DNA of 64,000 nucleotides. Origin: Acidobacteriota bacterium. Its GTDB lineage: Bacteria > Acidobacteriota > Terriglobia > Acidiferrales > UBA7541. The notes beneath the pieces were generated by a model. The model did not search any database and was not told the DNA's origin. It saw only the letters and a program-made list of their open reading frames with translations. Position 1 is the first letter of the stretch. Each line of letters starts with the position of its first letter. This document shows positions 1-64,000 of this stretch, in pieces. The translations under genes were made by a program, and so were the position numbers. The stretch spans positions 951-64,950 of the forward strand of contig JABCZG010000027.1 in NCBI GenBank assembly GCA_013289835.1, in the 5' to 3' direction.

Positions 1-402
1 TGTGCGCTCTGGATCGCGCAACCTTCGCTTCCTCTGGTGAGCGACTAACATACAAACCAGTATGTATGTTGAGCCATTCGAAATGCAATAGGAATTTCTA
101 ACTCTTGCGGGGCTCGACATTCTCGAATTTCATACCCTCTCGCCAGTGGGCGTATGAAAAGCTGGAGGAACATTCGCTCTCATCATTTTGGTGTCGTTGC
201 AAGAGGTTGTAACCCTGCCACTCTGCGTCGGTATCTGAAAGGTTCGGCCTGTTCTGTCACGTAATCGTTTTGAGCGTGGAACACGACATGCTTCCTCTGT
301 GGTCACTCAGCAGGAATTTTTGGGCAGTTGTGTGGCAGCCCTGCCCTGACTGCTGGAACGCCGGGTGGGACGTGACGTAGATCCGCGAGTCAACTCGCCA
401 CG

Positions 403-1725
403 GTGACTTTCATGGGAGGAAAAAGCGAAATGGATACGTTAAGGCGGTTACGGAATTTCTGGATACCGGGAGTCGCGACGATTGTTCTGGGCAGCTTCAG
501 CAACGCGTTCGCTCAACAGAGCTACAAGATTACCGATTTGGGCATCAACAACAGCAAGGACAACTTCAGCATGGCCATGGGCCTCAATAAACAGGGCTGG
601 GCGGAGAACATGGATGGGACCGTGGCCCCTCCCGAGAATAGTACGTCTACGACAGTTTCCAGGGGCCGCGCGGTGATAAGCATCTACGGATTCAACATCG
701 ACCTGGGCACGCTTGGAAAACCCGGCGCCAACAGTTGGATTAACTGGGGCGGGATCAACGACCCCGGCGAAGCCGTTGGTATGTCCGAAACAGCTGCTCC
801 CGATCCGAACGGCGAAGACATTTGCGGCTTCGGCACACACCTTACGTGCGTTCCGTTTCTTTGGCGAGACGGCCACATGAGCGCTCTTCCGACGCTCGGT
901 GGAAATAACGGGCAGGCCAGCGCCATCAATAACCGCGGAGAAGTCGTCGGATTTGCCGAAGACGGCGCCGTGGACTCCACATGCCCAGCCGGCATAACCA
1001 ACAATCGGATTGCGCTGGCAGCGTTGTGGGAAAGAGGCACCGCCGAAGCCCTGCGTTTGGTGGGTAACGATGTAGACGGTGAGGCATTCGGGATCAACGA
1101 TCGAGGCCAAGCGGTAGGCTACTCGGGAAACTGCGTCGCAGCGACGCACGCCGTAATGTGGAAAGACAAAACTGTCTCCGTGCTTCAGGATCTCGGGGGT
1201 ACAGGTTCCAATTTCGCTTACGTTATTAACAACAAGGGCCAAATCGCCGGGCAAGTCGGCACTGCTGACGGCTCAACCTTCTATGCCGCGGCTTGGCTGG
1301 ATGGCGCAGACGGCGCAGTCACAAAGATCGACCTTCTGCCGGGAGATTTTGCCGCCTTCGCCACCGGCATCAACAACCGGGGCCAAGTGGTGGGAAACGA
1401 TTTTGACTCGAAGTTCGACTGGTTCCACGGCTTCATCTGGCAGGATAATGTGACAACGGACCTTAACACGCTAATTCCCGAAGATTCCGGCCTCTTCATA
1501 ATCTCGGCTAGCAATATCAATGATCGCGGGCAAATCTCGGGTATGGCCACGGTGGTCTCCGGGCCCCATGCGGGCGAGATTCACGCCTATCTTTTGACCC
1601 CCACAGACGGACGCCTAGGCGCCTCGATGGCAGATTTCGCACGTACACATCCCCAGTCCATTTTACACGGGAACGCTTGCAGCCACTTTTTACAGAGACT
1701 CAGACCCGGCCGATTCGAGCGTTAA
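403..1725 (+). CDS. Secreted HAF-family extracellular repeat protein
   Basis: 440-aa ORF with a hydrophobic, signal-like N-terminus ending AFAQQ. At least five repeats share the core (I/V)N(N/D)(R/K)GQ(V/I)(V/A/S)G: INNRGEVVG, INDRGQAVG, INNKGQIAG, INNRGQVVG, INDRGQISG. A terminal HAYLLTP motif is characteristic of HAF repeats. No PEP-CTERM tail is visible. The start is uncertain (GTG 403, ATG 412 or ATG 430). Confidence 0.75.
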   Translation: MTFMGGKSEMDTLRRLRNFWIPGVATIVLGSFSNAFAQQSYKITDLGINNSKDNFSMAMGLNKQGWAENMDGTVAPPENSTSTTVSRGRAVISIYGFNIDLGTLGKPGANSWINWGGINDPGEAVGMSETAAPDPNGEDICGFGTHLTCVPFLWRDGHMSALPTLGGNNGQASAINNRGEVVGFAEDGAVDSTCPAGITNNRIALAALWERGTAEALRLVGNDVDGEAFGINDRGQAVGYSGNCVAATHAVMWKDKTVSVLQDLGGTGSNFAYVINNKGQIAGQVGTADGSTFYAAAWLDGADGAVTKIDLLPGDFAAFATGINNRGQVVGNDFDSKFDWFHGFIWQDNVTTDLNTLIPEDSGLFIISASNINDRGQISGMATVVSGPHAGEIHAYLLTPTDGRLGASMADFARTHPQSILHGNACSHFLQRLRPGRFER

Positions 1726-1726
1726 A

Positions 1727-1834
1727 GGGCATTTTGGGAGCTTCCGCACAACACATACCAGCCGTATGCTGCGCGAAGGCGCAAGGCCGGAGATTGTCGG
1801 GGACGTTCTGGGTCATGTCGATATATTCGCGTGA
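1727..1834 (+). pseudogene. Tyrosine recombinase (integrase) C-terminal fragment
   Basis: The frame reads GHFGSFRTTHTSRMLREGARPEIVGDVLGHVDIFA*. This resembles the conserved R-H-T..a..ml..G....i...LGH..i region of tyrosine recombinases. Only about 35 codons remain, with no N-terminal domains and no catalytic-Tyr segment. Confidence 0.45.
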
Positions 1835-1992
1835 CCCAGCACGTTGACAGTAAGAGCTGGCGGAGAGGATTTCCTGACGAATTGGAGACTCGACTTCGAA
1901 GAGTCGCGCGCTAGCTCCTGATTAACGCCGTAGTCGTACATGTGCACGTCCGGATCGTGTCGTGAACGCGAGGCCTGCACAGACAGGAAAGA

Positions 1993-2022
1993 AAAGCGGG
2001 CGCCCGTGCGGGCGCCCGCTTT
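1993..2022 (-). terminator. Intrinsic terminator hairpin, usable in both directions
   Basis: Perfect 13-bp GC-rich stem: AAAGCGGGCGCCC (1993-2005), loop GTGC, GGGCGCCCGCTTT (2010-2022). On the minus strand a T-rich run (TTTTCTTTC) follows. It lies just downstream of the minus-strand remnant that ends at 2047. Confidence 0.55.
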
Positions 2023-2046
2023 CGCATTTTGAGGGATCGGCAAATA

Positions 2047-2370
2047 CTAGCGGTCGTTATCCTCGAAGGGAACGCCGGGCAGTACCGGCGTGCCTTCCAA
2101 CTGGACCGCTTGCAGGGCCGAAGGATCGAGGCCCAAGGCCTTGAGAATTGTCGGGGCCACTTGGGCGGTTTGGACTGGGGTGGAGATAGTTTTTGGCGCG
2201 AACTTGGGGTTCGAGACAAGGATCATCATGTTGGTGTCGTCGTGCGAGAAGCCGCCGCCTTCTGCCTGCTTCGCGGTGCTCTTGGAGTAGGTGACACCGT
2301 TGTTTGGAGAAACGATGATGTCGGGGCTGCGTGGGTCACCGATCGGCGGAAGGCCCGGCTTGTTGAACAA
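2047..2370 (-). pseudogene. C-terminal remnant of an alkaline-phosphatase-superfamily (nucleotide pyrophosphatase/phosphodiesterase-like) gene
   Basis: The 107-aa ORF contains ...GGGFSHDDTNMMILVSNPKF...VQTAQVAPTILKALGLDP... This resembles the last ~100 aa of type I phosphodiesterase/alkaline-phosphatase-fold enzymes. A full-length gene (over 400 aa) cannot fit, because the response-regulator gene on the other strand occupies the upstream space. Confidence 0.4.
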
Positions 2371-2473
2371 AACCTGTTCGGGGCGCGCTCGAGAGGCTAG
2401 GAAAACTTGGCAAGCGGCTGGCAGATTGTTACAGTCGAGGTACCCAGCGAATTATTTGCAGGCCACCGGCGGA

Positions 2474-3925
2474 ATGCAAGCCGAGGAGAGGCTGAGACCC
2501 ATGGGGGAAGAAACTCGCGCGGCAGTGCGTGCGGTGGAAACGCAAGAGCGGAAGGACCGCGTCCTGATTGTGGAGGACGAGGACAACGCACGCAAAGGCT
2601 ACGAACAACTTTTGCAGCGCTGGGGCTGCGATGTTCTCGGCGTGGGCACGGCGGAAGAGGCGCTGGCGAAATTTGCGGGCTATCAACCGGATGCGCTGAT
2701 CGCGGACGTGGAATTGCCGGGGATGAATGGGTTGGATCTGCTGAAACAGCTCGGGTTGGAACTGCTAGATGTTCCCGCGATTGTAATCACCGGCAAAGGA
2801 AGCGAAGAGCGCGCCGTCGCGGCCATCGAAGCCGGAGCGTTCTGGTACATCGAGAAGCCGCTGAAGGGGCCAGTGCTGCGGGCGCTGCTGGATCGCGCTC
2901 TGCGGCGAGCGCGCGATGCGCGGCAGCTCGCTGTGTTGCAGCGGCAACTGCGCGAGGCGGGGCGGCTGGGCGACCTGGTGGGCGGGTCGAAGCCGATGCA
3001 GGAAGTGATGCGCATTGTGGAAATGGCGGCGCCGAGTTCGGCATCCGTGCTGATTACCGGCGAAACGGGATCGGGCAAAGAGATTGTTGCGCGGACGATC
3101 CACAAACTTTCGCCGCGCGCGGGCGGCCCCTTCGTGGCCATCAATTGCTCGGCGATTCCGGAAACGTTGATGGAAAGCGAAATTTTCGGGCACGAGCGGG
3201 GCGCGTTCACGGGCGCGGCGGAACGGCGCATCGGCTGTTTCGAATTGGCGGATGGCGGGACGTTGCTGCTGGATGAGATTGGCGAAATGCCCGCGCCGAC
3301 GCAGGCGAAGCTCTTGCGCGTTCTGGAAGATCGAAAAGTTCGCCGGCTGGGAAGCAAGAGCGAAACGCCGGTGGATGTGCGCGTACTGGCAGCGACAAAC
3401 AAAGAAGCGGAGCAGGCGGTGAGCAGCGGGCTGATGCGGCAGGATCTTTTTTTCCGCTTGAACGTGTTTCACATCAACTTGCCGCCGCTGCGCGAACACA
3501 AGGACGACATTCCGCTGCTCGTCGAACATATTCTGCGCGACTTGAATGCCAAGCACGGGAAGCATGTGCGAGGCATCGGCGCGGAAGTTCTGGACATTTT
3601 TATGGGGCATACGTGGCCGGGAAATATTCGCGAGCTGCGAAACGTGCTGGAGCGCGCTTCCATCATGTGCGAGAAGGATTTGATTACGCGTGCGTGCCTG
3701 CCGGGAGAATTCGGGAAAAATGTATCGAAGGGACCGAGCGATCTTTCCGCCATTAAATTCCCGGTGGGGACGACGGTGGACGCGATGGAGCGCGAATTGA
3801 TTTTGCAGACGCTGGGCGCGACCGGAAACAACAAGACGCGCGCGGCGGAATTGCTGGGCATCAGCCTGAAGACGCTGCACAACAAATTGAAAGAATACGG
3901 CGGCGATCGCGCCGAGACGGAGTAG
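2474..3925 (+). CDS. Sigma-54-dependent response regulator (NtrC family: REC + AAA+ + Fis-type HTH)
   Basis: REC domain (RVLIVEDEDNARKGY..., DALIADVELPGMNG). AAA+ Walker A (GETGSGKE), GAFTGA loop, ESEIFGHERGAFTGA, and a C-terminal HTH (NKTRAAELLGISLKTLHNKL). The start is ATG 2474 or 2501; the track's 2291 start adds an implausible leader. Confidence 0.9.
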   Translation: MQAEERLRPMGEETRAAVRAVETQERKDRVLIVEDEDNARKGYEQLLQRWGCDVLGVGTAEEALAKFAGYQPDALIADVELPGMNGLDLLKQLGLELLDVPAIVITGKGSEERAVAAIEAGAFWYIEKPLKGPVLRALLDRALRRARDARQLAVLQRQLREAGRLGDLVGGSKPMQEVMRIVEMAAPSSASVLITGETGSGKEIVARTIHKLSPRAGGPFVAINCSAIPETLMESEIFGHERGAFTGAAERRIGCFELADGGTLLLDEIGEMPAPTQAKLLRVLEDRKVRRLGSKSETPVDVRVLAATNKEAEQAVSSGLMRQDLFFRLNVFHINLPPLREHKDDIPLLVEHILRDLNAKHGKHVRGIGAEVLDIFMGHTWPGNIRELRNVLERASIMCEKDLITRACLPGEFGKNVSKGPSDLSAIKFPVGTTVDAMERELILQTLGATGNNKTRAAELLGISLKTLHNKLKEYGGDRAETE

Positions 3926-3934
3926 GGACGCGGG

Positions 3935-5791
3935 ATGCAGCTGCGGCTGCGGACAAAGCTCACGCTGGTGATGACGGGGCTGGTGCTGCTCGTCGCGGCG
4001 GTCTTGTCTGGCGTGTTTGCGGCGCAACTTCTCGATCAACTGTTACAAGCCACCAGCAAGCGCGCCAGCGATCTGGCGGGGCAGGTTTTTCTTCAAGCGC
4101 AACATGCGCTGACGGACGCCGGAGAGCAGGGTTTGCGGCCGGCGTCAGACAGTCCTCAGGAAATCCACGACTACGTACGGCACGCTTTCGAAATCAATGA
4201 AGGCCTTCGCACGCAGCTGAAAGCGGCGAAAGAGAATCCGCTGATCTATGAAGTCTCCATCACGGACCATGAGGGGATGGTGCTGATCTCGACGGATGAG
4301 AACCTGCCGGGGAAATTTCTGCCGAGAAGAACGCCGCTTTCGCAATTGGTGCAGCGAAATTTCCTGCATCAAGTGAAGGTGTTGGCCAGTCCGCCACAAA
4401 TTTACGAACTTGATTATCCATTCACCAAGGGCGGGCAGCCTTTCGGAGAAGTGCGCATGGTGCTCTCTTCGGGATTTTTGTTGAATGACATCGAGCCAAG
4501 CTTGCGGACGTCTGGAACGATCGTGCTGGTGGCATTGGTGATTTCCACGCTGCTGGCGGCGGTGGTCAGCGGCGCGACGCTTGCTCCGCTGCGTGACATC
4601 GCTGCGCAACTCGACCGCATTTCCGCGGGGGAATACGATGCCCCTTCGCCAGAGGTAAGAGGCTTTGCGGGAGGCGGCGATGAACTTGGGTTAGTGAGCC
4701 GGAAAATTACGCAGGTGGGACAGCAGTTGCGCGGGGTGCATGAGATTTTCAGCACCATGCGCGAGAACATGAATTCGGTGATGGCCGGGCTGGAAGACGG
4801 TTTGCTGTTGTTCACCCGGGATTCGCGCGCGGTAATGATCAGTCCGGCGGCGGAGAAATTTCTTGGGGCTCCCGCGGGGCACTTTCTGGGGAAGCGCGTG
4901 ACGGAGATTTTTCCGGTCGGACATCCGCTGCATGAGGCGATGCGCATTGAGAGTGATGAATTGAGCGAAGTGGCTGCAGAGATCGAGCTGGAAACGAGCG
5001 AAGGGCCGAAACGCGTGAGCGTTAGCGTGCAGGCAATTCAGGAAGATGGCGAGCGCATGGGCGCGCTGGTGACGCTCCGCGACCTCGATTCGCTGGAAAG
5101 CATCAATACGCAACTGCAGGTAAGCGAGCGGCTGGCGGCGCTGGGGCGTATCACGGCAGGCGTGGCGCACGAAGTGAAAAATCCCCTGAACTCCATGCGA
5201 CTGTGGCTGGAAAATTTGAAAGAGTCGCTCCCGCCGGACCAAGAGAGCGCGTCGCAGCAAGCCGTGCAGGTGCTGGACAAAGAGATCGACCGGCTCGATG
5301 CGGTGGTCAAGCGGTTCCTGGATTTTACGCGGCCGATGGATGTGCGGCTGGAGGCCACGCAACTTTCCGAATTGTTGAAAGATGTGTTGGAACTTGCCCA
5401 GCCGCAGTTCCAGAAATCGAATATCCAGTTAGCCCAATTGCTGCCAATTGACGTACCGGTGGTCTACGTGGATCGCGCGCTGCTGAAGCAGGCGGTGCTA
5501 AATCTGGTGCTGAACGCGGCCGAAGCCATGCCGAACGGCGGTCTACTGCGGCTGGTGCTGAGCCGGCGCGGCGAAATGGCGGAGATCACGGTTGGGGACA
5601 CCGGCAAAGGAATCTTGCCGGAAAATCGTCAGAAAATTTTTCAGTTGTTCTTCACCACCCGTCCAGGAGGCAGTGGGATCGGCCTGGCGAGCGCGTTTCG
5701 AATTGTGCAGCTTCACAACGGTTCGATAGACTTTACTTCGGAGGTCGGGCGAGGCACGACGTTCCGAATCGAACTGCCGCTCGCCGCCTGA
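3935..5791 (+). CDS. Sensor histidine kinase (2 TM, HAMP, PAS-like, HisKA, HATPase_c)
   Basis: Two hydrophobic segments flank a ~150-aa extracytoplasmic region. H-box AHEVKNPLNSMRLWLENL, N-box LNLVLNAAEAM, G-boxes GDTGKGI and GSGIGLA. It lies 9 nt downstream of the regulator. Confidence 0.9.
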   Translation: MQLRLRTKLTLVMTGLVLLVAAVLSGVFAAQLLDQLLQATSKRASDLAGQVFLQAQHALTDAGEQGLRPASDSPQEIHDYVRHAFEINEGLRTQLKAAKENPLIYEVSITDHEGMVLISTDENLPGKFLPRRTPLSQLVQRNFLHQVKVLASPPQIYELDYPFTKGGQPFGEVRMVLSSGFLLNDIEPSLRTSGTIVLVALVISTLLAAVVSGATLAPLRDIAAQLDRISAGEYDAPSPEVRGFAGGGDELGLVSRKITQVGQQLRGVHEIFSTMRENMNSVMAGLEDGLLLFTRDSRAVMISPAAEKFLGAPAGHFLGKRVTEIFPVGHPLHEAMRIESDELSEVAAEIELETSEGPKRVSVSVQAIQEDGERMGALVTLRDLDSLESINTQLQVSERLAALGRITAGVAHEVKNPLNSMRLWLENLKESLPPDQESASQQAVQVLDKEIDRLDAVVKRFLDFTRPMDVRLEATQLSELLKDVLELAQPQFQKSNIQLAQLLPIDVPVVYVDRALLKQAVLNLVLNAAEAMPNGGLLRLVLSRRGEMAEITVGDTGKGILPENRQKIFQLFFTTRPGGSGIGLASAFRIVQLHNGSIDFTSEVGRGTTFRIELPLAA

Positions 5792-5793
5792 AC

Positions 5794-6384
5794 ATGACGG
5801 AAAATTCCGCCCGGACCCACAGCGTACTTCCGCGCTGCGCTGTTCGCTCATGGTTTGTTTTTCTTGGCTGCGCGACGATCGCGCTCGGCGGGTGCAGCGT
5901 TCGAAGGCGGCCGGCGATTCCATGGGCGACCGCAGTGCAGGTAAGACCCGTACCCCAACCGAACAGAACGTCCGCGAGTGAGACTCCTGAGGATCCCGTT
6001 CCCGAATTGCGATATGAGCTGCCGCCTTTTCCGCCACATCTGATCAACGCGCGAAGTGGCCCGCCACGGCCGCATGTGAACGCGCCGAGCACGGCGGGGG
6101 GCGAAGCGGAAAAGCGGGACGCGCCGATGATCGCACCGCAGCTAACTCCGGCTGAGACGACTCTTGCACAGCAGCAAACGAATCAGAGTCTCGCAATCGC
6201 CGAGAAAAACCTGATGGCCGCCAATGGAAAGAGGTTGAACGCGGCGCAGGCCGACTTGGTGTCCAAGATCAAAGGATTTATTAAGGACGCGCGGGAAGCG
6301 GCGCAAATTGGGGATTGGAGCCGCGCGCGAAGTCTTGCGAAGAAGGCGCAGGTTTTGTCGGAAGACCTTGCCGGATCGTTTTGA
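5794..6384 (+). CDS. Hypothetical lipoprotein
   Basis: Lipobox-like IALGGC after a hydrophobic leader, a Pro-rich linker and a helical C-terminus. It begins 2 nt after the kinase stop and is probably in the same operon. Confidence 0.55.
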   Translation: MTENSARTHSVLPRCAVRSWFVFLGCATIALGGCSVRRRPAIPWATAVQVRPVPQPNRTSASETPEDPVPELRYELPPFPPHLINARSGPPRPHVNAPSTAGGEAEKRDAPMIAPQLTPAETTLAQQQTNQSLAIAEKNLMAANGKRLNAAQADLVSKIKGFIKDAREAAQIGDWSRARSLAKKAQVLSEDLAGSF

Positions 6385-6483
6385 TTCCTTTTCCCACTGA
6401 ATCGTTCTACGTTCCGGCTCATTCGTCTGCCATTGCTCGGCTGTATCCACAAAGCCCTCGATTAATTGAGATAAGATGACGGT

Positions 6484-7623
6484 ATGAAGACGTTTGACGT
6501 GGCCATTGCTGGCGGAGGCGTGATTGGCGGGGCGACCGCGCTGGAACTGGCGCGCGCGGGCTTACGCGTCGGCGTTTTCGACCGGCAACAACCGGGGCAG
6601 GAAGCGTCATGGGCAAGCGCGGGGATTTTGTCGCCGGCGCCGGAAAGCCCGGGGATGATTGCGATGGTGCCGCTCGGGAAGGCGAGTCTTTCTTTGTATC
6701 CGGACTTTGTGGCGCAGGTGGAGGAAATTTCCGGGCAAAGCACGGGCTTCCGTCCGAAGGGCACGCTCGAAGCTCTATTTTCGAAAGATACCAGGGAGGA
6801 GCTCAGCACAATTATCGCGTTGCATCACGGACTGGGCTTGCAGGCGGAGCCACTTCGCCCCGAGGATGCGCGTGAGCTGGAGCCGGCGCTTAGTGAAGAG
6901 GTCGAAGCGGCGGTGCTCAGGCCGAACGAAGCCTCGATTGACAATCGCTCGCTGATGAATGCTGTGCTGGAAGCAGCGCGACGCAGCGGCGCTGAAATTT
7001 TTCCTGGCAGCGGGGTGAAAGCTATCTGGCGCGAGGGCAACCGCTGTGCCGGATTCCAGCTTCAAAACGAAAAAGTGGAAGCCAAATGGACCATCGTTGC
7101 GGCGGGCTGTTTTTCCGAAACGATCGAAGGGGTCGCGAAGTACGCGCCTGTGACGCCAGCAAAGGGCCAAATGGTTGCGCTGCGTGCCGATGACGTGGAG
7201 ATTCAGCGCGTCCTCTGGTCCGACAAGATTTATCTCGTGCCTCGGAATGACGGAAGGATCCTTGCGGGTGCCACGGTCGAGCACGTGGGCTTCGACAAGC
7301 GAACGACCGCAGGCGGGATCCAGAAAATTCTTTCCGCGGCGATCGAACTCGCGCCGGACCTCGCGAATGCGCGCATCGAAGAAACCTGGGCAGGATTGCG
7401 CCCCGATTCTCCCGACCACCTTCCGATTCTCGGCCCAACGGATGTGGATGGCCTGGTGATGGCCACGGGGCACTTTCGCAGCGGGATTTTACTCACACCG
7501 ATTACAGCGCGGTTGATTCGCCAATGGATTACGGAGCAGCGCGTAAGCGAGGATTGGAGCCGCTTTAGCCCCCTGCGTTTTCAATCCGCTGGCGCGGAGG
7601 CCGCGCAGCACGCGCTTGATTGA
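6484..7623 (+). CDS. thiO: FAD-dependent glycine oxidase (ThiO-like, DAO family)
   Basis: N-terminal Rossmann motif DVAIAGGGVIGGATALELARAG. The length (379 aa) and the C-terminal ATGHFRSGILLTPITA motif are typical of ThiO. No other thi genes are adjacent, so the exact substrate is an inference. Confidence 0.6.
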   Translation: MKTFDVAIAGGGVIGGATALELARAGLRVGVFDRQQPGQEASWASAGILSPAPESPGMIAMVPLGKASLSLYPDFVAQVEEISGQSTGFRPKGTLEALFSKDTREELSTIIALHHGLGLQAEPLRPEDARELEPALSEEVEAAVLRPNEASIDNRSLMNAVLEAARRSGAEIFPGSGVKAIWREGNRCAGFQLQNEKVEAKWTIVAAGCFSETIEGVAKYAPVTPAKGQMVALRADDVEIQRVLWSDKIYLVPRNDGRILAGATVEHVGFDKRTTAGGIQKILSAAIELAPDLANARIEETWAGLRPDSPDHLPILGPTDVDGLVMATGHFRSGILLTPITARLIRQWITEQRVSEDWSRFSPLRFQSAGAEAAQHALD

Positions 7624-7650
7624 TTTTCTTCAGAACTAAAGGAGATGCGG

Positions 7651-8436
7651 CTATCGGACCACCGGCGGCGTAATGGGCTGGGCCTGTCCCACGTCGGTGA
7701 ATTGGATTTGACTGCCATCGAGAGCAAGTTCGTGCTCCAGGACAATATCCAGTGAGGAACCGCGAGGCAGCTGTGCTTCCGGTCCGCGCGTCAGTAACAC
7801 CGCGGCCAAACCCGCGACGCCGCCAATTCCAGCGCCAATGCCGGCGCCCTTGGCACCATCGGCGATCGCGCCGATTCCCGCGCCGGCGACCGTTGTTTCC
7901 GCAACAGTCGCTACATCTTTCCCTTTGCCGCCAGGCCCGGTCACTTTGCCTTCGGAGTCCATGGTTTCGTTGCCGCCGGAATCGGCGCTGCGCGGGGCCG
8001 CGTTCAAGTCCACGGTGTAGCCGTTGGGGAGAATCAAGGTGTTCAATTTGAGCCGGAGTTCGCCCTTGCCTTTGACGCGGCCGGGGCGCTTGCTTTCGAG
8101 CAGTTCGCCGCGCAAGTACGACCCGACGGGAATCACAATGCGATTATTTTGCGTGAGCGGAAAGGAAGTGCGCAGGTAAACCGAATCGCCGACCTTGGCG
8201 CTGCGCGTGGAGATGCCGTTTTCAAGGACAACTCCGAGCCGCGTGCCAGCGGGAATGAGAATTTTTTCATACGAAGCTGCGCGTGGCGCGGGGGCAGGCT
8301 TCGACGCGGGAGCGACCGTTAGTGGAGCAGAGGTCTGTGGTCCCTCCGGCTGTTGTGCTAGCAAAGGGGTGGAGCAGGAAATGCCGGCTGCGAAAACTAG
8401 CGAAAACCGGCGAGCCACGGCATGGATGGATTTCAT
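7651..8436 (-). CDS. Secreted hypothetical protein with a Gly-zipper segment (TrbI/VirB10-like barrel region possible)
   Basis: Start chosen at MKSIHAVARRFSLVFAAGISCSTPLLAQQ, which has a signal peptide and a GGAGG Shine-Dalgarno (SD) site 5 nt upstream. Contains a Gly-rich zipper GAGIGAIADGAKGAGIGAGIGGVAG. The IPAGTRL...VIPVGSYL pattern recalls TrbI-like domains. Confidence 0.55.
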   Translation of the reverse strand: MKSIHAVARRFSLVFAAGISCSTPLLAQQPEGPQTSAPLTVAPASKPAPAPRAASYEKILIPAGTRLGVVLENGISTRSAKVGDSVYLRTSFPLTQNNRIVIPVGSYLRGELLESKRPGRVKGKGELRLKLNTLILPNGYTVDLNAAPRSADSGGNETMDSEGKVTGPGGKGKDVATVAETTVAGAGIGAIADGAKGAGIGAGIGGVAGLAAVLLTRGPEAQLPRGSSLDIVLEHELALDGSQIQFTDVGQAQPITPPVVR

Positions 8437-8564
8437 GACGGCCTCCGTCTCTGCCACTTCCGATGCGCAGAATAGCCGGAACGGATGCCTTAGTACAGCG
8501 CCTATTGCTGACAGTGCTAAAGTTCGAGATTCGAAAAATTCGTAGGGGCCATTGTTCCCTGGGA

Positions 8565-9125
8565 TCAGTCTTGGATGACTCCCGCCATAATTAGAGGAAT
8601 AAAAACGATTACCAGCGGGAGGAGCACAACGCACGCCCCAACGAATCCAGTCCACTCTAGCCCGACCTTCAGGTGCGTGCCCACGGCAGGCACCGGCCTT
8701 GGAGCAGCGTTCAATTCCGAATAATGAATTCTGCGGCCTTTTCCAAGGATGCCAGACTGCACAAAGAACCCTTCATCACCAATGGAAGCAATCGCGCCGG
8801 TTACCACAACATGGTCTTTCAGCTCACAGTGAACGAAGCGATGCTTGTCAATTCCGAGAGTCCGAACGGCTTCGCGGAACGCCACGTCTTTGGGAGTGAG
8901 GGGATGTTGCAAGGGCCGGAAAAAATGACGGCGGATTCGTTTGGGAGTTGCGGGCGTGAATTGAGAAATGAGAGGCCAAAGATAGCGCAGGGCATCCCCG
9001 TTCTCTGGGGCAATTTCAATTGGCAATGGCACCAGTTCCTTGGGTGTGGTCTGGGCGCGAAGGACAGGAGCGCCCATTGAGAGAGTAAGAAGAACTGCTG
9101 GAAGGAATATATTGTTGCGAAGCAT
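8565..9125 (-). CDS. Hypothetical secreted protein with C-terminal membrane anchor
   Basis: Start at MLRNNIFLPAVLLTLSMGAPVLRAQ (signal peptide). C-terminal TM segment FVGACVVLLPLVIVFIPLIMAGV. No family recognised. Confidence 0.5.
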   Translation of the reverse strand: MLRNNIFLPAVLLTLSMGAPVLRAQTTPKELVPLPIEIAPENGDALRYLWPLISQFTPATPKRIRRHFFRPLQHPLTPKDVAFREAVRTLGIDKHRFVHCELKDHVVVTGAIASIGDEGFFVQSGILGKGRRIHYSELNAAPRPVPAVGTHLKVGLEWTGFVGACVVLLPLVIVFIPLIMAGVIQD

Positions 9126-9409
9126 GTTCGCCTCCACAGTAAAGCGCAGCAGAGCTACTTGCCTCTCCCAGTAGCAGGCGGCATGCCAATTCCGCATTCG
9201 ACTGTGGGAAGAAAAGCCCCAGGAAAAGATTGAAAATTAAGCGTTTAGAATCGCCGAAGAGCGCAAACAGGAAGGGACTATGTCCTGCCATCCGACCCGG
9301 AGGCGGGGCTGCAATCTGCCTGCTCCAGCTGGAGGATTTACGCGGCAGAATTGACTAGTGGGCTCCGAAGTGAGTACGCTGGCAAACATTCGAGACTGAG
9401 GGTATTGAA

Positions 9410-9610
9410 ATGGCCAAGCTAGCATTGATCTACGGGATGCGATTGCTGCCGGAGGAAGATCTCGGCGAAGTGAAGGACGCGACGGTGGTGCTGAAAAATG
9501 GCCGCACAGCGCGCGTGACCATGCACCTGATCGAAGGCAGCAAGGAAGAGATCGAAACGACGTTTCGGCAGTCCATCGAAGCTTTCTTTGAGATGTATCC
9601 GGAGATTTAA
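9410..9610 (+). CDS. Small hypothetical protein (66 aa)
   Basis: ATG ORF with normal amino-acid composition. No recognisable motif. Confidence 0.35.
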   Translation: MAKLALIYGMRLLPEEDLGEVKDATVVLKNGRTARVTMHLIEGSKEEIETTFRQSIEAFFEMYPEI

Positions 9611-9613
9611 AAA

Positions 9614-9747
9614 GTTTTCAGTGATCCGTTTTCGGTTCACAGTCATTTACACTTCGTGATCTGAGTAAGCGTACGACAGCGAATCGACCTACATAGCCGA
9701 GAGGCTTACGGTCTTTTGTGCGGAACTGAAAACGGGACGCTGAGAAC
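9614..9747. repeat. Imperfect ~25-bp inverted repeat pair flanking ~85 bp
   Basis: GTTTTCAGTGATCCGTTTTCGGTTC (9614-9638) is the imperfect reverse complement of GAACTGAAAACGGGACGCTGAGAAC (9723-9747), with about 20 of 25 positions matching by eye. It fills the convergent intergenic gap. Confidence 0.4.
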
Positions 9748-9759
9748 TGACGACTCTTT

Positions 9760-10074
9760 TCACCGGTTGCCGAAATTTTCCGGATCGGCGTTGGGATCGC
9801 CGAGATTATCGTTGATGAGCACGGTGGATTGGCCAGTCAATTCGAAGCGCTTACGGCACTTGTAGCAGGCCACCAGGTCGTCCAGGCGGACCATGTACGA
9901 AGAGGCTTTCGCGAACTTCTTCCGGTCTTCTTCGCCCATGCCGCGCGGCAATTCTTTTTTCTTGCGGCAGACTTTCCAGCGCACGGGAGCTTCGAATTCT
10001 CCGCGGCAGCTGGGGCAGATAAGCTTGACCTTGCGCGTCTCTTCTTTCTCTGTGTAAAACTGTCGCTCGTCCAT
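9760..10074 (-). CDS. Zinc-ribbon protein (two CxxC pairs)
   Basis: CPSC ... CYKC pairs in a 104-aa Lys/Glu-rich protein. It starts 2 nt after the upstream deacetylase stop. Confidence 0.55.
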   Translation of the reverse strand: MDERQFYTEKEETRKVKLICPSCRGEFEAPVRWKVCRKKKELPRGMGEEDRKKFAKASSYMVRLDDLVACYKCRKRFELTGQSTVLINDNLGDPNADPENFGNR

Positions 10075-10076
10075 GG

Positions 10077-10901
10077 CTATGGGGCGGGTGTACGCACCGC
10101 TTCCGCAATTGTAACAAATTCGAGGCCGAGGTCACGCCAGCGCGGCAGCCAGTGTTCAAGAGCGGCAAGCGTTCGCGTGCGGTCGCCGTTCAATTGGCGG
10201 TGCGTGCCATCGTGCAGGCAGAGGACGTCGCCAGTACCGCTGGCGGGTGAGTTCGAGCCATTTCCTGGGTTCTTCCTTTGGGCATGATCCGCAATCGGTA
10301 GCATGCGCTGAATCAGCCATTCCGCGGGTTTTTCGCGCCAGTCTCCGGGAATCAGCGTCCACATCAGGGTTTGGTAGCCAAGCTCGCGGGCCGCGGGAAT
10401 CACCCAGGGATTCCGTAGGCCGAACGGTGGTCGAAACCATTTGGGCGGCGCGCCGGCTGCATGCGAAATGGCGTCGTGGCAGAGGCGCAGCTCGACGCGG
10501 ACCTGCATGGGGCTCAGCCGGAAAAGGTTCGGGTGTGTTTCCGTGTGATTTCCCACGACGTGTCCGCGCGCAACGGTTTCTTGGACCAACTCAGGACATT
10601 CGCGGACGAATTTGCCGATTAGAAAAAACGTTGCCTTGGCGTTGTAGTGGTCGAGAAAATCGAGCAGCTTCGGCGTGATCGCGGGATTCGGCCCATCGTC
10701 AAACGTGATCGCCAGCTTGCGCGGCGAATTGGTCCGGCGGATCGTCGGTCCGAAGAGTTGTGCACGCGGAAACGCCGCGCCGTACGCCGTGAGACCTGCT
10801 GCCGCAGCAGCAGCCGCCGCAGGCGCTTCGATGAGCCAGGGATTCACGCGCCCATTCTCGCATAGCAATTGAAGATGCGCAGCAATCTTGGGGCACGACA
10901 T
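10077..10901 (-). CDS. Polysaccharide deacetylase (NodB/CE4 family)
   Basis: NodB motifs LAITFDDGP, GHVVGNHTETH and WFRPPFG. Confidence 0.85.
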   Translation of the reverse strand: MSCPKIAAHLQLLCENGRVNPWLIEAPAAAAAAAAGLTAYGAAFPRAQLFGPTIRRTNSPRKLAITFDDGPNPAITPKLLDFLDHYNAKATFFLIGKFVRECPELVQETVARGHVVGNHTETHPNLFRLSPMQVRVELRLCHDAISHAAGAPPKWFRPPFGLRNPWVIPAARELGYQTLMWTLIPGDWREKPAEWLIQRMLPIADHAQRKNPGNGSNSPASGTGDVLCLHDGTHRQLNGDRTRTLAALEHWLPRWRDLGLEFVTIAEAVRTPAP

Positions 10902-10933
10902 ATCGTGCCCCGCAGCGCAAGGATCAATGGGTG

Positions 10934-11599
10934 TCAGGCCGGCAGGCCGCGGCGGGCCTTCAAGTCGGCGAGGAGGCGGTCCACCTCGGAGTCGCGGTCG
11001 AGGCGTGTGAGGCGCTCGGCGGTGTCGTCGGTGAGCAACTCGACTTCGGCGCTGGCAACGGCTTCGGTGTGATGCACGCGGTCCTTGAGACGATCGAATG
11101 TGGCGCTCTTGGAATTGTCGCCCATCGCGGTTTGCGCGCGGGCGGCTTTGCCGAGCGCGATACTGCGGCGATGGCGCGCGAGAAGCAAATCGCGCTTGGA
11201 CTTGGCTTCGTCGAGCTTTTGTTCGAGTTTCACGAGCGCCCCCTTCAGCGTTTCGACCTGCGCCTTCTGGTCATCCACTTGTTCGCGGTAGCTTTGCGCC
11301 AGCCGCTGCGAAGTGTGGAAGCGATCGAGCGCGGCGCGCGCCAGATCATCCTGCCCCTTGTCCACGGCGATTTCCGCTTTGCGCATCCAGTCCTTGCCGG
11401 AATCTTCGTTCTCTTGCCACTTCTTCTCCAGCATGTGCTGGTCGGCGATGGAAACCGCCACCTGCGTTTTGACCTGGAGGTATTGATTCTCCATGTCAAG
11501 AATCACCTGCTTGATCATTTTTTCCGGATCTTCAGCGCGATCAACCATGTCGTTGATATTCGCGCGAATCAATGTGCTTACTCGTTCTAAAAGTCCCAT
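10934..11599 (-). CDS. pspA: PspA/IM30 family membrane-stress protein
   Basis: The N-terminus MGLLERVSTLIRANINDMVDRAEDPEKMIKQVILDM is a close match to the PspA/Vipp1 family signature. The rest of the 221 aa is coiled-coil. Confidence 0.85.
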   Translation of the reverse strand: MGLLERVSTLIRANINDMVDRAEDPEKMIKQVILDMENQYLQVKTQVAVSIADQHMLEKKWQENEDSGKDWMRKAEIAVDKGQDDLARAALDRFHTSQRLAQSYREQVDDQKAQVETLKGALVKLEQKLDEAKSKRDLLLARHRRSIALGKAARAQTAMGDNSKSATFDRLKDRVHHTEAVASAEVELLTDDTAERLTRLDRDSEVDRLLADLKARRGLPA

Positions 11600-11679
11600 G
11601 ATGAATCTCCTTTCAAGAAACTGATGGTACGAACCACTCGAAACTTTTCAAAACACGCTCCTGCCTTTCGCAAATATGC

Positions 11680-11916
11680 TCAAGGCAAGAGCCAGACACC
11701 GCAAATCGCCACGGCAAATTTCGCAACGCACGGCAAAGATACGAGGCTGAGGGCGACGATCTTTTCAATCATGTACGCCGCGCAACTCCAGAAGTGGCGC
11801 AACAAGAAACCAAAGGCTACCGCCACGAGGATCCAAACAAAGAGAAGTTTTTCTTTCGTAGCCATTGCCATCCCCCAAGACCATTCGGCGTCCGCGGCGG
11901 GCCCTTGCGGGCCCAC
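11680..11916 (-). CDS. Small hypothetical membrane protein
   Basis: Two hydrophobic helices (LLFVWILVAVAFGFLL, LVSLPCVAKFAVAICGVWLL). It lies between the flotillin and pspA genes. The start may be an internal Met at 11871 or 11865. Confidence 0.3.
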   Translation of the reverse strand: MGPQGPAADAEWSWGMAMATKEKLLFVWILVAVAFGFLLRHFWSCAAYMIEKIVALSLVSLPCVAKFAVAICGVWLLP

Positions 11917-11934
11917 CCAGGACGGAAGCGATCG

Positions 11935-13374
11935 TTAGGCTTGCTTAGCCGGCGCCTGCGGCAGCTCCGGCTTCGGCGCTTTGTCGCCGATGATGCGGAC
12001 TTTGCTAAGCAGGTCAGACATCTGCATGCCGGAAAGCGCTTCGAAGAGCGCGGGCACCTGCGCCGCGATTTTCGTGACGTCGCCGGTCAGCTTGTAGGCG
12101 CCGGCGGCATCGCCGTTGCCTGTGGAAACGATGGTCACCTTGTCTACTTTGCTGAGCGGCTCGGCGAGAGCGCGCACGATTTCCGGCAATCCGGTGAACA
12201 GCTTGTCTATGACGGCAGCCTGGTTGTATTCCTGGAAGGCTTCCGCCTTGACGTTCATGGCTTTGGCTTCGGCTTCGCCCTTCTTGAAGATGATTTCGGC
12301 CTCCGCTTCACCCTGCGCGCGAATCGCGGAGGCGCGGCCTTCGGCTTCGGTGATCGAGCGTTGCCGCTCGGCGCTGGCGAGCGTTTCGATGCGCTGGCGC
12401 TCGACTTCGGCTGGTTTCAATACCGTGGCGATGAGTTCGCGCTCGCGACGCTCGATTTCCGCGATCTGCACCTTCACTTGAGCTTCGCGTTCAACTTGCT
12501 GCACCCTCACCGACTCCGTAATCACCTGCTGCTGCATGATGTTGGTTTCGATTTCGTAGGCTTTGTCGGCCGTGGCCTGCGCTTTCTTGGTCATTTCCAG
12601 GTAGCTGGCTTTTTTCAGGTCCAGATCGCGCTCGGCTTCGGCTTGTTTGGCGAGCGACGCGGTTTCCGCAGCGACGCGCTCCTGATCGGCTTGTGCTTTG
12701 GCGACAGCGGCGGCGCGCTGGGACTCGGCTCGCTTGATGGCAATGTCGCGATCGGCTTCGGCAGCGGCCACTTCGGCGTCGCGCTTGATGCGCGCGATGT
12801 CCGGCCGGCCCATGTTGGTGATGTACTCATTCTTGTCGCGGACTTCTTTTAGCGTGAAGCTCACGACGTCGAGCCCCATCTTGTTCATGTCCGCGGCGCA
12901 CGTGGAGCGCATGCGGTCGCCGACCATTTCCGGCTCTTTGACGATTTGCTCGACCGTAAGCTGGCCGATGATGCCGCGCAGGTGACCTTCCATCACCAGG
13001 CGAATCAATCCTTCACGCTGCTCGGGCCGCTTGGTCAGGAATTGTTCGGCGGCCGTTCGAATCGAGACGGGATCGGACTTCACCTTGAGTTGCGCCACCG
13101 CCTCGACTGTCACGGCAACTCCCTGGTTGGTGTAAAGGCTCTGCTGCGGAGCGACGTCAAACGACATCAGCTCCAGCGAGAGCTCGCGGCACTGCTCCAA
13201 CATCGGAATCAGGATCGTGCCGCCGTTTGTGACTGTTCTCGGACCACGAATGCCGTACACAATGAGCGCTTCGTGCGGTCCTACTTTGCGCAAAAGTGTG
13301 GCGAAACTGGCCATCGCAAAAAGAATGACGAGGACCAGCAGCCCGGCCATAACGGGAACCGAAAGACCAAACAT
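11935..13374 (-). CDS. Flotillin-like SPFH/band-7 protein
   Basis: Start at MFGLSVPVMAGLLVLVILFAM (TM anchor). An SPFH core (LVYGIRGPRTV..., ELMSFDV...) is followed by a long Ala/Glu-rich coiled coil (EAERD..., AEAEAK...), as in flotillins. Confidence 0.85.
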   Translation of the reverse strand: MFGLSVPVMAGLLVLVILFAMASFATLLRKVGPHEALIVYGIRGPRTVTNGGTILIPMLEQCRELSLELMSFDVAPQQSLYTNQGVAVTVEAVAQLKVKSDPVSIRTAAEQFLTKRPEQREGLIRLVMEGHLRGIIGQLTVEQIVKEPEMVGDRMRSTCAADMNKMGLDVVSFTLKEVRDKNEYITNMGRPDIARIKRDAEVAAAEADRDIAIKRAESQRAAAVAKAQADQERVAAETASLAKQAEAERDLDLKKASYLEMTKKAQATADKAYEIETNIMQQQVITESVRVQQVEREAQVKVQIAEIERRERELIATVLKPAEVERQRIETLASAERQRSITEAEGRASAIRAQGEAEAEIIFKKGEAEAKAMNVKAEAFQEYNQAAVIDKLFTGLPEIVRALAEPLSKVDKVTIVSTGNGDAAGAYKLTGDVTKIAAQVPALFEALSGMQMSDLLSKVRIIGDKAPKPELPQAPAKQA

Positions 13375-13446
13375 AAAGACCTCCCTTTTCCACTCACCTC
13401 CGGACTGTTCGAATCGTTCCTCAGTCCGAGAAATTCTTTGCAAACG

Positions 13447-14052
13447 TCACTTCGTAAATTCTTCCCACTTCTTTACGTAGGCGATGCCGTTCTCGTAGCG
13501 CGTGATCGCGACTTCCGTACCATTCGGAAGCGGCGTGCCATCCTCGCTGCGCGCGCCGATGCTCTTGCGCACGCCGTGCTGCTCGAAAATCACTTCCCCG
13601 GTGCCATCTGCACGGATGGGCGAACTGATGGTGCCGACTGTGCCTTCGATGCGGTAATTCCAGTCCAACATCTGCGAATCGTTCACTTTCACGATGCGCG
13701 CCATGAACTTGAACACCACGCCTGCTCCGAAGACTCCCGCGGCGATGGCGATGAAGAGTGCGACCATCGCTACCAGCTTCGAATGGATCGAGAGGATGTA
13801 GCCAACGCCTCCGAACCACGCCAAGAACGTCATGATGGTCATGGCGTTGAACCAGGAGAGGCCGCCGCGGGCATGCGCCGCTCCGCGTCCTGCGACTCCA
13901 CGTCCTGCCATTCCACCAGCGTGATGCCCGCCATGAAACGGCAAGTGCAAGCGGGTCGGCAGATGGATGTGCGCCGCGCCTCCAAGGAACGAAAGCACGC
14001 TGAGCAAAAAACCCACGATGAAGCAGAGAAGATAAAAATCAGACCAGGTCAT
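13447..14052 (-). CDS. NfeD-family membrane protein
   Basis: Start at MTWSDFYLLCFIVGFLL. It has several TM helices and a C-terminal OB-like segment (GTVGTISSPIRADGTGEVIFEQHGVRKSIGARSEDGTPLPNGTEVAI). It sits immediately upstream of the flotillin gene, the classical NfeD-SPFH pairing. Confidence 0.75.
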   Translation of the reverse strand: MTWSDFYLLCFIVGFLLSVLSFLGGAAHIHLPTRLHLPFHGGHHAGGMAGRGVAGRGAAHARGGLSWFNAMTIMTFLAWFGGVGYILSIHSKLVAMVALFIAIAAGVFGAGVVFKFMARIVKVNDSQMLDWNYRIEGTVGTISSPIRADGTGEVIFEQHGVRKSIGARSEDGTPLPNGTEVAITRYENGIAYVKKWEEFTK

Positions 14053-14134
14053 GACACACCTCGAGCGCGACGATTTCATTGCGCAACTTGCGGTTGCGGT
14101 GCGCGGGCCGGAATTCGAGACGCGAACCTACGAC

Positions 14135-14662
14135 TTAGTTCTGGAGAGTTGTTGGCGGCGGATGCCCGCTGCCTCTTTGGCCGTTCTTGCTATGGGTCCC
14201 AGGATGCAAAACCTCCGACAAGCGCTCGGCAAGGTCGGGCGTGCGGAGAATTTCCGCGAGCAGCAGAATCGCCCGCCGGGAATCTTCATGCTGCGCGATC
14301 GCGAGAAGCCCACGTTGCAGCTCTGGATCCGCCGTGAACTGCTCGGCGCCGGCGAAAAGCCAGGAATCGACCTTCGCGTCAATGGCGCGCAACTCGGACT
14401 GAAGTCCGGGCGTATAGCCTTCGGGATCGTCCACGAGAAACCCCGGGTAAACCCGAAAGAAACGTGCCAGAAGCTCACGCGTGGTGTGCGTCAGGTGCGG
14501 CCGCGCGCCGTTTTCGATTTGCGAGAGATACGCCTGGCTTAAGCCGCGGCCAATCTCGCGCTTCATCGCGGCGGCCAGCTCCTGCTGGGTCATGGAGCGG
14601 CCCAGGCCACGAAGCGAACCTTCGACGGAGCGTAGGGAACGGAGTTTGTCGCCGAGTTTCAT
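14135..14662 (-). CDS. XRE-family HTH transcriptional regulator with unknown C-terminal domain
   Basis: HTH: MTQQELAAAMKREIGRGLSQAYLSQIENGARPHLT. Start at MKLGDKLRSLR. Confidence 0.75.
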   Translation of the reverse strand: MKLGDKLRSLRSVEGSLRGLGRSMTQQELAAAMKREIGRGLSQAYLSQIENGARPHLTHTTRELLARFFRVYPGFLVDDPEGYTPGLQSELRAIDAKVDSWLFAGAEQFTADPELQRGLLAIAQHEDSRRAILLLAEILRTPDLAERLSEVLHPGTHSKNGQRGSGHPPPTTLQN

Positions 14663-14773
14663 GGGGGACCTGCCTATTGCAATCTGCAAATAGCATATTA
14701 CATTCCGCTATTCTGTCAAGCGGAAAATTATCCCTGTTTTCAATCACTTACAGCCACTTCTTGGATTGGTTGC

Positions 14774-16165
14774 TTATTCCGGCTTGCGCAAGGACTGCAG
14801 GTCGATTCCCAGCTGTTGGCACTTCTTATAGAGGTGACTGCGCTCGAGACCCAGCGCGCGCGCCACATTGGTCATGTGAAAGTTGTGGCGGCGAATCTCC
14901 GCCAACATCACTTCCCTCTCGAATGCTTCCGTGCGTTCCGCCAGCGTGCCGGTTGCGTTTCCAGATGAGCCTGATGCTGCGCTCGCAGCGTCGCCCTCCG
15001 ACGTTGGCAGAATCAGGCGAACGTCCGCGGCGGTAATGTTTTCGTCCGCAGCTAGCAAAATGAGCCGCTCCACGACATTGCGGAGTTCGCGCACATTTCC
15101 CGGCCACCCGTACTTACGCAATTCCGCGATGGCATCGTCCGCAAAAATCTTCTGCTTCCATCCATTCTGCGCCGCCACTTGCCCGGCAAAATGCGCGGTC
15201 AATTCCGGAAAGTCTTCCGGGCGTTCGCGAAGCGGCGGCAACGTTAGCGGAAAAACATAAATGCGGTGAAAAAGGTCGCGGCGGAACGCGTTCTGCTTCA
15301 CCAGCTCTTCCAGATTCCGGTGCGTGGCCACGACGACGCGCACGTTCACACGAATGGGTTTGTCGCCGCCAACGCGTTCGACCTCGCCTTCCTCCAACAC
15401 GCGCAACAGCTTCGCCTGCATGGCCACCGGCATATCGCCGATTTCATCCAGAAACAACGTGCCGCCGTCCGCTTGTTCGAATTTACCGACATGCTTGGCC
15501 GCAGCTCCGGTGAAGGCGCCTTTCTCGTGACCAAAAAGCTCCGATTCGATCAACTCCGCCGGAACCGCCGCGCAATTCAAAGTAATAAACGGATTCTCAT
15601 GCCGCGGCGATTTCTCATGAATCGCGCGAGCAACAAGCTCTTTCCCCGTGCCGGTTTCGCCCAGGATGCACACCCGCGTTTCGCTCGCGGCCACGCGCTC
15701 GATCTGCGCCATCAGTTTCTTCATCGCCGGCCCCGAGCCGACGAGTTCGTGCTTTCCCAAACGATGGCGCAGCTCGCGATTTTCATCTTCCAGCCGCGAA
15801 AGGCGCAGCGCATTTTCGACCGTCAGCAGCAGCTTGTCCGTCGACAGCGGCTTTTCCAGAAAGTCGAGTGCGCCAAGCTTCGTGGCCTTCACCGCCATTT
15901 CAATATTGGCCTGTCCGGAAATGAGGATGATCGGCGTCTTGACTCCTGCCTTCTTCAAATCTTCCAGCAACTCCAAACCGCTGCGCCCGGGCATCACCAC
16001 ATCCGAAAGAATAAGATCGAAGGATTCCGTCCGGAGAAGCTCCACGGCACGCGCGGCATTGTCGCAAACTGTCGCTTCATGCCCCGCCAGGCGGAACGCG
16101 CGCGAAAGCGATGCCAGGGTGTTCGGGTCGTCATCAACGAGGAGCAGGTGAGCTTTGCGCGGCAA
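14774..16165 (-). CDS. Sigma-54-dependent response regulator (NtrC family)
   Basis: REC domain (HLLLVDDDPNT..., DLILSDVVMPGRSG). AAA+ domain (GETGTGKE, GAFTGA, ESELFGHEKGAFTGA) and C-terminal HTH (NVARALGLERSHLYKK). Confidence 0.9.
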   Translation of the reverse strand: MPRKAHLLLVDDDPNTLASLSRAFRLAGHEATVCDNAARAVELLRTESFDLILSDVVMPGRSGLELLEDLKKAGVKTPIILISGQANIEMAVKATKLGALDFLEKPLSTDKLLLTVENALRLSRLEDENRELRHRLGKHELVGSGPAMKKLMAQIERVAASETRVCILGETGTGKELVARAIHEKSPRHENPFITLNCAAVPAELIESELFGHEKGAFTGAAAKHVGKFEQADGGTLFLDEIGDMPVAMQAKLLRVLEEGEVERVGGDKPIRVNVRVVVATHRNLEELVKQNAFRRDLFHRIYVFPLTLPPLRERPEDFPELTAHFAGQVAAQNGWKQKIFADDAIAELRKYGWPGNVRELRNVVERLILLAADENITAADVRLILPTSEGDAASAASGSSGNATGTLAERTEAFEREVMLAEIRRHNFHMTNVARALGLERSHLYKKCQQLGIDLQSLRKPE

Positions 16166-16186
16166 GCATCAGTCCTTTAGCGCGCG

Positions 16187-18046
16187 CTAATCGGAAGCGG
16201 CGGCGAGAGTCGGCGGCGTGCTTTTCGTCTCGGAAGCAGTCTCCTTCGAAACGATGACCACGCCAGACTGGCGCTGCGGCAGATCCATTCGGAACGTCGT
16301 GCCGCGCTCTTCCGAACTGGTCACGGAAATCGTTCCGTGATGGTCACTGACGACCGACTGCACAATCGCAAGTCCCAGCCCGGTTCCCTGCAATTTTGTC
16401 GTGTAATAAGGTGTGAACAATCGCGAGCACTCTTCCGGCGTAAGGCCCTTGCCGGTGTCCGAAATTTCGATGCGCGCGTTGCCATCGTGCTCCGAAGTTC
16501 TCAGCGTAAGCGTCCCGCCCGCGGGCATGGCATCCAGCGCATTGAGGATCAAATTCTGAAACGCGCGATGGAGCAAATCCGGGTCCGCATCAATCTCCGG
16601 CAAAGGATCGGTCAAGAACAACTCCGGCGTAATCGTCGGTTTCCCCACCTCGTTGAACTGCGGCTCGAAGAGCCGCACCGCATTTCGCAGCGACTCATTC
16701 ACGTTCACGCGCGCAAACTGCGGCGCAGGCATCTTCGAAAAATCGCTGAAGCGCGTGACGATGGTGTTGAGATTCGCCAGTTCCGTCTTCAACGTCGCCG
16801 TGGACTCGTTGAAAACTTCCAGGAACTGCTTGGCCTCAAGCTTGCGAGCCTTCTGCAGATTTTCCACCGTAATTTGCATGGGAAAAAGCGGATTGCGCAA
16901 TTCATGCGCCAAACGCCGTGCCAGTTCGCGCCACGCCGCCACGCGCTCGGTCTGCACCAGCCGTTCTTTCTGCGCCGCCAGCGTCTGCGTCATGTGATTG
17001 AAAGCTTCGGCCAGTTGTCCGATTTCATCGCCGCCGCGGACGTCAATGTGCGTGTCCCATCTTCCAGCGGCCACTTCGCGCGCGCCCTCCGCAAGCTCTT
17101 CCACCGGCTTAGTAATGCGCGCGGAAATCCAGAACGCCATCAATAGTCCGACGAACAGCGCACCCGCGCCCACAGCCACCGCGATCTTCACAATTTTGTT
17201 GGTCAGAAGAACAAGTTCTTTGCGCGAACTCCCCACCAGAAAAATGCCCAGCAATTCATTATTCCTTCCCATCAGCGGAATGGCGTGAAACGCTTCCGCA
17301 TCGGCCGGATCACTCGACCAATCGATCGTGCGCACCAGCGGGCGTGGCTGCTTTTGAATCTGCTCGACAAGGGGAGCAAACCGTTCGGGCTGCTCGACGT
17401 CTCCTTTCGCGGAAATCAGCGCCGCGGGAACAAAAGCTTGTTCCAAATTCGTGTAAATCAGCGTACGCATTCCGGCAGGCAGGACCAGCGATTCCAGAAA
17501 TTTCTTATCGAGGCGGCGCCCGCCAACAATGTAAAACGGCTTGGGAACATTCGGTTGTGTGCGAACCACCGTCAACGAGAGAGCCACCTCCGTCGGAAGT
17601 TCTTCCCGCGACAGAAAAGCGGAAGAGGTATTCCAATCGGCGGTCGAAACAAGCCAATCATTCTTATAACCGACGCGCGCGGGATACTGCGCCGAGGAAA
17701 TCAAGGTCCCATCGCTATTCACGAATTCCACAAAATCCAAGCCATGATCTTGCGCCGCGCCATTGGCATCGCGCACATATAGGGATTGGTCCGCGTTGGG
17801 TCGCCCCAGGTCAATGGCCATGCGCAGCGTCACTTCCGCATTCGCAATGTTTTCCACCTGACGCGCGATCTCTTCCCCGCGCTGCGCAAATTCTTTGTTG
17901 AATTGAGCGACGAGCGCTTCCGTGCGCTGCGCGTCCATCTCTTCGAACGCCTCGCGCGTGTAGTACGTCACGCCGTAGGCCACCACCGTCACGGAGGCAA
18001 AAATGATGAGCAATACGATGAGCAGCAGTTTTGTTCGAAAGCTCAT
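16187..18046 (-). CDS. Sensor histidine kinase (large periplasmic domain, HAMP, HisKA, HATPase_c)
   Basis: Two TM segments bracket a ~270-aa periplasmic domain. H-box AHELRNPLFPMQITVENL, N-box LILNALDAM, G-boxes DTGKGL and GTGLGLAIV. Confidence 0.9.
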   Translation of the reverse strand: MSFRTKLLLIVLLIIFASVTVVAYGVTYYTREAFEEMDAQRTEALVAQFNKEFAQRGEEIARQVENIANAEVTLRMAIDLGRPNADQSLYVRDANGAAQDHGLDFVEFVNSDGTLISSAQYPARVGYKNDWLVSTADWNTSSAFLSREELPTEVALSLTVVRTQPNVPKPFYIVGGRRLDKKFLESLVLPAGMRTLIYTNLEQAFVPAALISAKGDVEQPERFAPLVEQIQKQPRPLVRTIDWSSDPADAEAFHAIPLMGRNNELLGIFLVGSSRKELVLLTNKIVKIAVAVGAGALFVGLLMAFWISARITKPVEELAEGAREVAAGRWDTHIDVRGGDEIGQLAEAFNHMTQTLAAQKERLVQTERVAAWRELARRLAHELRNPLFPMQITVENLQKARKLEAKQFLEVFNESTATLKTELANLNTIVTRFSDFSKMPAPQFARVNVNESLRNAVRLFEPQFNEVGKPTITPELFLTDPLPEIDADPDLLHRAFQNLILNALDAMPAGGTLTLRTSEHDGNARIEISDTGKGLTPEECSRLFTPYYTTKLQGTGLGLAIVQSVVSDHHGTISVTSSEERGTTFRMDLPQRQSGVVIVSKETASETKSTPPTLAAASD

Positions 18047-19662
18047 GGTTTAGCTCCGGAGGGCGCAGTGGCCGGCGGATTCGCCGGACTCCCGGCGGAA
18101 TTCGAATTGCCAGCCTGCGCCTGCGCAGGTTCCGGCAAATCAAGCCACACATCCGCAAGGTGCCATTCGCCCCAGCGCGCCGGCATCCAGTCCCGAACAT
18201 TCTGACCTACTCCGACATATTCCGGCAATGCGACCAGCGGGAGAACGCGGCGCTCTTCCAATAATTTTTTCTCGCGCGCATAAAGCTGCTCCGGGTCGGT
18301 CGAAGTCACAGCACTCTCATTGGAATCTCCAAGACGAAGCGCACCGATGAACGATTCCAGCTCGAGCCGCGAAGAAAGCGTGGAATAGTGCCACGCAAAG
18401 AGATGTAAGCCGGTGGTGGTGTCGGTTGAACTCGCCGTAGTTGCGGTGCCGCGCGGTATAACGCGATTTACAATTTGCACGAGAATCGCTGCTTGCCGCG
18501 CGTTGATCGCCACGCGTTCTCCCAGAAGTTTTGCCAAATCACCGGGCGCGTCCACGCGCAGCCGCAGCGACTCTGCGCCGCCACCCGCGTTGGCGGGAAG
18601 CGCGGCGCGAATTTCCCTCGCTCGTGCGATGTTGGTCTCCATCGTGAAGAGGAAAGCATATCCCGAGAGCCACTGCGGCAAAAGGGCCGCTGCAGGTTCG
18701 GCTTGCTTCTGCAGCAACACGTTGGCCATGGTCTGCCGGTCGAGCGAGAGGGAGAGCGCCTCGCGCAACTGCGCGTCCGCCACCGCAGGCTGCGTGTCAT
18801 CGAAACGCAAACCATACAGAACGACCGGCGACGACGACCACACGCGCAGATTATCCTGCATGGCGCGCCGCACGAGATCCGGAGACAGTTCCACCAGATC
18901 GGCTTTGCCCAATTGCAAATCAAAGAGCTGCCGCAGCAGCGGAACGCCCAGCGTCACATCAATGGCATCCAGAAAGGGCCTGCCCGACCACGTCTCCTCA
19001 TTCGCGCGGAAGTGCAGATGCGTTGACTTCCCTTCGCTGCGCACAAGCGCGGCGCTAGAACCTTCCGCGGGCGCGGAATCAGACTTGTCCACACTCTTCG
19101 AAGTTTCTTTCGTCTCCGCCACAAAAAATGGCCCCGTCCCAAGCAACGTGCCATCCGGCTGCACGCGATACACAAAAAAACGGCCCGACGCCAACTCCTC
19201 GAGCAGATCCGGCATGGCAGTTGCCGATTGAATCACAACGCTGCTCCCGGTCGCCGTAATCTGCTGCCCTTTGGGAAGCAGCGGTTGGAGTGCCACCACA
19301 ACATCCGTCGGCGTGAGTGTCGAACCATCCGAGAATTTCACACCGGCCCGCAACGTAAACTGCCAGCGCTTGAACGTCGCATCGTGCGTCCATTCCGTCG
19401 CCAACTGCGGCTGAAACCGTCCGTAATTGTCCAGCACCTCCAGCCGGTCAAACACCAGCGCCGCCAATTTTTCGTTCGTGGCCGACTCCATCGCTCCCGC
19501 CTTCCATTCCCTCGGATCCAGCGACAAACCTGTCTCTCTCAACTCTACTTGCAGAGTTCCGCCGTACCTCGGCCGAACTGAGGATCCCGCCGCGGGCGGA
19601 AAAAGCAGCAGGAGACCGAGCACGCTAATGATTGCAAGCCAGGGATATTCGAAATGCTTCAT
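18043..19662 (-). CDS. Family-5 (peptide/nickel-type) ABC substrate-binding protein homolog
   Basis: Signal peptide, then the RYGGTLQVELRE...LDP start typical of SBP_bac_5. Its stop overlaps the kinase start by 4 nt. No ABC permease or ATPase genes are nearby. Confidence 0.75.
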   Translation of the reverse strand: MKHFEYPWLAIISVLGLLLLFPPAAGSSVRPRYGGTLQVELRETGLSLDPREWKAGAMESATNEKLAALVFDRLEVLDNYGRFQPQLATEWTHDATFKRWQFTLRAGVKFSDGSTLTPTDVVVALQPLLPKGQQITATGSSVVIQSATAMPDLLEELASGRFFVYRVQPDGTLLGTGPFFVAETKETSKSVDKSDSAPAEGSSAALVRSEGKSTHLHFRANEETWSGRPFLDAIDVTLGVPLLRQLFDLQLGKADLVELSPDLVRRAMQDNLRVWSSSPVVLYGLRFDDTQPAVADAQLREALSLSLDRQTMANVLLQKQAEPAAALLPQWLSGYAFLFTMETNIARAREIRAALPANAGGGAESLRLRVDAPGDLAKLLGERVAINARQAAILVQIVNRVIPRGTATTASSTDTTTGLHLFAWHYSTLSSRLELESFIGALRLGDSNESAVTSTDPEQLYAREKKLLEERRVLPLVALPEYVGVGQNVRDWMPARWGEWHLADVWLDLPEPAQAQAGNSNSAGSPANPPATAPSGAKP

Positions 19663-20458
19663 ACTCTCCGGTCTTAAGGTTTCGGACTACAGCAATCGCC
19701 CCGTCGTGGGGTCCAGCAAACTCTGCATCAGATGGAATTTGCTCCGAGCCGAGCGAAAGGACTGGCCCAGGCAGCGCAACAGGCTGGTCGTACGCGACAA
19801 TATGCTGCTCTTCGACCCGATAGGCCGTAATCTGGTCGGCATCTGTCCAGTCCTTGCGTGCGCTGGCCAGGACGTTCCAACCATCGTCGCAAGTGCTGTG
19901 GATGGTTGTGATCTCATTACCCCAACCTGCAAAACTTTCTAACTCCTTATCACTGTGATCTAACAATCGGGCGCGCCCATCAATGCCTGCCGCAATGAAT
20001 AGACCCGATGGTTCATCGGATTTCAAGGCCAGGAATCCAGCAGAAAAAAAAGGCTTGATGTGCAACCTGATTCCGCTCTCAGCGTAGATCTCGCCCGTAA
20101 AATAGGTGCCTGATGAATCCCATTTTGCTCCGTTGTCGATCAAGTATGGCCCAGCGGAGAGAAGGCTTACCCCCACCAGTTCCTTTTCCTCATCTGAGCT
20201 GCACTCGATCCGAAGGGAATCTAGCGGCCCGAGAGGGTTGATGGAGCAGAGAAGCTTCGGAAAGCTCGCAACGAGACGCGGGTTGCCATTCTCGCTGAAC
20301 TGGAAAAGTTGCCCTCGCGGAGCTCGCGATTGCGGGCCCGAATGAGGGATAGGAAGAGATTTCATGAGCGACCAAGTGGTTTCCTGACGCTGATAGATGG
20401 ACAACTCTTTTTGGCCAAAGACAGCTATGCGCTGCTGATTCTGTTCTGAAGGTCTCAA
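19625..20458 (-). CDS. Hypothetical protein (possibly the distal part of an interrupted gene)
   Basis: 277-aa ORF from a TTG. It is in the same frame as the upstream ORF 20504-21067, separated only by one TAG and 15 sense codons. No family recognised. Confidence 0.45.
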   Translation of the reverse strand: MRPSEQNQQRIAVFGQKELSIYQRQETTWSLMKSLPIPHSGPQSRAPRGQLFQFSENGNPRLVASFPKLLCSINPLGPLDSLRIECSSDEEKELVGVSLLSAGPYLIDNGAKWDSSGTYFTGEIYAESGIRLHIKPFFSAGFLALKSDEPSGLFIAAGIDGRARLLDHSDKELESFAGWGNEITTIHSTCDDGWNVLASARKDWTDADQITAYRVEEQHIVAYDQPVALPGPVLSLGSEQIPSDAEFAGPHDGAIAVVRNLKTGEYEAFRISLACNH

Positions 20459-20503
20459 GAACTTTAGGTCGAGAATGGGGCTTTCCTGTCTCCAAATAAG
20501 CTC

Positions 20504-21067
20504 CTACACAAGCGTTACCCTTCGCGAACTGGGATCGCCGGGTGGAACCGTTCCAAGCGCTACGCGCTCAAAGGAAAAACGGGATAGCCCATTCTCCACG
20601 AGCTCAGCGATCTCGATCGCGCCGGAGAGATTTTCGGAAAAGGTCAACCGTACCGCGGCAGAAGATGAATCATCGTGTGAAACTTTGTGCCCGCGACTCT
20701 GAAGCTCTCTTTCAAATGTCTGGCTAAGACTAGTTATCTGGTCGGAACTCAGCGAAGAGAGATTGCGAACTCGAACGCTGACCCCCTCGCGAGAGTTCAA
20801 AAGGGAGGCTACCTTATGGGCAAGAGCGCGCGCTGCGTCTTCGAGTGAGTCAGCGCGCGAGGCAATCGGAACGAAGAGTAGCGCGAATCCCAAAGCTAGG
20901 TAGAAAAGAGTGCAGCCGAGAGAGCGCCGCGGGGACAATTTTTGCTTGGCGGACACGGGGTTCCGGGTTGATGATATCACGGCTGCAAACGAAGGTCGGT
21001 GCGGCGCTCGGACCTTTGCCGCGGCGGCGCGGTAAGACGCTTGGACAAAGGAATTTTTTCGAGCCAA
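20504..21067 (-). CDS. Hypothetical membrane-anchored protein (possibly the proximal part of an interrupted gene)
   Basis: TM/signal-anchor segment LFYLALGFALLFVPIASRA. It ends at TAG 20504-20506, in frame with the next ORF. Confidence 0.45.
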   Translation of the reverse strand: MARKNSFVQASYRAAAAKVRAPHRPSFAAVISSTRNPVSAKQKLSPRRSLGCTLFYLALGFALLFVPIASRADSLEDAARALAHKVASLLNSREGVSVRVRNLSSLSSDQITSLSQTFERELQSRGHKVSHDDSSSAAVRLTFSENLSGAIEIAELVENGLSRFSFERVALGTVPPGDPSSRRVTLV

Positions 21068-21162
21068 AGTCGGTATCTAGCACCAGCGAAACGAATTGCC
21101 CCGGCCAGCCGTCCATGTAGAAGCCAGGTATCCCCGGGAATGCATCTTCAGGAGCGAACGGA

Positions 21163-24100
21163 ATGAAGCCCATGCCCACGCGAGTGAACGTCTTATTGTG
21201 GCTAAGTCTGGCGCTAGCGGTCTGCCTGGCCGCAACGCCGGCCAAAGCGCCTGCACAGGCGGCCGCCGACCAAGTGCCCGACGGCCCCACCAAGCTTCTC
21301 CGGTATGCTGATATTTCTAAGGACAAAGTAGTCTTCGCCTACGCCGGCGATCTCTGGATTTCTTCGCGCGAAGGCGGCAATGCGCGCCGGCTCACCTCGC
21401 ACGTAGGCGACGAGCTCTTTCCGAAATTTTCTCCTGACGGAAAATGGATCGCCTTCACCGGCGAGTACGACGGCAACCCCGACGTGTATGTGATTTCTTC
21501 CGAAGGCGGCGAGCCCAAGCGCCTGACCTTCCATCCCTCGAACGACATCGTCCTCGGCTGGACGCCCGACGGCAAAAACATCCTCTTCCGCTCCGACCGT
21601 TTCAGCGCGCCCCCGGGCCGCTTCACCAAACTGTTCCTCGTCTCTCCGCAAGGCGGCACGGCCAAGCAGCTACAAATTCCGCGCGGCGATTTGACATCGT
21701 TCTCGCCCGACGGCACCAAAGTCGCCTACATCGAAACCTCCCAGGAATTCCGCACCTGGAAGCGCTACCGCGGCGGCTGGAACCTGCCCATCGCCATCTA
21801 CGACCTCAAGAAAAATACCTACGAAGAATTACCCAAGTCCGCCGGCATGGACATGTTCCCCATGTGGCACGGCAACGCCATTTATTTCATCAGCGACCGC
21901 GACGGCGTGATGAATCTCTACAGCTACGACCTCGGCTCCAAGCAAACGAAAAAGCTCACCGACTACAAGGAGTACGACATTAAGTGGCCGAGCCTCGGGC
22001 CTGACGCCATCGTCTACGAAAACGGCGGCGTGCTCTACGAGTTCAATCTTGCCAGCGGCAAGACGCGCAATCTCCCCATCATCGTGCGCGCGGAAGACAT
22101 CGAAGCCCGCGCGGAGTTCAAAAGTGTCGCGCAGAATGTCGGCAGCTTTGCCATTTCGCCTTCCGCCGCCCGCGCCGTCATGGAAGCCCGCGGCAACATC
22201 TTCACCGTTCCCGCCGAACACGGCAGCATTCGCACTCTGACCACGCAACATTCCAGCATCCACGAACTGAATCCCGCATGGTCGCCGGACGGCAAGTGGA
22301 TCGCCTATCTCTCCGACAAAACCGGCGAGTATGAGCTCTACACGCGCCCACAAATGGGCGGCGAAGAAACACGCATCACCACCGACGGCGGAGTCTACCG
22401 CTACGGCCCGGCTTGGTCGCCGGACAGCAAGAAGCTTCTCTACTGGGACAAACTGCACAAACTTTGGTACGTCAGCGTCGAGGATAAGAAGCCCGTCCTT
22501 GTGGACGAGGCCGGCTACGGCGATATCACCGACGGAAGCTGGTCGCCGGACAGCCTGTGGCTCACCTATTCGAAACCGCATCGCCGCGGCTCGAACGACA
22601 TCTATCTGTACTCGCTCGGCACCAAGAAAGTCACGATGGTTTCCGCCGGTTTTTACAATGACACGAATCCGGTCTTTGATCCTGGCGGCAAGTACCTCTA
22701 TTTCATTTCCTCGCGTTACTTCTATCCAAGCATCGGCCAGCTCGACCAGCGCTACAACTACTACACCACCGATGGCGTCTTCGCCCTCACGCTGAAGGCC
22801 GATGAAGCCTCTCCCTTCAAGCCGGAAAGCGACGAAGAAAAAGCTGCCGACGAAAAGAAGGACAAGGACGAGAAGAAGGACGAAAAGGCCAAGAAGGACG
22901 AAAAGAAGGCCGACGCCAAAGCCGGCGATGCCAAATCCGACGAACAAAAGGATGAAAAGAAAGACGAGAAGAAAGAAGAGAAGAAACCCGAGCCGGTAAA
23001 ACCCATCCAGATTGACTTGGATGGCCTCGCCTCGCGCATCGCCCCCGTGCCCGTCGCTCCCGGAATCCTCAGCTCTCTCGTCGCGCGCAAAGACAAATTC
23101 TTCTACGTCACAACACCGCAAGAAGCGCGGCAATTCGGCACCAACGACCACGGTCCCAAGAGCGCTCTTCACGTCTACGACATCACGAAACGCGAGGACA
23201 AAGTTCTGCTCGACGGCATTGACGGCTTCGACCTCGACAAGGAAGGCAAAAAAGTTCTCTACAAAGCCGGACCCGTCTTCGGCATCGTCGAAGCCATCCC
23301 CGGCAAGGCCAAAGTCGGCGAAGGCAAGCTGAACCTCGGCGAAATGCAAGTGAAAGTGAACCCGCGCGAGGAATGGCGCCAGGTCTTCCACGAAGCGTGG
23401 CGCATCGAACGCGATTTCTACTGGGATCCCGCGATGACCGGCCACGATTGGAAAAAAATCGGCGAGCGCTACGAAGCGCTTTTGCCCTGGGTCGCGCATC
23501 GCAGCGATCTGAACTACCTCATCGGAGAAATGATCTCCGAGCTCAGCACCTCGCACACCTACGTCGGCGGCGGCGATCAACCCCAGAAGCCGCACGTCAG
23601 CGTCGGCTTGCTCGGCGCCGATTTCGAACCTGACGGCGGCTATTTCAAGATCACGAAAATCTATCCCGGCGAAAACTGGAACGACAACACGCGCTCCCCG
23701 CTGACCGAGCCCGGCCTCAAAGTAAAAGCCGGCGACTATCTGATCGCCGTGAACGAACAAGAAGCGAGTTCGAGCCAGGACGTCTATTCCTACTTCCAGG
23801 AGCTCGCCGGAAAACTAGTCACGCTGAAGATCAATACCAAACCCAGCCGCGAAGGAGCGTGGGAAATCACCGTAAAGCCCGTCCCCAACGAAAGCGGCCC
23901 GCGTTATCTCGCCTGGATCGAAGCGAACCGTCGCAAGGTCGAAGAAGCCACCGGCGGCCGCATCGGCTACATGCACGTGCCGGACACCACCATCCCCGGC
24001 ATCATCGCCTTCGACAAGCAATTCACCGCGCAGCTCGATAAAGACGGCATCATCGTCGACGAGCGCGATAACTCCGGCGGACAAATTCCCGATTTCTACA

Positions 24101-24564
24101 CGGAAAAACTGAAGCGCACGTTGCTCGCGTTAGTCGCCCCGCGCGACACGAAAGACGTCCCTTGGCCGCCCGTCGCCATCTACGGCCCCAAAGTCATGAT
24201 CGTCAACGAACTCGCCGGCTCCGGCGGCGACGCCTTCCCGTGGTTTTTCCATCGCGAAAAAATCGGTCCCATCGTCGGAACGCGCACCTGGGGCGGCTTG
24301 GTCGGCATCGGCAACGTGCAGCCCCTGCGCGACGGCGGCTTCGTCACCGCGCCCGGCTTCGGCTTCTGGAGCGTGGACAATGGCGGCGAATGGGTCGTCG
24401 AACAGCACGGCGTCGATCCGGATTTCGTCGTGCCTCAGCGCCCCGACCTCGTCGTCGCCGGCCACGATCCGCAACTCGAAAAAGCCATCGAGCTCGCCAA
24501 CGAAGCATTGAAGTCCTACAAGCCCATTCCGCCAAGGCCAAAATATCCCGTGGCCAAGCAATAA
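21163..24564 (+). CDS. Tricorn-protease-like S41 peptidase (PD40 beta-propellers + PDZ + S41 domain)
   Basis: 1133 aa with a signal peptide. PD40-type repeats (FSPDGKWIAF, WTPDGKNILF, FSPDGTKVAY, WSPDGKWIAY, WSPDSKKLLY, WSPDSLWLTY). PDZ-like segment (GLKVKAGDYLIAVNEQE). C-terminal S41 region (ERDNSGG..., NELAGSGGDAF, TWGGLVG). Confidence 0.85.
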   Translation: MKPMPTRVNVLLWLSLALAVCLAATPAKAPAQAAADQVPDGPTKLLRYADISKDKVVFAYAGDLWISSREGGNARRLTSHVGDELFPKFSPDGKWIAFTGEYDGNPDVYVISSEGGEPKRLTFHPSNDIVLGWTPDGKNILFRSDRFSAPPGRFTKLFLVSPQGGTAKQLQIPRGDLTSFSPDGTKVAYIETSQEFRTWKRYRGGWNLPIAIYDLKKNTYEELPKSAGMDMFPMWHGNAIYFISDRDGVMNLYSYDLGSKQTKKLTDYKEYDIKWPSLGPDAIVYENGGVLYEFNLASGKTRNLPIIVRAEDIEARAEFKSVAQNVGSFAISPSAARAVMEARGNIFTVPAEHGSIRTLTTQHSSIHELNPAWSPDGKWIAYLSDKTGEYELYTRPQMGGEETRITTDGGVYRYGPAWSPDSKKLLYWDKLHKLWYVSVEDKKPVLVDEAGYGDITDGSWSPDSLWLTYSKPHRRGSNDIYLYSLGTKKVTMVSAGFYNDTNPVFDPGGKYLYFISSRYFYPSIGQLDQRYNYYTTDGVFALTLKADEASPFKPESDEEKAADEKKDKDEKKDEKAKKDEKKADAKAGDAKSDEQKDEKKDEKKEEKKPEPVKPIQIDLDGLASRIAPVPVAPGILSSLVARKDKFFYVTTPQEARQFGTNDHGPKSALHVYDITKREDKVLLDGIDGFDLDKEGKKVLYKAGPVFGIVEAIPGKAKVGEGKLNLGEMQVKVNPREEWRQVFHEAWRIERDFYWDPAMTGHDWKKIGERYEALLPWVAHRSDLNYLIGEMISELSTSHTYVGGGDQPQKPHVSVGLLGADFEPDGGYFKITKIYPGENWNDNTRSPLTEPGLKVKAGDYLIAVNEQEASSSQDVYSYFQELAGKLVTLKINTKPSREGAWEITVKPVPNESGPRYLAWIEANRRKVEEATGGRIGYMHVPDTTIPGIIAFDKQFTAQLDKDGIIVDERDNSGGQIPDFYTEKLKRTLLALVAPRDTKDVPWPPVAIYGPKVMIVNELAGSGGDAFPWFFHREKIGPIVGTRTWGGLVGIGNVQPLRDGGFVTAPGFGFWSVDNGGEWVVEQHGVDPDFVVPQRPDLVVAGHDPQLEKAIELANEALKSYKPIPPRPKYPVAKQ

Positions 24565-24600
24565 AATCCGTTTCGTAAATCACGCTGCTCACTCACAAAC

Positions 24601-24636
24601 AAAAAGGACCGGCGAAAAGCCGGTCCTTTTTGTTTT
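24601..24636 (+). terminator. Rho-independent terminator (bidirectional shape)
   Basis: AAAAA-GGACCGGC (24606-24613), loop GAAAA, GCCGGTCC (24619-24626), then TTTTTGTTTT. It lies 37 nt after the tricorn-like gene stop. Confidence 0.8.
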
Positions 24637-24662
24637 GCAAGCGCGGCACGCAGCCGCATCCT

Positions 24663-24782
24663 TCATTTGAACGCCACTTCCATTTCCAAACCGCTAGCCG
24701 GGTGACGCGGTCCGCGAAACTGGCGGAGGATCAATCTCTGGCTGATCTGGTCAAGCGCGGCGGTGCTTGCCTTCCGACTCAT
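24663..24782 (-). CDS. Possible 39-aa small protein
   Basis: The ATG at 24782 is preceded by GGGAGGAA with a 5-nt spacer. The product is MSRKASTAALDQISQRLILRQFRGPRHPASGLEMEVAFK. The only support is the strong SD. Confidence 0.25.
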   Translation of the reverse strand: MSRKASTAALDQISQRLILRQFRGPRHPASGLEMEVAFK

Positions 24783-24885
24783 GATCGTTCCTCCCTTCCA
24801 GCGTCGCGTCCCGGGCCACCCGCAGGGGTGTTGGCTAGCGGAGCTCGCTCGCATCGACATCAGCCGATGCGAATTTTTCTGAAAG

Positions 24886-26295
24886 CTAAGGCCTCTTCGG
24901 CTGCCGTTTCTGCGCCGAAGCCGAAGCCGTCGGCGTCACATCTTCCGACCCATCGTCCGCAGAACTGCTGCTCACTCCCGAAAACGCCGACCGCATCACG
25001 TCATTCGCAAAGAAATTCTTCCCATCCATCGGCACCATCATGATCTGCAGCTTGTCCGACAGCCGCTCCGCGATAATCTTCTGAATCAGCATCGGATTCG
25101 ACTTCAGCACCGCCGCCTCGAATTTCATCCGCTCGGAATCCGCCGCAGCCGTCACCCGGATGCGATTCGCGTCCGCGTCCGCCGTCACGCGAATCCGATT
25201 CGCCTCCGCGTCCGCCAGATTCTTCTGCCGCTCGATCTCCGCCTTGCTATCAATAATTTTCGCTTGTGCCGCCGCTTCCGCATTTTGCAGCGTGGACTCC
25301 TTCCGCGCCTCCGCCTCCAGCTTGCTCTGCTCGATCTGTTTCTGTTTCAGCGGCAGCGTGTACTGCATCGCGTCCGCTTCCGCCTTGGCCTGCAGCACGC
25401 GCACCTGTGCCTGCGCCTCCGCCTGCTTCACCTCGCGCGCCTTCTGCGCTTCCGCTTCCAGCTCCGCAATCTTCACTTCTTTCCCCTTGATCTCCGTCTC
25501 CGTGCCCAGTCGCTCGTTCTCCTGCTCCTTCAGCAGCAGTCCTTCGAGCCCCTTGGCGTATTCCTCCGGCAGTTTCAAGTCGCGCAGCAAAACTTCGCGC
25601 ACCACAATCCCGTCGCTCGCCAGCCGCGTAGTAATCGCGTCCGCCGCCTTGGTGCGCAGCTCCTCCCGCTTCGTCGCAAAAATTTCCCGCGTGATGTAAT
25701 TGGGCGCCAGTTGCCGGTAAATCGTCGAAACCACCGGAGCCACCACCTGCTCCCCCACCGGCTGCGGCAGATTCGTGTGAATCGAATCCAGCCTCTTGGG
25801 GTCCAGCCGGTACCGCACGGAAACCGCCAGCCCGATGTTCAACCCTTCGCGCGCCTGCACCGTCAGCACGTCACCCTTGTGCTTTGGATCTTCGGCCACC
25901 TGCGTCGAATACACTTGCTCGCGCGTGTCGTAGATCGCCACGGAATCCACCAGCGGCGTAACCACATGCACGCCGGGATACAACGTACCCGGCCGCGCGC
26001 CCCAGATTTGGCTGACGCGTACGCCGGCCGTTCCATCCGGAATCACCACCACGCTCTCCGTAATCAAGAACGCCAGCACTCCCGCCGCAAACAATTGTAG
26101 CGCCAGCCTCCATCGCACCGGCCGGAAAGGGCGCCGAGCCAGCGCACCCACCTCCCCGCCGCCTTCCTCCGTCTTCCCCCGCGACAGCAACCGCCTCAAT
26201 TGCTCCGACAGAAAAATGTCATACGCCACCAGCGCCCCCGCGCTCCCAAACAGCACTGCCCCCACAATCGTCAACAAATATTTCAATGCCAGCAT
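24886..26295 (-). CDS. SPFH/band-7 (prohibitin/HflK-C-like) membrane protein with long coiled-coil tail
   Basis: N-terminal TM helices, an SPFH core (VVIPDGTAGVRVSQIWG...VHVVTPLVDSVAIYDTRE), then a ~200-aa EA/KQ-rich coiled coil. SD AAGGGAG lies upstream of ATG 26295. Confidence 0.85.
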   Translation of the reverse strand: MLALKYLLTIVGAVLFGSAGALVAYDIFLSEQLRRLLSRGKTEEGGGEVGALARRPFRPVRWRLALQLFAAGVLAFLITESVVVIPDGTAGVRVSQIWGARPGTLYPGVHVVTPLVDSVAIYDTREQVYSTQVAEDPKHKGDVLTVQAREGLNIGLAVSVRYRLDPKRLDSIHTNLPQPVGEQVVAPVVSTIYRQLAPNYITREIFATKREELRTKAADAITTRLASDGIVVREVLLRDLKLPEEYAKGLEGLLLKEQENERLGTETEIKGKEVKIAELEAEAQKAREVKQAEAQAQVRVLQAKAEADAMQYTLPLKQKQIEQSKLEAEARKESTLQNAEAAAQAKIIDSKAEIERQKNLADAEANRIRVTADADANRIRVTAAADSERMKFEAAVLKSNPMLIQKIIAERLSDKLQIMMVPMDGKNFFANDVMRSAFSGVSSSSADDGSEDVTPTASASAQKRQPKRP

Positions 26296-26328
26296 CGCCT
26301 AACTCCCTTCTGTTCCATTTCCGGAGCC

Positions 26329-26550
26329 AGTAGCACAGACACTCTTGTCTGTGCTCTTAGCTCTCGGCCAAACCCCAGTAGCACAGACACTCCTGTCTGT
26401 GCTCTTAGCTCTCGGCCAAATCCCAGTAGCACAGACACTCTTGTCTGTGCTCTTAGCTCTCGGCCAAATCCCAGTAACACAGACACTCTTGTCTGTGCTC
26501 TTAGCTCTCGGCCAAATCCCAGTAGCACAGACACTCCTGTCTGTGCTCTT
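26329..26550 (+). repeat. Tandem array A: 4.6 copies of a 48-bp REP-like unit (GTAG + 10-bp-stem hairpin)
   Basis: Unit starts at 26329, 26377, 26425, 26473 and 26521, an exact 48-nt period. Each unit is CCAGTAGCACAGACACTC(T/C)TGTCTGTGCTCTTAGCTCTCGGCCAAA(T/C)C. The hairpin is AGCACAGACA-CTCT/CTCC-TGTCTGTGCT. Confidence 0.95.
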
Positions 26551-26617
26551 CATTGCAAATCCTGTAGCTCAGGCCGTCCATGCGCCCGCCAATAGAGCGC
26601 CCATAACCACCACTCAC

Positions 26618-26815
26618 TCACCGCCCCGAATACGCCCGCGCCACCCGCACCGTCCCGTACCCCAATTCCGTCCTCCGCGCAGGAACCCGCCCAGCCGTAG
26701 CCGGCCGCATCATCCAAAACGCCCCGCGCAACAGCATCCAGTTCAATCCCGCCGCAGCCCCAGCCGCAAACATCGTCGTAACCACCAGCCCGGCAAAATG
26801 CAGCAAACCGCTCAT
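26618..26815 (-). CDS. Possible small membrane protein (65 aa)
   Basis: The ATG at 26815 is preceded by GGAGG with a 6-nt spacer. It has one clear TM helix (LLHFAGLVVTTMFAAGAAAGLNWMLL). It sits between the two hairpin arrays, upstream of and co-oriented with the SPFH gene. Confidence 0.35.
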   Translation of the reverse strand: MSGLLHFAGLVVTTMFAAGAAAGLNWMLLRGAFWMMRPATAGRVPARRTELGYGTVRVARAYSGR

Positions 26816-26957
26816 GACGTGCCTCCAAATCCTGCGATTTGGTGAATCGCACGCCCATGCCCTATTCGAATGTATTGGAAATAAACGACTTACAGGAAAG
26901 CCCTGCCCAAAACTCCGTGGCCCACGTTACACGTCGTGTCGCCCTACCCGCACATCC

Positions 26958-27212
26958 GCCTTTGTAGCACAGTCACTCCTGACTGTGCTCTTCTCCTCTA
27001 TCCCCGGATCTGCCTTTGTGGCACAGCCATTCCTGGCTGTGCTCTTCTCCTCTACCCCCGGATCTGCCTTTGTGGCACGGCCATTCCTGGCTGTGCTCTT
27101 CTCCTCTATCCCCGGATCTGCCTTTGTGGCACAGCCATTCCTGGCTGTGCTCTTCTCCTCTACCCCCGGATCTGCCTTTGTGGCACAGCCATTCCTGGCT
27201 GTGCTCTTCTCG
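26958..27212 (+). repeat. Tandem array B: 4.7 copies of a 54-bp REP-like unit
   Basis: Unit starts at 26958, 27012, 27066, 27120 and 27174, an exact 54-nt period. Each unit is GCCTTTGT(A/G)GCACAG(TCA/CCA)-(CTCC/TTCC)-(TGA/TGG)CTGTGCTCTTCTCCTCTA(T/C)CCCCGGATCT. The first copy has stem TCA/TGA; later copies have CCA/TGG. Confidence 0.95.
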
Positions 27213-27221
27213 CCCATCCGC

Positions 27222-27246
27222 GTAGGGGCACGATACATCGTGCCCC
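27222..27246 (+). repeat. Single REP-type element: GTAG + palindrome GGGGCACGAT/ATCGTGCCCC
   Basis: GTAGGGGCACGATACATCGTGCCCC lies directly after array B. It has the classical REP layout of a GTAG head followed by a GC-rich palindrome. Confidence 0.7.
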
Positions 27247-27424
27247 TCTGGCTCTCCGTGTAGGGCTCGCCTTCCGAGGCGGGCCGCTCCCGCAGCGCCG
27301 TAGGCGCACCACAATTTAGCCCAGCCCGTAAGGGCTGGGAATCGTAGCCAGAAAAAATCCCAAGCACCGGAGGTGCGACACCCCTCCGCGCCCTTTGCCT
27401 CCCGGACGCGATTGTGAGACGGAG

Positions 27425-27575
27425 GGATCCTCCAATCCTTCCCAACCTGCCAACCTTTAAACCTTCAAACGTTCAAACGGTCCTTCTCCCCATCCCCGCA
27501 TCTGCCTTCGTAGCACAGTCACTCCTGACTGTACTCTTCTCCCTATTCGCACTGGCGCACGGTCCATCGTGCCCA
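27425..27575 (+). repeat. Mosaic of repeat modules (CCAACCTTCAAAC module, solitary B-type hairpin, degenerate GCACG palindrome)
   Basis: 27430-27478 (CCAATCCTTCCCAACCTGCCAACCTTTAAACCTTCAAACGTTCAAACG) matches 30668-30708 and 30970-31008. 27503-27540 is a solitary copy of the array-B unit (CTGCCTTCGTAGCACAGTCACTCCTGACTGTACTCTTCT). 27556-27575 is a degenerate copy of the 27222 palindrome. Confidence 0.8.
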
Positions 27576-27724
27576 CTCCCCCGCGTCAACCCTAGCTATC
27601 GACTTGGTCATAAAACCCCCACACTCCCGCGCACACGATTCAAAACTGCGACATGATCGCCTTCTTGCGCGCCGGACTGACGCAAGACCGTCTTGCCCGC
27701 GAGACGAGCCAGAGGTGGCAGACA

Positions 27725-27973
27725 ATGAATTGGATAGCCAGCACGCTAAGTCTCCTGGCGTTAGGCATCGGCACTCTTTTTTTTGCTTGGCGGGGCCATA
27801 TCTCGGGCGAACTCGCTATGGCACGTTTCTTTCGGATGTACCGGCCTAACCGGCAAGACCATCCTTTCGCTTTCTACTTCTATCTCGCCCTCCTCATCGT
27901 GGTGGGCACCGTTGAGATTGTCTGGGGAATCCTTATATTCTTGCGTCTCCTAAGACCGCTTCCCTGGCGCTGA
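27725..27973 (+). CDS. Small hypothetical membrane protein
   Basis: Start at MNWIASTLSLLALGIGTLFFAW. A second TM helix is FAFYFYLALLIVVGTVEIVWGILIFL. Confidence 0.4.
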   Translation: MNWIASTLSLLALGIGTLFFAWRGHISGELAMARFFRMYRPNRQDHPFAFYFYLALLIVVGTVEIVWGILIFLRLLRPLPWR

Positions 27974-28002
27974 GCGGAACGGTCCTTCGCCCCTCGCCTC
28001 CC

Positions 28003-28950
28003 TCATTTCTTAACGAATTCCCCCAAATGCTCGCTGCTGGGGTATTGAAAAATGGGCTCAATTGCGACTTCGTTTTGTAATTCATTTCGCGCATCTCCCC
28101 AAGGAATTATGCAGCCAGTCTTTGGTTTGTCGGGAGCAGCAGCGCATTTTGCCCATTCCTGACCTCGTCCGAATTGATCTCGCCACTCGGCTGCTATCTG
28201 CAAACGGTCAGGCAAAAATCGAAGCTGCAAGACGACTTCACCTCTACTATCTTTGATCTCTAGCGCGCTATCGGTGTAATTCTTGTCCCAAATTTCAGGC
28301 TGCGCGGCTACGGTCCAACGATTCTTTTCGATGCTGGCTATTTTCTTACCCGATCTGTCGAGCACCGGAGTTGATATTTCCATGCCGTTCTTGCCCCTCT
28401 CAATTCGCAATCCGGCATTTCGTGCGAATACCCCGAAGTTCACGGGATTTTCCTGCCCCACGTAAATCATTTTCGACCCAGAATCGCCGCCAATCTCAAT
28501 TATCGGAATGAATGGCGTGTAGCACTCTCCCCAAAATGAACGAAATGAGCACAGCTGTCCTTCAAGAGCAGCAGACTTCTCCACTCTCCACTGTCCGTAA
28601 GCGAGCGAATAAAATCCGATCACAAAAATACATGCAGTGACGGTTGCTCCCCAAATTTTTCGTTCCGCAGATTTCGGCCTTTCTAAATGAATCTCAACTA
28701 AAAGTACGGTAATTACAGCACACAGAAACCACGAGAGCCATTTCCACATTACTGGCATTTGAGGAGGCACCAACGAAGCGATGAAGAAAACCAAGTCGAG
28801 CAGCAGCAAAATACCTTTTTCTTTTTGCCGAATCGGCTTTGATGCTTGTTGTCCTTCAGAGGGCGCCAAAAGCCACAAAGAAAGTGCTGCTTCCAGGACA
28901 AGAATCGCGCTAAAAATGACTGTAATTGGTTGCAACGGGTCGTCGCGCAT
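28003..28950 (-). CDS. Hypothetical membrane protein (4 TM + ~190-aa soluble domain)
   Basis: 315-aa ORF in the lower-G+C island. It has four N-terminal hydrophobic helices. The C-terminal domain has no motif I recognise. Confidence 0.55.
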   Translation of the reverse strand: MRDDPLQPITVIFSAILVLEAALSLWLLAPSEGQQASKPIRQKEKGILLLLDLVFFIASLVPPQMPVMWKWLSWFLCAVITVLLVEIHLERPKSAERKIWGATVTACIFVIGFYSLAYGQWRVEKSAALEGQLCSFRSFWGECYTPFIPIIEIGGDSGSKMIYVGQENPVNFGVFARNAGLRIERGKNGMEISTPVLDRSGKKIASIEKNRWTVAAQPEIWDKNYTDSALEIKDSRGEVVLQLRFLPDRLQIAAEWRDQFGRGQEWAKCAAAPDKPKTGCIIPWGDARNELQNEVAIEPIFQYPSSEHLGEFVKK

Positions 28951-29005
28951 GCCAACTGGATTATATACCGTACCATGAGGTACATAAGCCCGGGCAGATG
29001 CGCGG

Positions 29006-29863
29006 TTGAACAGGCGGACCGATGTTTGCCCGGGGTGTAATATGCCGATTCAGAAGTGTCCCATGTGTTTGGAAACGAAGAAGGTCGTTTCGAGCCATCT
29101 CTACCCGGCGGCCCTGTACGTTAACTGCCGATCTGCTAATGACGCAAGTCCCGTGCGAATGGGAGACGGCGTGGTAATGCAGACGGATCGCCAAATGCAG
29201 GACTATCTGCTATGCGAGGAATGCGAAGATATACTGAATAGGGGCGGAGAGAAGTGGACGAATCCGAAGCTCGCCCGGCTAAACAAAACGTTTCCCCTGT
29301 ACGAAATTCTGGTGAAGGGCCCGACCGGCCACGCGGATGAGACGGGAGGGATTTACTTCGCGTCTTCGAATCCGGAAATAGATGTTGAGAAAATGACTCA
29401 TTTCGCCCTGGGCATTTTCTGGAAGGCTTCCGTCTATTCCTGGAAGGCGAACGAAAGAAACCCGATGATTCAGCTTGGGCCTTATGGAGATCTTATCCGC
29501 TTATGGCTACGGGGTGAGAGGGCCTTCCCCGAGGGCGTGTGCCTGAGTGTTCTCGTGGCCCGGCCCGAACAAGCACTGATCGTCCTCAACGGGCCTAGCG
29601 CGACAAGCCTGAGAGGTTGGCATGCATTTTTGCTCAATGTACCCGGTGTGTCGTTCATTCTCAATGTAGGGAGGCATATGGATCCCGAAATGATATTGAC
29701 CTGCTTCCATGAAAGTCCCCAGCACCCCGTCTTCGTATCAGACGAGATCATGGGGCTCGTCTGGAAGCGGTTCGTTGAGCAATTCCTGGAGTCCCGAAAA
29801 ACGAAGAGTTATTTGGCGGCGAAGGCAAAGCGCTCGCCTATTGGTAAGCCCGAGGTGAAGTAA
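29006..29863 (+). CDS. Hypothetical Cys-rich (zinc-ribbon-like) protein
   Basis: N-terminus CPGC-x6-CPMC and later CEEC. Weak resemblance to degenerate HNH/treble-clef N-termini (SHLYP...CEECE), without the catalytic His-Asn-His pattern. An alternative start is ATG 29042. Confidence 0.55.
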   Translation: MNRRTDVCPGCNMPIQKCPMCLETKKVVSSHLYPAALYVNCRSANDASPVRMGDGVVMQTDRQMQDYLLCEECEDILNRGGEKWTNPKLARLNKTFPLYEILVKGPTGHADETGGIYFASSNPEIDVEKMTHFALGIFWKASVYSWKANERNPMIQLGPYGDLIRLWLRGERAFPEGVCLSVLVARPEQALIVLNGPSATSLRGWHAFLLNVPGVSFILNVGRHMDPEMILTCFHESPQHPVFVSDEIMGLVWKRFVEQFLESRKTKSYLAAKAKRSPIGKPEVK

Positions 29864-30264
29864 TGCTCACGATTCCGGGAAAGATCGTTCGAGGGCTTGG
29901 CGCGGCGTCACAAACCCTCATATTCCAGATGCCACATTTCGTTGAATCCCATCCTGAATTGGAGAAATGTGCGCTGCGGACTATAAACGTGATTCTGGAG
30001 TGCCAGCTTGAAATCATCTCGCCATCATTCGTGATTGGTCCCATTCAGTGGCATCCGAACGCCCGGCCTGAGATGTTCGGCTTTCGCTCAATCCTTCTCG
30101 AGTTCGATCAACCGCAACTAGTGAGCGACGCTTGGCTTTATTTGCCCTACAATTCGCCTCATCGGACAAATCCGTTCCATGCTGAAATCCTTGCGCCAGA
30201 GCTACGACTAGATGACGCAGCGACATGCAAGATCCGAATTACCGCTGGAAAGGTGTTCGCGTGA
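29863..30264 (+). CDS. DUF120 / CTP-dependent riboflavin-kinase-like domain protein
   Basis: GKIVRGLGAASQ...LRTINVIL...PYNSPHRTNPFHAEILAPELRLDDAATCKIRI aligns by eye with archaeal RibK (G.VVSGLGEG...GTLNL...P..T.H..E.IEIIAP..LR..L.DGD.I.I). Its ATG overlaps the upstream TAA (TAATG). Confidence 0.45.
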   Translation: MLTIPGKIVRGLGAASQTLIFQMPHFVESHPELEKCALRTINVILECQLEIISPSFVIGPIQWHPNARPEMFGFRSILLEFDQPQLVSDAWLYLPYNSPHRTNPFHAEILAPELRLDDAATCKIRITAGKVFA

Positions 30265-30282
30265 CGAAATAGCGCTTGGGCG

Positions 30283-30314
30283 CCCCGTCCTCGGCCTTGG
30301 AGGGCGGGGGTTTT
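30283..30314 (+). terminator. Rho-independent terminator
   Basis: CCCCGTCCTC (30283-30292), loop GGCCTTG, GAGGGCGGGG (30300-30309; one G-U pair), then GTTTTG. Confidence 0.6.
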
Positions 30315-30370
30315 GACTCTTCCTCGACTTCCAGCGACGCGCTTCCGCCCCGATCCGCATCCACTTGCAG

Positions 30371-31010
30371 ACAAACCACTTATAATTATCACTTGACAAT
30401 AGGTACGGACCTGCTATAATGGCTTTGTTGCTTCGGCACTGATCCTTGGCGCCCGGCCCTCATGCCCTCGCCCCGAGCAGTCCTTCTAACTCCTTCAAGA
30501 TCATCAGTCCTCACTCAGTTACCTTCTTGCCAACAGACCGTACCCATAAATCCTTTAGACGCAACACTTGCAGACTCCCTCGCATGTGCTGCAAACAAAC
30601 GACTTACGCCAAACCTAAGTCCTGTAGATGCAACACTTACAAAAAACCCCGGGGTGGGCTCCCGAACCTCCCAATCTTCAAACCTGCCAACCTTCCAACC
30701 TTCAAACGATCCCCGCCCTAACTCCTTTCTCCTCACATCCTTAGCAGCCCCCCACCCACTAACCCCCATCGAATCACATCCTTACAAAAATCATAGGGGG
30801 GCCACTTCTTCCCCCGCGTGCTCCGAGCCTCTCGGAGAGGGGGGTACTCCTCTTTTCCATAGTCACCAAAATATCTCACGCCCTTTCTTTTCAAGCACTT
30901 ACAAATTGCCCATTTTCTATCCCCTTTGTTTTGACATTCATCCATGTAATGGGGGGTATGGCCCCCTACCAACGTTCCAACCTTCAACCTTCCAACCTTC
31001 AAACGTTGCC
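30371..31010 (+). repeat. Promoter-bearing dispersed repeat, copy X (possible ncRNA or mobile leader)
   Basis: It aligns block by block with the reverse complement of 61921-62370. Shared blocks include TATCACTTGA, GCTATAATGG, CATGCCCTCGC, GTCCTTCTAACTC, CAGTTACCTT.TTGCCAACAG, AAATCCTTTAGA.GCAACACTTGCA, GTGCTGCAAA.AAACGACTTACG, TAAGTCCTGTAGATGCAACACTTACAAAAAACC, and ATTGCCCATTTTCTATCCCCTTTGTTTTGACATTCATCCAT. Copy X carries about 140 nt extra (about 30655-30795). Confidence 0.85.
30393..30420 (+). promoter_or_regulatory. Consensus sigma-70-type promoter at the head of repeat copy X
   Basis: TTGACA (30393-30398), a 16-nt spacer, TATAAT (30415-20), with an AT-rich stretch upstream (CTTATAATTATCAC). 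The same architecture is conserved in the inverted copy at 62324-62351. Confidence 0.6.
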
Positions 31011-31071
31011 CCCATGCGGACCCGCCCCGCGCCCGTCAACGCAGTATGCTAGGCTAATCTTGAGAACAGAG

Positions 31072-32217
31072 ATGAACCGCGGATCAGGCTTACGCATCGG
31101 CAAAATTCTTGGAATCCCCATCTACCTCCACTCAACGTGGATCTTTATTTTTGCCGCCTTCACCTACATCATCGCCATGCAGTTCAAGGAGCAGCATCCC
31201 GCCTGGTCGGACACCCAGCATTGGGTCGTCGGCGTCCTCACCAGCCTGCTCTTTTTCGCCTCGGTGGTCTTCCACGAGCTCTCCCACAGCGTCGTGGCCC
31301 AGCATTACAAGATTCGCGTCCTTTCCATCACCCTGTTTCTCTTTGGCGGCTTGGCGCGCATCGAGCGCGATCCGTCCAAGGCCATCCAGGAATTCAACAT
31401 CGCCATTGCCGGACCGCTGGCCAGCGGATTCCTCGCCGCCTGCTTTTTTGGTTTGACCAAGCTTTTCCCGTTCGATCAATCGGTTGGAGCGATGGCCCTC
31501 TGGCTCTGCCAGACGAACGCTGCACTCGCCGTTTTCAACCTCTTGCCGGGATTTCCGCTCGACGGCGGAAGAATTTTCCGCGCCATCGTTTGGGGAGCGA
31601 CCAAGAGTTTCGAGAAAGCGACTCGTGCCGCAGGCTCCAGCGGAAAGATCATCGCCTACGCCTTAATCGTCGGCGGCGCCTGGGAAGTCTTTCACGGCTA
31701 TGTTCAATCAGGGCTCTGGACCGCCTTCATCGGCTGGTTCCTCCTGAACGCCGCCCAGGAAAGCGTCGCTCAGGTGGCTATCCGCGCAAACTTGGCCGGC
31801 CTCAGCGCCGCCGATGTGATGAGCCCCGAAGTTCCCACCGTGGACGGCCACATCACGCTCGAGGACTACGGCGCGGAAGTGCTGCGCACCGGCCGCCGCT
31901 GCCACATCGTTCTGATGGGCGACCGCCTCTCCGGCCTGATGAACGTCCACTCCCTGAATTCCGTGCCGCGCGAGGAGTGGGCGCACAACTCCGTGCAGTC
32001 CGCCATGATTCCGCGCGAGAAAATTCTGTGGACTTCGCCCGACGAGCCGCTGCTCCGTTTGCTCGAACGGTTGCTCACCACGGACATCAATCAAATGCCG
32101 GTGGTGAGCAGTTCCGGCGAAGGCGATTCCCATGTCGTTGGCATGGTCACGCGCGATTCCATTCTCCGCGTAGTGCAAACGCGCACCGAGCTAGGCCCAC
32201 TCGCCGCGGAGAAATAA
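31072..32217 (+). CDS. Site-2 protease (M50 family) with C-terminal CBS pair
   Basis: HELSHSVVA (HExxH) and FNLLPGFPLDGGR motifs in a multi-TM N-terminal half. The C-terminal half has two CBS-like modules (...VMSPEVPTV..., ...INQMPVV...VVGMVTRDSIL). Start at MNRGSGLRIGKILGIPIYLH. Confidence 0.85.
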   Translation: MNRGSGLRIGKILGIPIYLHSTWIFIFAAFTYIIAMQFKEQHPAWSDTQHWVVGVLTSLLFFASVVFHELSHSVVAQHYKIRVLSITLFLFGGLARIERDPSKAIQEFNIAIAGPLASGFLAACFFGLTKLFPFDQSVGAMALWLCQTNAALAVFNLLPGFPLDGGRIFRAIVWGATKSFEKATRAAGSSGKIIAYALIVGGAWEVFHGYVQSGLWTAFIGWFLLNAAQESVAQVAIRANLAGLSAADVMSPEVPTVDGHITLEDYGAEVLRTGRRCHIVLMGDRLSGLMNVHSLNSVPREEWAHNSVQSAMIPREKILWTSPDEPLLRLLERLLTTDINQMPVVSSSGEGDSHVVGMVTRDSILRVVQTRTELGPLAAEK

Positions 32218-32240
32218 ATGGATCGCGGAGTCGTAAGTGA

Positions 32241-32370
32241 ATTTTGTTTTGAAGCGAAAAGTCTTTTGAGAATTTTCGAGCGAAGTTTCTTGTGGATTTT
32301 ATTTTGAAGCGAAAAGCATCTGAGAGTGTTCGAGCAAAGTTCTTGTGAATTTTGCGGCGAAAGGAAAAAA
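32241..32370. repeat. AT-rich tandem repeat, ~54 bp x 2.4
   Basis: ATTTTGTTTTGAAGCGAAAAGTCTTTTGAGAATTTTCGAGCGAAGTTTCTTGTGG, then ATTTTATTTTGAAGCGAAAAGCATCTGAGAGTGTTCGAGCAAAGTTCTTGTGA, then ATTTTGCGGCGAAAGG. It fills the whole gap between the convergent M50 and P450 stops. Confidence 0.85.
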
Positions 32371-33765
32371 TTAATCCGCAACCGCCGATTGCGCGCTGAT
32401 CGAATTGTCGCGCAGGCCACGCTGCTGGCGGCTTTCCAGCAGGACGCGCACACCATGCCGCGGCCGCAGCGTGATCGAAGCCAGCGGCACCACCGGATGA
32501 TTCGCCACCAGCCGCAACCGAAACTTCTGCGCGATCGTCGCGAGAAGTAGCGCCGCTTCCATCAGCGCAAACGAATTCCCGATACACTGGCGCGGCCCGC
32601 CGCCAAACGGGAAATACGCGAACCGCGGCAGCCGTTTCAGCAAGTCGCCTTCCCAGCGTTCGGGAAGGAATTTTTCTGGCGTGTCATACCAGCGCGGATC
32701 GCGGTGCACGACCCACTGCGCCATGGCCACGCCCATTCCTTTTGTCACGGGATAGCCGGCAACCTCGTGGTCCTCGACCACAAGGCGTGCCATGCCCCAC
32801 GCGGCGGGATAAAGCCGCAAAGATTCCGTAATGACGTGCCCGGTATAAGCAAGTCTCGGTAAGTCGTCGAACGAAGGAGGCCGGCCACCGAGAACGGAAT
32901 CGAGTTCAGCATGCAACTTTGCTTCGACCGCGGGATTTTGCGCCAGCAGCCACCACGTCCAGGAAAGCGTGCTGGCCGTGGTTTCATGCCCCGCTAAAAA
33001 CAAAGTAATCGTTTCGTCGCGAAGCTGCTTGTCCGTCATGCGCGAACCATCTTCATCCTGCGCCGCAAGCAACATGGAGAGCAGATCGCCGGCGTCGCGG
33101 CCGGAAGCGCGGCGCTCCGCGATAATTCTATAAAGAATTTTTTCGATTTGCGCCACTTCCCTTTTCACGCGCAGATTCGTGGGCGTGGGCACCCAGTGCG
33201 GAATTAAAATCGTGCGCCGAAAATCGGCGCCGATTTCGAGCAAGAGTTCGAGCGATTTTCCAACGTCGCGCGCATCGCGTGCCACGTCGGCGTCGAACAA
33301 AGTTTTTCCGACAATCTGCAGCGTCAGCCGCATCATTTCTTTGTGCGCGTCGCGTTCTTCACCATCGCGCCAATCTTCGATGAGCCGCTGCGTGTACTCG
33401 ACCATGGTGCTCGCATACGAAGTGATGCGCCCTCGATGAAACGCCGGCTGCGCCAGGCGCCTCTGCCGCAGCCAGAATTCTCCTTCGCTCGTGAGCAAGC
33501 CTTCGCCAAAAACGTGGCGGTTCGCGCGAAGGACTTTCCCTTTCGTAAATTTGCGCGCGTTGGTAACGAGCACTTCTTCAATCGCGTCGGGATGATTGAT
33601 AAAAATAGATTTGAAATTCAGTACGCGCATTCCCGCGACGTCGCCATAATCGCGCGCGAGCTTGGTGAAATATTCGAGCGGATTCGCGTTGAGCGGGCCA
33701 AACGACCAACCCTTGAATCCGTCGGTTGGACCGGGAGGAAATTTGTTACGGGTCGCGTCCGCCAT
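32371..33765 (-). CDS. Cytochrome P450
   Basis: Heme-thiolate loop FPFGGGPRQCIGNSFA, I-helix LFLAGHETTAS, and ExxR (ESLR). Confidence 0.9.
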   Translation of the reverse strand: MADATRNKFPPGPTDGFKGWSFGPLNANPLEYFTKLARDYGDVAGMRVLNFKSIFINHPDAIEEVLVTNARKFTKGKVLRANRHVFGEGLLTSEGEFWLRQRRLAQPAFHRGRITSYASTMVEYTQRLIEDWRDGEERDAHKEMMRLTLQIVGKTLFDADVARDARDVGKSLELLLEIGADFRRTILIPHWVPTPTNLRVKREVAQIEKILYRIIAERRASGRDAGDLLSMLLAAQDEDGSRMTDKQLRDETITLFLAGHETTASTLSWTWWLLAQNPAVEAKLHAELDSVLGGRPPSFDDLPRLAYTGHVITESLRLYPAAWGMARLVVEDHEVAGYPVTKGMGVAMAQWVVHRDPRWYDTPEKFLPERWEGDLLKRLPRFAYFPFGGGPRQCIGNSFALMEAALLLATIAQKFRLRLVANHPVVPLASITLRPRHGVRVLLESRQQRGLRDNSISAQSAVAD

Positions 33766-33837
33766 AAAACGATGCTATGCCCGCGCTCGTATTGCGTCAA
33801 CGCGGTGGACTCACGACTGTACCGCAAGCGCTGGAAC

Positions 33838-35199
33838 TTAGTTAAGCAGAGTGCGGATTCGGCGAAGAGATGATGCGAATTGATCGGCGTTGTAGGCGGA
33901 GGGATTTTCGAGTTGTTGGAAGAGGGCGTTGATGGCGGCGCGGACTTCGGGGGCGTTGGCGGGCTTGGCGTCTTTGCTGTAGGCGATGTAGAGCGAATCG
34001 ATGGCCATGGTGGCTTGCTCGGCGGCGCGCTCGTCGGCGAGGGAGATATTTTCGGCGTCATCGGAAATCTGCTGGAGCATGTGCAACGCAAGAGTTTGAT
34101 TGTATGGCATGGTGGCCAGGTGTTCGGCGATTCTCTGGACTAGCGGCGCGGCAGCGGAGGCGGCGGAGGCAACGGCGTTGCGATCGGAATTGAGTTTGCT
34201 CATTTCGCCGGAAACAAGTAGCAACTGTCGATCCAATTCTTGCGCGCTTGCGGAATCGATTTGCTTCGCCAGCAAACGAAAGACGGTGTATCTGGAACTG
34301 TTCCACGCCGGATCGCCGGGGCGACGCCCGGCGAAACCATGTTCCTGGCGCCAACTGTCTTTTGCGGGGCCCAGGGAATGGTGGCAGGCGAAACAGGAAA
34401 GTTCGGAATACTCGGGCCACACATCTTTTTTGTCGAAGCGTTCGTTTTTTGCGCGCCAGGTGAGTCTTTCCATTTCTGCGCGCAATTGCACGGCCTGGCC
34501 GGTGCTCCATTCGCGAACGCCAACCCACGCGGCATCTTCGACGGGTTTACCGGGCTCGGATTCGCGCGGGACTTTCCAGTGGCGCGGCATCACGGCGGAA
34601 AACGAATCGAGTTCGAAATAGAGGTCAGGATGGCCAGCCGCGATCATCTCGTGGTCCACAAATTTGTTTTTTGTTCCAAGATGGCATTCGAGGCATTTTT
34701 CGGTGCGATGAATCACGTCGCGCGTGTCCGCCATTCCTAGCGCGACGGATTTTTCATGCGGCCACGAACGCGTGGTGTGTGGACCCAGCCATGCCGAAGC
34801 GGGTCCGTGGCAATTCTCGCAGGAGACGCCCTCGGAGATTTCGAACGCGCGGCCGCGCTGTTCGGGCGGCGGATTCAGTGCGTGACACGCCAGGCACTTT
34901 GGCGATTCTTCGGCCTTCGCGCCGAGTTTCAGAATTCGAGCCATGCGTTCGCCGACGTCTCCGGTCAGCGCCTGGTAGGCGCGGCTGTGCTTGTCCTGGA
35001 TGATCCAAGTGGAATATTCGTTTTGGAAAATCCGACTGCCGGCGATGGGTTTTACGCTGCCGTGGCAACTCGTTGCCGCGCAGGAGCCTGGGCCGATGTA
35101 TTTGATGGGCTCATTCTGGGCAGAAAGCACCGCCGGGATAGCCAGGAACCATGCGCAGAGGACAACGCGAAGGATGCAGAGGTTGGAGAATTTGCGCAT
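33838..35199 (-). CDS. Secreted multiheme c-type cytochrome (4 CxxCH + 1 Cx4CH) with helical C-terminal domain
   Basis: Start at MRKFSNLCILRVVLCAWFLAIPAVLSAQ (signal peptide). Heme motifs CAATSCH, CLACH, CENCH, CLECH and CFACH. The last ~200 aa are heme-free. Confidence 0.8.
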   Translation of the reverse strand: MRKFSNLCILRVVLCAWFLAIPAVLSAQNEPIKYIGPGSCAATSCHGSVKPIAGSRIFQNEYSTWIIQDKHSRAYQALTGDVGERMARILKLGAKAEESPKCLACHALNPPPEQRGRAFEISEGVSCENCHGPASAWLGPHTTRSWPHEKSVALGMADTRDVIHRTEKCLECHLGTKNKFVDHEMIAAGHPDLYFELDSFSAVMPRHWKVPRESEPGKPVEDAAWVGVREWSTGQAVQLRAEMERLTWRAKNERFDKKDVWPEYSELSCFACHHSLGPAKDSWRQEHGFAGRRPGDPAWNSSRYTVFRLLAKQIDSASAQELDRQLLLVSGEMSKLNSDRNAVASAASAAAPLVQRIAEHLATMPYNQTLALHMLQQISDDAENISLADERAAEQATMAIDSLYIAYSKDAKPANAPEVRAAINALFQQLENPSAYNADQFASSLRRIRTLLN

Positions 35200-35414
35200 T
35201 CGGTGTGCCGGCGAATCTGTTTGCTTATATCGTTTGCGACTCAGTGAAGTCAACGGGGCGAGGTGTCTTTTTCGCTGCGCGTCGCGAAAAGCCAAAGGGG
35301 CGCTATTTACAGCGCGGGTTCCTGCCAGTAGTATGCAGGGGATTCAGCACGCCACTTTGCGCCGCGCATCGCAATCGCAGCATCGCCGGCGCTTTTCTCG
35401 CGAGACGGGGCGCC

Positions 35415-37145
35415 GTGATCTTCGACGACCTACGGGCCATTCAGCTTCGCCATGGCTTCCTGCCAAAGGCGGAATTGGAGGGCCTCTCACAACGCACCCA
35501 GACGCCACTCTATCAGCTTCATAGTGTCGCGAGTTTTTATCCCCATTTTCATCTGGTGCCGCCGGCCAAAGCGGAAATTCGCGTGTGCGCGGACATGAGC
35601 TGCCGGTTGAATGGCGCGTGCGAGCTTCGCGCGGATGTGGAGCGGCGATTTGCCGACGCGCGCCCAGAGGATGTGCAGATTCGCGATGTTTCGTGTCTTG
35701 GGCGCTGCGATCACGCGCCTGCTGTATCCATCAACGATGCGATTTTCACGGATGTGAGCGGCGAACACGCCGAGGAGATTGCGCGGCGCGCGATCCGCGG
35801 GGAGGACATTCACGAGCCGCATCCGGAGCAGGCGCGGGTGGAGTGCAAGGCGGATCCTTATGGTGATGGCGCGGCGCAAAACGAACGATATGACGTCGTT
35901 CGAAAGCTTGCGCAATCGCGCGCGTTCGAAAACGTTATTGCACAGCTGAAAGCGGCCGAGCTGCGTGGGATGGGCGGGGCGGGATTTCCTACGAGCATGA
36001 AGTGGGATCTGGTGCGAAAAGAGGCCGACCCGGTCAAATATATTGTGTGCAACGCGGATGAGAGCGAGCCGGGCACGATTAAAGACCGCTTCATCATGAC
36101 GCATCTGCCGCATTTGCTGATCGAAGGGATGATCCTCGCGGGGATGGTCACCGGCGCAAAGCGCGGGATCCTTTACATCCGGCACGAATATCATCTGCAG
36201 GAAGAAATTCTTGGTGAAGAGATTCGACGCTGTTATCGGGCGGGGCTGCTGGGAAAAAGCATTCTTGGAACACCGCTGGCGTTTGATCTGGAAGTTTTTG
36301 TCAGCCCCGGCGGATACATTTGCGGGGAAGAGTCGGCGCTGCTGGAGGCCATCGAAGGGCACCGCGCGGAGCCGCGCAACAAACCTCCTTTTCCGGTGCA
36401 AGCAGGTCTCTGGCAGAAACCGACGGTCATCAACAATGTCGAGACATTTATTAACGTCCCGCAGATTCTGGCGCGGGGAGTGGATTGGTTTGCAGCGCAA
36501 GGCGCAGGGGTGTCGCGCGGGTTGAAATTTGTTGGCGTCAGCGGGCACGTGGCGCGGCCGGGGATTTTCGAAGTGGCCATGGGGACGCCGATGCGCGAGG
36601 TAATTTTCAAACACGCGGGCGGAATTCGCGGCGGCCGCGAATTGAAAGCGTTTGCGCCGTCCGGACCGTCGTCAGGGTATCTTCCTGCTTCGATGGTTGA
36701 TGTGCGTCTGGATTTCAAGGCGCTTGCCGAAGCCGGCTCGATGCTGGGATCCGGAGCGATCGTTGTGTGCGACGACAGTACTTGCATGTTGGACATGGCG
36801 CTGGCTGCGGTGCGCTTTTATCGCAATGAATCGTGCGGCAAATGCGTTCCCTGCCGCGTGGGGTCGCAGAAAATGACGGATATGCTGGTGCGCTGGACGC
36901 AAGGCGGATTGCCCGAATCGCAATATCTGGCGGACCTCGCGCTGCTCGAGGAACTGTCGCAGGCCATGAGTTTAACTTCGATCTGCGGGCTTGGGCAGAT
37001 TGTTCCTGCGCCGATTCAGTCAGTGCTGAAACATTTTCGGGCTGAAATTGACGCGCATGTTTTGAAGGGGCAGTGTCCGAGCGGGATTTGTTTTACGCCT
37101 GCTGCGCGTGCGGGAGAAGCGCAGCGCGTTGGGATTCGACCTTGA
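35415..37145 (+). CDS. Fused NuoE-like/NuoF-like NAD(P)H dehydrogenase flavoprotein
   Basis: NuoE-type 2Fe-2S ligands (CADMSC ... CLGRC). NuoF motifs GMGGAGFPT (FMN), CNADESEPGT (NADH) and ESCGKCVPCRVG (4Fe-4S). GTG 35415 is chosen because the 35151 start would overlap the divergent cytochrome gene. The start is uncertain. Confidence 0.85.
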   Translation: MIFDDLRAIQLRHGFLPKAELEGLSQRTQTPLYQLHSVASFYPHFHLVPPAKAEIRVCADMSCRLNGACELRADVERRFADARPEDVQIRDVSCLGRCDHAPAVSINDAIFTDVSGEHAEEIARRAIRGEDIHEPHPEQARVECKADPYGDGAAQNERYDVVRKLAQSRAFENVIAQLKAAELRGMGGAGFPTSMKWDLVRKEADPVKYIVCNADESEPGTIKDRFIMTHLPHLLIEGMILAGMVTGAKRGILYIRHEYHLQEEILGEEIRRCYRAGLLGKSILGTPLAFDLEVFVSPGGYICGEESALLEAIEGHRAEPRNKPPFPVQAGLWQKPTVINNVETFINVPQILARGVDWFAAQGAGVSRGLKFVGVSGHVARPGIFEVAMGTPMREVIFKHAGGIRGGRELKAFAPSGPSSGYLPASMVDVRLDFKALAEAGSMLGSGAIVVCDDSTCMLDMALAAVRFYRNESCGKCVPCRVGSQKMTDMLVRWTQGGLPESQYLADLALLEELSQAMSLTSICGLGQIVPAPIQSVLKHFRAEIDAHVLKGQCPSGICFTPAARAGEAQRVGIRP

Positions 37146-37146
37146 T

Positions 37147-39318
37147 ATGACGACTGCCGCTACACCTCCGGGAATGGTGGACATCACGCTCGACGGGAAC
37201 GTCGTACGTGTGCCTGCGGGCGTGAGCGTTTTTGACGCGGCGCGCATGAATGGCGTCAACATCCCTACTCTTTGCCATTTGCAGAACCAGACTCCTGTGG
37301 GGGTGTGCCGGCTTTGCGTTGTGGACACGGGCGCGCGCGTTCTCACCGCTTCCTGCGTTCGAACGGTCGAGCCGGGGATGAAGGTGGTCACAAATTCGGA
37401 GAAAGTTCTGAATGCGCGCAAGACGCTGCTTGAGTTGATGATGTCCGATCATCCTTCGCCTTGCGTGCGACAACAGAATTCGGGCGATTGCGAATTGGAA
37501 ATGCATGCGAGGGCGGCTGGGGCTTCTCAAGCGCGATTCGCAAAGCGCACGGTCGCTCGCGGCAAGGATGATTCATCGCTGGCAATCGCTGTGGATCACG
37601 ACGCCTGCATTCTGTGCGACCGGTGCATCCGCGGATGTGATGAGGTAAAAAGCAATTTTGTGCTCGGGCGTATGGGCAAAGGGTACTCCGCAGGAATTGC
37701 ATTCGATCTGAATTCGCCGATGGGGGATTCCACGTGCATTTCTTGCGGCGAGTGCATGGTGTCCTGTCCCACGGGTGCGTTGACGAACAAGAGCGTCGTC
37801 GGCACTGCGATTGCGGCGGGGCCTGATGCGCAGGGCTTCGAGGCGGAAGATCTTCTGCAGATTCCCGTTTTCAAGGGAGTTTCCGGGACATTTCTTGAGC
37901 TCAATCGCGGCGCGATCGTCAAGCGCCGGTTCCGCAAGGGCGATCTCATGTGCCGCGAAGGGGAGTTCGGGTCGACAGCGTTCTACATTCTGGAAGGCAA
38001 GGCCAAAGTATCCATTTCCACGCCCATTGCGCACGTGAAGACGCAGGGTGGGGCCAAGGGATTTTTCAAACGACTTACCAGCACGCTGGTCGCGCGCGAG
38101 GAGGACAAGCGCGAGGGGGAAACGCGGGACAGGACGATTCCGATTGATGCTTCCGTGGATCTTTCGTATGGGAACCCCGTAGCGGAACTTGGGCCCGGCG
38201 ATCTATTTGGCGAAATGACGTGCATGAATTTTTACCCGCGGTCGGCGACGGTGGTTGCGGAATCGGATGTGGTCGCGTTCGAAATGCTGCGGAATGTTCT
38301 GGATATCATGCTGAAGAACAAGACGTTTCGCGCGCAACTGGATCAAACGTACCGGCGGCGGGCTCTGGAAAATCATCTGCGCGGCGTCCCCATGTTCGCA
38401 GACCTCTCGGCTGATTTCATCGAGCACCTGAAGGAGAGTGTGGAGTTGCAGCGATTTGCTCCCGGCCAGACCATCGCGCTGCAGGGCGAGCCGGCGGACT
38501 GTTTCTATCTGGTGCGCATCGGCTTTGTGAAGATTTCGGAAAATTATCCGGGCGGCGAGATGGTGCTCGCGTATTTATCGCGCGGTGATTATTTTGGAGA
38601 GATCGGATTGCTGGGCGGTGGGATTCGAACGGCGACTTGCACGGCGCTGGACCACGTTGAGGTTGTACGGATTTCAGGTGATGATTTCCGCGACATGGTC
38701 GCGCGTTTTCCGAGCGTTCGAACGGGGCTGGAAACCGTGGCGTCGGAGCGGCGCGCGGCGAATCAGCAGCGCATGCAGATGGTTCATAACGTCTCCATCG
38801 ATCAATTTTTGTCACAAGGATTGATGGAAGCGCAGAGCCTGCTGATTCTGGATTTGCAGAATTGCACGCGTTGCGATGCTTGCGTGAATGCCTGCGCGGA
38901 CGCACATGACGGCGTAACGCGGCTGGTGCGCGATGGGTTGCGTTTCGATCAATATCTTGTGGCCACAAGCTGCCGGCAGTGCCGCGATCCGCTGTGCATG
39001 GTGGGCTGCCCGGTTGGCTCGATTCGAAGGCGGAATTCGCTGGAAGTGATTATTGAAGATTGGTGCATCGGGTGCGGGCTGTGCGCGCAGAATTGTCCAT
39101 ACGGAAATATTAATTTGCATCCGTTTGAAGTGATGGTGGACGATCCGGAGCGGGCTGGGCGGAAGAAGGCGGCGATCAAGCAGAAGGCGACGTCGTGCGA
39201 TCTTTGCACGCATTTGAAAGAGCCGAGTTGCGTGTATGCGTGTCCGCATGATGCGGCGCATCGCGTGGATCCCAGGACATTTTTCGCCGAGATGCTTGGG
39301 CAGGGTTCCACGAAATGA
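37147..39318 (+). CDS. FeS protein: NuoG-type N-terminal FeS module + 2 cyclic-nucleotide-binding domains + DmsB/HybA-type 4x[4Fe-4S] module
   Basis: N-terminal 2Fe-2S ferredoxin fold (VDITLDGNVVRVPAG...CHLQ...GVCRLCVV). 4Fe-4S motifs CILCDRCIRGC and CISCGECMVSCP. Two CAP-type cassettes (FGEMTCMNFYPRSATVVA, FGEIGLLGGGIRTATCTA). C-terminal motifs CTRCDACVNAC, CRQCRDPLCMVGCP, CIGCGLCAQNCP and CDLC...CVYACP. No HTH. Confidence 0.8.
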   Translation: MTTAATPPGMVDITLDGNVVRVPAGVSVFDAARMNGVNIPTLCHLQNQTPVGVCRLCVVDTGARVLTASCVRTVEPGMKVVTNSEKVLNARKTLLELMMSDHPSPCVRQQNSGDCELEMHARAAGASQARFAKRTVARGKDDSSLAIAVDHDACILCDRCIRGCDEVKSNFVLGRMGKGYSAGIAFDLNSPMGDSTCISCGECMVSCPTGALTNKSVVGTAIAAGPDAQGFEAEDLLQIPVFKGVSGTFLELNRGAIVKRRFRKGDLMCREGEFGSTAFYILEGKAKVSISTPIAHVKTQGGAKGFFKRLTSTLVAREEDKREGETRDRTIPIDASVDLSYGNPVAELGPGDLFGEMTCMNFYPRSATVVAESDVVAFEMLRNVLDIMLKNKTFRAQLDQTYRRRALENHLRGVPMFADLSADFIEHLKESVELQRFAPGQTIALQGEPADCFYLVRIGFVKISENYPGGEMVLAYLSRGDYFGEIGLLGGGIRTATCTALDHVEVVRISGDDFRDMVARFPSVRTGLETVASERRAANQQRMQMVHNVSIDQFLSQGLMEAQSLLILDLQNCTRCDACVNACADAHDGVTRLVRDGLRFDQYLVATSCRQCRDPLCMVGCPVGSIRRRNSLEVIIEDWCIGCGLCAQNCPYGNINLHPFEVMVDDPERAGRKKAAIKQKATSCDLCTHLKEPSCVYACPHDAAHRVDPRTFFAEMLGQGSTK

Positions 39319-40295
39319 GAATGGACAAGACACAGCGCGGATGGGCCTTGGCGGCGGCCGCAATTCTCATGGTGTCGGCTGTGATCTACGTGCTTTATGC
39401 GCTTGGTTCGACGCAAGGACCGCGCGGTAGTAGCGCGATTGGCCTGACTTTTGGCGTCATCGGTTTCGCGTTTATGATTTTCGCGGCGCTGCTCGGGGCG
39501 CGGAAGCGGGTTCCGACTTGGCGTGTTGGGCGTGCACAGACCTGGATGCGCGGGCATCTTTGGCTCGGTTTTCTGGCGCTGCCGATTATTCTTTTTCATG
39601 GCGGATTTCATTTTGGCGGGACGCTCACGCGAGTTTTGATGTGGCTGCTCATTATCACGGTGTTTAGCGGGGTGTTTGGCGCGGCGCTGCAACATTATAT
39701 TCCGCGGGTGATGACTGCGGAGGTGCCGCTGGAGACGATTTACGATGAGATTGGGCACGTGCGATCGCTGCTTCGCGAAGAAGCCGATCGCGCGGTCGAA
39801 TCCGTGTGCGGTCCGATCGGCCTAGACAAAACTTCCGATGCGGAGGTTCGACGCGCTGGGGGATTCACGGCATTGCGCGCGATTGCCGCGTCTGCCGTAC
39901 CACTAAGGACATCGGCTGCGGTCAGCGCGGGCGCAAGCGCGGCCGTTGCGGCTGCACCGGAGATTATTTTGTTAAGCGAAGAGGAAAGTGCGCCGCTACG
40001 CCGATTCTATTTGCAAGAGATGCGGCCGTTTCTCGAGCATCCGGAGCGGCGCGGGCAACGGCTCGGGGATGAGCAGAAGGCGGCCTGCGCGTTTGCGGGA
40101 TTACAAACTTTGCTGCCTGCTGCGGCGCGCGCGACGCTCGACGATCTTACGGATATTTGCGACGAGGCGCGGCAACTGCAGCGGCAGGCGCGGCTGCATC
40201 ACTGGCTGCATGGGTGGTTGCTGGTGCATATTCCGCTTTCGCTTGCGCTGATTTTGCTCGGCGTGGTTCATGCGGTGATGGCGCTGCGCTACTAA
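39315..40295 (+). CDS. Integral membrane protein, putative diheme cytochrome b
   Basis: Five predicted TM helices. His pairs lie 14 positions apart in two helices (HLWLGFLALPIILFH and HIPLSLALILLGVVH). The start overlaps the upstream stop (ATGA). Heme binding is an inference. Confidence 0.6.
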   Translation: MRMDKTQRGWALAAAAILMVSAVIYVLYALGSTQGPRGSSAIGLTFGVIGFAFMIFAALLGARKRVPTWRVGRAQTWMRGHLWLGFLALPIILFHGGFHFGGTLTRVLMWLLIITVFSGVFGAALQHYIPRVMTAEVPLETIYDEIGHVRSLLREEADRAVESVCGPIGLDKTSDAEVRRAGGFTALRAIAASAVPLRTSAAVSAGASAAVAAAPEIILLSEEESAPLRRFYLQEMRPFLEHPERRGQRLGDEQKAACAFAGLQTLLPAAARATLDDLTDICDEARQLQRQARLHHWLHGWLLVHIPLSLALILLGVVHAVMALRY

Positions 40296-40304
40296 CAGGA
40301 AAAC

Positions 40305-41777
40305 GTGGCACGCACACGCACAACGAAAAAACTGGCGCAGCGGATCGACCTCAATTACTTCAAGAGGCCGACGCCGCTGAAGCGGGCGAAATTCTGGCTC
40401 AGCGTGCTTCTGCCGCTGCTTGCGCTGGTGTGGATTGCGGAGCGGACTGTTTTCAGGGACTCGCGCGTTTACAGCAGCGGACGGCTGTCGGAACCGCATG
40501 CGGTGCTTGAAAAAGAATGCGCGGCGTGTCACGTGCTGCAAGCCGGGGCGTTTTCCGCGAAGGCTGCCGATAACGCTTGCCTCGCGTGTCACGACGGGCC
40601 GATCCATCATGTCAATCAGACAAAATCGCTTGAATGCGCAGCTTGCCACTCGGAACACCGCGGCCGCGTGAACGTTCGCGCGGCAAGCGATCAGAGCTGC
40701 GCGGAATGTCATGGGGACTTGAAAGCGAGCGGCGGAGCGATACATTTCGCGTCGCGCATTCACAGCTTTGAAGATGGACACCCGGAGTTTGCGAGGCTGC
40801 GTGACGGGGCGCGCGATCCGGGGACGATCAAGCTCAATCACGCGATTCACATGAAGGCGATTCGGCGTGGGCCCAATGGGCCGATGGTCAGGCTTGAATG
40901 CCGCAATTGTCACCATGCGACCGCAGTAGATGCGGACTTGACCTACGCTGATCCGAAGTACCGCGCCGCGAGCGTGAGCTACAAAGATAGCGACGAAGTG
41001 CTTACGATTCAGGCGGGAACACTCTCGCCTTCCCATCCAATCAGCGGACGCGAGCGGATGGCGCCGGTGAAATTCGCGAGTGCTTGCGCGGCCTGCCACT
41101 TGCTTACATTCGATAAGCGATTTGACGACGGCGTTCCACACGATAAGCCGGAAATCATATATGCGTTCCTCGTGAAGAAATTCCGCGAGTATATCGCGGC
41201 GCACCCGGCGGAGCTACGCGTGCAACGTGATCCGAGCCGAGACATTACGGGAAAGCCCATGGCGCCGGAGGCTCGCATCCTCACGCCTGCGCAGTGGGTT
41301 GCGGAGCGCACCGGCGAAGCCGAGGAACTTTTGTGGCGCAAGACCTGCAACCAATGCCACAAGTTGACTCCTTCTGCAAAAGGTTTGCCAGGAAGGATTG
41401 AGCAATCGGTCCGAGAAAGTGACGCTGGCAAAGGCAATGACAACTCCGTTGAACTGCCATACGTCGTGGCGGCGAACACCACACTGCAGTGGATGCCGCA
41501 TGCGAGATTCGATCATTCAGCGCACACGGGATTTACCTGCGTGAGTTGCCATGCGAAAGCGCTTACGAGCACGGAGGCTAGCGATATTTTGTTGCCGGGG
41601 ATTGCGACTTGCCAGAAGTGCCATGCGCCGGGGGCGGAACATGCGGAGTCGCGGTGTTTCGAATGCCATACGTATCATGATTGGTCGAAGCGCAAGGAAG
41701 TGACGCCGGCGTTTACGCTGCCCGCGCTGCGAACCGGACAGGTTCGCGTTGAAACTCATTCGAACGATGGACGATAA
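40305..41777 (+). CDS. Membrane-anchored decaheme c-type cytochrome
   Basis: N-terminal signal anchor (FWLSVLLPLLALVWIA). Ten CxxCH motifs: CAACH, CLACH, CAACH, CAECH, CRNCH, CAACH, CNQCH, CVSCH, CQKCH, CFECH. GTG start. Confidence 0.85.
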   Translation: MARTRTTKKLAQRIDLNYFKRPTPLKRAKFWLSVLLPLLALVWIAERTVFRDSRVYSSGRLSEPHAVLEKECAACHVLQAGAFSAKAADNACLACHDGPIHHVNQTKSLECAACHSEHRGRVNVRAASDQSCAECHGDLKASGGAIHFASRIHSFEDGHPEFARLRDGARDPGTIKLNHAIHMKAIRRGPNGPMVRLECRNCHHATAVDADLTYADPKYRAASVSYKDSDEVLTIQAGTLSPSHPISGRERMAPVKFASACAACHLLTFDKRFDDGVPHDKPEIIYAFLVKKFREYIAAHPAELRVQRDPSRDITGKPMAPEARILTPAQWVAERTGEAEELLWRKTCNQCHKLTPSAKGLPGRIEQSVRESDAGKGNDNSVELPYVVAANTTLQWMPHARFDHSAHTGFTCVSCHAKALTSTEASDILLPGIATCQKCHAPGAEHAESRCFECHTYHDWSKRKEVTPAFTLPALRTGQVRVETHSNDGR

Positions 41778-41808
41778 TGCGGCGGAAGAAGAGACGCCAG
41801 GGCCAAAG

Positions 41809-42075
41809 ATGAAACGACATCTTCTGACGATACTAATGAGTTTGGTGGCCGCGGTAATCAGCGGCGGGATTTTCGTTATTGCATTGTTTCATCAATTTGC
41901 GCTGGTGGAAGTGGCGGCGAGCATTCTCACGGGCCTGCAGGTGCTTTTCCTCAGTTCTTCGATTGGCGATCTTCTGGATGAAAAGAAAGAGCCGAATCGT
42001 GCGAGGAATTCCGCGGTGGTGTTGGTGACGGTGTTTTTGGTGGCGTTTTATTCCTTCACGCGGTATTTCCACTAG
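41809..42075 (+). CDS. Small hypothetical membrane protein
   Basis: MKRHLLTILMSLVAAVISGGIFVIALF plus two more hydrophobic helices. Alternative starts at 41749 (TTG) or 41767 (ATG) would overlap the cytochrome stop. Confidence 0.4.
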   Translation: MKRHLLTILMSLVAAVISGGIFVIALFHQFALVEVAASILTGLQVLFLSSSIGDLLDEKKEPNRARNSAVVLVTVFLVAFYSFTRYFH

Positions 42076-42098
42076 AGCAGGATTCCGAGCCCGCAATT

Positions 42099-42131
42099 AA
42101 AAAGACAAAACCTCACCCCTGAAGGGGTGAG
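42099..42131 (-). terminator. Rho-independent terminator of the phosphofructokinase gene
   Basis: Read on the minus strand: CTCACCCC, loop TTCA, GGGGTGAG, followed by GTTTTGTCTTTTT. Confidence 0.7.
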
Positions 42132-42191
42132 CTACAGCATCGTTTGCCACAACGGCGCTTGCTGGAACGGTCTTGCAATGAAGCGGCGAAT

Positions 42192-43400
42192 CTATGCGAC
42201 CTCGTTGGTCATCAGGAAAAGGGGGCGCATTTCGAAGCTGGCATATTGCGGGCGGAGGCGGTCGGTGTTGTATTGCTCCTTGACGTTGACGAGCTTTTTC
42301 GTGGAAGTAACGGTCTCTAGCGGAATGTTGTCGTAATGACCGTTTTTGAGGACGACGAGGCGCCCGCTGATTTTTTTCAGGAGCAGATCGAGAGCGAGAT
42401 TGCCGTAAGCCATGGGAGCGATGGAATCAATGGCGTCGGGGTCGCCGCAACGCACGAGATAGCCTAGTTTTTGGGCGATGACGTCGATTTTTTTGCCGTT
42501 GTTGAATTTAGCGGAGATATCCCTCACTCGTTCGGCGACGATATCGCCGATGCCACCGAGCTTTTTGTGGCCGAAGGCGTCGGCTGCCTCGCCTTCAAAA
42601 ACCATTTCGCCGCCTTCGAACATGGCGCCTTCCGAAACAAGGACGATCGAGTATTTGCTGGGATTCTTGCGGCGATCCGCGACCAGCAACTCGGTGAGAT
42701 GCTCGATATTGAACTTAAATTCGGGGATGACGCAGCGGTTAGCCGCGCCGGCCATGGTGGGAAGCATGGCGGTGAAGCCGGCGTAACGGCCGAAAACTTC
42801 AAGGACCATGAAGCGTTCGTGGGAGCCCGCGGAGGTCCGCAAACTATTGACCATTTGAATCGTGCGCGTGACGCAGGTGCTGAATCCGATGCAGTAATCC
42901 GTGCCCGGAACGTCGTTGTCCATGGTCTTGGGAATGCCGATGACTTTGAAGCCTTCTTTGTGGAGACGAACGCCATAGCTGAGCGTGTCATCGCCGCCAA
43001 TGGGAATCAGCGTGTCGATGCCCAGCCAAGCGAGGTTCTTGAGGATCTCGGGTGTGAGGTCGTTTTTCTCGGCGGTGAATTTGTCCTTGAGATGAGCGGG
43101 GACGTTGGCCTTGGAGACTCGGCCGGGATTGGTGCGGGAAGAATGGAGAAATGTGCCGCCGGTGCGGCCGGCGCGATCGACGATTTCCTCGTCGAGGAGA
43201 AAGAAGTTGTCAGAGTTGTCGAAGTCCTTCTCGCGGACCATATCCACGAGGCCCGCCCAGCCGTGGCGAATGCCAATGACCTGGTAGCCCTCGCGGATGG
43301 CGCGGAGAGTGACGCCGCGGATGGCGGGGTTGAGACCGGGAACGTCGCCCCCTCCGGTCAAGATGCCGATAACGCCTTTTTTGGTGTTGCCGTTTGCCAT
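42192..43400 (-). CDS. pfp: 6-phosphofructokinase, pyrophosphate-dependent type
   Basis: GILTGGGDVPGLNPAIRG, IGGDDTL and GIPKTMDNDV. Asp in GGDD and Lys in PKT are the residues that distinguish PPi- from ATP-dependent PFKs. Start at MANGNTKKGVIG. Confidence 0.75.
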   Translation of the reverse strand: MANGNTKKGVIGILTGGGDVPGLNPAIRGVTLRAIREGYQVIGIRHGWAGLVDMVREKDFDNSDNFFLLDEEIVDRAGRTGGTFLHSSRTNPGRVSKANVPAHLKDKFTAEKNDLTPEILKNLAWLGIDTLIPIGGDDTLSYGVRLHKEGFKVIGIPKTMDNDVPGTDYCIGFSTCVTRTIQMVNSLRTSAGSHERFMVLEVFGRYAGFTAMLPTMAGAANRCVIPEFKFNIEHLTELLVADRRKNPSKYSIVLVSEGAMFEGGEMVFEGEAADAFGHKKLGGIGDIVAERVRDISAKFNNGKKIDVIAQKLGYLVRCGDPDAIDSIAPMAYGNLALDLLLKKISGRLVVLKNGHYDNIPLETVTSTKKLVNVKEQYNTDRLRPQYASFEMRPLFLMTNEVA

Positions 43401-43664
43401 GGGACTGAAGATCGCCCTTTCGTGGGATGCCGAACAGGAAATTATCACCTCAAGCGCAAGTTTTAGGAAGAGCAGACTCCCGTTTTTTCGGGAGAGGCAC
43501 TCCAGCGAAAAATATCATCGAATGAATCGGGAAATTCAATTGGACTTGCCCCGGTCTGGCCCCTAGATTGAATGGTCTCCGACCCGCTGAGGGAAGCGGG
43601 GGAATGTGCGTCCGACTAAGCGGCCTGCGGTGACCAGGCCACCTGCCGGGTTGCGGAAAGTTCG

Positions 43665-45200
43665 ATGACCGCCACGGCCCAACCTTCACGAATTCGAGTG
43701 CAACCCTCGTTTGTCCGCTATCAGTATGAGACCGCGTATGACGAAATGTTCAGCGCTCCGGGTGTGCCGCGAGAGCACTACCAGGCGCTGCATCGGACGC
43801 TGCTGGGGATGCCGCAAGAGGAGCTGCTTAAACGGCAGCAGGCGGCCGACCTGACGTTCCTGCACGAGGGCATTACGTTCACCGTTTACGGCAGCAAGGA
43901 GGGGACGGAGAAGATTTTTCCGAACGACCTGGTGCCGCGGATCATTCCTTCCATCGAGTGGGCAAAAATCGAGAAGGGGCTGACGCAGCGCTTGACGGCA
44001 CTGAATATGTTCCTGCGGGACATTTATCACGAAGGGCGGATTCTTTCGGAAGGGCTTATCCCGCGGGAGCTGGTTTACAGCTGCAAACATTTCCGGCGGG
44101 AAATGCGCGGATTGAACGTACCGAGAGACACGTATGTGAGCATCTGCGGGACGGACCTGGTGCGCTTGCCGGACGGAAGCTTTGCGGTGCTCGAAGACAA
44201 TCTGCGTGTGCCCAGCGGTGTTTCGTACATGCTGGCGAACCGCAAGGTGCTGAAGCGCGTGTTCCCGACGATGTTCCGGGATTACGGCGTCTGGCCTGTG
44301 GACCACTACCCGCAGGCTCTTCTGGCTACGTTGCGGAGCTTGACGCCGGAAAATTGCCAGTACCGGCAGGATCCGACGACGATTTTATTGACCCCTGGCG
44401 TATCCAACTCCGCGTACTTCGAACACACCTTTCTGGCGCAGCAGATGGGCATCGAGCTGGTGGAGGGGCGCGACCTGCTGGTGCATGACAATGTGGTGTA
44501 CATGAGAACCACGGCGGGCCTGCGGCGGGTAGATGTGATTTATCGCCGGGTGGATGACGACTTTCTGGATCCACTGTGCTTCCGGCCGGATTCTATTTTG
44601 GGAGTTCCGGGGCTCTTCAATGCGTATCGAGCGGGAAATGTGACGCTGGCCAACGCCATCGGGACGGGCGTGGCGGATGACAAAGCGGTGTATGCGTACG
44701 TGCCTGAGATCATCAAGTTCTATTTGAACGAAGAAGCCATTCTGCCTAATGTGCCCACGTTCTTGATGACCAACGGCAAGCACCGTAATCATGTACTGCA
44801 AAACCTTGAAAAAATGGTGGTCAAGGCCGTGGGAGAATCGGGCGGTTACGGAATGCTGATCGGTCCGCACAGTACGGCGCAGCAGCGGGAGGAATTTCGC
44901 GCGCGGGTTCTGGCCGAGCCCCGGAACTATATCGCGCAGCCGACTCTGTCGTTGTCTTGCGCGCCTTGCCTGATTGATGGCGAAGTCGAGTCGCGGCACA
45001 TTGATTTGCGGCCGTACATCCTGATGGGTGAGAAAGTGACGCTGGTGCCGGGAGGGCTGACGCGTGTAGCGCTGCGCAAGGGATCGCTAGTGGTGAATTC
45101 GTCGCAGGGCGGCGGGAGCAAGGATACCTGGGTGCTGCGGGAAGGCAACGGTGAGGACCGCGTGGCGAAAATCACCAGCTTTGAACGCAAGGCTGGCTGA
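43665..45200 (+). CDS. Circularly permuted ATP-grasp protein (COG2308-type)
   Basis: 511 aa. Overall pattern (YDEMF...VPR.HY..L, ...[27 protein letters not shown]...) and its position upstream of alpha-E and transglutaminase genes. Confidence 0.75.
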
Positions 45201-45266
45201 GAAAGCATGGGAACGATGAGGCCACCGAGAAACTACTTCATGAAAACATTCCGGCGGGAGGCCGGG

Positions 45267-46223
45267 ATGCTTTCGCGCGTGGCGGACAGCTTGTACTGGA
45301 TGAGCCGGTATCTGGAACGCGCGGAGCACACCGCGCGGCTTGTGGACGTGGAGTTGCAACTGTGGCTGGATCAATCGCCGGAAACGGGAGCGGGGCGCTG
45401 GAGATTTCTGCTGGAAGGATTGCATGCGCCGGGGGCGAAGGGCGCGGTGGACGCGGCGAAGTTGATGAATGCGCTGGTATTCAGCCGCACGAATGCGTCC
45501 TCGATCGTGTCGTGCATCGCGACGGCGAGGGAAAATTTGCGGCACGTGCGGGAACAATGCAGCTCGGAGATGTGGGAGCAACTGAACCGGTTGTACCTGG
45601 ATGTGATGCAGACGAATCCGGATGAGGCTTGGATGCTGAAGTCGCACGGATTTTTCAGGGCGGTGCAGGAGGGCGCCCACCTTTTTCAGGGAATTACCGA
45701 TGCGACGATGAGCCATGGGGAAGGCTGGCAGTACATTCAGCTGGGGCGGTACGTGGAACGGACGGACACGCTGGCTTCGTTGATGGAAGCGCATTTCAAA
45801 CGAAATGCGCAGCCGGCGGATCAAGTGGTGGAAAGTGCGGAGTACCTGGAATGGGTGGCGTTGTTGCGAAGCTGCCTGGCGTTTGAGGCGTACTGCAAAG
45901 CGTATACGGCGGAGATCCGGCCGCTGCGCGTGGCGGAATTCCTGATTCTGACGCCGGAGTTTCCGCATTCGGTGCGGTTTTCGGTGGACCGCATCAACGC
46001 GGCTCTGCACGTCATCGGAGACTTGACGGAGCGGCGGGAGAAATCGCCGACGCGCATTGCGGGAAGGCTGCGGGCGCAGCTGAGCTTCAGCCAGATCGAG
46101 GAGATCATGGGGCAGGGGCCGCACTCGTATCTGGAGAATGTGCGGAGTGAATGCGCGGCGATTCACAGCGCGATTCACGAGATTTATTTTGACTATCCGA
46201 TTGAGTCGGAGATGGCGTCGTAA
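45267..46223 (+). CDS. Alpha-E domain protein (COG2307-type)
   Basis: The N-terminus MLSRVADSLYWMSRYLERAEHTARLVDV is the hallmark start of this family. Confidence 0.8.
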   Translation: MLSRVADSLYWMSRYLERAEHTARLVDVELQLWLDQSPETGAGRWRFLLEGLHAPGAKGAVDAAKLMNALVFSRTNASSIVSCIATARENLRHVREQCSSEMWEQLNRLYLDVMQTNPDEAWMLKSHGFFRAVQEGAHLFQGITDATMSHGEGWQYIQLGRYVERTDTLASLMEAHFKRNAQPADQVVESAEYLEWVALLRSCLAFEAYCKAYTAEIRPLRVAEFLILTPEFPHSVRFSVDRINAALHVIGDLTERREKSPTRIAGRLRAQLSFSQIEEIMGQGPHSYLENVRSECAAIHSAIHEIYFDYPIESEMAS

Positions 46224-46241
46224 TTTTTCGAACGGAGTGAT

Positions 46242-47201
46242 ATGGCGTATTCGGTGCGGCACATCACGCGGTTTCGGTATGAACCGGCGGTGCGGGAAAG
46301 CGTGATGGAGGTGCGGCTGCAGCCGCGAACGGATATGCGGCAGCGTTGTCTTTCGTTTTCGCTCGACGTGACTCCGCGGGCCAACATCATGGTGTATAGG
46401 GATTTTTTTGGGAACGCCGTGCACCACTTTGATATTCCGGGGCAACATGAGGTGGTGGAAGTGGCGGCGCAGGCGATTGTGGAGGTTCTGCCGCCGACGC
46501 CTTCGCTGGCCACTTATGCATGCGATTGGGAAGAGCTTGATGAGCGCGTGGCGGAGGGGGATTACTGGGAGATGCTGCTTCCCAGCCATTTCGCGCGGCC
46601 GACGGAGCTATTGGAAAAGTTGCGGGCTGAGCTGAAGCTTCGGCGGCAGGGGAATCCGCTGGAGTTGCTGCAGGAATTGAATACGGAACTGTATGAATCT
46701 TTCGAGTACGCTCCAAACACGACGAAAGTGGATTCGCCGATTGATGATGCGCTGGAGGCGCGGCGGGGAGTTTGCCAGGATTTCGCGCACATTATGATTG
46801 CGCTGGTGCGGCAGCTGAAAATTCCGTGCCGGTATGTGAGCGGGTATTTGTACCACGAGGACAAAGTGAAGGACCGCTCACCGGCCGGCGCGACGCATGC
46901 GTGGGTGGAGGCTTATCTCGGAGAGATGGGATGGGTGGCGTTTGACCCGACGAACAATTTGCCGGGCTGTGAGCGGCATATTCGCGTGGCCGTGGGGCGC
47001 GACTACGCCGATGTTCCGCCGACGCGCGGCGTGTACAAGGGAGAGGCGGCTAGCGAATTGAGCGTGCTTGTGTCGGTCGCCCCGATCGATGCGCCGGAGC
47101 CAGAGGAATTGCCGCCCGTCATGGTGATACGATCCAAACCATTGAACTCGGCTTCGAGTTTGGCGCTTGACCACCAGCAGCAACAGCAGCAACAACAATA
47201 A
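46242..47201 (+). CDS. Transglutaminase-family protein (Bact_transglu_N + transglutaminase core) with poly-Gln tail
   Basis: Catalytic-core motifs GVCQDFAHIMIAL, HAWVEAY and GWVAFDPTN. It ends in HQQQQQQQQ. Confidence 0.85.
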   Translation: MAYSVRHITRFRYEPAVRESVMEVRLQPRTDMRQRCLSFSLDVTPRANIMVYRDFFGNAVHHFDIPGQHEVVEVAAQAIVEVLPPTPSLATYACDWEELDERVAEGDYWEMLLPSHFARPTELLEKLRAELKLRRQGNPLELLQELNTELYESFEYAPNTTKVDSPIDDALEARRGVCQDFAHIMIALVRQLKIPCRYVSGYLYHEDKVKDRSPAGATHAWVEAYLGEMGWVAFDPTNNLPGCERHIRVAVGRDYADVPPTRGVYKGEAASELSVLVSVAPIDAPEPEELPPVMVIRSKPLNSASSLALDHQQQQQQQQ

Positions 47202-47210
47202 AAATATTCG

Positions 47211-47792
47211 TTAAAGCTCGATGCGTGTGCCCAGGACTGCGAGAAATTTCGCGAGCCAGGCTGGATGTGCTGGCCAGGCTGGCGCGCTGACGAGATTTCC
47301 GTCGGTGATGGCTTCGGTCATGGCGAGATTGACGTACGTGCCGCCGGCGCGGGTGACATCGGGACCGACGGCGGGATAGGCGCTGCACTTCTTCCCTTCC
47401 AGGACGCCGGCAGCTGCGAGAATCTGCGCTCCGTGGCAAACGGATGCGATGGGTTTGTTGGCCTTTGAAAAGTGATGGACGATTTCGATGACGCGCGGGA
47501 TCAGCCGAATATATTCGGGGGCGCGGCCGCCGGGGAGAACGAGGGCGTCGTACTCTTCAGGCTTGATCTGATCGAAGGTGGCGTTGAGAGCGAAATTGTG
47601 GCCGCGCTTTTCAGAGTAGGTTTGGTCGCCCTCGAAATCGTGGATAGCGGTGCGGACGGATTCGCCTGACTTTTTGCCGGGGCAGACGGCGTGAACGGTG
47701 TGGCCCACCATCAGGAGCGCTTGGAATGGGACCATCACTTCGTAATCTTCAACGTAATCGCCGACAAGCATCAGAATGGATTTCTTGGACAT
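47211..47792 (-). CDS. DJ-1/PfpI family protein
   Basis: 193 aa. [13 protein letters not shown] and the nucleophile elbow [11 protein letters not shown]. Confidence 0.85.
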
Positions 47793-47865
47793 GAGCGCCT
47801 CCGGAAAGCGAAAAGGATAGCAGAAAGAAGATGCGCGGCCGAAGGCCGCCGGTACGATCGTATAC

Positions 47866-47904
47866 AGAAAAAATAAGGGCGGCCCAGTCGATCGGGCCGC
47901 CCTT
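47866..47904 (-). terminator. Rho-independent terminator of the HAD-family gene
   Basis: Minus-strand read: AAGGGCGGCCC, loop GATCGACT, GGGCCGCCCTT, followed by ATTTTTTCT. The stem is 11 bp. Confidence 0.8.
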
Positions 47905-47918
47905 GTATCAGGGAACGT

Positions 47919-48755
47919 TTACGCGCCTGAGGTAGCGTTGATTTGTGGCGCTTCGGCGACAGACACATGCTCGGTGGAATCCTGGATGGTGAGCCGGTCG
48001 GTGCGCATTTTGTCCCATTCGAGCAGCGTCAGGCCGTAGGAAGCGAACAGGCGGCGGATGCGCGCCGAGTCCCAGCGCAACACTTTTTCGAGAACCGGGA
48101 CGAGCACGCTCATGGCGTTATCGCTGATGACGGTGCGCTTGGCGACGCGCGTGATGAACTTGGCTTCGGAGACGGCGATCGTGAGCCCGTCATATTGATT
48201 GACGTGCATCATCACGGGAATATCGGAACTGCCGTCGCCCATGTAGATGATCTGGTCGTGGCTGATGCCGAGGCTCGCGCGGAGTTCCTCGAGCACGGTG
48301 ATTTTGCCCCAGCCGGCCGAGGCGCGAATGATGGAATCCACTTCGCCGGTGGCTTCGTTGTAGCGAAAGCGCGTGCCAAAGATGCGATTCGGGGGAACGA
48401 TGCCCTCGAGCGCCGACTGGATAATTTCCTGCGGCGCGGCGGAGATCACGTTGAAATGAAATTTGTAGCCGTCCGCAAGATTTTCGAGCGCGCGCGCAAA
48501 CAGCGCGACGTCGTTCTTCAGGCGGATGCGTTTGCCGGTTTCCGCGAGGTGTTCGCGGCGCACGCGGCGGAAATCCGGGTCATGGAGAATCAGGTAGCTG
48601 AGCTCCGCGCCCTGTTGGACGAGGTTCATCTCCGCCAGGCCCTTGACCTTGTCATGGAAGCCGTTAAAGCCGATGAGTTCGCTCAGCACCACTCCTGAGT
48701 CGTTGAAGCTGAGCGTCTGGTCGAAATCGCTGGCCAGTAAGAATTGTTTGGTCAT
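47919..48755 (-). CDS. HAD-superfamily (IB-like) hydrolase
   Basis: Motif I LASDFDQTLS and motif IV YMGDGSSDIPVM. 278 aa. Confidence 0.65.
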   Translation of the reverse strand: MTKQFLLASDFDQTLSFNDSGVVLSELIGFNGFHDKVKGLAEMNLVQQGAELSYLILHDPDFRRVRREHLAETGKRIRLKNDVALFARALENLADGYKFHFNVISAAPQEIIQSALEGIVPPNRIFGTRFRYNEATGEVDSIIRASAGWGKITVLEELRASLGISHDQIIYMGDGSSDIPVMMHVNQYDGLTIAVSEAKFITRVAKRTVISDNAMSVLVPVLEKVLRWDSARIRRLFASYGLTLLEWDKMRTDRLTIQDSTEHVSVAEAPQINATSGA

Positions 48756-49102
48756 GTACTAGTACTCCTGTTGCTGCCTTTCTTGGCGAGTCCGCCCTGG
48801 GAAGCCTCCCGCAACCTCTCTACCAACACCATACCCGCGTTACTCCCCAGGTGCCCCACGAATTATTTTGATGGGTGCTATGCGTTAAAAGTGTGAACGA
48901 TTCATTATACCTTGATTAGATGTGCCGTACCTATAAAAGGTTAAAAGGAAAGGAGATGGGCGTTCCAGAACGCAACATAATGCAGCAAGTTTCGTAGGCA
49001 GAAAGACATAGCTAGGGGCGAAGAAGAGGAGAAACCAAGCGACGAGAGGGGGGCCCTCTACCTTGACAATGGATCCGGCGAAGCCGAAGTCGGGGTTGCC
49101 AA

Positions 49103-50089
49103 CTAAAGCCTAATAGCGTCCATTTTAGGCTTTTCGTAGACGTCATCCTCGCCTGGGTAGCGGAGGCGGTCCTCGAAGCGGCCAGTCTCTTTTGCCAGCG
49201 CCCAGACCAGGCTCTCCCCGGCAGGAACTGTCTTCGGCTCGCTGCGAAAAACGGGATCCTCAAACGCCAGCGAAGCGTCAATCCATTGCCACCCGGCAGT
49301 CTCGAAGGCCGCCATCACGTCGGGAAGCACGAAAGCATTCAAAGGGTTGAAATGCATCAGCAGCGTGTGGCGAATGTCGCGGCCCAGCACGTCCAGAGCA
49401 AGCTGCCGGTAAAACGCCGCGCGATCCAGGAGATGCCCGATCAAGTAGTCACGATAAGGGGCGACTGGTGACTTCGGGTCTTTCCCGAGACGGTCGACGA
49501 AGCGCTGACTGACGTACCAGTCGGAAGCGTCAATGGTGACGTGGCCGACGCGGTAGCCGCGCTCCTTCAGCAACGCGCGAAAGCGGTCGCGCTTCTCCGC
49601 GGTGTCGCCTTCCTTCAAAAACGGATAGCGAAACAACGCGGTGCGGTTGTGATACGGAGCGATTACTTTTTCATTCTTCAGAAAATCGACGGCAAAGTCG
49701 GCGTAGCTGGTCTGCTCGCCATAAAATTTATGTGAATAGGAATGATTGCAGATGAGGTGGCCCGCCTGGTCCCAGGCGGAAACCAGTTTGGCGCCGTCGG
49801 CGTCGTCCACACGCATCCCACAAACGAACAGGGAGGCGCGGACGTCTTTCGCGGAAATCGCTTTCAGAATGCGTCCGTTGGCCTCCTGCCATCGGACGAT
49901 GGAGCCCAGTGAGAGCGTGGGATCGTCCATCGTGAGCGCGACCTGGGGACGCGCGGAATTGTTGGGAGTGGTCTTCGGCGTAGTGCTTTGCAGAAAAGAG
50001 AAAGCACGAAGCTCGGGCGGGAGGAGTTGAGAATAAGCCGCGACCGAGGCGGCTTTTACGGTAGAAGAGAGGAATCTACGACGTTTCAT
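49103..50089 (-). CDS. Tat-signal polysaccharide deacetylase-family (CE4) protein
   Basis: Start at MKRRRFLSSTVKAASVAAY (twin-arginine leader). NodB-like motifs ALTMDDP, NHSYSH and FRYPFL. It lies 10 nt downstream of the multiheme gene. The track's 50527 start overlaps that gene and is rejected. Confidence 0.7.
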   Translation of the reverse strand: MKRRRFLSSTVKAASVAAYSQLLPPELRAFSFLQSTTPKTTPNNSARPQVALTMDDPTLSLGSIVRWQEANGRILKAISAKDVRASLFVCGMRVDDADGAKLVSAWDQAGHLICNHSYSHKFYGEQTSYADFAVDFLKNEKVIAPYHNRTALFRYPFLKEGDTAEKRDRFRALLKERGYRVGHVTIDASDWYVSQRFVDRLGKDPKSPVAPYRDYLIGHLLDRAAFYRQLALDVLGRDIRHTLLMHFNPLNAFVLPDVMAAFETAGWQWIDASLAFEDPVFRSEPKTVPAGESLVWALAKETGRFEDRLRYPGEDDVYEKPKMDAIRL

Positions 50090-50099
50090 GGCAGCGACC

Positions 50100-53000
50100 T
50101 CAGTAAAAAGAGTCCAACCACTCTCGGGCGCGAGTGAAGAAGGACGAGTACGAGGGCAAGGATGTCGATGAGGACGAAGTGGAGCGAGGCTGCTCCACAG
50201 CGTCGTCTGTGACGATGTAGGGTTCGCCCGTGCTCGGATGAATGTAGAGTGAGCGCATTTCCGCGCGGTTGAGCGGGCGAGCGCCGCGCCGACCAAACAC
50301 GGCGAGCTGGTTCCCGGATTCATCCACCGCCCTGTCACGATCAATACCTTTGGAAATGGCCAGCGCGGGGCCGCGCGTGTGGGCCGTGGCAATGAGTTTA
50401 GGCGTGGGTCGCGGGCTAAATCCCGAAAAATGCGCGGAGTCATCCCACGGAGAGAGAATTTGCAGGACGCGAAGCCCGTTCTTCCCGTCGGCAACGAAGG
50501 CGAACGCGCTGGCTGCAACCATTCCAATCTTGACGTCGTTCACGTCGTTGAGCTGGCCTTCTGCGCTAAAGATTTGATCCAGCTTAGGCGCGTCGGGTTT
50601 TTCAACGTCAACAATCGCAATTCCCTGCTTCCCTGCCGAAACGTACGCGTACGTGCGAGCGACGTAAACGTTTCGAGCATCTTCGACAGGAACGAGCGCA
50701 TTTGCGACGGGCTTCGGCTGGGAAAGATCGGTAACGTCGAGAACCTTTAGGCCGTCGCGATCCACGACAAATGCGTAGCGGAATTGCACGGCGATGCCAC
50801 GAGGATCGTTGAGCGCGGGCGCACCGATGTTGGCCGTCACGCGCGGAGCAAGCGGATTATCGAGATCTACCACAACAAGCGCCTTGTCCGTGAGGACGTA
50901 GGCGTATGTCCCGACGATGGAGATGCGGCGCGCGCCTGTGAGCACGCCGCCGGGATTGAAAGCTAAAGCGCGCTTCAAGAAATTGTTGGCAGGATTGCCG
51001 TCGAGTAGCGTGCCTACGCCGGGACTTTTCGATTTGAGACTCGGGTCGCCGATGATCACGAGTCCTTCTTCTTTGTCCGCGACGTAGAGGAAGCCATACA
51101 GCAGATGGATGGCTTGCTCCTCGTTCTCCGGCAATGGCTGCCGCAGTGGATCGACACCGAGCGTCGTCGGAGAAGCAACGGCTAGAGCGTTTTTCGTCGG
51201 AACGTAAAAACGCTGGCCGATGGGCGAAACCGGCGCGGTGGACATTTTCTCTGAGAACCCTTTGTTATCAATGTTGGCGATGTCAAAGACGCGAAGACCG
51301 CCCGGTCCCGTCGCGGCATAGGCATATTCGCCGCGAGCCTGGATATCAAGGACGTTGCCCGTGTGTTCTGCGGCGGTGCTTAGTTCGCGGTGATGCTCCA
51401 GGAATTTCTTGTAATTGTCCGGATAGGCGACGCGCTGTAGATCGCTGCCGTAGATGGCTTCCGGCTCATCGTGTTCCGCGACGGCGACCGCTTCGAAACC
51501 TTTATTGCCCGTGGCTACGTAAACGTAGCGGCCCATGAAATTCATGAAGTTGGTGCCCTGCAACAGCAGTTGCGCCATCCACGCGTTATTGTCATTCTGC
51601 GCGGAGACGTGGCAATCGCTGCACTGCTTCGTTTCTTTGGCGCGCACCGTATGTGGCACGAACGTGGAAAACGCCTGGCCGGAAAAACCGGGCGTGGAAA
51701 TGGTTTGCTGCGTGTAGTAAAGCCACTCGCGATTGGCATTTTGCGAACTCACCAAGACCGCGCAAGACGATCGCGCGGGAGCGACGCGGTGGCCGGTGAC
51801 CGTGCCGTCCACGCCCAGCATATAGATGTCATCGCGCAGAACCTGAAAGTTGTAGCTGGTGTAATTTCTCGTGAGCAAGCCTTCGTTGTGCAGCATCGGC
51901 TTACGCGCATTTGCAGTCATCTGTAAATGGCAGCCGAAACAGGTGGGCGTCCACGACGTGTGGCACGAATAGCAAGTCATACTGCTATTCGCATGGGCGA
52001 GGGTTGCGTCATCGCTGGGCATTTGCGAGGGAACGACACCGTTTTTGTTCAGCAGTTTCGCGCGCATCGACTTCATGCTGAAGTGCACGTTGCCGGGAGT
52101 AATCGTGTCCAGCGTCTGAACGATTTCCCATTCCTTATTTTCCTCCGACATCGAACGCTGAATCACTTTGTCGCCGCGCCACTCGAATCGCCGCAAACCC
52201 CACGGCGTGCGCAGCGTGTCCAAATGTCGCCCGCCTTCCGGCGCTGCGGGCCCTGACGTGATCAGCGCCGCTTTCTTTCGAATCGTGCCGTGGCAGTCAA
52301 TGCAATCAATTTCCACTGCGGCTCGCGGCTCGCCGTAGATTTTTCCGTTGCCGTGATTGTCCTGTGCGAAATGGCAATCGTTGCACTGCATCCCTTTTTC
52401 AAGATGGATGTCGGCCAGATGGACGGCCTTCCCGAAGCGGTCTGGATCATCGAACGCGATTTTCCCGCCGTCTTTATCGAGCCAGTTCCCTTTGCGATCG
52501 TGATTGAAAACGGCGCGGAACACCCAGCCATGACCATGGAAGTCCGCGAACTGTGTAGCCTTCAATTGTTTGTTGAATTCCGCGCTGCCAACATTTTCCA
52601 GAAACTTTTCATCGCCCCACAATCCGCGGACAGCTGCTCCTTCGGGATTACGCACAAACGATTGGTAGCGCTGCTCTTCAGTGGGATTGCGCTGCTCTTT
52701 CGGATACATTTTGTCGCCGTCAATTTCGTTGTCCCACCATGTGAGTCCGAAATACGTTGTGACCATATTCGTTCCGGGGTGAATGTGGCAAATCATGCAT
52801 TGGCTCGACGGAATGGAACGCGTGAACGTGTGCCGGATGGGGTGGCCGGATTCATTTTTCCGAATTGTGGGATCGGACGAGGCACTGAAGCCGGAGTGCC
52901 CAAATCCCGCGTACGCGCCGGAGTGCGCCGGATCGCGGTCGTTTGCGTAAATCACGTGGCATGCGGTGCAGCCGCTTGCGCGGTAGTCTCCAGGATGATC

Positions 53001-53945
53001 GTCGGTGCCGGGCAGAGAAAGAATCGGATCGAGCAAACGTGTTTTCTGCAGGCCGAGAAAAACGGGATCGGTGCGAAGCTCCGTGCCGAACCCGCGGTCG
53101 CTGAGTTTGTCATCGGGTTTCCCCGGATCCTCTTCGCGGGTGGGATTGCCGATTTCCGCTTTCTTGCGCCCGCCCCGCTCAAAAACCCGCAAGACATTCC
53201 CGGGCTGCGAAGTTTCCCAGCGAAAAAGAGGATCGAGTTCCGGAAGGACTCCCTTGGCGCGCGTCTCCTCTGGAGTGGGACTCGGAAACGTTTTGATGGA
53301 TTTCGGCTTTCCATCGCGGTCGTAGCTTTCGCCGAAACGTGCATTTTTTGTCGGATAGCCGCCATTGTTGTAAAGCGCGGCGCCCCACAGCAATCCGGCG
53401 TGCGTCATCATGCTGGTAGACACAGCGCGGGTTTCGGTGGCGTGACAGCCCAATGTGCCGCACGTCTCCGGAGCCACACGCAGATCACCGGGGTTGACGA
53501 ACTTGATGTACTCCGCGGATTCCTTCAGCCACTTGGTGTAGGTGCGCTCGGGAAGCGCGGAGCGATTTCGGAAGGAAGGATCACGCGGCTGGACGTGCGC
53601 CTTTTCTTTCGCGGAATTGTATTCGGCAGAATTCGGTGCGGTACCCGGCGCAAGGGAAATGGAGACGTTGCCACCGTGGCAATCCGTGCAACCGAGGCGA
53701 ACGGTCTTCGTGGGATGCATCGTCGGCTCATCGGTCGAGGTGTGGCAGGAAATGCAGCCAGCGGATTTGCGGTCGGCTTCTTCCTGGGATTGGCCGCGGA
53801 AAAAGTTTGGCGATGCGTCTCGCGATGGATGAGCGCCGGAAGCGGTCGGAGCGGAGCGAAGAGCGAATAATAAAGATAACGCGGAGACGCCGAGTGCGCT
53901 GAGAACTCGCAGAGGAGAGGGAACGCGTAGGCGTTTGTTGGTCAT
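50100..53945 (-). CDS. Large secreted multiheme cytochrome c fused to an LVIVD-repeat beta-propeller region
   Basis: Signal peptide. Nine CxxCH motifs (CISCH, CTDCH, CTACH, CMICH, CNDCH, CIDCH, CYSCH, CFGCH, CSDCH) plus one Cx4CH (CGTLGCH) in the first ~780 aa. The last ~450 aa carry six LVIVD-type repeats (GLRVFDI, GLVIIGD, ALVVVDL, GLKVLDV, GIAIVDV, GLRVLQI). Confidence 0.85.
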
Positions 53946-53957
53946 GATGCGCGCATC

Positions 53958-56198
53958 TCAGAACGTAAGCTTTACCGAGCCGAAAAGCGAGAACAGCGTG
54001 CGGCTCGTATAAATGTCTATGAAACCCTGACCGGGCTGAAGGGCGGAAGCGCCGCCGGTGAGGACGACGTTTTCCGAGAGCGGCGGGCGGTATTCGACGC
54101 CGACGCCGAAATCTTCGCCAATCGTGTGGTGAATCGGAGACTGAAAAAGAATGAATTCCAACGGCTCGGTGCGTTCGAAGCGGAGATAGTTAAAATTCGC
54201 AAAGCCTTTCAGCTTGGGCGTGATATCAAAATCGGCGCCGGCATTCGCGATAAAGATGCCGGGGTTGACGAAATTGGCCTGGCCTTCTTCTTTGCTGGAG
54301 CGCAGAGATGGAATCAGGCTACCGGACGAGGTGAGCAGAATGCCGGAACCGAGGAGCCGAATCGCTTCCCGGTTCCAAAAACTGAACAGACCGCCAGCAA
54401 AATTGGGAAGATCATCGATGGCGTCGAAGCCGCGTGCACGGCCATCGCGAGGATTGGCGTCGCCGGAAGTGTAGAACGTCGAAACGCGGTAGCGGATCCA
54501 GTCCTTATCGTAGGAGAGTTCCACTGCGGCCATCTGCGCGTTGATGGTGACGGGCCTTCCCGCGATGGGATTGAACGTGTCTTCTCCCACGGCTTGATAA
54601 AAAGCGTGGGTGAGATTGAGGCGGCGAATGTGGCCGCTGCCCAGCCAGCCGAAATAGCCGACGCGGATGCCATGAAGAATCGGGCCGGCACCCGGATTCT
54701 GATTGATCACGTTGCCGACGGGCGCAGGGCGGACCAGGAAACCGTTGTCGTCATAGTGCAGGCTGGGATCGTCTTTGTTCCACGCGCCGACGAATTCCGC
54801 CGTGTAGCCGGGGAAAAAGAAATCCTGCAAGTACACGTTGCCGAGGACCACCTGCTGATGGCGGCGGTCGAAGGTGTTGAGGCCGCTGTTGGTGTTTTTC
54901 TCGAGAAGATGAAAATAGGCGACGTTGTATTCGATGCGATCGGAATGGAGATCGCCGAAGATTCGCAACGCAGGCTGCTCGTCCACGAAAAGAAAGCCGC
55001 GGAAATCGGCGTTGAATTGCTGGATGCCCGCGCGCGCGGAAATGAAATCATAGTTGGGGCCAAGATCGTGGAGTTTCACTTCGACGAAAGCTTCCTGCAG
55101 GCCGAGGTGATCGTCAAAGCGATTGGTTCCACTTCGAGGGCTGGGGCCTACGATGCCCAGTTCTCGCACATCCAAATCGTTCAGGCTGATCTCGGGCGTG
55201 ATTCGAATGCGCCAGTCCACAGGCTTGAAGGAAGCATCGCCATGAAATAAATCAAAACTGAAGCGCAGCGTTTGATCGAAGAACGCTTGCTCGCCGCGCC
55301 CGAAGAATCCCGAACTGCCCGGGCGCTCCGCGCTGACGTTGCTGGGGGAAGGGACGCGGCGGCCGTCAAAAAAAGTTTCGGAGGAAGCGGTGATGTTCAG
55401 AAAGGTTTGCTGGCCGAGAAATGCCGGCCAGATCGGCTCATCGCCCTTGAAGCGATTGCGGTTGAAAGGATCGTACCAGTGGGGCTTGGTATAGATGTAT
55501 TCGCCTTTTTGCGAATAGCGGCGATAGTCGGGTTGCTCGAGAGCCCAGCGATTGGGAACGGTGTTGTAGATGTCGGCGACCGGAGGCAGCGCGTCCGGCG
55601 AAATATTTTCAATGTAGCTGGGATCGGAGTCGAGACGATGGCGAAACTCGCGATAGGTGCCGAAGGAAGGTTGCCCTTCGGCGGAAAGTGCGGGACCTAG
55701 CTCGGGGAGACGCGGGAGGCGGGAACGCGCTTCCATGGCTGCGGCGGTTACGAGAGAGATTTCCAGAGTCAGTACTTCGTTGGGCTGAAGAGCGACATCG
55801 GAAAGAACGAAAGGCGCGTAGTCCTTGGCTTCGACGCGAAGTTCGTAATGGCCTGGTGGCAAGGGGAACAACCGAAAAACGCCCTCCGCCGAGGCAGTGC
55901 CGGAAAAGAGCCGGCCGGACTGCAGATTGCGCACCGTAAGCGCGGCTCCGGGGACGGGCAGCGCGATGTTGGAAAAGCCTGCATCGCGTACGATGCCATC
56001 GAGCGCGGCCGTGTTTTGCGCCTGCTGGCGAGGAATGCGCGTGGGGGAACCTTGTTCGTGGGATTGCGCTGCGGGGCTCTGCGCTGGCGTGGATGTCTGC
56101 TGCCGCGGAGTTGCAGCGCCGGGCGGGGAAGAAAGGAACGAAAAACAGCAAGCCGCGCAGAACGCGCGTCGCACTCGCCGCGGGGAGAAGAAGTTCAT
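53958..56198 (-). CDS. Outer-membrane beta-barrel protein with N-terminal CarboxypepD_reg-like domain
   Basis: Signal peptide. A carboxypeptidase-regulatory-like fold (LDGIVRD...GVFRLFPLPPGHYELRVEAKDYAP), then ~580 aa of alternating beta-strand pattern ending in the aromatic terminus ...GSVKLTF. No TonB plug motifs noticed. Confidence 0.65.
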   Translation of the reverse strand: MNFFSPRRVRRAFCAACCFSFLSSPPGAATPRQQTSTPAQSPAAQSHEQGSPTRIPRQQAQNTAALDGIVRDAGFSNIALPVPGAALTVRNLQSGRLFSGTASAEGVFRLFPLPPGHYELRVEAKDYAPFVLSDVALQPNEVLTLEISLVTAAAMEARSRLPRLPELGPALSAEGQPSFGTYREFRHRLDSDPSYIENISPDALPPVADIYNTVPNRWALEQPDYRRYSQKGEYIYTKPHWYDPFNRNRFKGDEPIWPAFLGQQTFLNITASSETFFDGRRVPSPSNVSAERPGSSGFFGRGEQAFFDQTLRFSFDLFHGDASFKPVDWRIRITPEISLNDLDVRELGIVGPSPRSGTNRFDDHLGLQEAFVEVKLHDLGPNYDFISARAGIQQFNADFRGFLFVDEQPALRIFGDLHSDRIEYNVAYFHLLEKNTNSGLNTFDRRHQQVVLGNVYLQDFFFPGYTAEFVGAWNKDDPSLHYDDNGFLVRPAPVGNVINQNPGAGPILHGIRVGYFGWLGSGHIRRLNLTHAFYQAVGEDTFNPIAGRPVTINAQMAAVELSYDKDWIRYRVSTFYTSGDANPRDGRARGFDAIDDLPNFAGGLFSFWNREAIRLLGSGILLTSSGSLIPSLRSSKEEGQANFVNPGIFIANAGADFDITPKLKGFANFNYLRFERTEPLEFILFQSPIHHTIGEDFGVGVEYRPPLSENVVLTGGASALQPGQGFIDIYTSRTLFSLFGSVKLTF

Positions 56199-56406
56199 GC
56201 GCTCGGCCTAAATGAATGGCTGAAAAAATCGGAATCGCGTACTAGATAACAATATCGAGAAGCAACGAGCAACAGTTTTCCCCAGCGGGGAGACACATTC
56301 GATAACGCGCTCTGACGCTTCCGCCATTCACCAGTACGCCGCAAGCGGCGGGCAAATCCGTTGAGCGCTCCTGAATGACTGTGATACGAAGAAATGTACT
56401 CCCACG

Positions 56407-58035
56407 ATGAAAATTGTTCACACACTGCGAAAGCCGGCGGAATCCCGGCACGCGCTGCAAGCCCGCCAGGAGACGCTGGCGCTGGGCGTGGCTCTGGCGT
56501 TGGGAATCGCCGGGGCGCTGTTGATGTTGTTGATCGGATGCGGAGGCGGTGGCGGCACAACAGTTGCGCCGCCAATCATTCCGCCGGTGCAGGCACTGCA
56601 AGTGGCCGACGTACAGAATGTTGTGACGGCGGCGGTGAATTCGGTGAATGTGGACATGGTGGTCGCGGTGGTGGACCGCGCGGGATTTGTGCTGGGAGTC
56701 TTTCGAACGCAAAACGCCCCGGCCACGGCGATTGGAAATTTCGGGCAGACGCAAGACGCAAATGATGTGGCTGTGGCGCTTGCGCGGACGGGCGCTTTTT
56801 TCAGTAATGATCAAGCTCCGCTCTCGTCCCGCACCGTGCGCTTCATCAGCGGGATTCATTTTCCGCCCGGCGTAACGAACCAGCCGCCTGCGGATCTCTA
56901 CGGAATCGAAAACACGAATCGCGGCTGCACGCTGATCAATAGCCCAGCGTTCGAAAACGGGATTCCTCCGTCGCTGGCGCTTGGCGGCGGATTCGGGCTC
57001 GGAATTCTCACAGGAAAAGCCGACATCAACGATTCGAATGCAGCCGACGTGAATCCCGGCGGCGTTCCCATTTTCTATAAAAATGTTGTGGTTGGCGGAA
57101 TCGGTGTCGTGACTTCCTCTAGCAATCTGAATGTCGCGGAATATGCCGCGTTCGCCGGCAGCACCACGCAGCGCGGTGGTCCGGGAGACAATTTTGGCCC
57201 GACGCCCGCTGCGCCTGGAGTGGTTTTCATTGGCGGAATTGCCTTGCCTTTCGTGGATCAAATTTCACTGCCTTCCGGTTTTTCCGGAGGGCCGGTTGCA
57301 GGTACGGGAAGTTTCTTGGTCGCTCCCGCAAACAGCCAGGGACAGCCGCCCGAAGGCGACTTGATCACTCCCGCGCCAGGGCCATTGGGAGGATTGAGCG
57401 CAGCTGATGTAACGGGCATTCTAAACAATGCTGAAGCGACGGCCAACACCACGCGCGCGGCGATTCGATTGCCGCTCGGTTCGAAAGCACGGATGGTGAT
57501 CGCCGTCGCGGATCTGGATGGAACCATCATTGGATTGCGGCGCATGCAGGATTCCACGGTGTTCAGCATTGACGTCGCCGCAAGCAAGGCGCGAAACATG
57601 GTGTACTTCAATAGCGCTTCACGAACGGCAGCCGACCTGAACGGCGTGCCGATGGGCACCGCGGTCACGAATCGCACCATCAGTTTTGGAGCACAGCCGC
57701 TCTATCCACCGGGAATCGATGGTTCCAGCGCCGGTCCATTTTTTAGTTTATATGCGATGGATGTTGCAAATCCCTGCACGCAAGGATTCCAAAGCGGAGC
57801 GGCGAATTCGAACAAGAGCGGAATCGTTTTCTTCCCTGGCAGCGCGGGCTTGTATCGCAACGGCACTCTGGTGGGCGGATTGGGAGTGAGCGGTGACGGC
57901 GTAGACGAAGACGACTACGTGACGAATGGCGGAACGGCAGGACTCGAAGCACCGACAAATATTCGGGCCGATCAAATCATGGACCAGGGCGTGCGGCTTC
58001 CCTATTTCAAATTCCCCAGAAATCCCACCGACTGA
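56407..58035 (+). CDS. Lipoprotein with two GlcG/HbpS-like (DUF336) domains
   Basis: Lipobox LLIGC followed by a Gly run. Two DUF336-like cores (MVVAVVDRAGFVLGVFR... and MVIAVADLDGTIIGLRRM...SIDVAASKARN...GGLGVSGDGVDEDDYV). Confidence 0.65.
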   Translation: MKIVHTLRKPAESRHALQARQETLALGVALALGIAGALLMLLIGCGGGGGTTVAPPIIPPVQALQVADVQNVVTAAVNSVNVDMVVAVVDRAGFVLGVFRTQNAPATAIGNFGQTQDANDVAVALARTGAFFSNDQAPLSSRTVRFISGIHFPPGVTNQPPADLYGIENTNRGCTLINSPAFENGIPPSLALGGGFGLGILTGKADINDSNAADVNPGGVPIFYKNVVVGGIGVVTSSSNLNVAEYAAFAGSTTQRGGPGDNFGPTPAAPGVVFIGGIALPFVDQISLPSGFSGGPVAGTGSFLVAPANSQGQPPEGDLITPAPGPLGGLSAADVTGILNNAEATANTTRAAIRLPLGSKARMVIAVADLDGTIIGLRRMQDSTVFSIDVAASKARNMVYFNSASRTAADLNGVPMGTAVTNRTISFGAQPLYPPGIDGSSAGPFFSLYAMDVANPCTQGFQSGAANSNKSGIVFFPGSAGLYRNGTLVGGLGVSGDGVDEDDYVTNGGTAGLEAPTNIRADQIMDQGVRLPYFKFPRNPTD

Positions 58036-58044
58036 ATCCCGAAA

Positions 58045-58341
58045 TTATCTGCGAGGCGCTGATTTTTTGCCGTGGGCCATTTTGGTCAGGGTTTGTGTGT
58101 AGGCCTTGATGGTTTCCGGAACAGCGTGGCTGTAAACAAACTGTCCTTCGCGGCGGCAGTCGATCAGTCCAGCTTCGCTCAAAATTTTTAAATGGTGTGA
58201 AACCGTTGCCGGAGTAACCCCGCGCATCGAGACGATCTCGCCACAGTTCATGTGGTCGTTGTTCGAGATAGCTTCAAGAATCCTAAGGCGCGTCTCGTCG
58301 GCCAGAGCTTTCGATATTTTTTCCACCTGAGCGCGGTCCAT
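58045..58341 (-). CDS. ArsR/SmtB-family transcriptional regulator
   Basis: LADETRLRILEAIS...NCGEIVSMRGVTPATVSHHLKILSEAGLI. Start at MDRAQVEKISKAL. Confidence 0.8.
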   Translation of the reverse strand: MDRAQVEKISKALADETRLRILEAISNNDHMNCGEIVSMRGVTPATVSHHLKILSEAGLIDCRREGQFVYSHAVPETIKAYTQTLTKMAHGKKSAPRR

Positions 58342-58535
58342 AGGTCTCCCCGAAGTGTAACGGACATCTCCTCGTCCCGCCAGAGAGGCCCCAGCAGCAA
58401 AATCCGCCCAAACAATCATGCAACCGAATGTTTCGATGTTCATCTAACTATCGAAATGAAGGAAGCCGGGGAAGCGGGTCAAGACGGGTAGCAGCAAAGG
58501 CTTCCCGAATAAGGCGAACTAAACAGGAGACGACC

Positions 58536-59285
58536 ATGAAGAGACTCGAAGGGAAAGTGGCACTGGTTACGGGCGGAAACAGCGGCATCGGGCTGGCAAC
58601 GGCCAAGCGGCTACAGGAAGAGGGCGCGAAAGTTGCCATCTCCGGCCGCAGCAAGAAAACACTGGATGAAGCGGTGAAAACAATTGGAAATGGCGTGGTG
58701 GCAGTGCAAGCAGACGTGGCCAAGCTCACGGAGGTGGACAAGCTGTATGCGGAAGTCTCAAAGAAGCTCGGCAAAATCGATGTGTTGTTCGTGAACGCGG
58801 GAGTCGCAAAGTTCGCGCCACTCGCCGATACGTCCGAGAGCGTGTACGACGAACAGTTTGACATCAACATCAAGGGAGCGTACTTCACGATCCAGAAGGC
58901 GTTGCCGTTTCTAAATGACGGCGCGTCCATCATCTTGAATACCAGCGTGGCGGATCGCAAAGGCACGGCGGGCGCCAGCGCGTATTCGGCGACCAAAGCG
59001 GCGCTGCGTTCGCTCGCGCGGACGGCAGCGGCGGAACTGGTGGGGCGCGGCATCCGCGTGAACACCGTTGCTCCGGGGCCGATCGTGACGCCCATTTTTG
59101 GAAAAACCGGGCTTCCACAAGAGGCGATCGATGAATTCGCAAAAGATATCATTGCCAAGGTTCCGATGAAGCGATTTGGTCAGCCGGAGGAAGTAGCCGG
59201 AGCGGTGGCCTTCCTGGCATCGCAAGACGCGTCATACATCACGGGCGTGGAGATCAACGTGGACGGGGGAATGGGCCAGATATAA
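58536..59285 (+). CDS. Short-chain dehydrogenase/reductase (SDR)
   Basis: TGGNSGIG cofactor motif, NAG, and a YSATK active site. AGGAGA SD upstream of ATG 58536. Confidence 0.9.
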   Translation: MKRLEGKVALVTGGNSGIGLATAKRLQEEGAKVAISGRSKKTLDEAVKTIGNGVVAVQADVAKLTEVDKLYAEVSKKLGKIDVLFVNAGVAKFAPLADTSESVYDEQFDINIKGAYFTIQKALPFLNDGASIILNTSVADRKGTAGASAYSATKAALRSLARTAAAELVGRGIRVNTVAPGPIVTPIFGKTGLPQEAIDEFAKDIIAKVPMKRFGQPEEVAGAVAFLASQDASYITGVEINVDGGMGQI

Positions 59286-59355
59286 ATAGTGGTTCCAGCG
59301 GTGTATGTCGAACGAGGCGGGCGCGAGCTCGCCTCGTTTTGTTTTTGAAAGGCAG

Positions 59356-60252
59356 TCATTTGGAGCCGCCGGAGGGATCGGGGGACGCCGCCGAATTCAC
59401 GTCCAGAAACCATTTGTGCGCGGTGTCATTCGGAGCGTAACAGTTGCCGTCCGGTGCGTACTTCGCAGGGCAGCGCGCGGTGAACTCTTTGCGGCGCGGC
59501 GATTGCGCGAATTGCCAGACGGCAGCGTTGCCGATTCCACTTGATGAAGGCGGGGGCGGGGTATCCGGGAAAGCGCAGCCGGGTGATGGCGGACACGAAT
59601 CGTTGTAGGCCCAGATGGTGAAGTCGTGTGAGGCGGCGTTGTCGCGAATGTCATCTGCTGTGGTAATGGTCAAGCCAGGGCTTTCCTTGACTGGCATGCC
59701 GGAGCAATAGACGCCGGAGCTAAGGCCTGCTTTTGTGAGTTCGTCGTGCCACGCGCGAAGATAGGCGTGGTAGGAGGCGGGCAGCCGGCCACCTTCTTCG
59801 ATATCGAGAAAAATGATCGTGCCGGGAGCAAAGCCTTCGGCTTTCGCGGCGGCTGCGGCATTTTTTCCGTCTTGAACTCCTTTGGCGATGGCTCCCGCTT
59901 CATTTTTGAACTCCTTGCTATCGCGGCCGCGGTAAAGAACGAGAAAACCAAAACCCTGTGCAAGGAAGAGCTTGCGCTTGCCGCGCCAACTGTTTGTTTT
60001 TTCTCCTGGGGGCGGGCTCAGCCAATAACTAGCGAACGTGAAGGATTTGCGAAGGATAGGAAGCGCCGCGTCACCGGGGTAAATGTTGCGGTCGAAGCCG
60101 AGATAGAAGTTCTGGCTGCTCTTTGGAGCCATTGCGGCTTGCGGGGAGATGCCGAAAGCTAAGAAGTTCGCGATGATAAGAATCGCGGCAGCAGGAACGG
60201 CTCGGAGATTTGATGTTTTTCCAGGCATCGAATTGTCACCAACTTTTTGCAT
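59356..60252 (-). CDS. DUF1906 (Rv2525c-like glycoside-hydrolase-fold) secreted protein
   Basis: Signal-like N-terminus. GFDRNIYPGD..., FLVLYRG..., IIFLDIEEGG..., WAYNDSC pattern. The start could be ATG 60228. Confidence 0.55.
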   Translation of the reverse strand: MQKVGDNSMPGKTSNLRAVPAAAILIIANFLAFGISPQAAMAPKSSQNFYLGFDRNIYPGDAALPILRKSFTFASYWLSPPPGEKTNSWRGKRKLFLAQGFGFLVLYRGRDSKEFKNEAGAIAKGVQDGKNAAAAAKAEGFAPGTIIFLDIEEGGRLPASYHAYLRAWHDELTKAGLSSGVYCSGMPVKESPGLTITTADDIRDNAASHDFTIWAYNDSCPPSPGCAFPDTPPPPSSSGIGNAAVWQFAQSPRRKEFTARCPAKYAPDGNCYAPNDTAHKWFLDVNSAASPDPSGGSK

Positions 60253-60308
60253 CGTAAGAGCGGCAACTGGGCCCCGACCGGGTCAGGGTAAACTTGGCGC
60301 ACTCCATA

Positions 60309-61721
60309 TTAACCCTCGCGGAGTTTGTGGCCGGCGAGATTGCCGAGGCCGTCGTAGGCGGCATATTTGTAGGTTTCACTGAGCGTGGGATAGTTGAAAA
60401 CCTGTTCGATGAATTCGTCGATCGTAAGTCCGTTGTCGAGAACCATCATGCCGATGTGAATGAGTTCGGTGGCAATTTCGCCGATGATGCTTACGCCGAG
60501 GAGTTTTCTATCGCCGCGGGCGAAGATGAGTTTGAGCATGCCTGCGGTGTCGCCGGTGATGTGCCCTCGCGCATTATTTTCGTAAAGAGCGCGGCCAACG
60601 ACGTAATCAAGTTTCTTTTCCTTGCAGGATTCCTCGGTCTCGCCGGCCGCTGAAATTTCTGGAATGGTGTAGATACCCATGGGCAGAAGCGAGGCGACAC
60701 GCTGTTTATACTTCAGGTGAAAGGCGTGGCAGATAGCGACACGGCCCTGCTCCATCGAAGTGGAAGCTAAAGCGGGAAAACCGATCACATCACCAGCGGC
60801 GTAAATGTGGGGAACGGCGGTGCAATAGTGTTCGTCCACGGCGATGTAGCCACGGTCGTTGATGGAGAGACCGGTTTTTTCCAGCGCGAGGCCGTCCACG
60901 GCGGCGCGGCGCCCGGCGGCGAAGAGCGCGGCGTCGGTTGCGAGGACTTTGCCGCTCTTCATGGTGAGGCGAACCCCGGTTGCGGAGTTTTCGGTTTTAA
61001 CGGGGCGCTCGTTGAACCAGAAGTGCATGCCGAGCGCCGCTAAGCGGTCACGCAGACGATCCGAAATTTCGTTATCGAGAAATGGAAGAAGGCGATCGCG
61101 GCCATCCACGAGAGTGACGTCAACGCCGAGGGCTTTGAAAATGGAGGCGTATTCACAACCGATGACGCCGCCGCCGATCACGGCGAGGCTCTTGGGGATG
61201 CGGTCCATCTGCAGAAACGTGTCCGAGTCAAAGGTATGAATGTCGTCGAAGGCGATCTCCGAGGGGCGATGCGGCTTGGAACCGGTGGAAATGAGAATGA
61301 CATCGCCTTTCAGGCGGCGCGTGCCATTCGGTCCCGAAACAGCGACGGTGTGCGAATCTTCGAAGGAGGCCTGGCCGCGAATTAGTTCGATCTTGTGTAG
61401 CGCGAGATTTTTCAGGATGCGCTGGCGCTCCATGTCCACCACTTCGCGCTCGTGGTGCATGAAGTCGTGGACGGTGAGATTTTCTTTCAGCGAGTAGTCA
61501 ATTCCGTAGAGGCCGCGTTGCTTCAAGCCGGAGAAGTAAAGCGCAGATTCGCGAAGCGTTTTGCTGGGGACCGTGCCGGTGTTGATGCAACTGCCGCCCA
61601 TGTGCTCGGCGCGTTCGATGACGGCGACGCGCTTGCCGAAATACGCGGCCTGGGCGCCGCCCTTTTCACCGGCGGGCCCGCAGCCAATCACGATCAGGTC
61701 AAACGTGTCGCTTGCAGTCAC
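60309..61721 (-). CDS. sthA: Soluble pyridine nucleotide transhydrogenase (Si-specific)
   Basis: FAD motif VIGCGPAGE. The site GGSCINTGTVPSK has a single Cys (second Cys replaced by Thr), as in SthA rather than lipoamide dehydrogenase. NAD motif VIGGGVIGCEYA. Confidence 0.8.
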   Translation of the reverse strand: MTASDTFDLIVIGCGPAGEKGGAQAAYFGKRVAVIERAEHMGGSCINTGTVPSKTLRESALYFSGLKQRGLYGIDYSLKENLTVHDFMHHEREVVDMERQRILKNLALHKIELIRGQASFEDSHTVAVSGPNGTRRLKGDVILISTGSKPHRPSEIAFDDIHTFDSDTFLQMDRIPKSLAVIGGGVIGCEYASIFKALGVDVTLVDGRDRLLPFLDNEISDRLRDRLAALGMHFWFNERPVKTENSATGVRLTMKSGKVLATDAALFAAGRRAAVDGLALEKTGLSINDRGYIAVDEHYCTAVPHIYAAGDVIGFPALASTSMEQGRVAICHAFHLKYKQRVASLLPMGIYTIPEISAAGETEESCKEKKLDYVVGRALYENNARGHITGDTAGMLKLIFARGDRKLLGVSIIGEIATELIHIGMMVLDNGLTIDEFIEQVFNYPTLSETYKYAAYDGLGNLAGHKLREG

Positions 61722-61920
61722 GCATTCCTCCGCAGGTATCCCAGAGCTGGACCAGCTGGCTGTACTCGGGAGGATTGTAGGAGAACTGGGGTGCTGCCGT
61801 CGAACTTTCTTGCCAATGAGTAATGAACAGTCTCAGAGGGATAGGCGCGAGTCAGAGGACCGGGGAACGGTGGCCGATACTTCAGAAAGTTAAAGTAATA
61901 CTTCAGGGATTTCATTGGGG

Positions 61921-62370
61921 ACCCCCTACCACCCATTCGATGGATGAATGTCAAAACAAAGGGGATAGAAAATGGGCAATTTGTAAGTGGCTGAAAACAC
62001 AGTGGCGACCGAATTTTGGTGCCGATGGGAAAAGAGGAGCACCCCCACTCCGAGCGGCTCTGAGCGCGGGAAGGTAGCAGCGCCTCCCACTCCCGGTTTT
62101 TTGTAAGTGTTGCATCTACAGGACTTATGTTTTTCGTAAGTCGTTTATTTGCAGCACCTGCGAGGGGGCGTGCAAGTGTTGCATCTAAAGGATTTACGGA
62201 CGCTAACTGTTGGCAATAAGGTAACTGATAGGGAGGGATGGAAGGGGAAAGAGTTAGAAGGACCGCGTGGCGCGAGGGCATGACAGGCGAGGCACGAAAA
62301 AACAGTGCCAGCGCAACCAAACCATTATAGCGGGTCGGTACTCTTTCTCAAGTGATAACTCCAAGTGCTT
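61921..62370 (-). repeat. Promoter-bearing dispersed repeat, copy Y (inverted relative to copy X)
   Basis: Reverse complement aligns with 30371-30968 (see copy X). It lacks the ~140-nt block present in X. It lies ~200 nt upstream of, and co-oriented with, sthA. Confidence 0.85.
62324..62351 (-). promoter_or_regulatory. Sigma-70-type promoter at the head of repeat copy Y
   Basis: Minus-strand read: TTGAGA (62351-62346), a 16-nt spacer, TATAAT (62329-62324). Positions are homologous to the promoter of copy X. Confidence 0.55.
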
Positions 62371-62601
62371 TGCTTGCAGCGGGTTGGCGGAGTCCTCCGC
62401 GACGCTGAGGATTGCAAGTGTGTCTGGAATGGGCCTCAACAGAAGGTTGGGACGCCACGCTCAGCGGGCAGCGCTGCTTGGTCCCTGGGTGCTAGCTTCG
62501 GCGACATAGAATGCGCATCAGCCCATATAGGGCACGTGCATTCGGCGAACCATCTGGGCCACCAGAATCTGAAGGAATTGGCATCGCGGGAGATCAGGAC
62601 G

Positions 62602-62976
62602 TCATAATTGCCCGTCCCGTAAGGCGCGCAACACCTCGGGGGGTAATTGAGTTGGGGGCGCGGTCGCGAGAAGCAGTTTTTCAAATTGGCGCGCCGGGTC
62701 CAGCCGCGATTGAACGGCGCTTTTCGTTTTGAGGGTTACGGTCCCTCCATAGGCGAGCCATTCCCGACCGCCCGGATCGCGGAGAAACGCGCCGCGATAG
62801 CCCAGAGCGGGAGGGGCAGGCAAGTCTTCAACTGAGGGCTGAAGGCCCGCCCATAGGCTTTCCAATTCCCCGGCCGCCTGACCGGCAACGCTCCAGGTTG
62901 GGTCGGGGCGCCCGGAAAAGATGAGCGCGCCGCCGATCCATGAAGCCGTCTTCTTATCTGATTTTGATGTGGCCAT
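62602..62976 (-). CDS. Hypothetical protein, paralog of the N-terminal domain of the upstream gene product
   Basis: 124 aa. ALIFSGRPDPTWSV...LGYRGAFL parallels DIFSGRPNPVIEV...LGYRGLLI of ORF 62954-63829. Its ATG overlaps the upstream gene's end by 23 nt. Confidence 0.5.
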   Translation of the reverse strand: MATSKSDKKTASWIGGALIFSGRPDPTWSVAGQAAGELESLWAGLQPSVEDLPAPPALGYRGAFLRDPGGREWLAYGGTVTLKTKSAVQSRLDPARQFEKLLLATAPPTQLPPEVLRALRDGQL

Positions 62977-63829
62977 GCATGACCACCATGAACGTGCAAA
63001 AGGTAGTGTAGGGGCTGCGGTTGGCAGTGCGCGGATCGGGGATCAGGTGATTGCTGTTATCCACGTTTCTCACGGGAGTGCCGCCCGGCTTATGGCTCCA
63101 AAAACCATTCCGCCCTTTCCGGAACCAGTGAAAGTCAACGCCAGGCCAGATAACCAAGGCAACGAGATGCCCCTCTTTGGGGCACTTGTTGTTGGCGCCC
63201 GGTGTGCTGATCAGGTCGTCTTTCACTGCGGCCGGACCTACGGATGCACAATTAAGCGCGGTGTACATGGAACCCGCGGCCAGGCCGGGCTGAGCGAAAG
63301 TGTCCGTCCTGTAATTTGTCGCATAATTGTAGCAATTATTGAAGGGCTGACGTTGCGGCACATTCCACCAGGCGGGCTCGTAGAGCGGGCCGCACTCACA
63401 ATGATGATGATGCCGCCGCTTGTGGCGCTCTTTGTCTTTGTCTTCGGCGCGTTCCTTTTTAGATCGCGCGACTTCTTTCCGAAACATCTCGGTGAAGCCC
63501 GGTCCAAGCGAAAGCCCCCGAAGAAGACCGGCATCTCCAGAGATGAAATCCTCGAAGTGTTCGTCCTCGGCGCGGCGCGAAAAACGAGAGCCAAAGAGAT
63601 TGCCGTGCAAATATCGAAAGCTGCGTGGCAAGCCGGCCGACACAGCACCGATTTGTTCGATTAGCAATCCGCGATAGCCAAGAATCAGATCAGGTTCTGA
63701 TGCTCCCCGCCCCGCCAACTTGCGGCTAGGCCGCAGCCGACCCAAGATCTCGTCAGCCTCGGGGCCCTGCACCTCGATAACGGGATTGGGGCGTCCGCTG
63801 AAGATGTCAACCGTGATTCGAAGTGCCAC
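62954..63829 (-). CDS. Hypothetical two-domain protein: small N-domain, charged His-rich linker, Cys/His hydrolase-like C-domain
   Basis: 291 aa with no signal peptide. The linker is KKERAEDKDKERHKRRHHHH. The C-domain has QPFNNCYNYATN (candidate nucleophile Cys) and GHLVALVIWPGVDFHWFRKGRNGFWSHKPG (candidate His). This order recalls papain-fold/NlpC-P60-type hydrolases; the family is not identified. Confidence 0.55.
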   Translation of the reverse strand: MALRITVDIFSGRPNPVIEVQGPEADEILGRLRPSRKLAGRGASEPDLILGYRGLLIEQIGAVSAGLPRSFRYLHGNLFGSRFSRRAEDEHFEDFISGDAGLLRGLSLGPGFTEMFRKEVARSKKERAEDKDKERHKRRHHHHCECGPLYEPAWWNVPQRQPFNNCYNYATNYRTDTFAQPGLAAGSMYTALNCASVGPAAVKDDLISTPGANNKCPKEGHLVALVIWPGVDFHWFRKGRNGFWSHKPGGTPVRNVDNSNHLIPDPRTANRSPYTTFCTFMVVMHGHIKIR

Positions 63830-64000
63830 GACAGGCCTCCTTCCGGCTAATCAAGAGAGTCCGCTTTGGACCTCGTGAACGTGAAAGAATTGAACCACCA
63901 AGTCCTTGACGGAATAGTGGCTGGGATGAGCAATTCGTTTCACGATTCCTCAGCCAGGTAGGAGTGCAAACTTGAGCCGCCGTTCCGCCGTTTGAGATTC

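Follow-up and report, generated by a model that had tools for sequence, protein, structure and literature searches.

In several classes of Acidobacteriota and in a few other phyla, an outer-membrane β-barrel protein and a secreted decaheme cytochrome ending in a β-propeller are encoded side by side, and the pair may represent a counterpart of the porin-cytochrome electron routes built from unrelated, non-homologous protein families, a reading to which we assign a probability of about 0.5. An electron-transfer role is proposed because in four loci the barrel is fused to a tetraheme domain and because a module containing further cytochromes is linked to the pair. The genes were analysed in a stretch of 64,000 nt from an Acidobacteriota bacterium (contig JABCZG010000027.1), referred to as a whole as the window. 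An earlier note, made from the sequence alone, had described here three co-directional minus-strand genes separated by 12 and 10 nt and had read them as a porin-cytochrome-like module; the layout was confirmed by the open reading frames, the translations and the spacers, read directly, and the module reading stood for the barrel and the cytochrome, given their conserved pairing, the heme fusions and the linked module, and fell for the third gene, a deacetylase. The features are the following:

53958..56198, minus strand: outer-membrane β-barrel protein, 746 aa (translation, Pfam, AF2 model, Foldseek)
51456..53783, minus strand: decaheme domain of the 1281-aa cytochrome, aa ~55-830 (heme motifs, alignment)
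50256..51398, minus strand: LVIVD β-propeller, C-terminus of the same cytochrome, aa ~850-1230 (Pfam LVIVD, repeat patterns)
49103..50089, minus strand: CE4 polysaccharide deacetylase with Tat signal, 328 aa (Pfam PF01522, motifs)
56407..58035, plus strand: exported HbpS-like/DUF336 protein, 542 aa, divergent from the pair (Pfam PF03928)
35151..41777, plus strand: linked inner-membrane module of four genes, convergent with the pair, made up of the next four features
35151..37145, plus strand: NuoE-NuoF fusion
37108..39318, plus strand: HoxU/NuoG-N-like FeS protein with two cNMP-binding domains and a ferredoxin
39315..40295, plus strand: 326-aa membrane protein with two invariant H-x13-H pairs
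40305..41777, plus strand: membrane-anchored decaheme cytochrome

The barrel protein ends in ...VKLTF and its gene is followed, after the spacer TGA-gatgcgcgcatc-ATG (12 nt), by the cytochrome gene (50100-53945), which is in turn followed, after TGA-ggtcgctgcc-ATG (10 nt), by the deacetylase gene; the open reading frame listed for the latter (49103-50527) opens at an upstream TTG, the real start being the ATG at 50089 (MKRRRFLSS...). Scans for promoters and terminators gave scores no better than those of shuffled sequence, and an Rfam search found no leader element. A minus-strand open reading frame at 56242-57261 was taken as spurious, having no Pfam match and overlapping, in the opposite orientation, the conserved HbpS-like gene.

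In all of the related loci that hold both genes (71 of 71), the barrel gene directly neighbours the cytochrome gene, on the same strand and in unchanged order; since the arrangement never varies, their adjacency is not due to chance, and the two genes form a conserved, probably co-translated pair across Acidobacteriota classes. Lack of synteny elsewhere, which the earlier note had named as grounds for abandoning its proposal, was thus not observed for the pair; moreover, the identities of the two proteins to those of the window co-vary (r=0.92). The pair ranges over Acidoferrales, Blastocatellia, Thermoanaerobaculia, Methylomirabilia, Fervidibacter and Isosphaerales. At least 594 species genomes carry the cytochrome, without exception under the name "hypothetical protein"; for the gene pair, which is also represented by thousands of metagenome proteins, only the source names "hypothetical" or "carboxypeptidase-like" were seen, cluster look-ups of ten distant relatives returned only "hypothetical protein" from MAGs, and all of the 80 loci inspected come from MAGs. 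Small open reading frames lying between the two genes in some Blastocatellia loci were rejected as components, being inconsistent from locus to locus. The 120 database relatives with the best scores show a cytochrome identity of 83-93%, and between classes it is 52-57%; such conservation is unusually high for a surface cytochrome and looks more like that of an enzyme or of a tightly packed complex, which speaks against the electron-route reading.

The barrel protein is composed of a signal peptide, a CarboxypepD_reg sandwich (aa 68-149, nt 55752-55997, 49 bits in Pfam), a conserved linker (aa ~180-260) and a core (aa ~265-745) ending in a C-terminal Phe, in agreement with the original description of a 746-aa barrel with this N-domain and terminal residue, which translation and Pfam bear out; a terminal aromatic residue was read in 12 of 12 diverse relatives, and the database holds 4036 relatives in all. 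Profile searches and structure prediction, suggested at the outset as a check on the barrel, matched the core to no Pfam family at E<=10 and yielded an AF2 model with 18 long antiparallel strands, whose confidence is low (pLDDT 54.5, pTM 0.40) and from which only the number of strands and the class of fold were taken. Amphipathicity, scanned along a 69-sequence alignment independently of the model, agrees with most of the strands and indicates none within aa 578-648. The best Foldseek match of the model is AlgE (E 5e-12, TMt 0.51-0.61), followed by Occ and OmpF porins, and sequence and profile searches against the PDB found nothing; as modelled, the fold resembles AlgE and the porins and not the TonB-dependent transporters.

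Indeed, the barrel is neither a TonB-dependent transporter nor a relative of MtrB. Neither Plug nor TonB_dep_Rec is matched at E<=10 and the fold matches are barrels of 16-18 strands, which contradicts the plugged, TonB-dependent-like barrel that the earlier note had envisaged as a refuting case; the MtrB/PioB family (PF11854) is likewise without a Pfam match at E<=10, and MtrB (6R2Q) is absent from the top 50 Foldseek matches of the low-confidence model. The impression that the parts do not resemble MtrB and MtrC was correct, as neither protein falls into the Mtr families by Pfam/NCBIfam and Foldseek. Likeness to AlgE and Alginate_exp (PF13372) is one of fold, at 10-12% identity on a model of pLDDT 54.5 and with no Pfam match. 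The window barrel contains no CXXCH and lies outside the Cyc2 family; in four relatives (loci L051, L055, L060 and L072), the CarboxypepD_reg domain is swapped for a class III cytochrome domain with four CXXCH motifs, so that hemes are carried by the barrel protein itself, as in Cyc2.

In the cytochrome, nine CXXCH motifs and one CX4CH motif (aa 64, 86, 162, 326, 383, 521, 548, 658, 669 and 775) place ten hemes over about 800 aa and, together with the Pfam LVIVD match (PF08309, 83.9 bits against a cut-off of 20.2), uphold the secreted LVIVD cytochrome of 1281 aa with about ten hemes recognised in the first reading. In 16 relatives of 39-84% identity all ten motifs are kept with little or no change, and the conserved non-motif histidines, at least ten, could suffice for bis-His ligation of every heme. 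Five LVIVD-like repeats, starting at aa 874, 950, 1057, 1099 and 1148, were located by regular expression and a sixth, near aa 1012, by eye; the propeller also weakly matches choice-of-anchor B, and its fusion to the heme domain is kept in relatives at 39-57% identity. A literature search found nothing specific on an LVIVD-fused multiheme cytochrome. The protein has a Sec-type signal peptide without lipobox, no consistent lipobox was seen across 75 relatives, and no recognised surface-sorting signal was found; these observations speak against the putative surface exposure of the cytochrome.

Membership of the cytochrome in known families was not supported by the profile scores. The ExtM profile (NCBIfam NF040943) reaches 60.3 bits against a cut-off of 800 and covers aa 511-780 only, a match that points to a shared heme module and not to family membership; the MtrC/MtrF domain PF22113 reaches 17.6 bits against a cut-off of 30, which leaves the protein outside MtrC/OmcA. 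Two di-heme modules of TvNiR/NrfA give weak profile matches (E~5e-5); the protein stands apart from NrfA and the octaheme nitrite reductases, all its motifs being CXXCH or CX4CH and two short di-heme stretches being all that aligns, and the match was rejected as evidence of an enzyme since it covers generic di-heme modules only. An AF2 model of the heme domain, computed from a 33-sequence alignment (34-94% identity), proved unusable (pLDDT 43.7), and Foldseek returned noise.

The linked module adjoins the pair directly in ~20 loci, and in L051 and L060 all genes run in one direction, module and pair being separated by additional periplasmic cytochromes, tetraheme and octaheme; in the window it lies outside the operon of the pair, ~7 kb away and convergent, an arrangement that speaks against the electron-route reading. 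Its 326-aa membrane protein, in which His81, His95, His305 and His319 are invariant in 14 of 14 sequences, is probably a di-heme-b carrier. Its anchored cytochrome has ten CXXCH motifs in the window, the same number in the full-length relatives of most loci, and seven in L051 and L055. A compact decaheme cytochrome of about 300-350 aa, of the MtrA/DmsE type (TIGR03508/03509), was not found in the operon; the sole DmsE-family match in the window is a 485-aa protein at 33838-35295 (17 bits against a cut-off of 192). Nothing specific on a NuoF-cNMP-cytochrome module was found in the literature.

According to the route proposed here, the NuoEF-like flavoprotein and the cNMP-regulated FeS protein would oxidise NAD(P)H, the electrons would cross the inner membrane through the putative di-heme-b carrier and enter the anchored decaheme cytochrome, and periplasmic multiheme cytochromes would relay them to the barrel and cytochrome, which, in contact with each other at the outer membrane, would pass them to an acceptor at or beyond it, e.g. 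Fe(III), Mn(IV) or humic quinones, the LVIVD propeller possibly serving as a docking or contact surface. That the pair, with its new barrel family, is the outer-membrane end of such a quinone-pool-independent export chain, not described before and widespread in Acidobacteriota, the dominant phylum of soils, is a tentative and rather doubtful extension of the main reading; the outer parts of the chain have no recognisable sequence homology to Mtr, Pcc or Cyc2.

As in MtrCAB, MtoAB and PioAB (Shewanella, Sideroxydans, Rhodopseudomonas), a barrel gene adjoins the gene of a secreted decaheme cytochrome, genes for multiheme cytochromes of the inner membrane and the periplasm are linked to the locus, and the large cytochrome comes close to MtrC/OmcA in heme density; unlike in Mtr, there is neither sequence likeness nor family membership, and the cytochrome is a non-lipoprotein with a fused LVIVD propeller. 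Against an Mtr-like conduit it is also observed that MtrB has 26 strands (PMC8406198) compared to ~18 in the low-confidence model of our barrel, and that the operon encodes no slim, MtrA-type decaheme cytochrome to thread it. Cyc2, the fused cytochrome-porin of iron oxidisers, with 16 strands and an N-terminal heme domain (PMC8406198), shares with our proteins a small barrel preceded by an N-terminal periplasmic domain, which in the four loci named above is a c-type cytochrome; however, Cyc2 has one heme and acts alone, whereas the domain fused in those loci, a minority, carries four hemes, and the window barrel, whose CarboxypepD_reg domain is heme-free, is always paired with a separate 1281-aa decaheme protein. 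The tetraheme-barrel fusion is an architectural parallel to Cyc2 and not a homologue. In the Geobacter Pcc/Ext clusters (OmbB-OmaB-OmcB, ExtABCD, ExtHIJKLMNOPQS; PMC6148476, PMC5877670) a porin-like barrel is likewise clustered with several multiheme cytochromes, and a five-heme module of about 250 aa is common to ExtM/ExtN and the window cytochrome (E 1e-16); in contrast, the window operon lacks a lipoprotein outer cytochrome, a rhodanese and a periplasmic octaheme cytochrome, and the barrel families are unrelated. Propellers are encoded together with outer-membrane cytochromes in Desulfovibrio ferrophilus (DFE_0448-0465; PMC5815863) and in the acidobacterial EET1 cluster, expressed in anoxic peat (bioRxiv 10.64898/2026.05.27.727921), and in both, as here, barrel, propeller and multiheme cytochromes share one locus; there, however, an NHL/DUF5128 protein of its own provides the propeller and modelling of the porin gives an MtrB-like fold, whereas in our pair the propeller, of the LVIVD type, is part of the cytochrome and the model of the barrel is AlgE-like. 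The EET1 preprint does not describe the barrel and decaheme-propeller pair. As regards AlgE (PDB 3RBH, 4AFK), an 18-strand barrel and the best structural match, the window context contains no polysaccharide-synthesis genes.

The main rival to a porin-cytochrome route is a periplasmic multiheme oxidoreductase acting on a specific small substrate. In this view the propeller would make up the active site or act as its gate, the barrel would be a dedicated AlgE/Occ-type substrate channel and the linked module would feed in electrons. Hemes combined with a propeller are a typical design of redox enzymes, cd1 nitrite reductase and hydrazine synthase among them, and the very high conservation of both proteins across classes, the size of the barrel and its best fold matches to substrate-specific channels (on a low-confidence model), the Sec signal of the cytochrome without lipobox or surface anchor and the weak matches to NrfA/TvNiR modules all fit this view; nevertheless, the latter likeness is confined to generic modules, no CXXCK or other recognised catalytic heme motif is present, the conserved histidines suffice for ten bis-His hemes, and a plain channel leaves the barrel-fused tetraheme domain of four lineages unexplained, so that we consider the enzyme possible but unlikely. 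The same hardware might also work in reverse, drawing electrons from Fe(II), Mn(II) or reduced humics outside the cell and passing them inward in the manner of Cyc2 or MtoAB; direction is not readable from sequence alone, and the fused variants do resemble the 16-strand Cyc2 porin with its N-terminal heme domain (PMC8406198). Uptake is nonetheless improbable: the module opens with a flavoprotein of the NuoEF type that oxidises NAD(P)H, none of its subunits is an obvious candidate for coupling energy to the uphill reduction of NAD+, no connection with a terminal oxidase was found, and the G6PDH and PFK genes lying near the pair in several loci fit reductant disposal better.

Two further readings leave the cytochrome as an unrelated neighbour. 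An exopolysaccharide export or modification unit, in which an AlgE-like exporter would work with the deacetylase as in PgaA/PgaB or Pel, could account for the best fold match of the barrel, for the tight spacers and for a CE4 enzyme endowed with all catalytic motifs and a Tat signal; it is already disfavoured by synteny, as the CE4 gene is missing from ~70 of 80 loci and the barrel is never parted from the cytochrome, and neither glycosyltransferase or polymerase genes nearby nor an Alginate_exp match of the barrel at E<=10 were found, which makes it very unlikely. An N-terminal CarboxypepD_reg domain is common on TonB-dependent receptors of Acidobacteriota and Bacteroidota, and its presence on the barrel is what a plugged transporter of this type would predict; given the missing plug and receptor domains, a model of ~18 and not 22 strands, the lack of any such transporter among the top 50 fold matches and the strict pairing, this reading is the least credible of all.

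In soil, the Acidobacteriota rank among the most abundant bacteria, and a part in the cycling of iron and humic matter has repeatedly been proposed for them, mostly from generic counts of multiheme cytochromes (e.g. PMC7980381); if the pair is an envelope-spanning conduit, it would provide a trackable marker for soil Fe, Mn and humic redox cycling and a fourth architecture, beside Mtr, Pcc and Cyc2, for moving electrons across the outer membrane. If real, the NAD(P)H/FeS/di-heme-b module would be a new, quinone-free way of bringing cytoplasmic electrons to the periplasm, and the complete export chain would allow mostly heterotrophic soil bacteria to dump reductant on Fe(III), Mn(IV) and humic matter; should the pair be a periplasmic enzyme instead, a very widespread multiheme oxidoreductase would be at hand.

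Concerning the remaining neighbours, the third gene does encode a Tat-exported polysaccharide deacetylase, as first described: the CE4 domain (PF01522, Polysacc_deac_1) scores 52.6 bits against a cut-off of 23.1, and the motifs TMDD53, HSYSH116, RYPF154 and LMH244 and the signal KRRRFLS are present. Of the two roles offered for it, partner of the cytochrome or passenger, the latter survives. The gene is present in ~10 of 80 loci (9 by clustering of open reading frames, 10 by tblastn outside the window's own contigs), all of them nearest relatives with cytochromes at least 81% identical, and in the other loci a HAD gene or other genes directly follow the cytochrome; because synteny is lacking, the deacetylase was rejected as a component of the system and is, by its distribution, a recent passenger, inserted in this lineage so as to separate the cytochrome gene from the HAD gene. 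More frequent is the HbpS-like gene, a third neighbour in 41 of 81 loci, where it lies upstream and divergent or else downstream; its window product matches PF03928 over three stretches (62 bits) and carries an LIGC lipobox, a pattern found in 22 of 37 near-full-length relatives (>=480 aa), and the protein is a predicted lipoprotein in Terriglobia.

The operon singled out in the earlier note was recovered as described there when open reading frames, translations and spacers were checked: three co-directional minus-strand genes, separated by 12 nt (barrel/cytochrome) and 10 nt (cytochrome/deacetylase).

53958-56198, minus strand: outer-membrane beta-barrel protein ("barrel"), 746 aa, C-terminus VKLTF
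50100-53945, minus strand: decaheme/LVIVD protein ("cytochrome"), 1281 aa
49103-50527 as listed, real start the ATG at 50089, minus strand: polysaccharide deacetylase (CE4), 328 aa, beginning MKRRRFLSS

In Pfam, the barrel protein matches CarboxypepD_reg (aa 68-149) and nothing else, the cytochrome matches LVIVD repeats and, weakly, cytochrome c3/c7 families, and the third protein matches Polysacc_deac_1; the latter carries the full set of catalytic motifs and a twin-arginine signal.

The first two genes form a unit whose pairing is real and ancient. Synteny was analysed by tblastn of the window's proteins against all related loci and by clustering of all their ORFs; in 71/71 loci holding both, the barrel is the gene directly upstream of the cytochrome and shares its strand, which bears out the earlier suggestion that the two belong together, and the loci devoid of a barrel are contig-end cases plus a single Isosphaeraceae locus (L083). 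The identities of the two proteins to the window's versions co-vary (r=0.92), and the cytochrome retains 52-57% identity between classes. When 8000 word-sharing candidates were scored per query, 7835 relatives of the cytochrome and 4036 of the barrel were obtained at E<=0.001, the best-scoring 120 matches per query being at least 82% identical and named "hypothetical" or "carboxypeptidase-like"; both proteins are members of large, unnamed families. The 50%-identity representatives were searched exhaustively with the heme domain as query, which brought 3018 matches, among them full-length proteins of 1090-1700 aa with 40-57% identity; when each species was represented by a single genome, relatives turned up in at least 594 of them. 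The best 80 of these loci, all derived from MAGs, belong almost entirely to Acidobacteriota (Acidoferrales, Terriglobales, Bryobacterales, Blastocatellia/Pyrinomonadaceae and Thermoanaerobaculia), a few being labelled Methylomirabilia, Fervidibacter or Isosphaerales. The system, common throughout a soil phylum that is itself dominant, has escaped annotation and is open to experimental test.

The cytochrome carries nine CXXCH motifs and one CX4CH motif; across 16 relatives with identities down to 39%, all ten vary little or not at all, and the same holds for at least ten further histidines. The ten hemes are packed within about 800 aa; an LVIVD propeller follows, in which at least five repeats match the pattern. 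The signal peptide is of the Sec type and has no lipobox, nor was a consistent lipobox seen in 75 relatives. Matches to NCBIfam models of the Ext system are partial and sub-threshold (ExtM at aa 511-780, 60 bits vs a cut-off of 800; ExtN and ExtO at aa 649-781), and those of the family profile to the PDB are limited to two generic di-heme modules of TvNiR/NrfA. AlphaFold2 (AF2) yielded no usable model of the heme domain (pLDDT 43.7), and the Foldseek result on that model is meaningless.

As regards the barrel protein, its conserved core (aa ~210-746) has no Pfam match even at E<=10 and no PDB match by sequence or by profile. The AF2 model, built from a 40-sequence alignment and of low confidence (pLDDT 54.5, pTM 0.40), shows, after the CarboxypepD_reg sandwich, 18 long antiparallel strands, most of which are consistent with an amphipathicity scan of a 69-sequence alignment; the strand number is probably about 18. 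With this low-confidence model, the top Foldseek match is AlgE, an alginate exporter of 18 strands (E 5e-12, TMt 0.51-0.61), porins (Occ, OmpF, MOMP) come next, and neither a TonB-dependent transporter nor MtrB appears among the top 50; the terminal residue is aromatic in 12/12 diverse relatives whose sequences were compared. Taken together, these observations identify an outer-membrane barrel whose sequence family is new and which is neither TonB-type nor MtrB-like. Fold matches and domain searches dispose of the MtrB-like identity and likewise contradict the reading of the barrel as a plugged TonB-type receptor, to which we give hardly any credence. The most conserved stretch, about 70 residues at aa 574-651 (nt 54246-54479), contains GFDAIDDLPNFAGGLFSFWNRE and LRSSKEEGQANFVNPG; the amphipathicity scan gives no sign of strands there, AF2 assigned it no structure, and it may be an internal or in-pore loop or a partner-binding element.

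The deacetylase has a different history. It is confined to the closest relatives, those with a cytochrome identity of 81% or more (ORF clustering finds it in 9 loci, tblastn in 10, the window's own contigs not counted), and in other Acidoferrales a HAD gene directly follows the cytochrome on its 3' side with no CE4 between; the deacetylase is therefore a lineage-specific insertion, a passenger co-transcribed here and external to the conserved unit. Of the earlier interpretation, the barrel-cytochrome pairing stands, and linkage of the pair to electron-transfer genes is added to it; the deacetylase as a partner of the cytochrome is withdrawn, given its presence in just those nearest relatives, and the passenger gene entertained in the same note agrees with the synteny. 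A polysaccharide exporter working with CE4, as the fold match to AlgE might suggest, is contradicted by the same synteny and is very improbable.

Linkage to redox proteins is found both within the barrel gene itself and beside the pair. In four loci a domain with four CXXCH motifs, scoring above threshold as a class III cytochrome c in L051, takes the place of the N-terminal CarboxypepD_reg domain:

L051, 3806-5944: barrel fused to a tetraheme class III cytochrome c domain
L055, 1754-3871: the same fusion
L060, 3451-5757: the same fusion
L072, 2746-5076: the same fusion

Periplasmic hemes on the barrel itself would make little sense if that protein did not join in electron transfer. Moreover, in about 20 loci the pair directly adjoins a module of four genes. 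Their products are a NuoF-like flavoprotein, a HoxU/NuoG-N-like FeS protein that carries a ferredoxin domain besides two cNMP-binding ones, a ~306-aa membrane protein, and a decaheme cytochrome anchored in the membrane. In L051 and L060 the whole cluster runs in one direction: the genes for the heme-barrel, the 1281-aa-type cytochrome and a tetraheme c3 are joined by those for one or two octaheme cytochromes, for a protein uniting the cNMP/ferredoxin domains with the membrane domain, and for a multiheme cytochrome with an FHA anchor. The window holds its own version, convergent with the pair and about 7 kb away:

35151-41777, plus strand: linked module, encoding a NuoE-NuoF fusion (664 aa), an FeS-cNMP protein (736 aa), a membrane protein (326 aa) and an anchored decaheme cytochrome (490 aa)

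The intervening genes are unrelated (PFK, an ATP-grasp/alpha-E/transglutaminase trio, DJ-1, HAD and CE4). Paired H-x13-H motifs classically mark a transmembrane electron carrier of the di-heme-b type; the 326-aa protein has two such pairs, His81/95 and His305/319, invariant in 14/14 sequences of 27-71% identity, and is a putative carrier of this kind. The module as a whole has the look of a pathway that would bring electrons from NAD(P)H to periplasmic cytochromes independently of quinones.

We regard the pair, with a probability of about one half, as an envelope electron-transfer module of the porin-cytochrome kind. The NuoEF-like flavoprotein would oxidise cytoplasmic NAD(P)H; FeS clusters would carry the electrons onward, possibly gated by cyclic nucleotides; the di-heme-b protein would take them across the inner membrane to load the anchored decaheme and then periplasmic cytochromes; and the barrel and cytochrome, presumably in contact at the outer membrane, would pass them on to some external acceptor. 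Such a path across the outer membrane is suggested by comparative genomics together with a single model of low confidence. A periplasmic multiheme enzyme served by the barrel as a dedicated substrate channel is rather unlikely; it would fit the very high conservation between classes, the channel size of the barrel, the cytochrome's want of a surface anchor and the generally enzyme-like character of heme-plus-propeller proteins, and it has to be set beside the heme-barrel fusions. The same hardware run inward, for electron uptake as in Cyc2, is less probable still, the parallel with Cyc2 (PMC8406198) being limited to the minority of loci with the fusion.

The envelope electron-transfer module may resemble porin-cytochrome systems in its manner of working; nevertheless, its proteins failed every membership test for MtrB, MtrA, MtrC/OmcA and ExtM, in line with the initial impression that the parts are unlike MtrB/MtrC, and barrel and cytochrome are new families. 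Desulfovibrio ferrophilus (PMC5815863) and the acidobacterial "EET1" cluster (2026 preprint, 10.64898/2026.05.27.727921) offer cases of propellers beside outer-membrane cytochromes; in EET1, however, a distinct NHL protein supplies the propeller and modelling of the porin gives an MtrB-like structure, whereas the LVIVD propeller lies within the cytochrome, and that preprint does not describe the barrel-cytochrome pair. Neither an LVIVD-fused decaheme nor a NuoF-cNMP-cytochrome module was the subject of any paper that our literature search brought up.

Several other neighbours recur or adjoin the two redox modules:

56407-58035, plus strand: lipoprotein with HbpS-like/DUF336 domains of heme-binding type, 542 aa, exported, LIGC lipobox, three matched stretches, divergent from the operon
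33838-35295, minus strand: multiheme cytochrome of 485 aa, cytochrome c554-type domain, lying immediately upstream of the NuoEF-like module
32371-33765, minus strand: cytochrome P450, adjoining the c554-type gene
43665-47201, plus strand: circularly permuted ATP-grasp/alpha-E/transglutaminase-like trio

HbpS-like/DUF336 homologues flank the pair in 41/81 loci, distant classes included, and are lipoproteins in Terriglobia; they could be heme chaperones, redox sensors or extra carriers. A CHASE2-type membrane adenylate/guanylate cyclase adjoins the pair upstream in seven loci (L021, L024, L032, L034, L042, L071, L083), which, with the cNMP domains of the FeS protein, hints at cyclic-nucleotide control; glucose-6-phosphate dehydrogenase, found beside the pair in six loci (L026 and L039 among them), hints at NADPH supply. 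The c554-type cytochrome may serve this electron chain too, as a periplasmic carrier, and similar proteins occur near the pair in L020, L063, L078 and L083. The trio, with PFK, DJ-1 and HAD, makes up the ~7-kb block parting the two redox modules in this lineage. Farther off, the sole Rfam match in the window is an Acido-Lenti-1 sRNA (RF01687; 27294-27339, minus strand; 53.8 bits vs a gathering score of 37), in keeping with DNA of acidobacterial origin, and a 1133-aa tricorn-type protease with PD40 propeller repeats and tricorn C1, PDZ and S41 peptidase domains (21163-24564, plus strand) is unrelated to the barrel-cytochrome finding.
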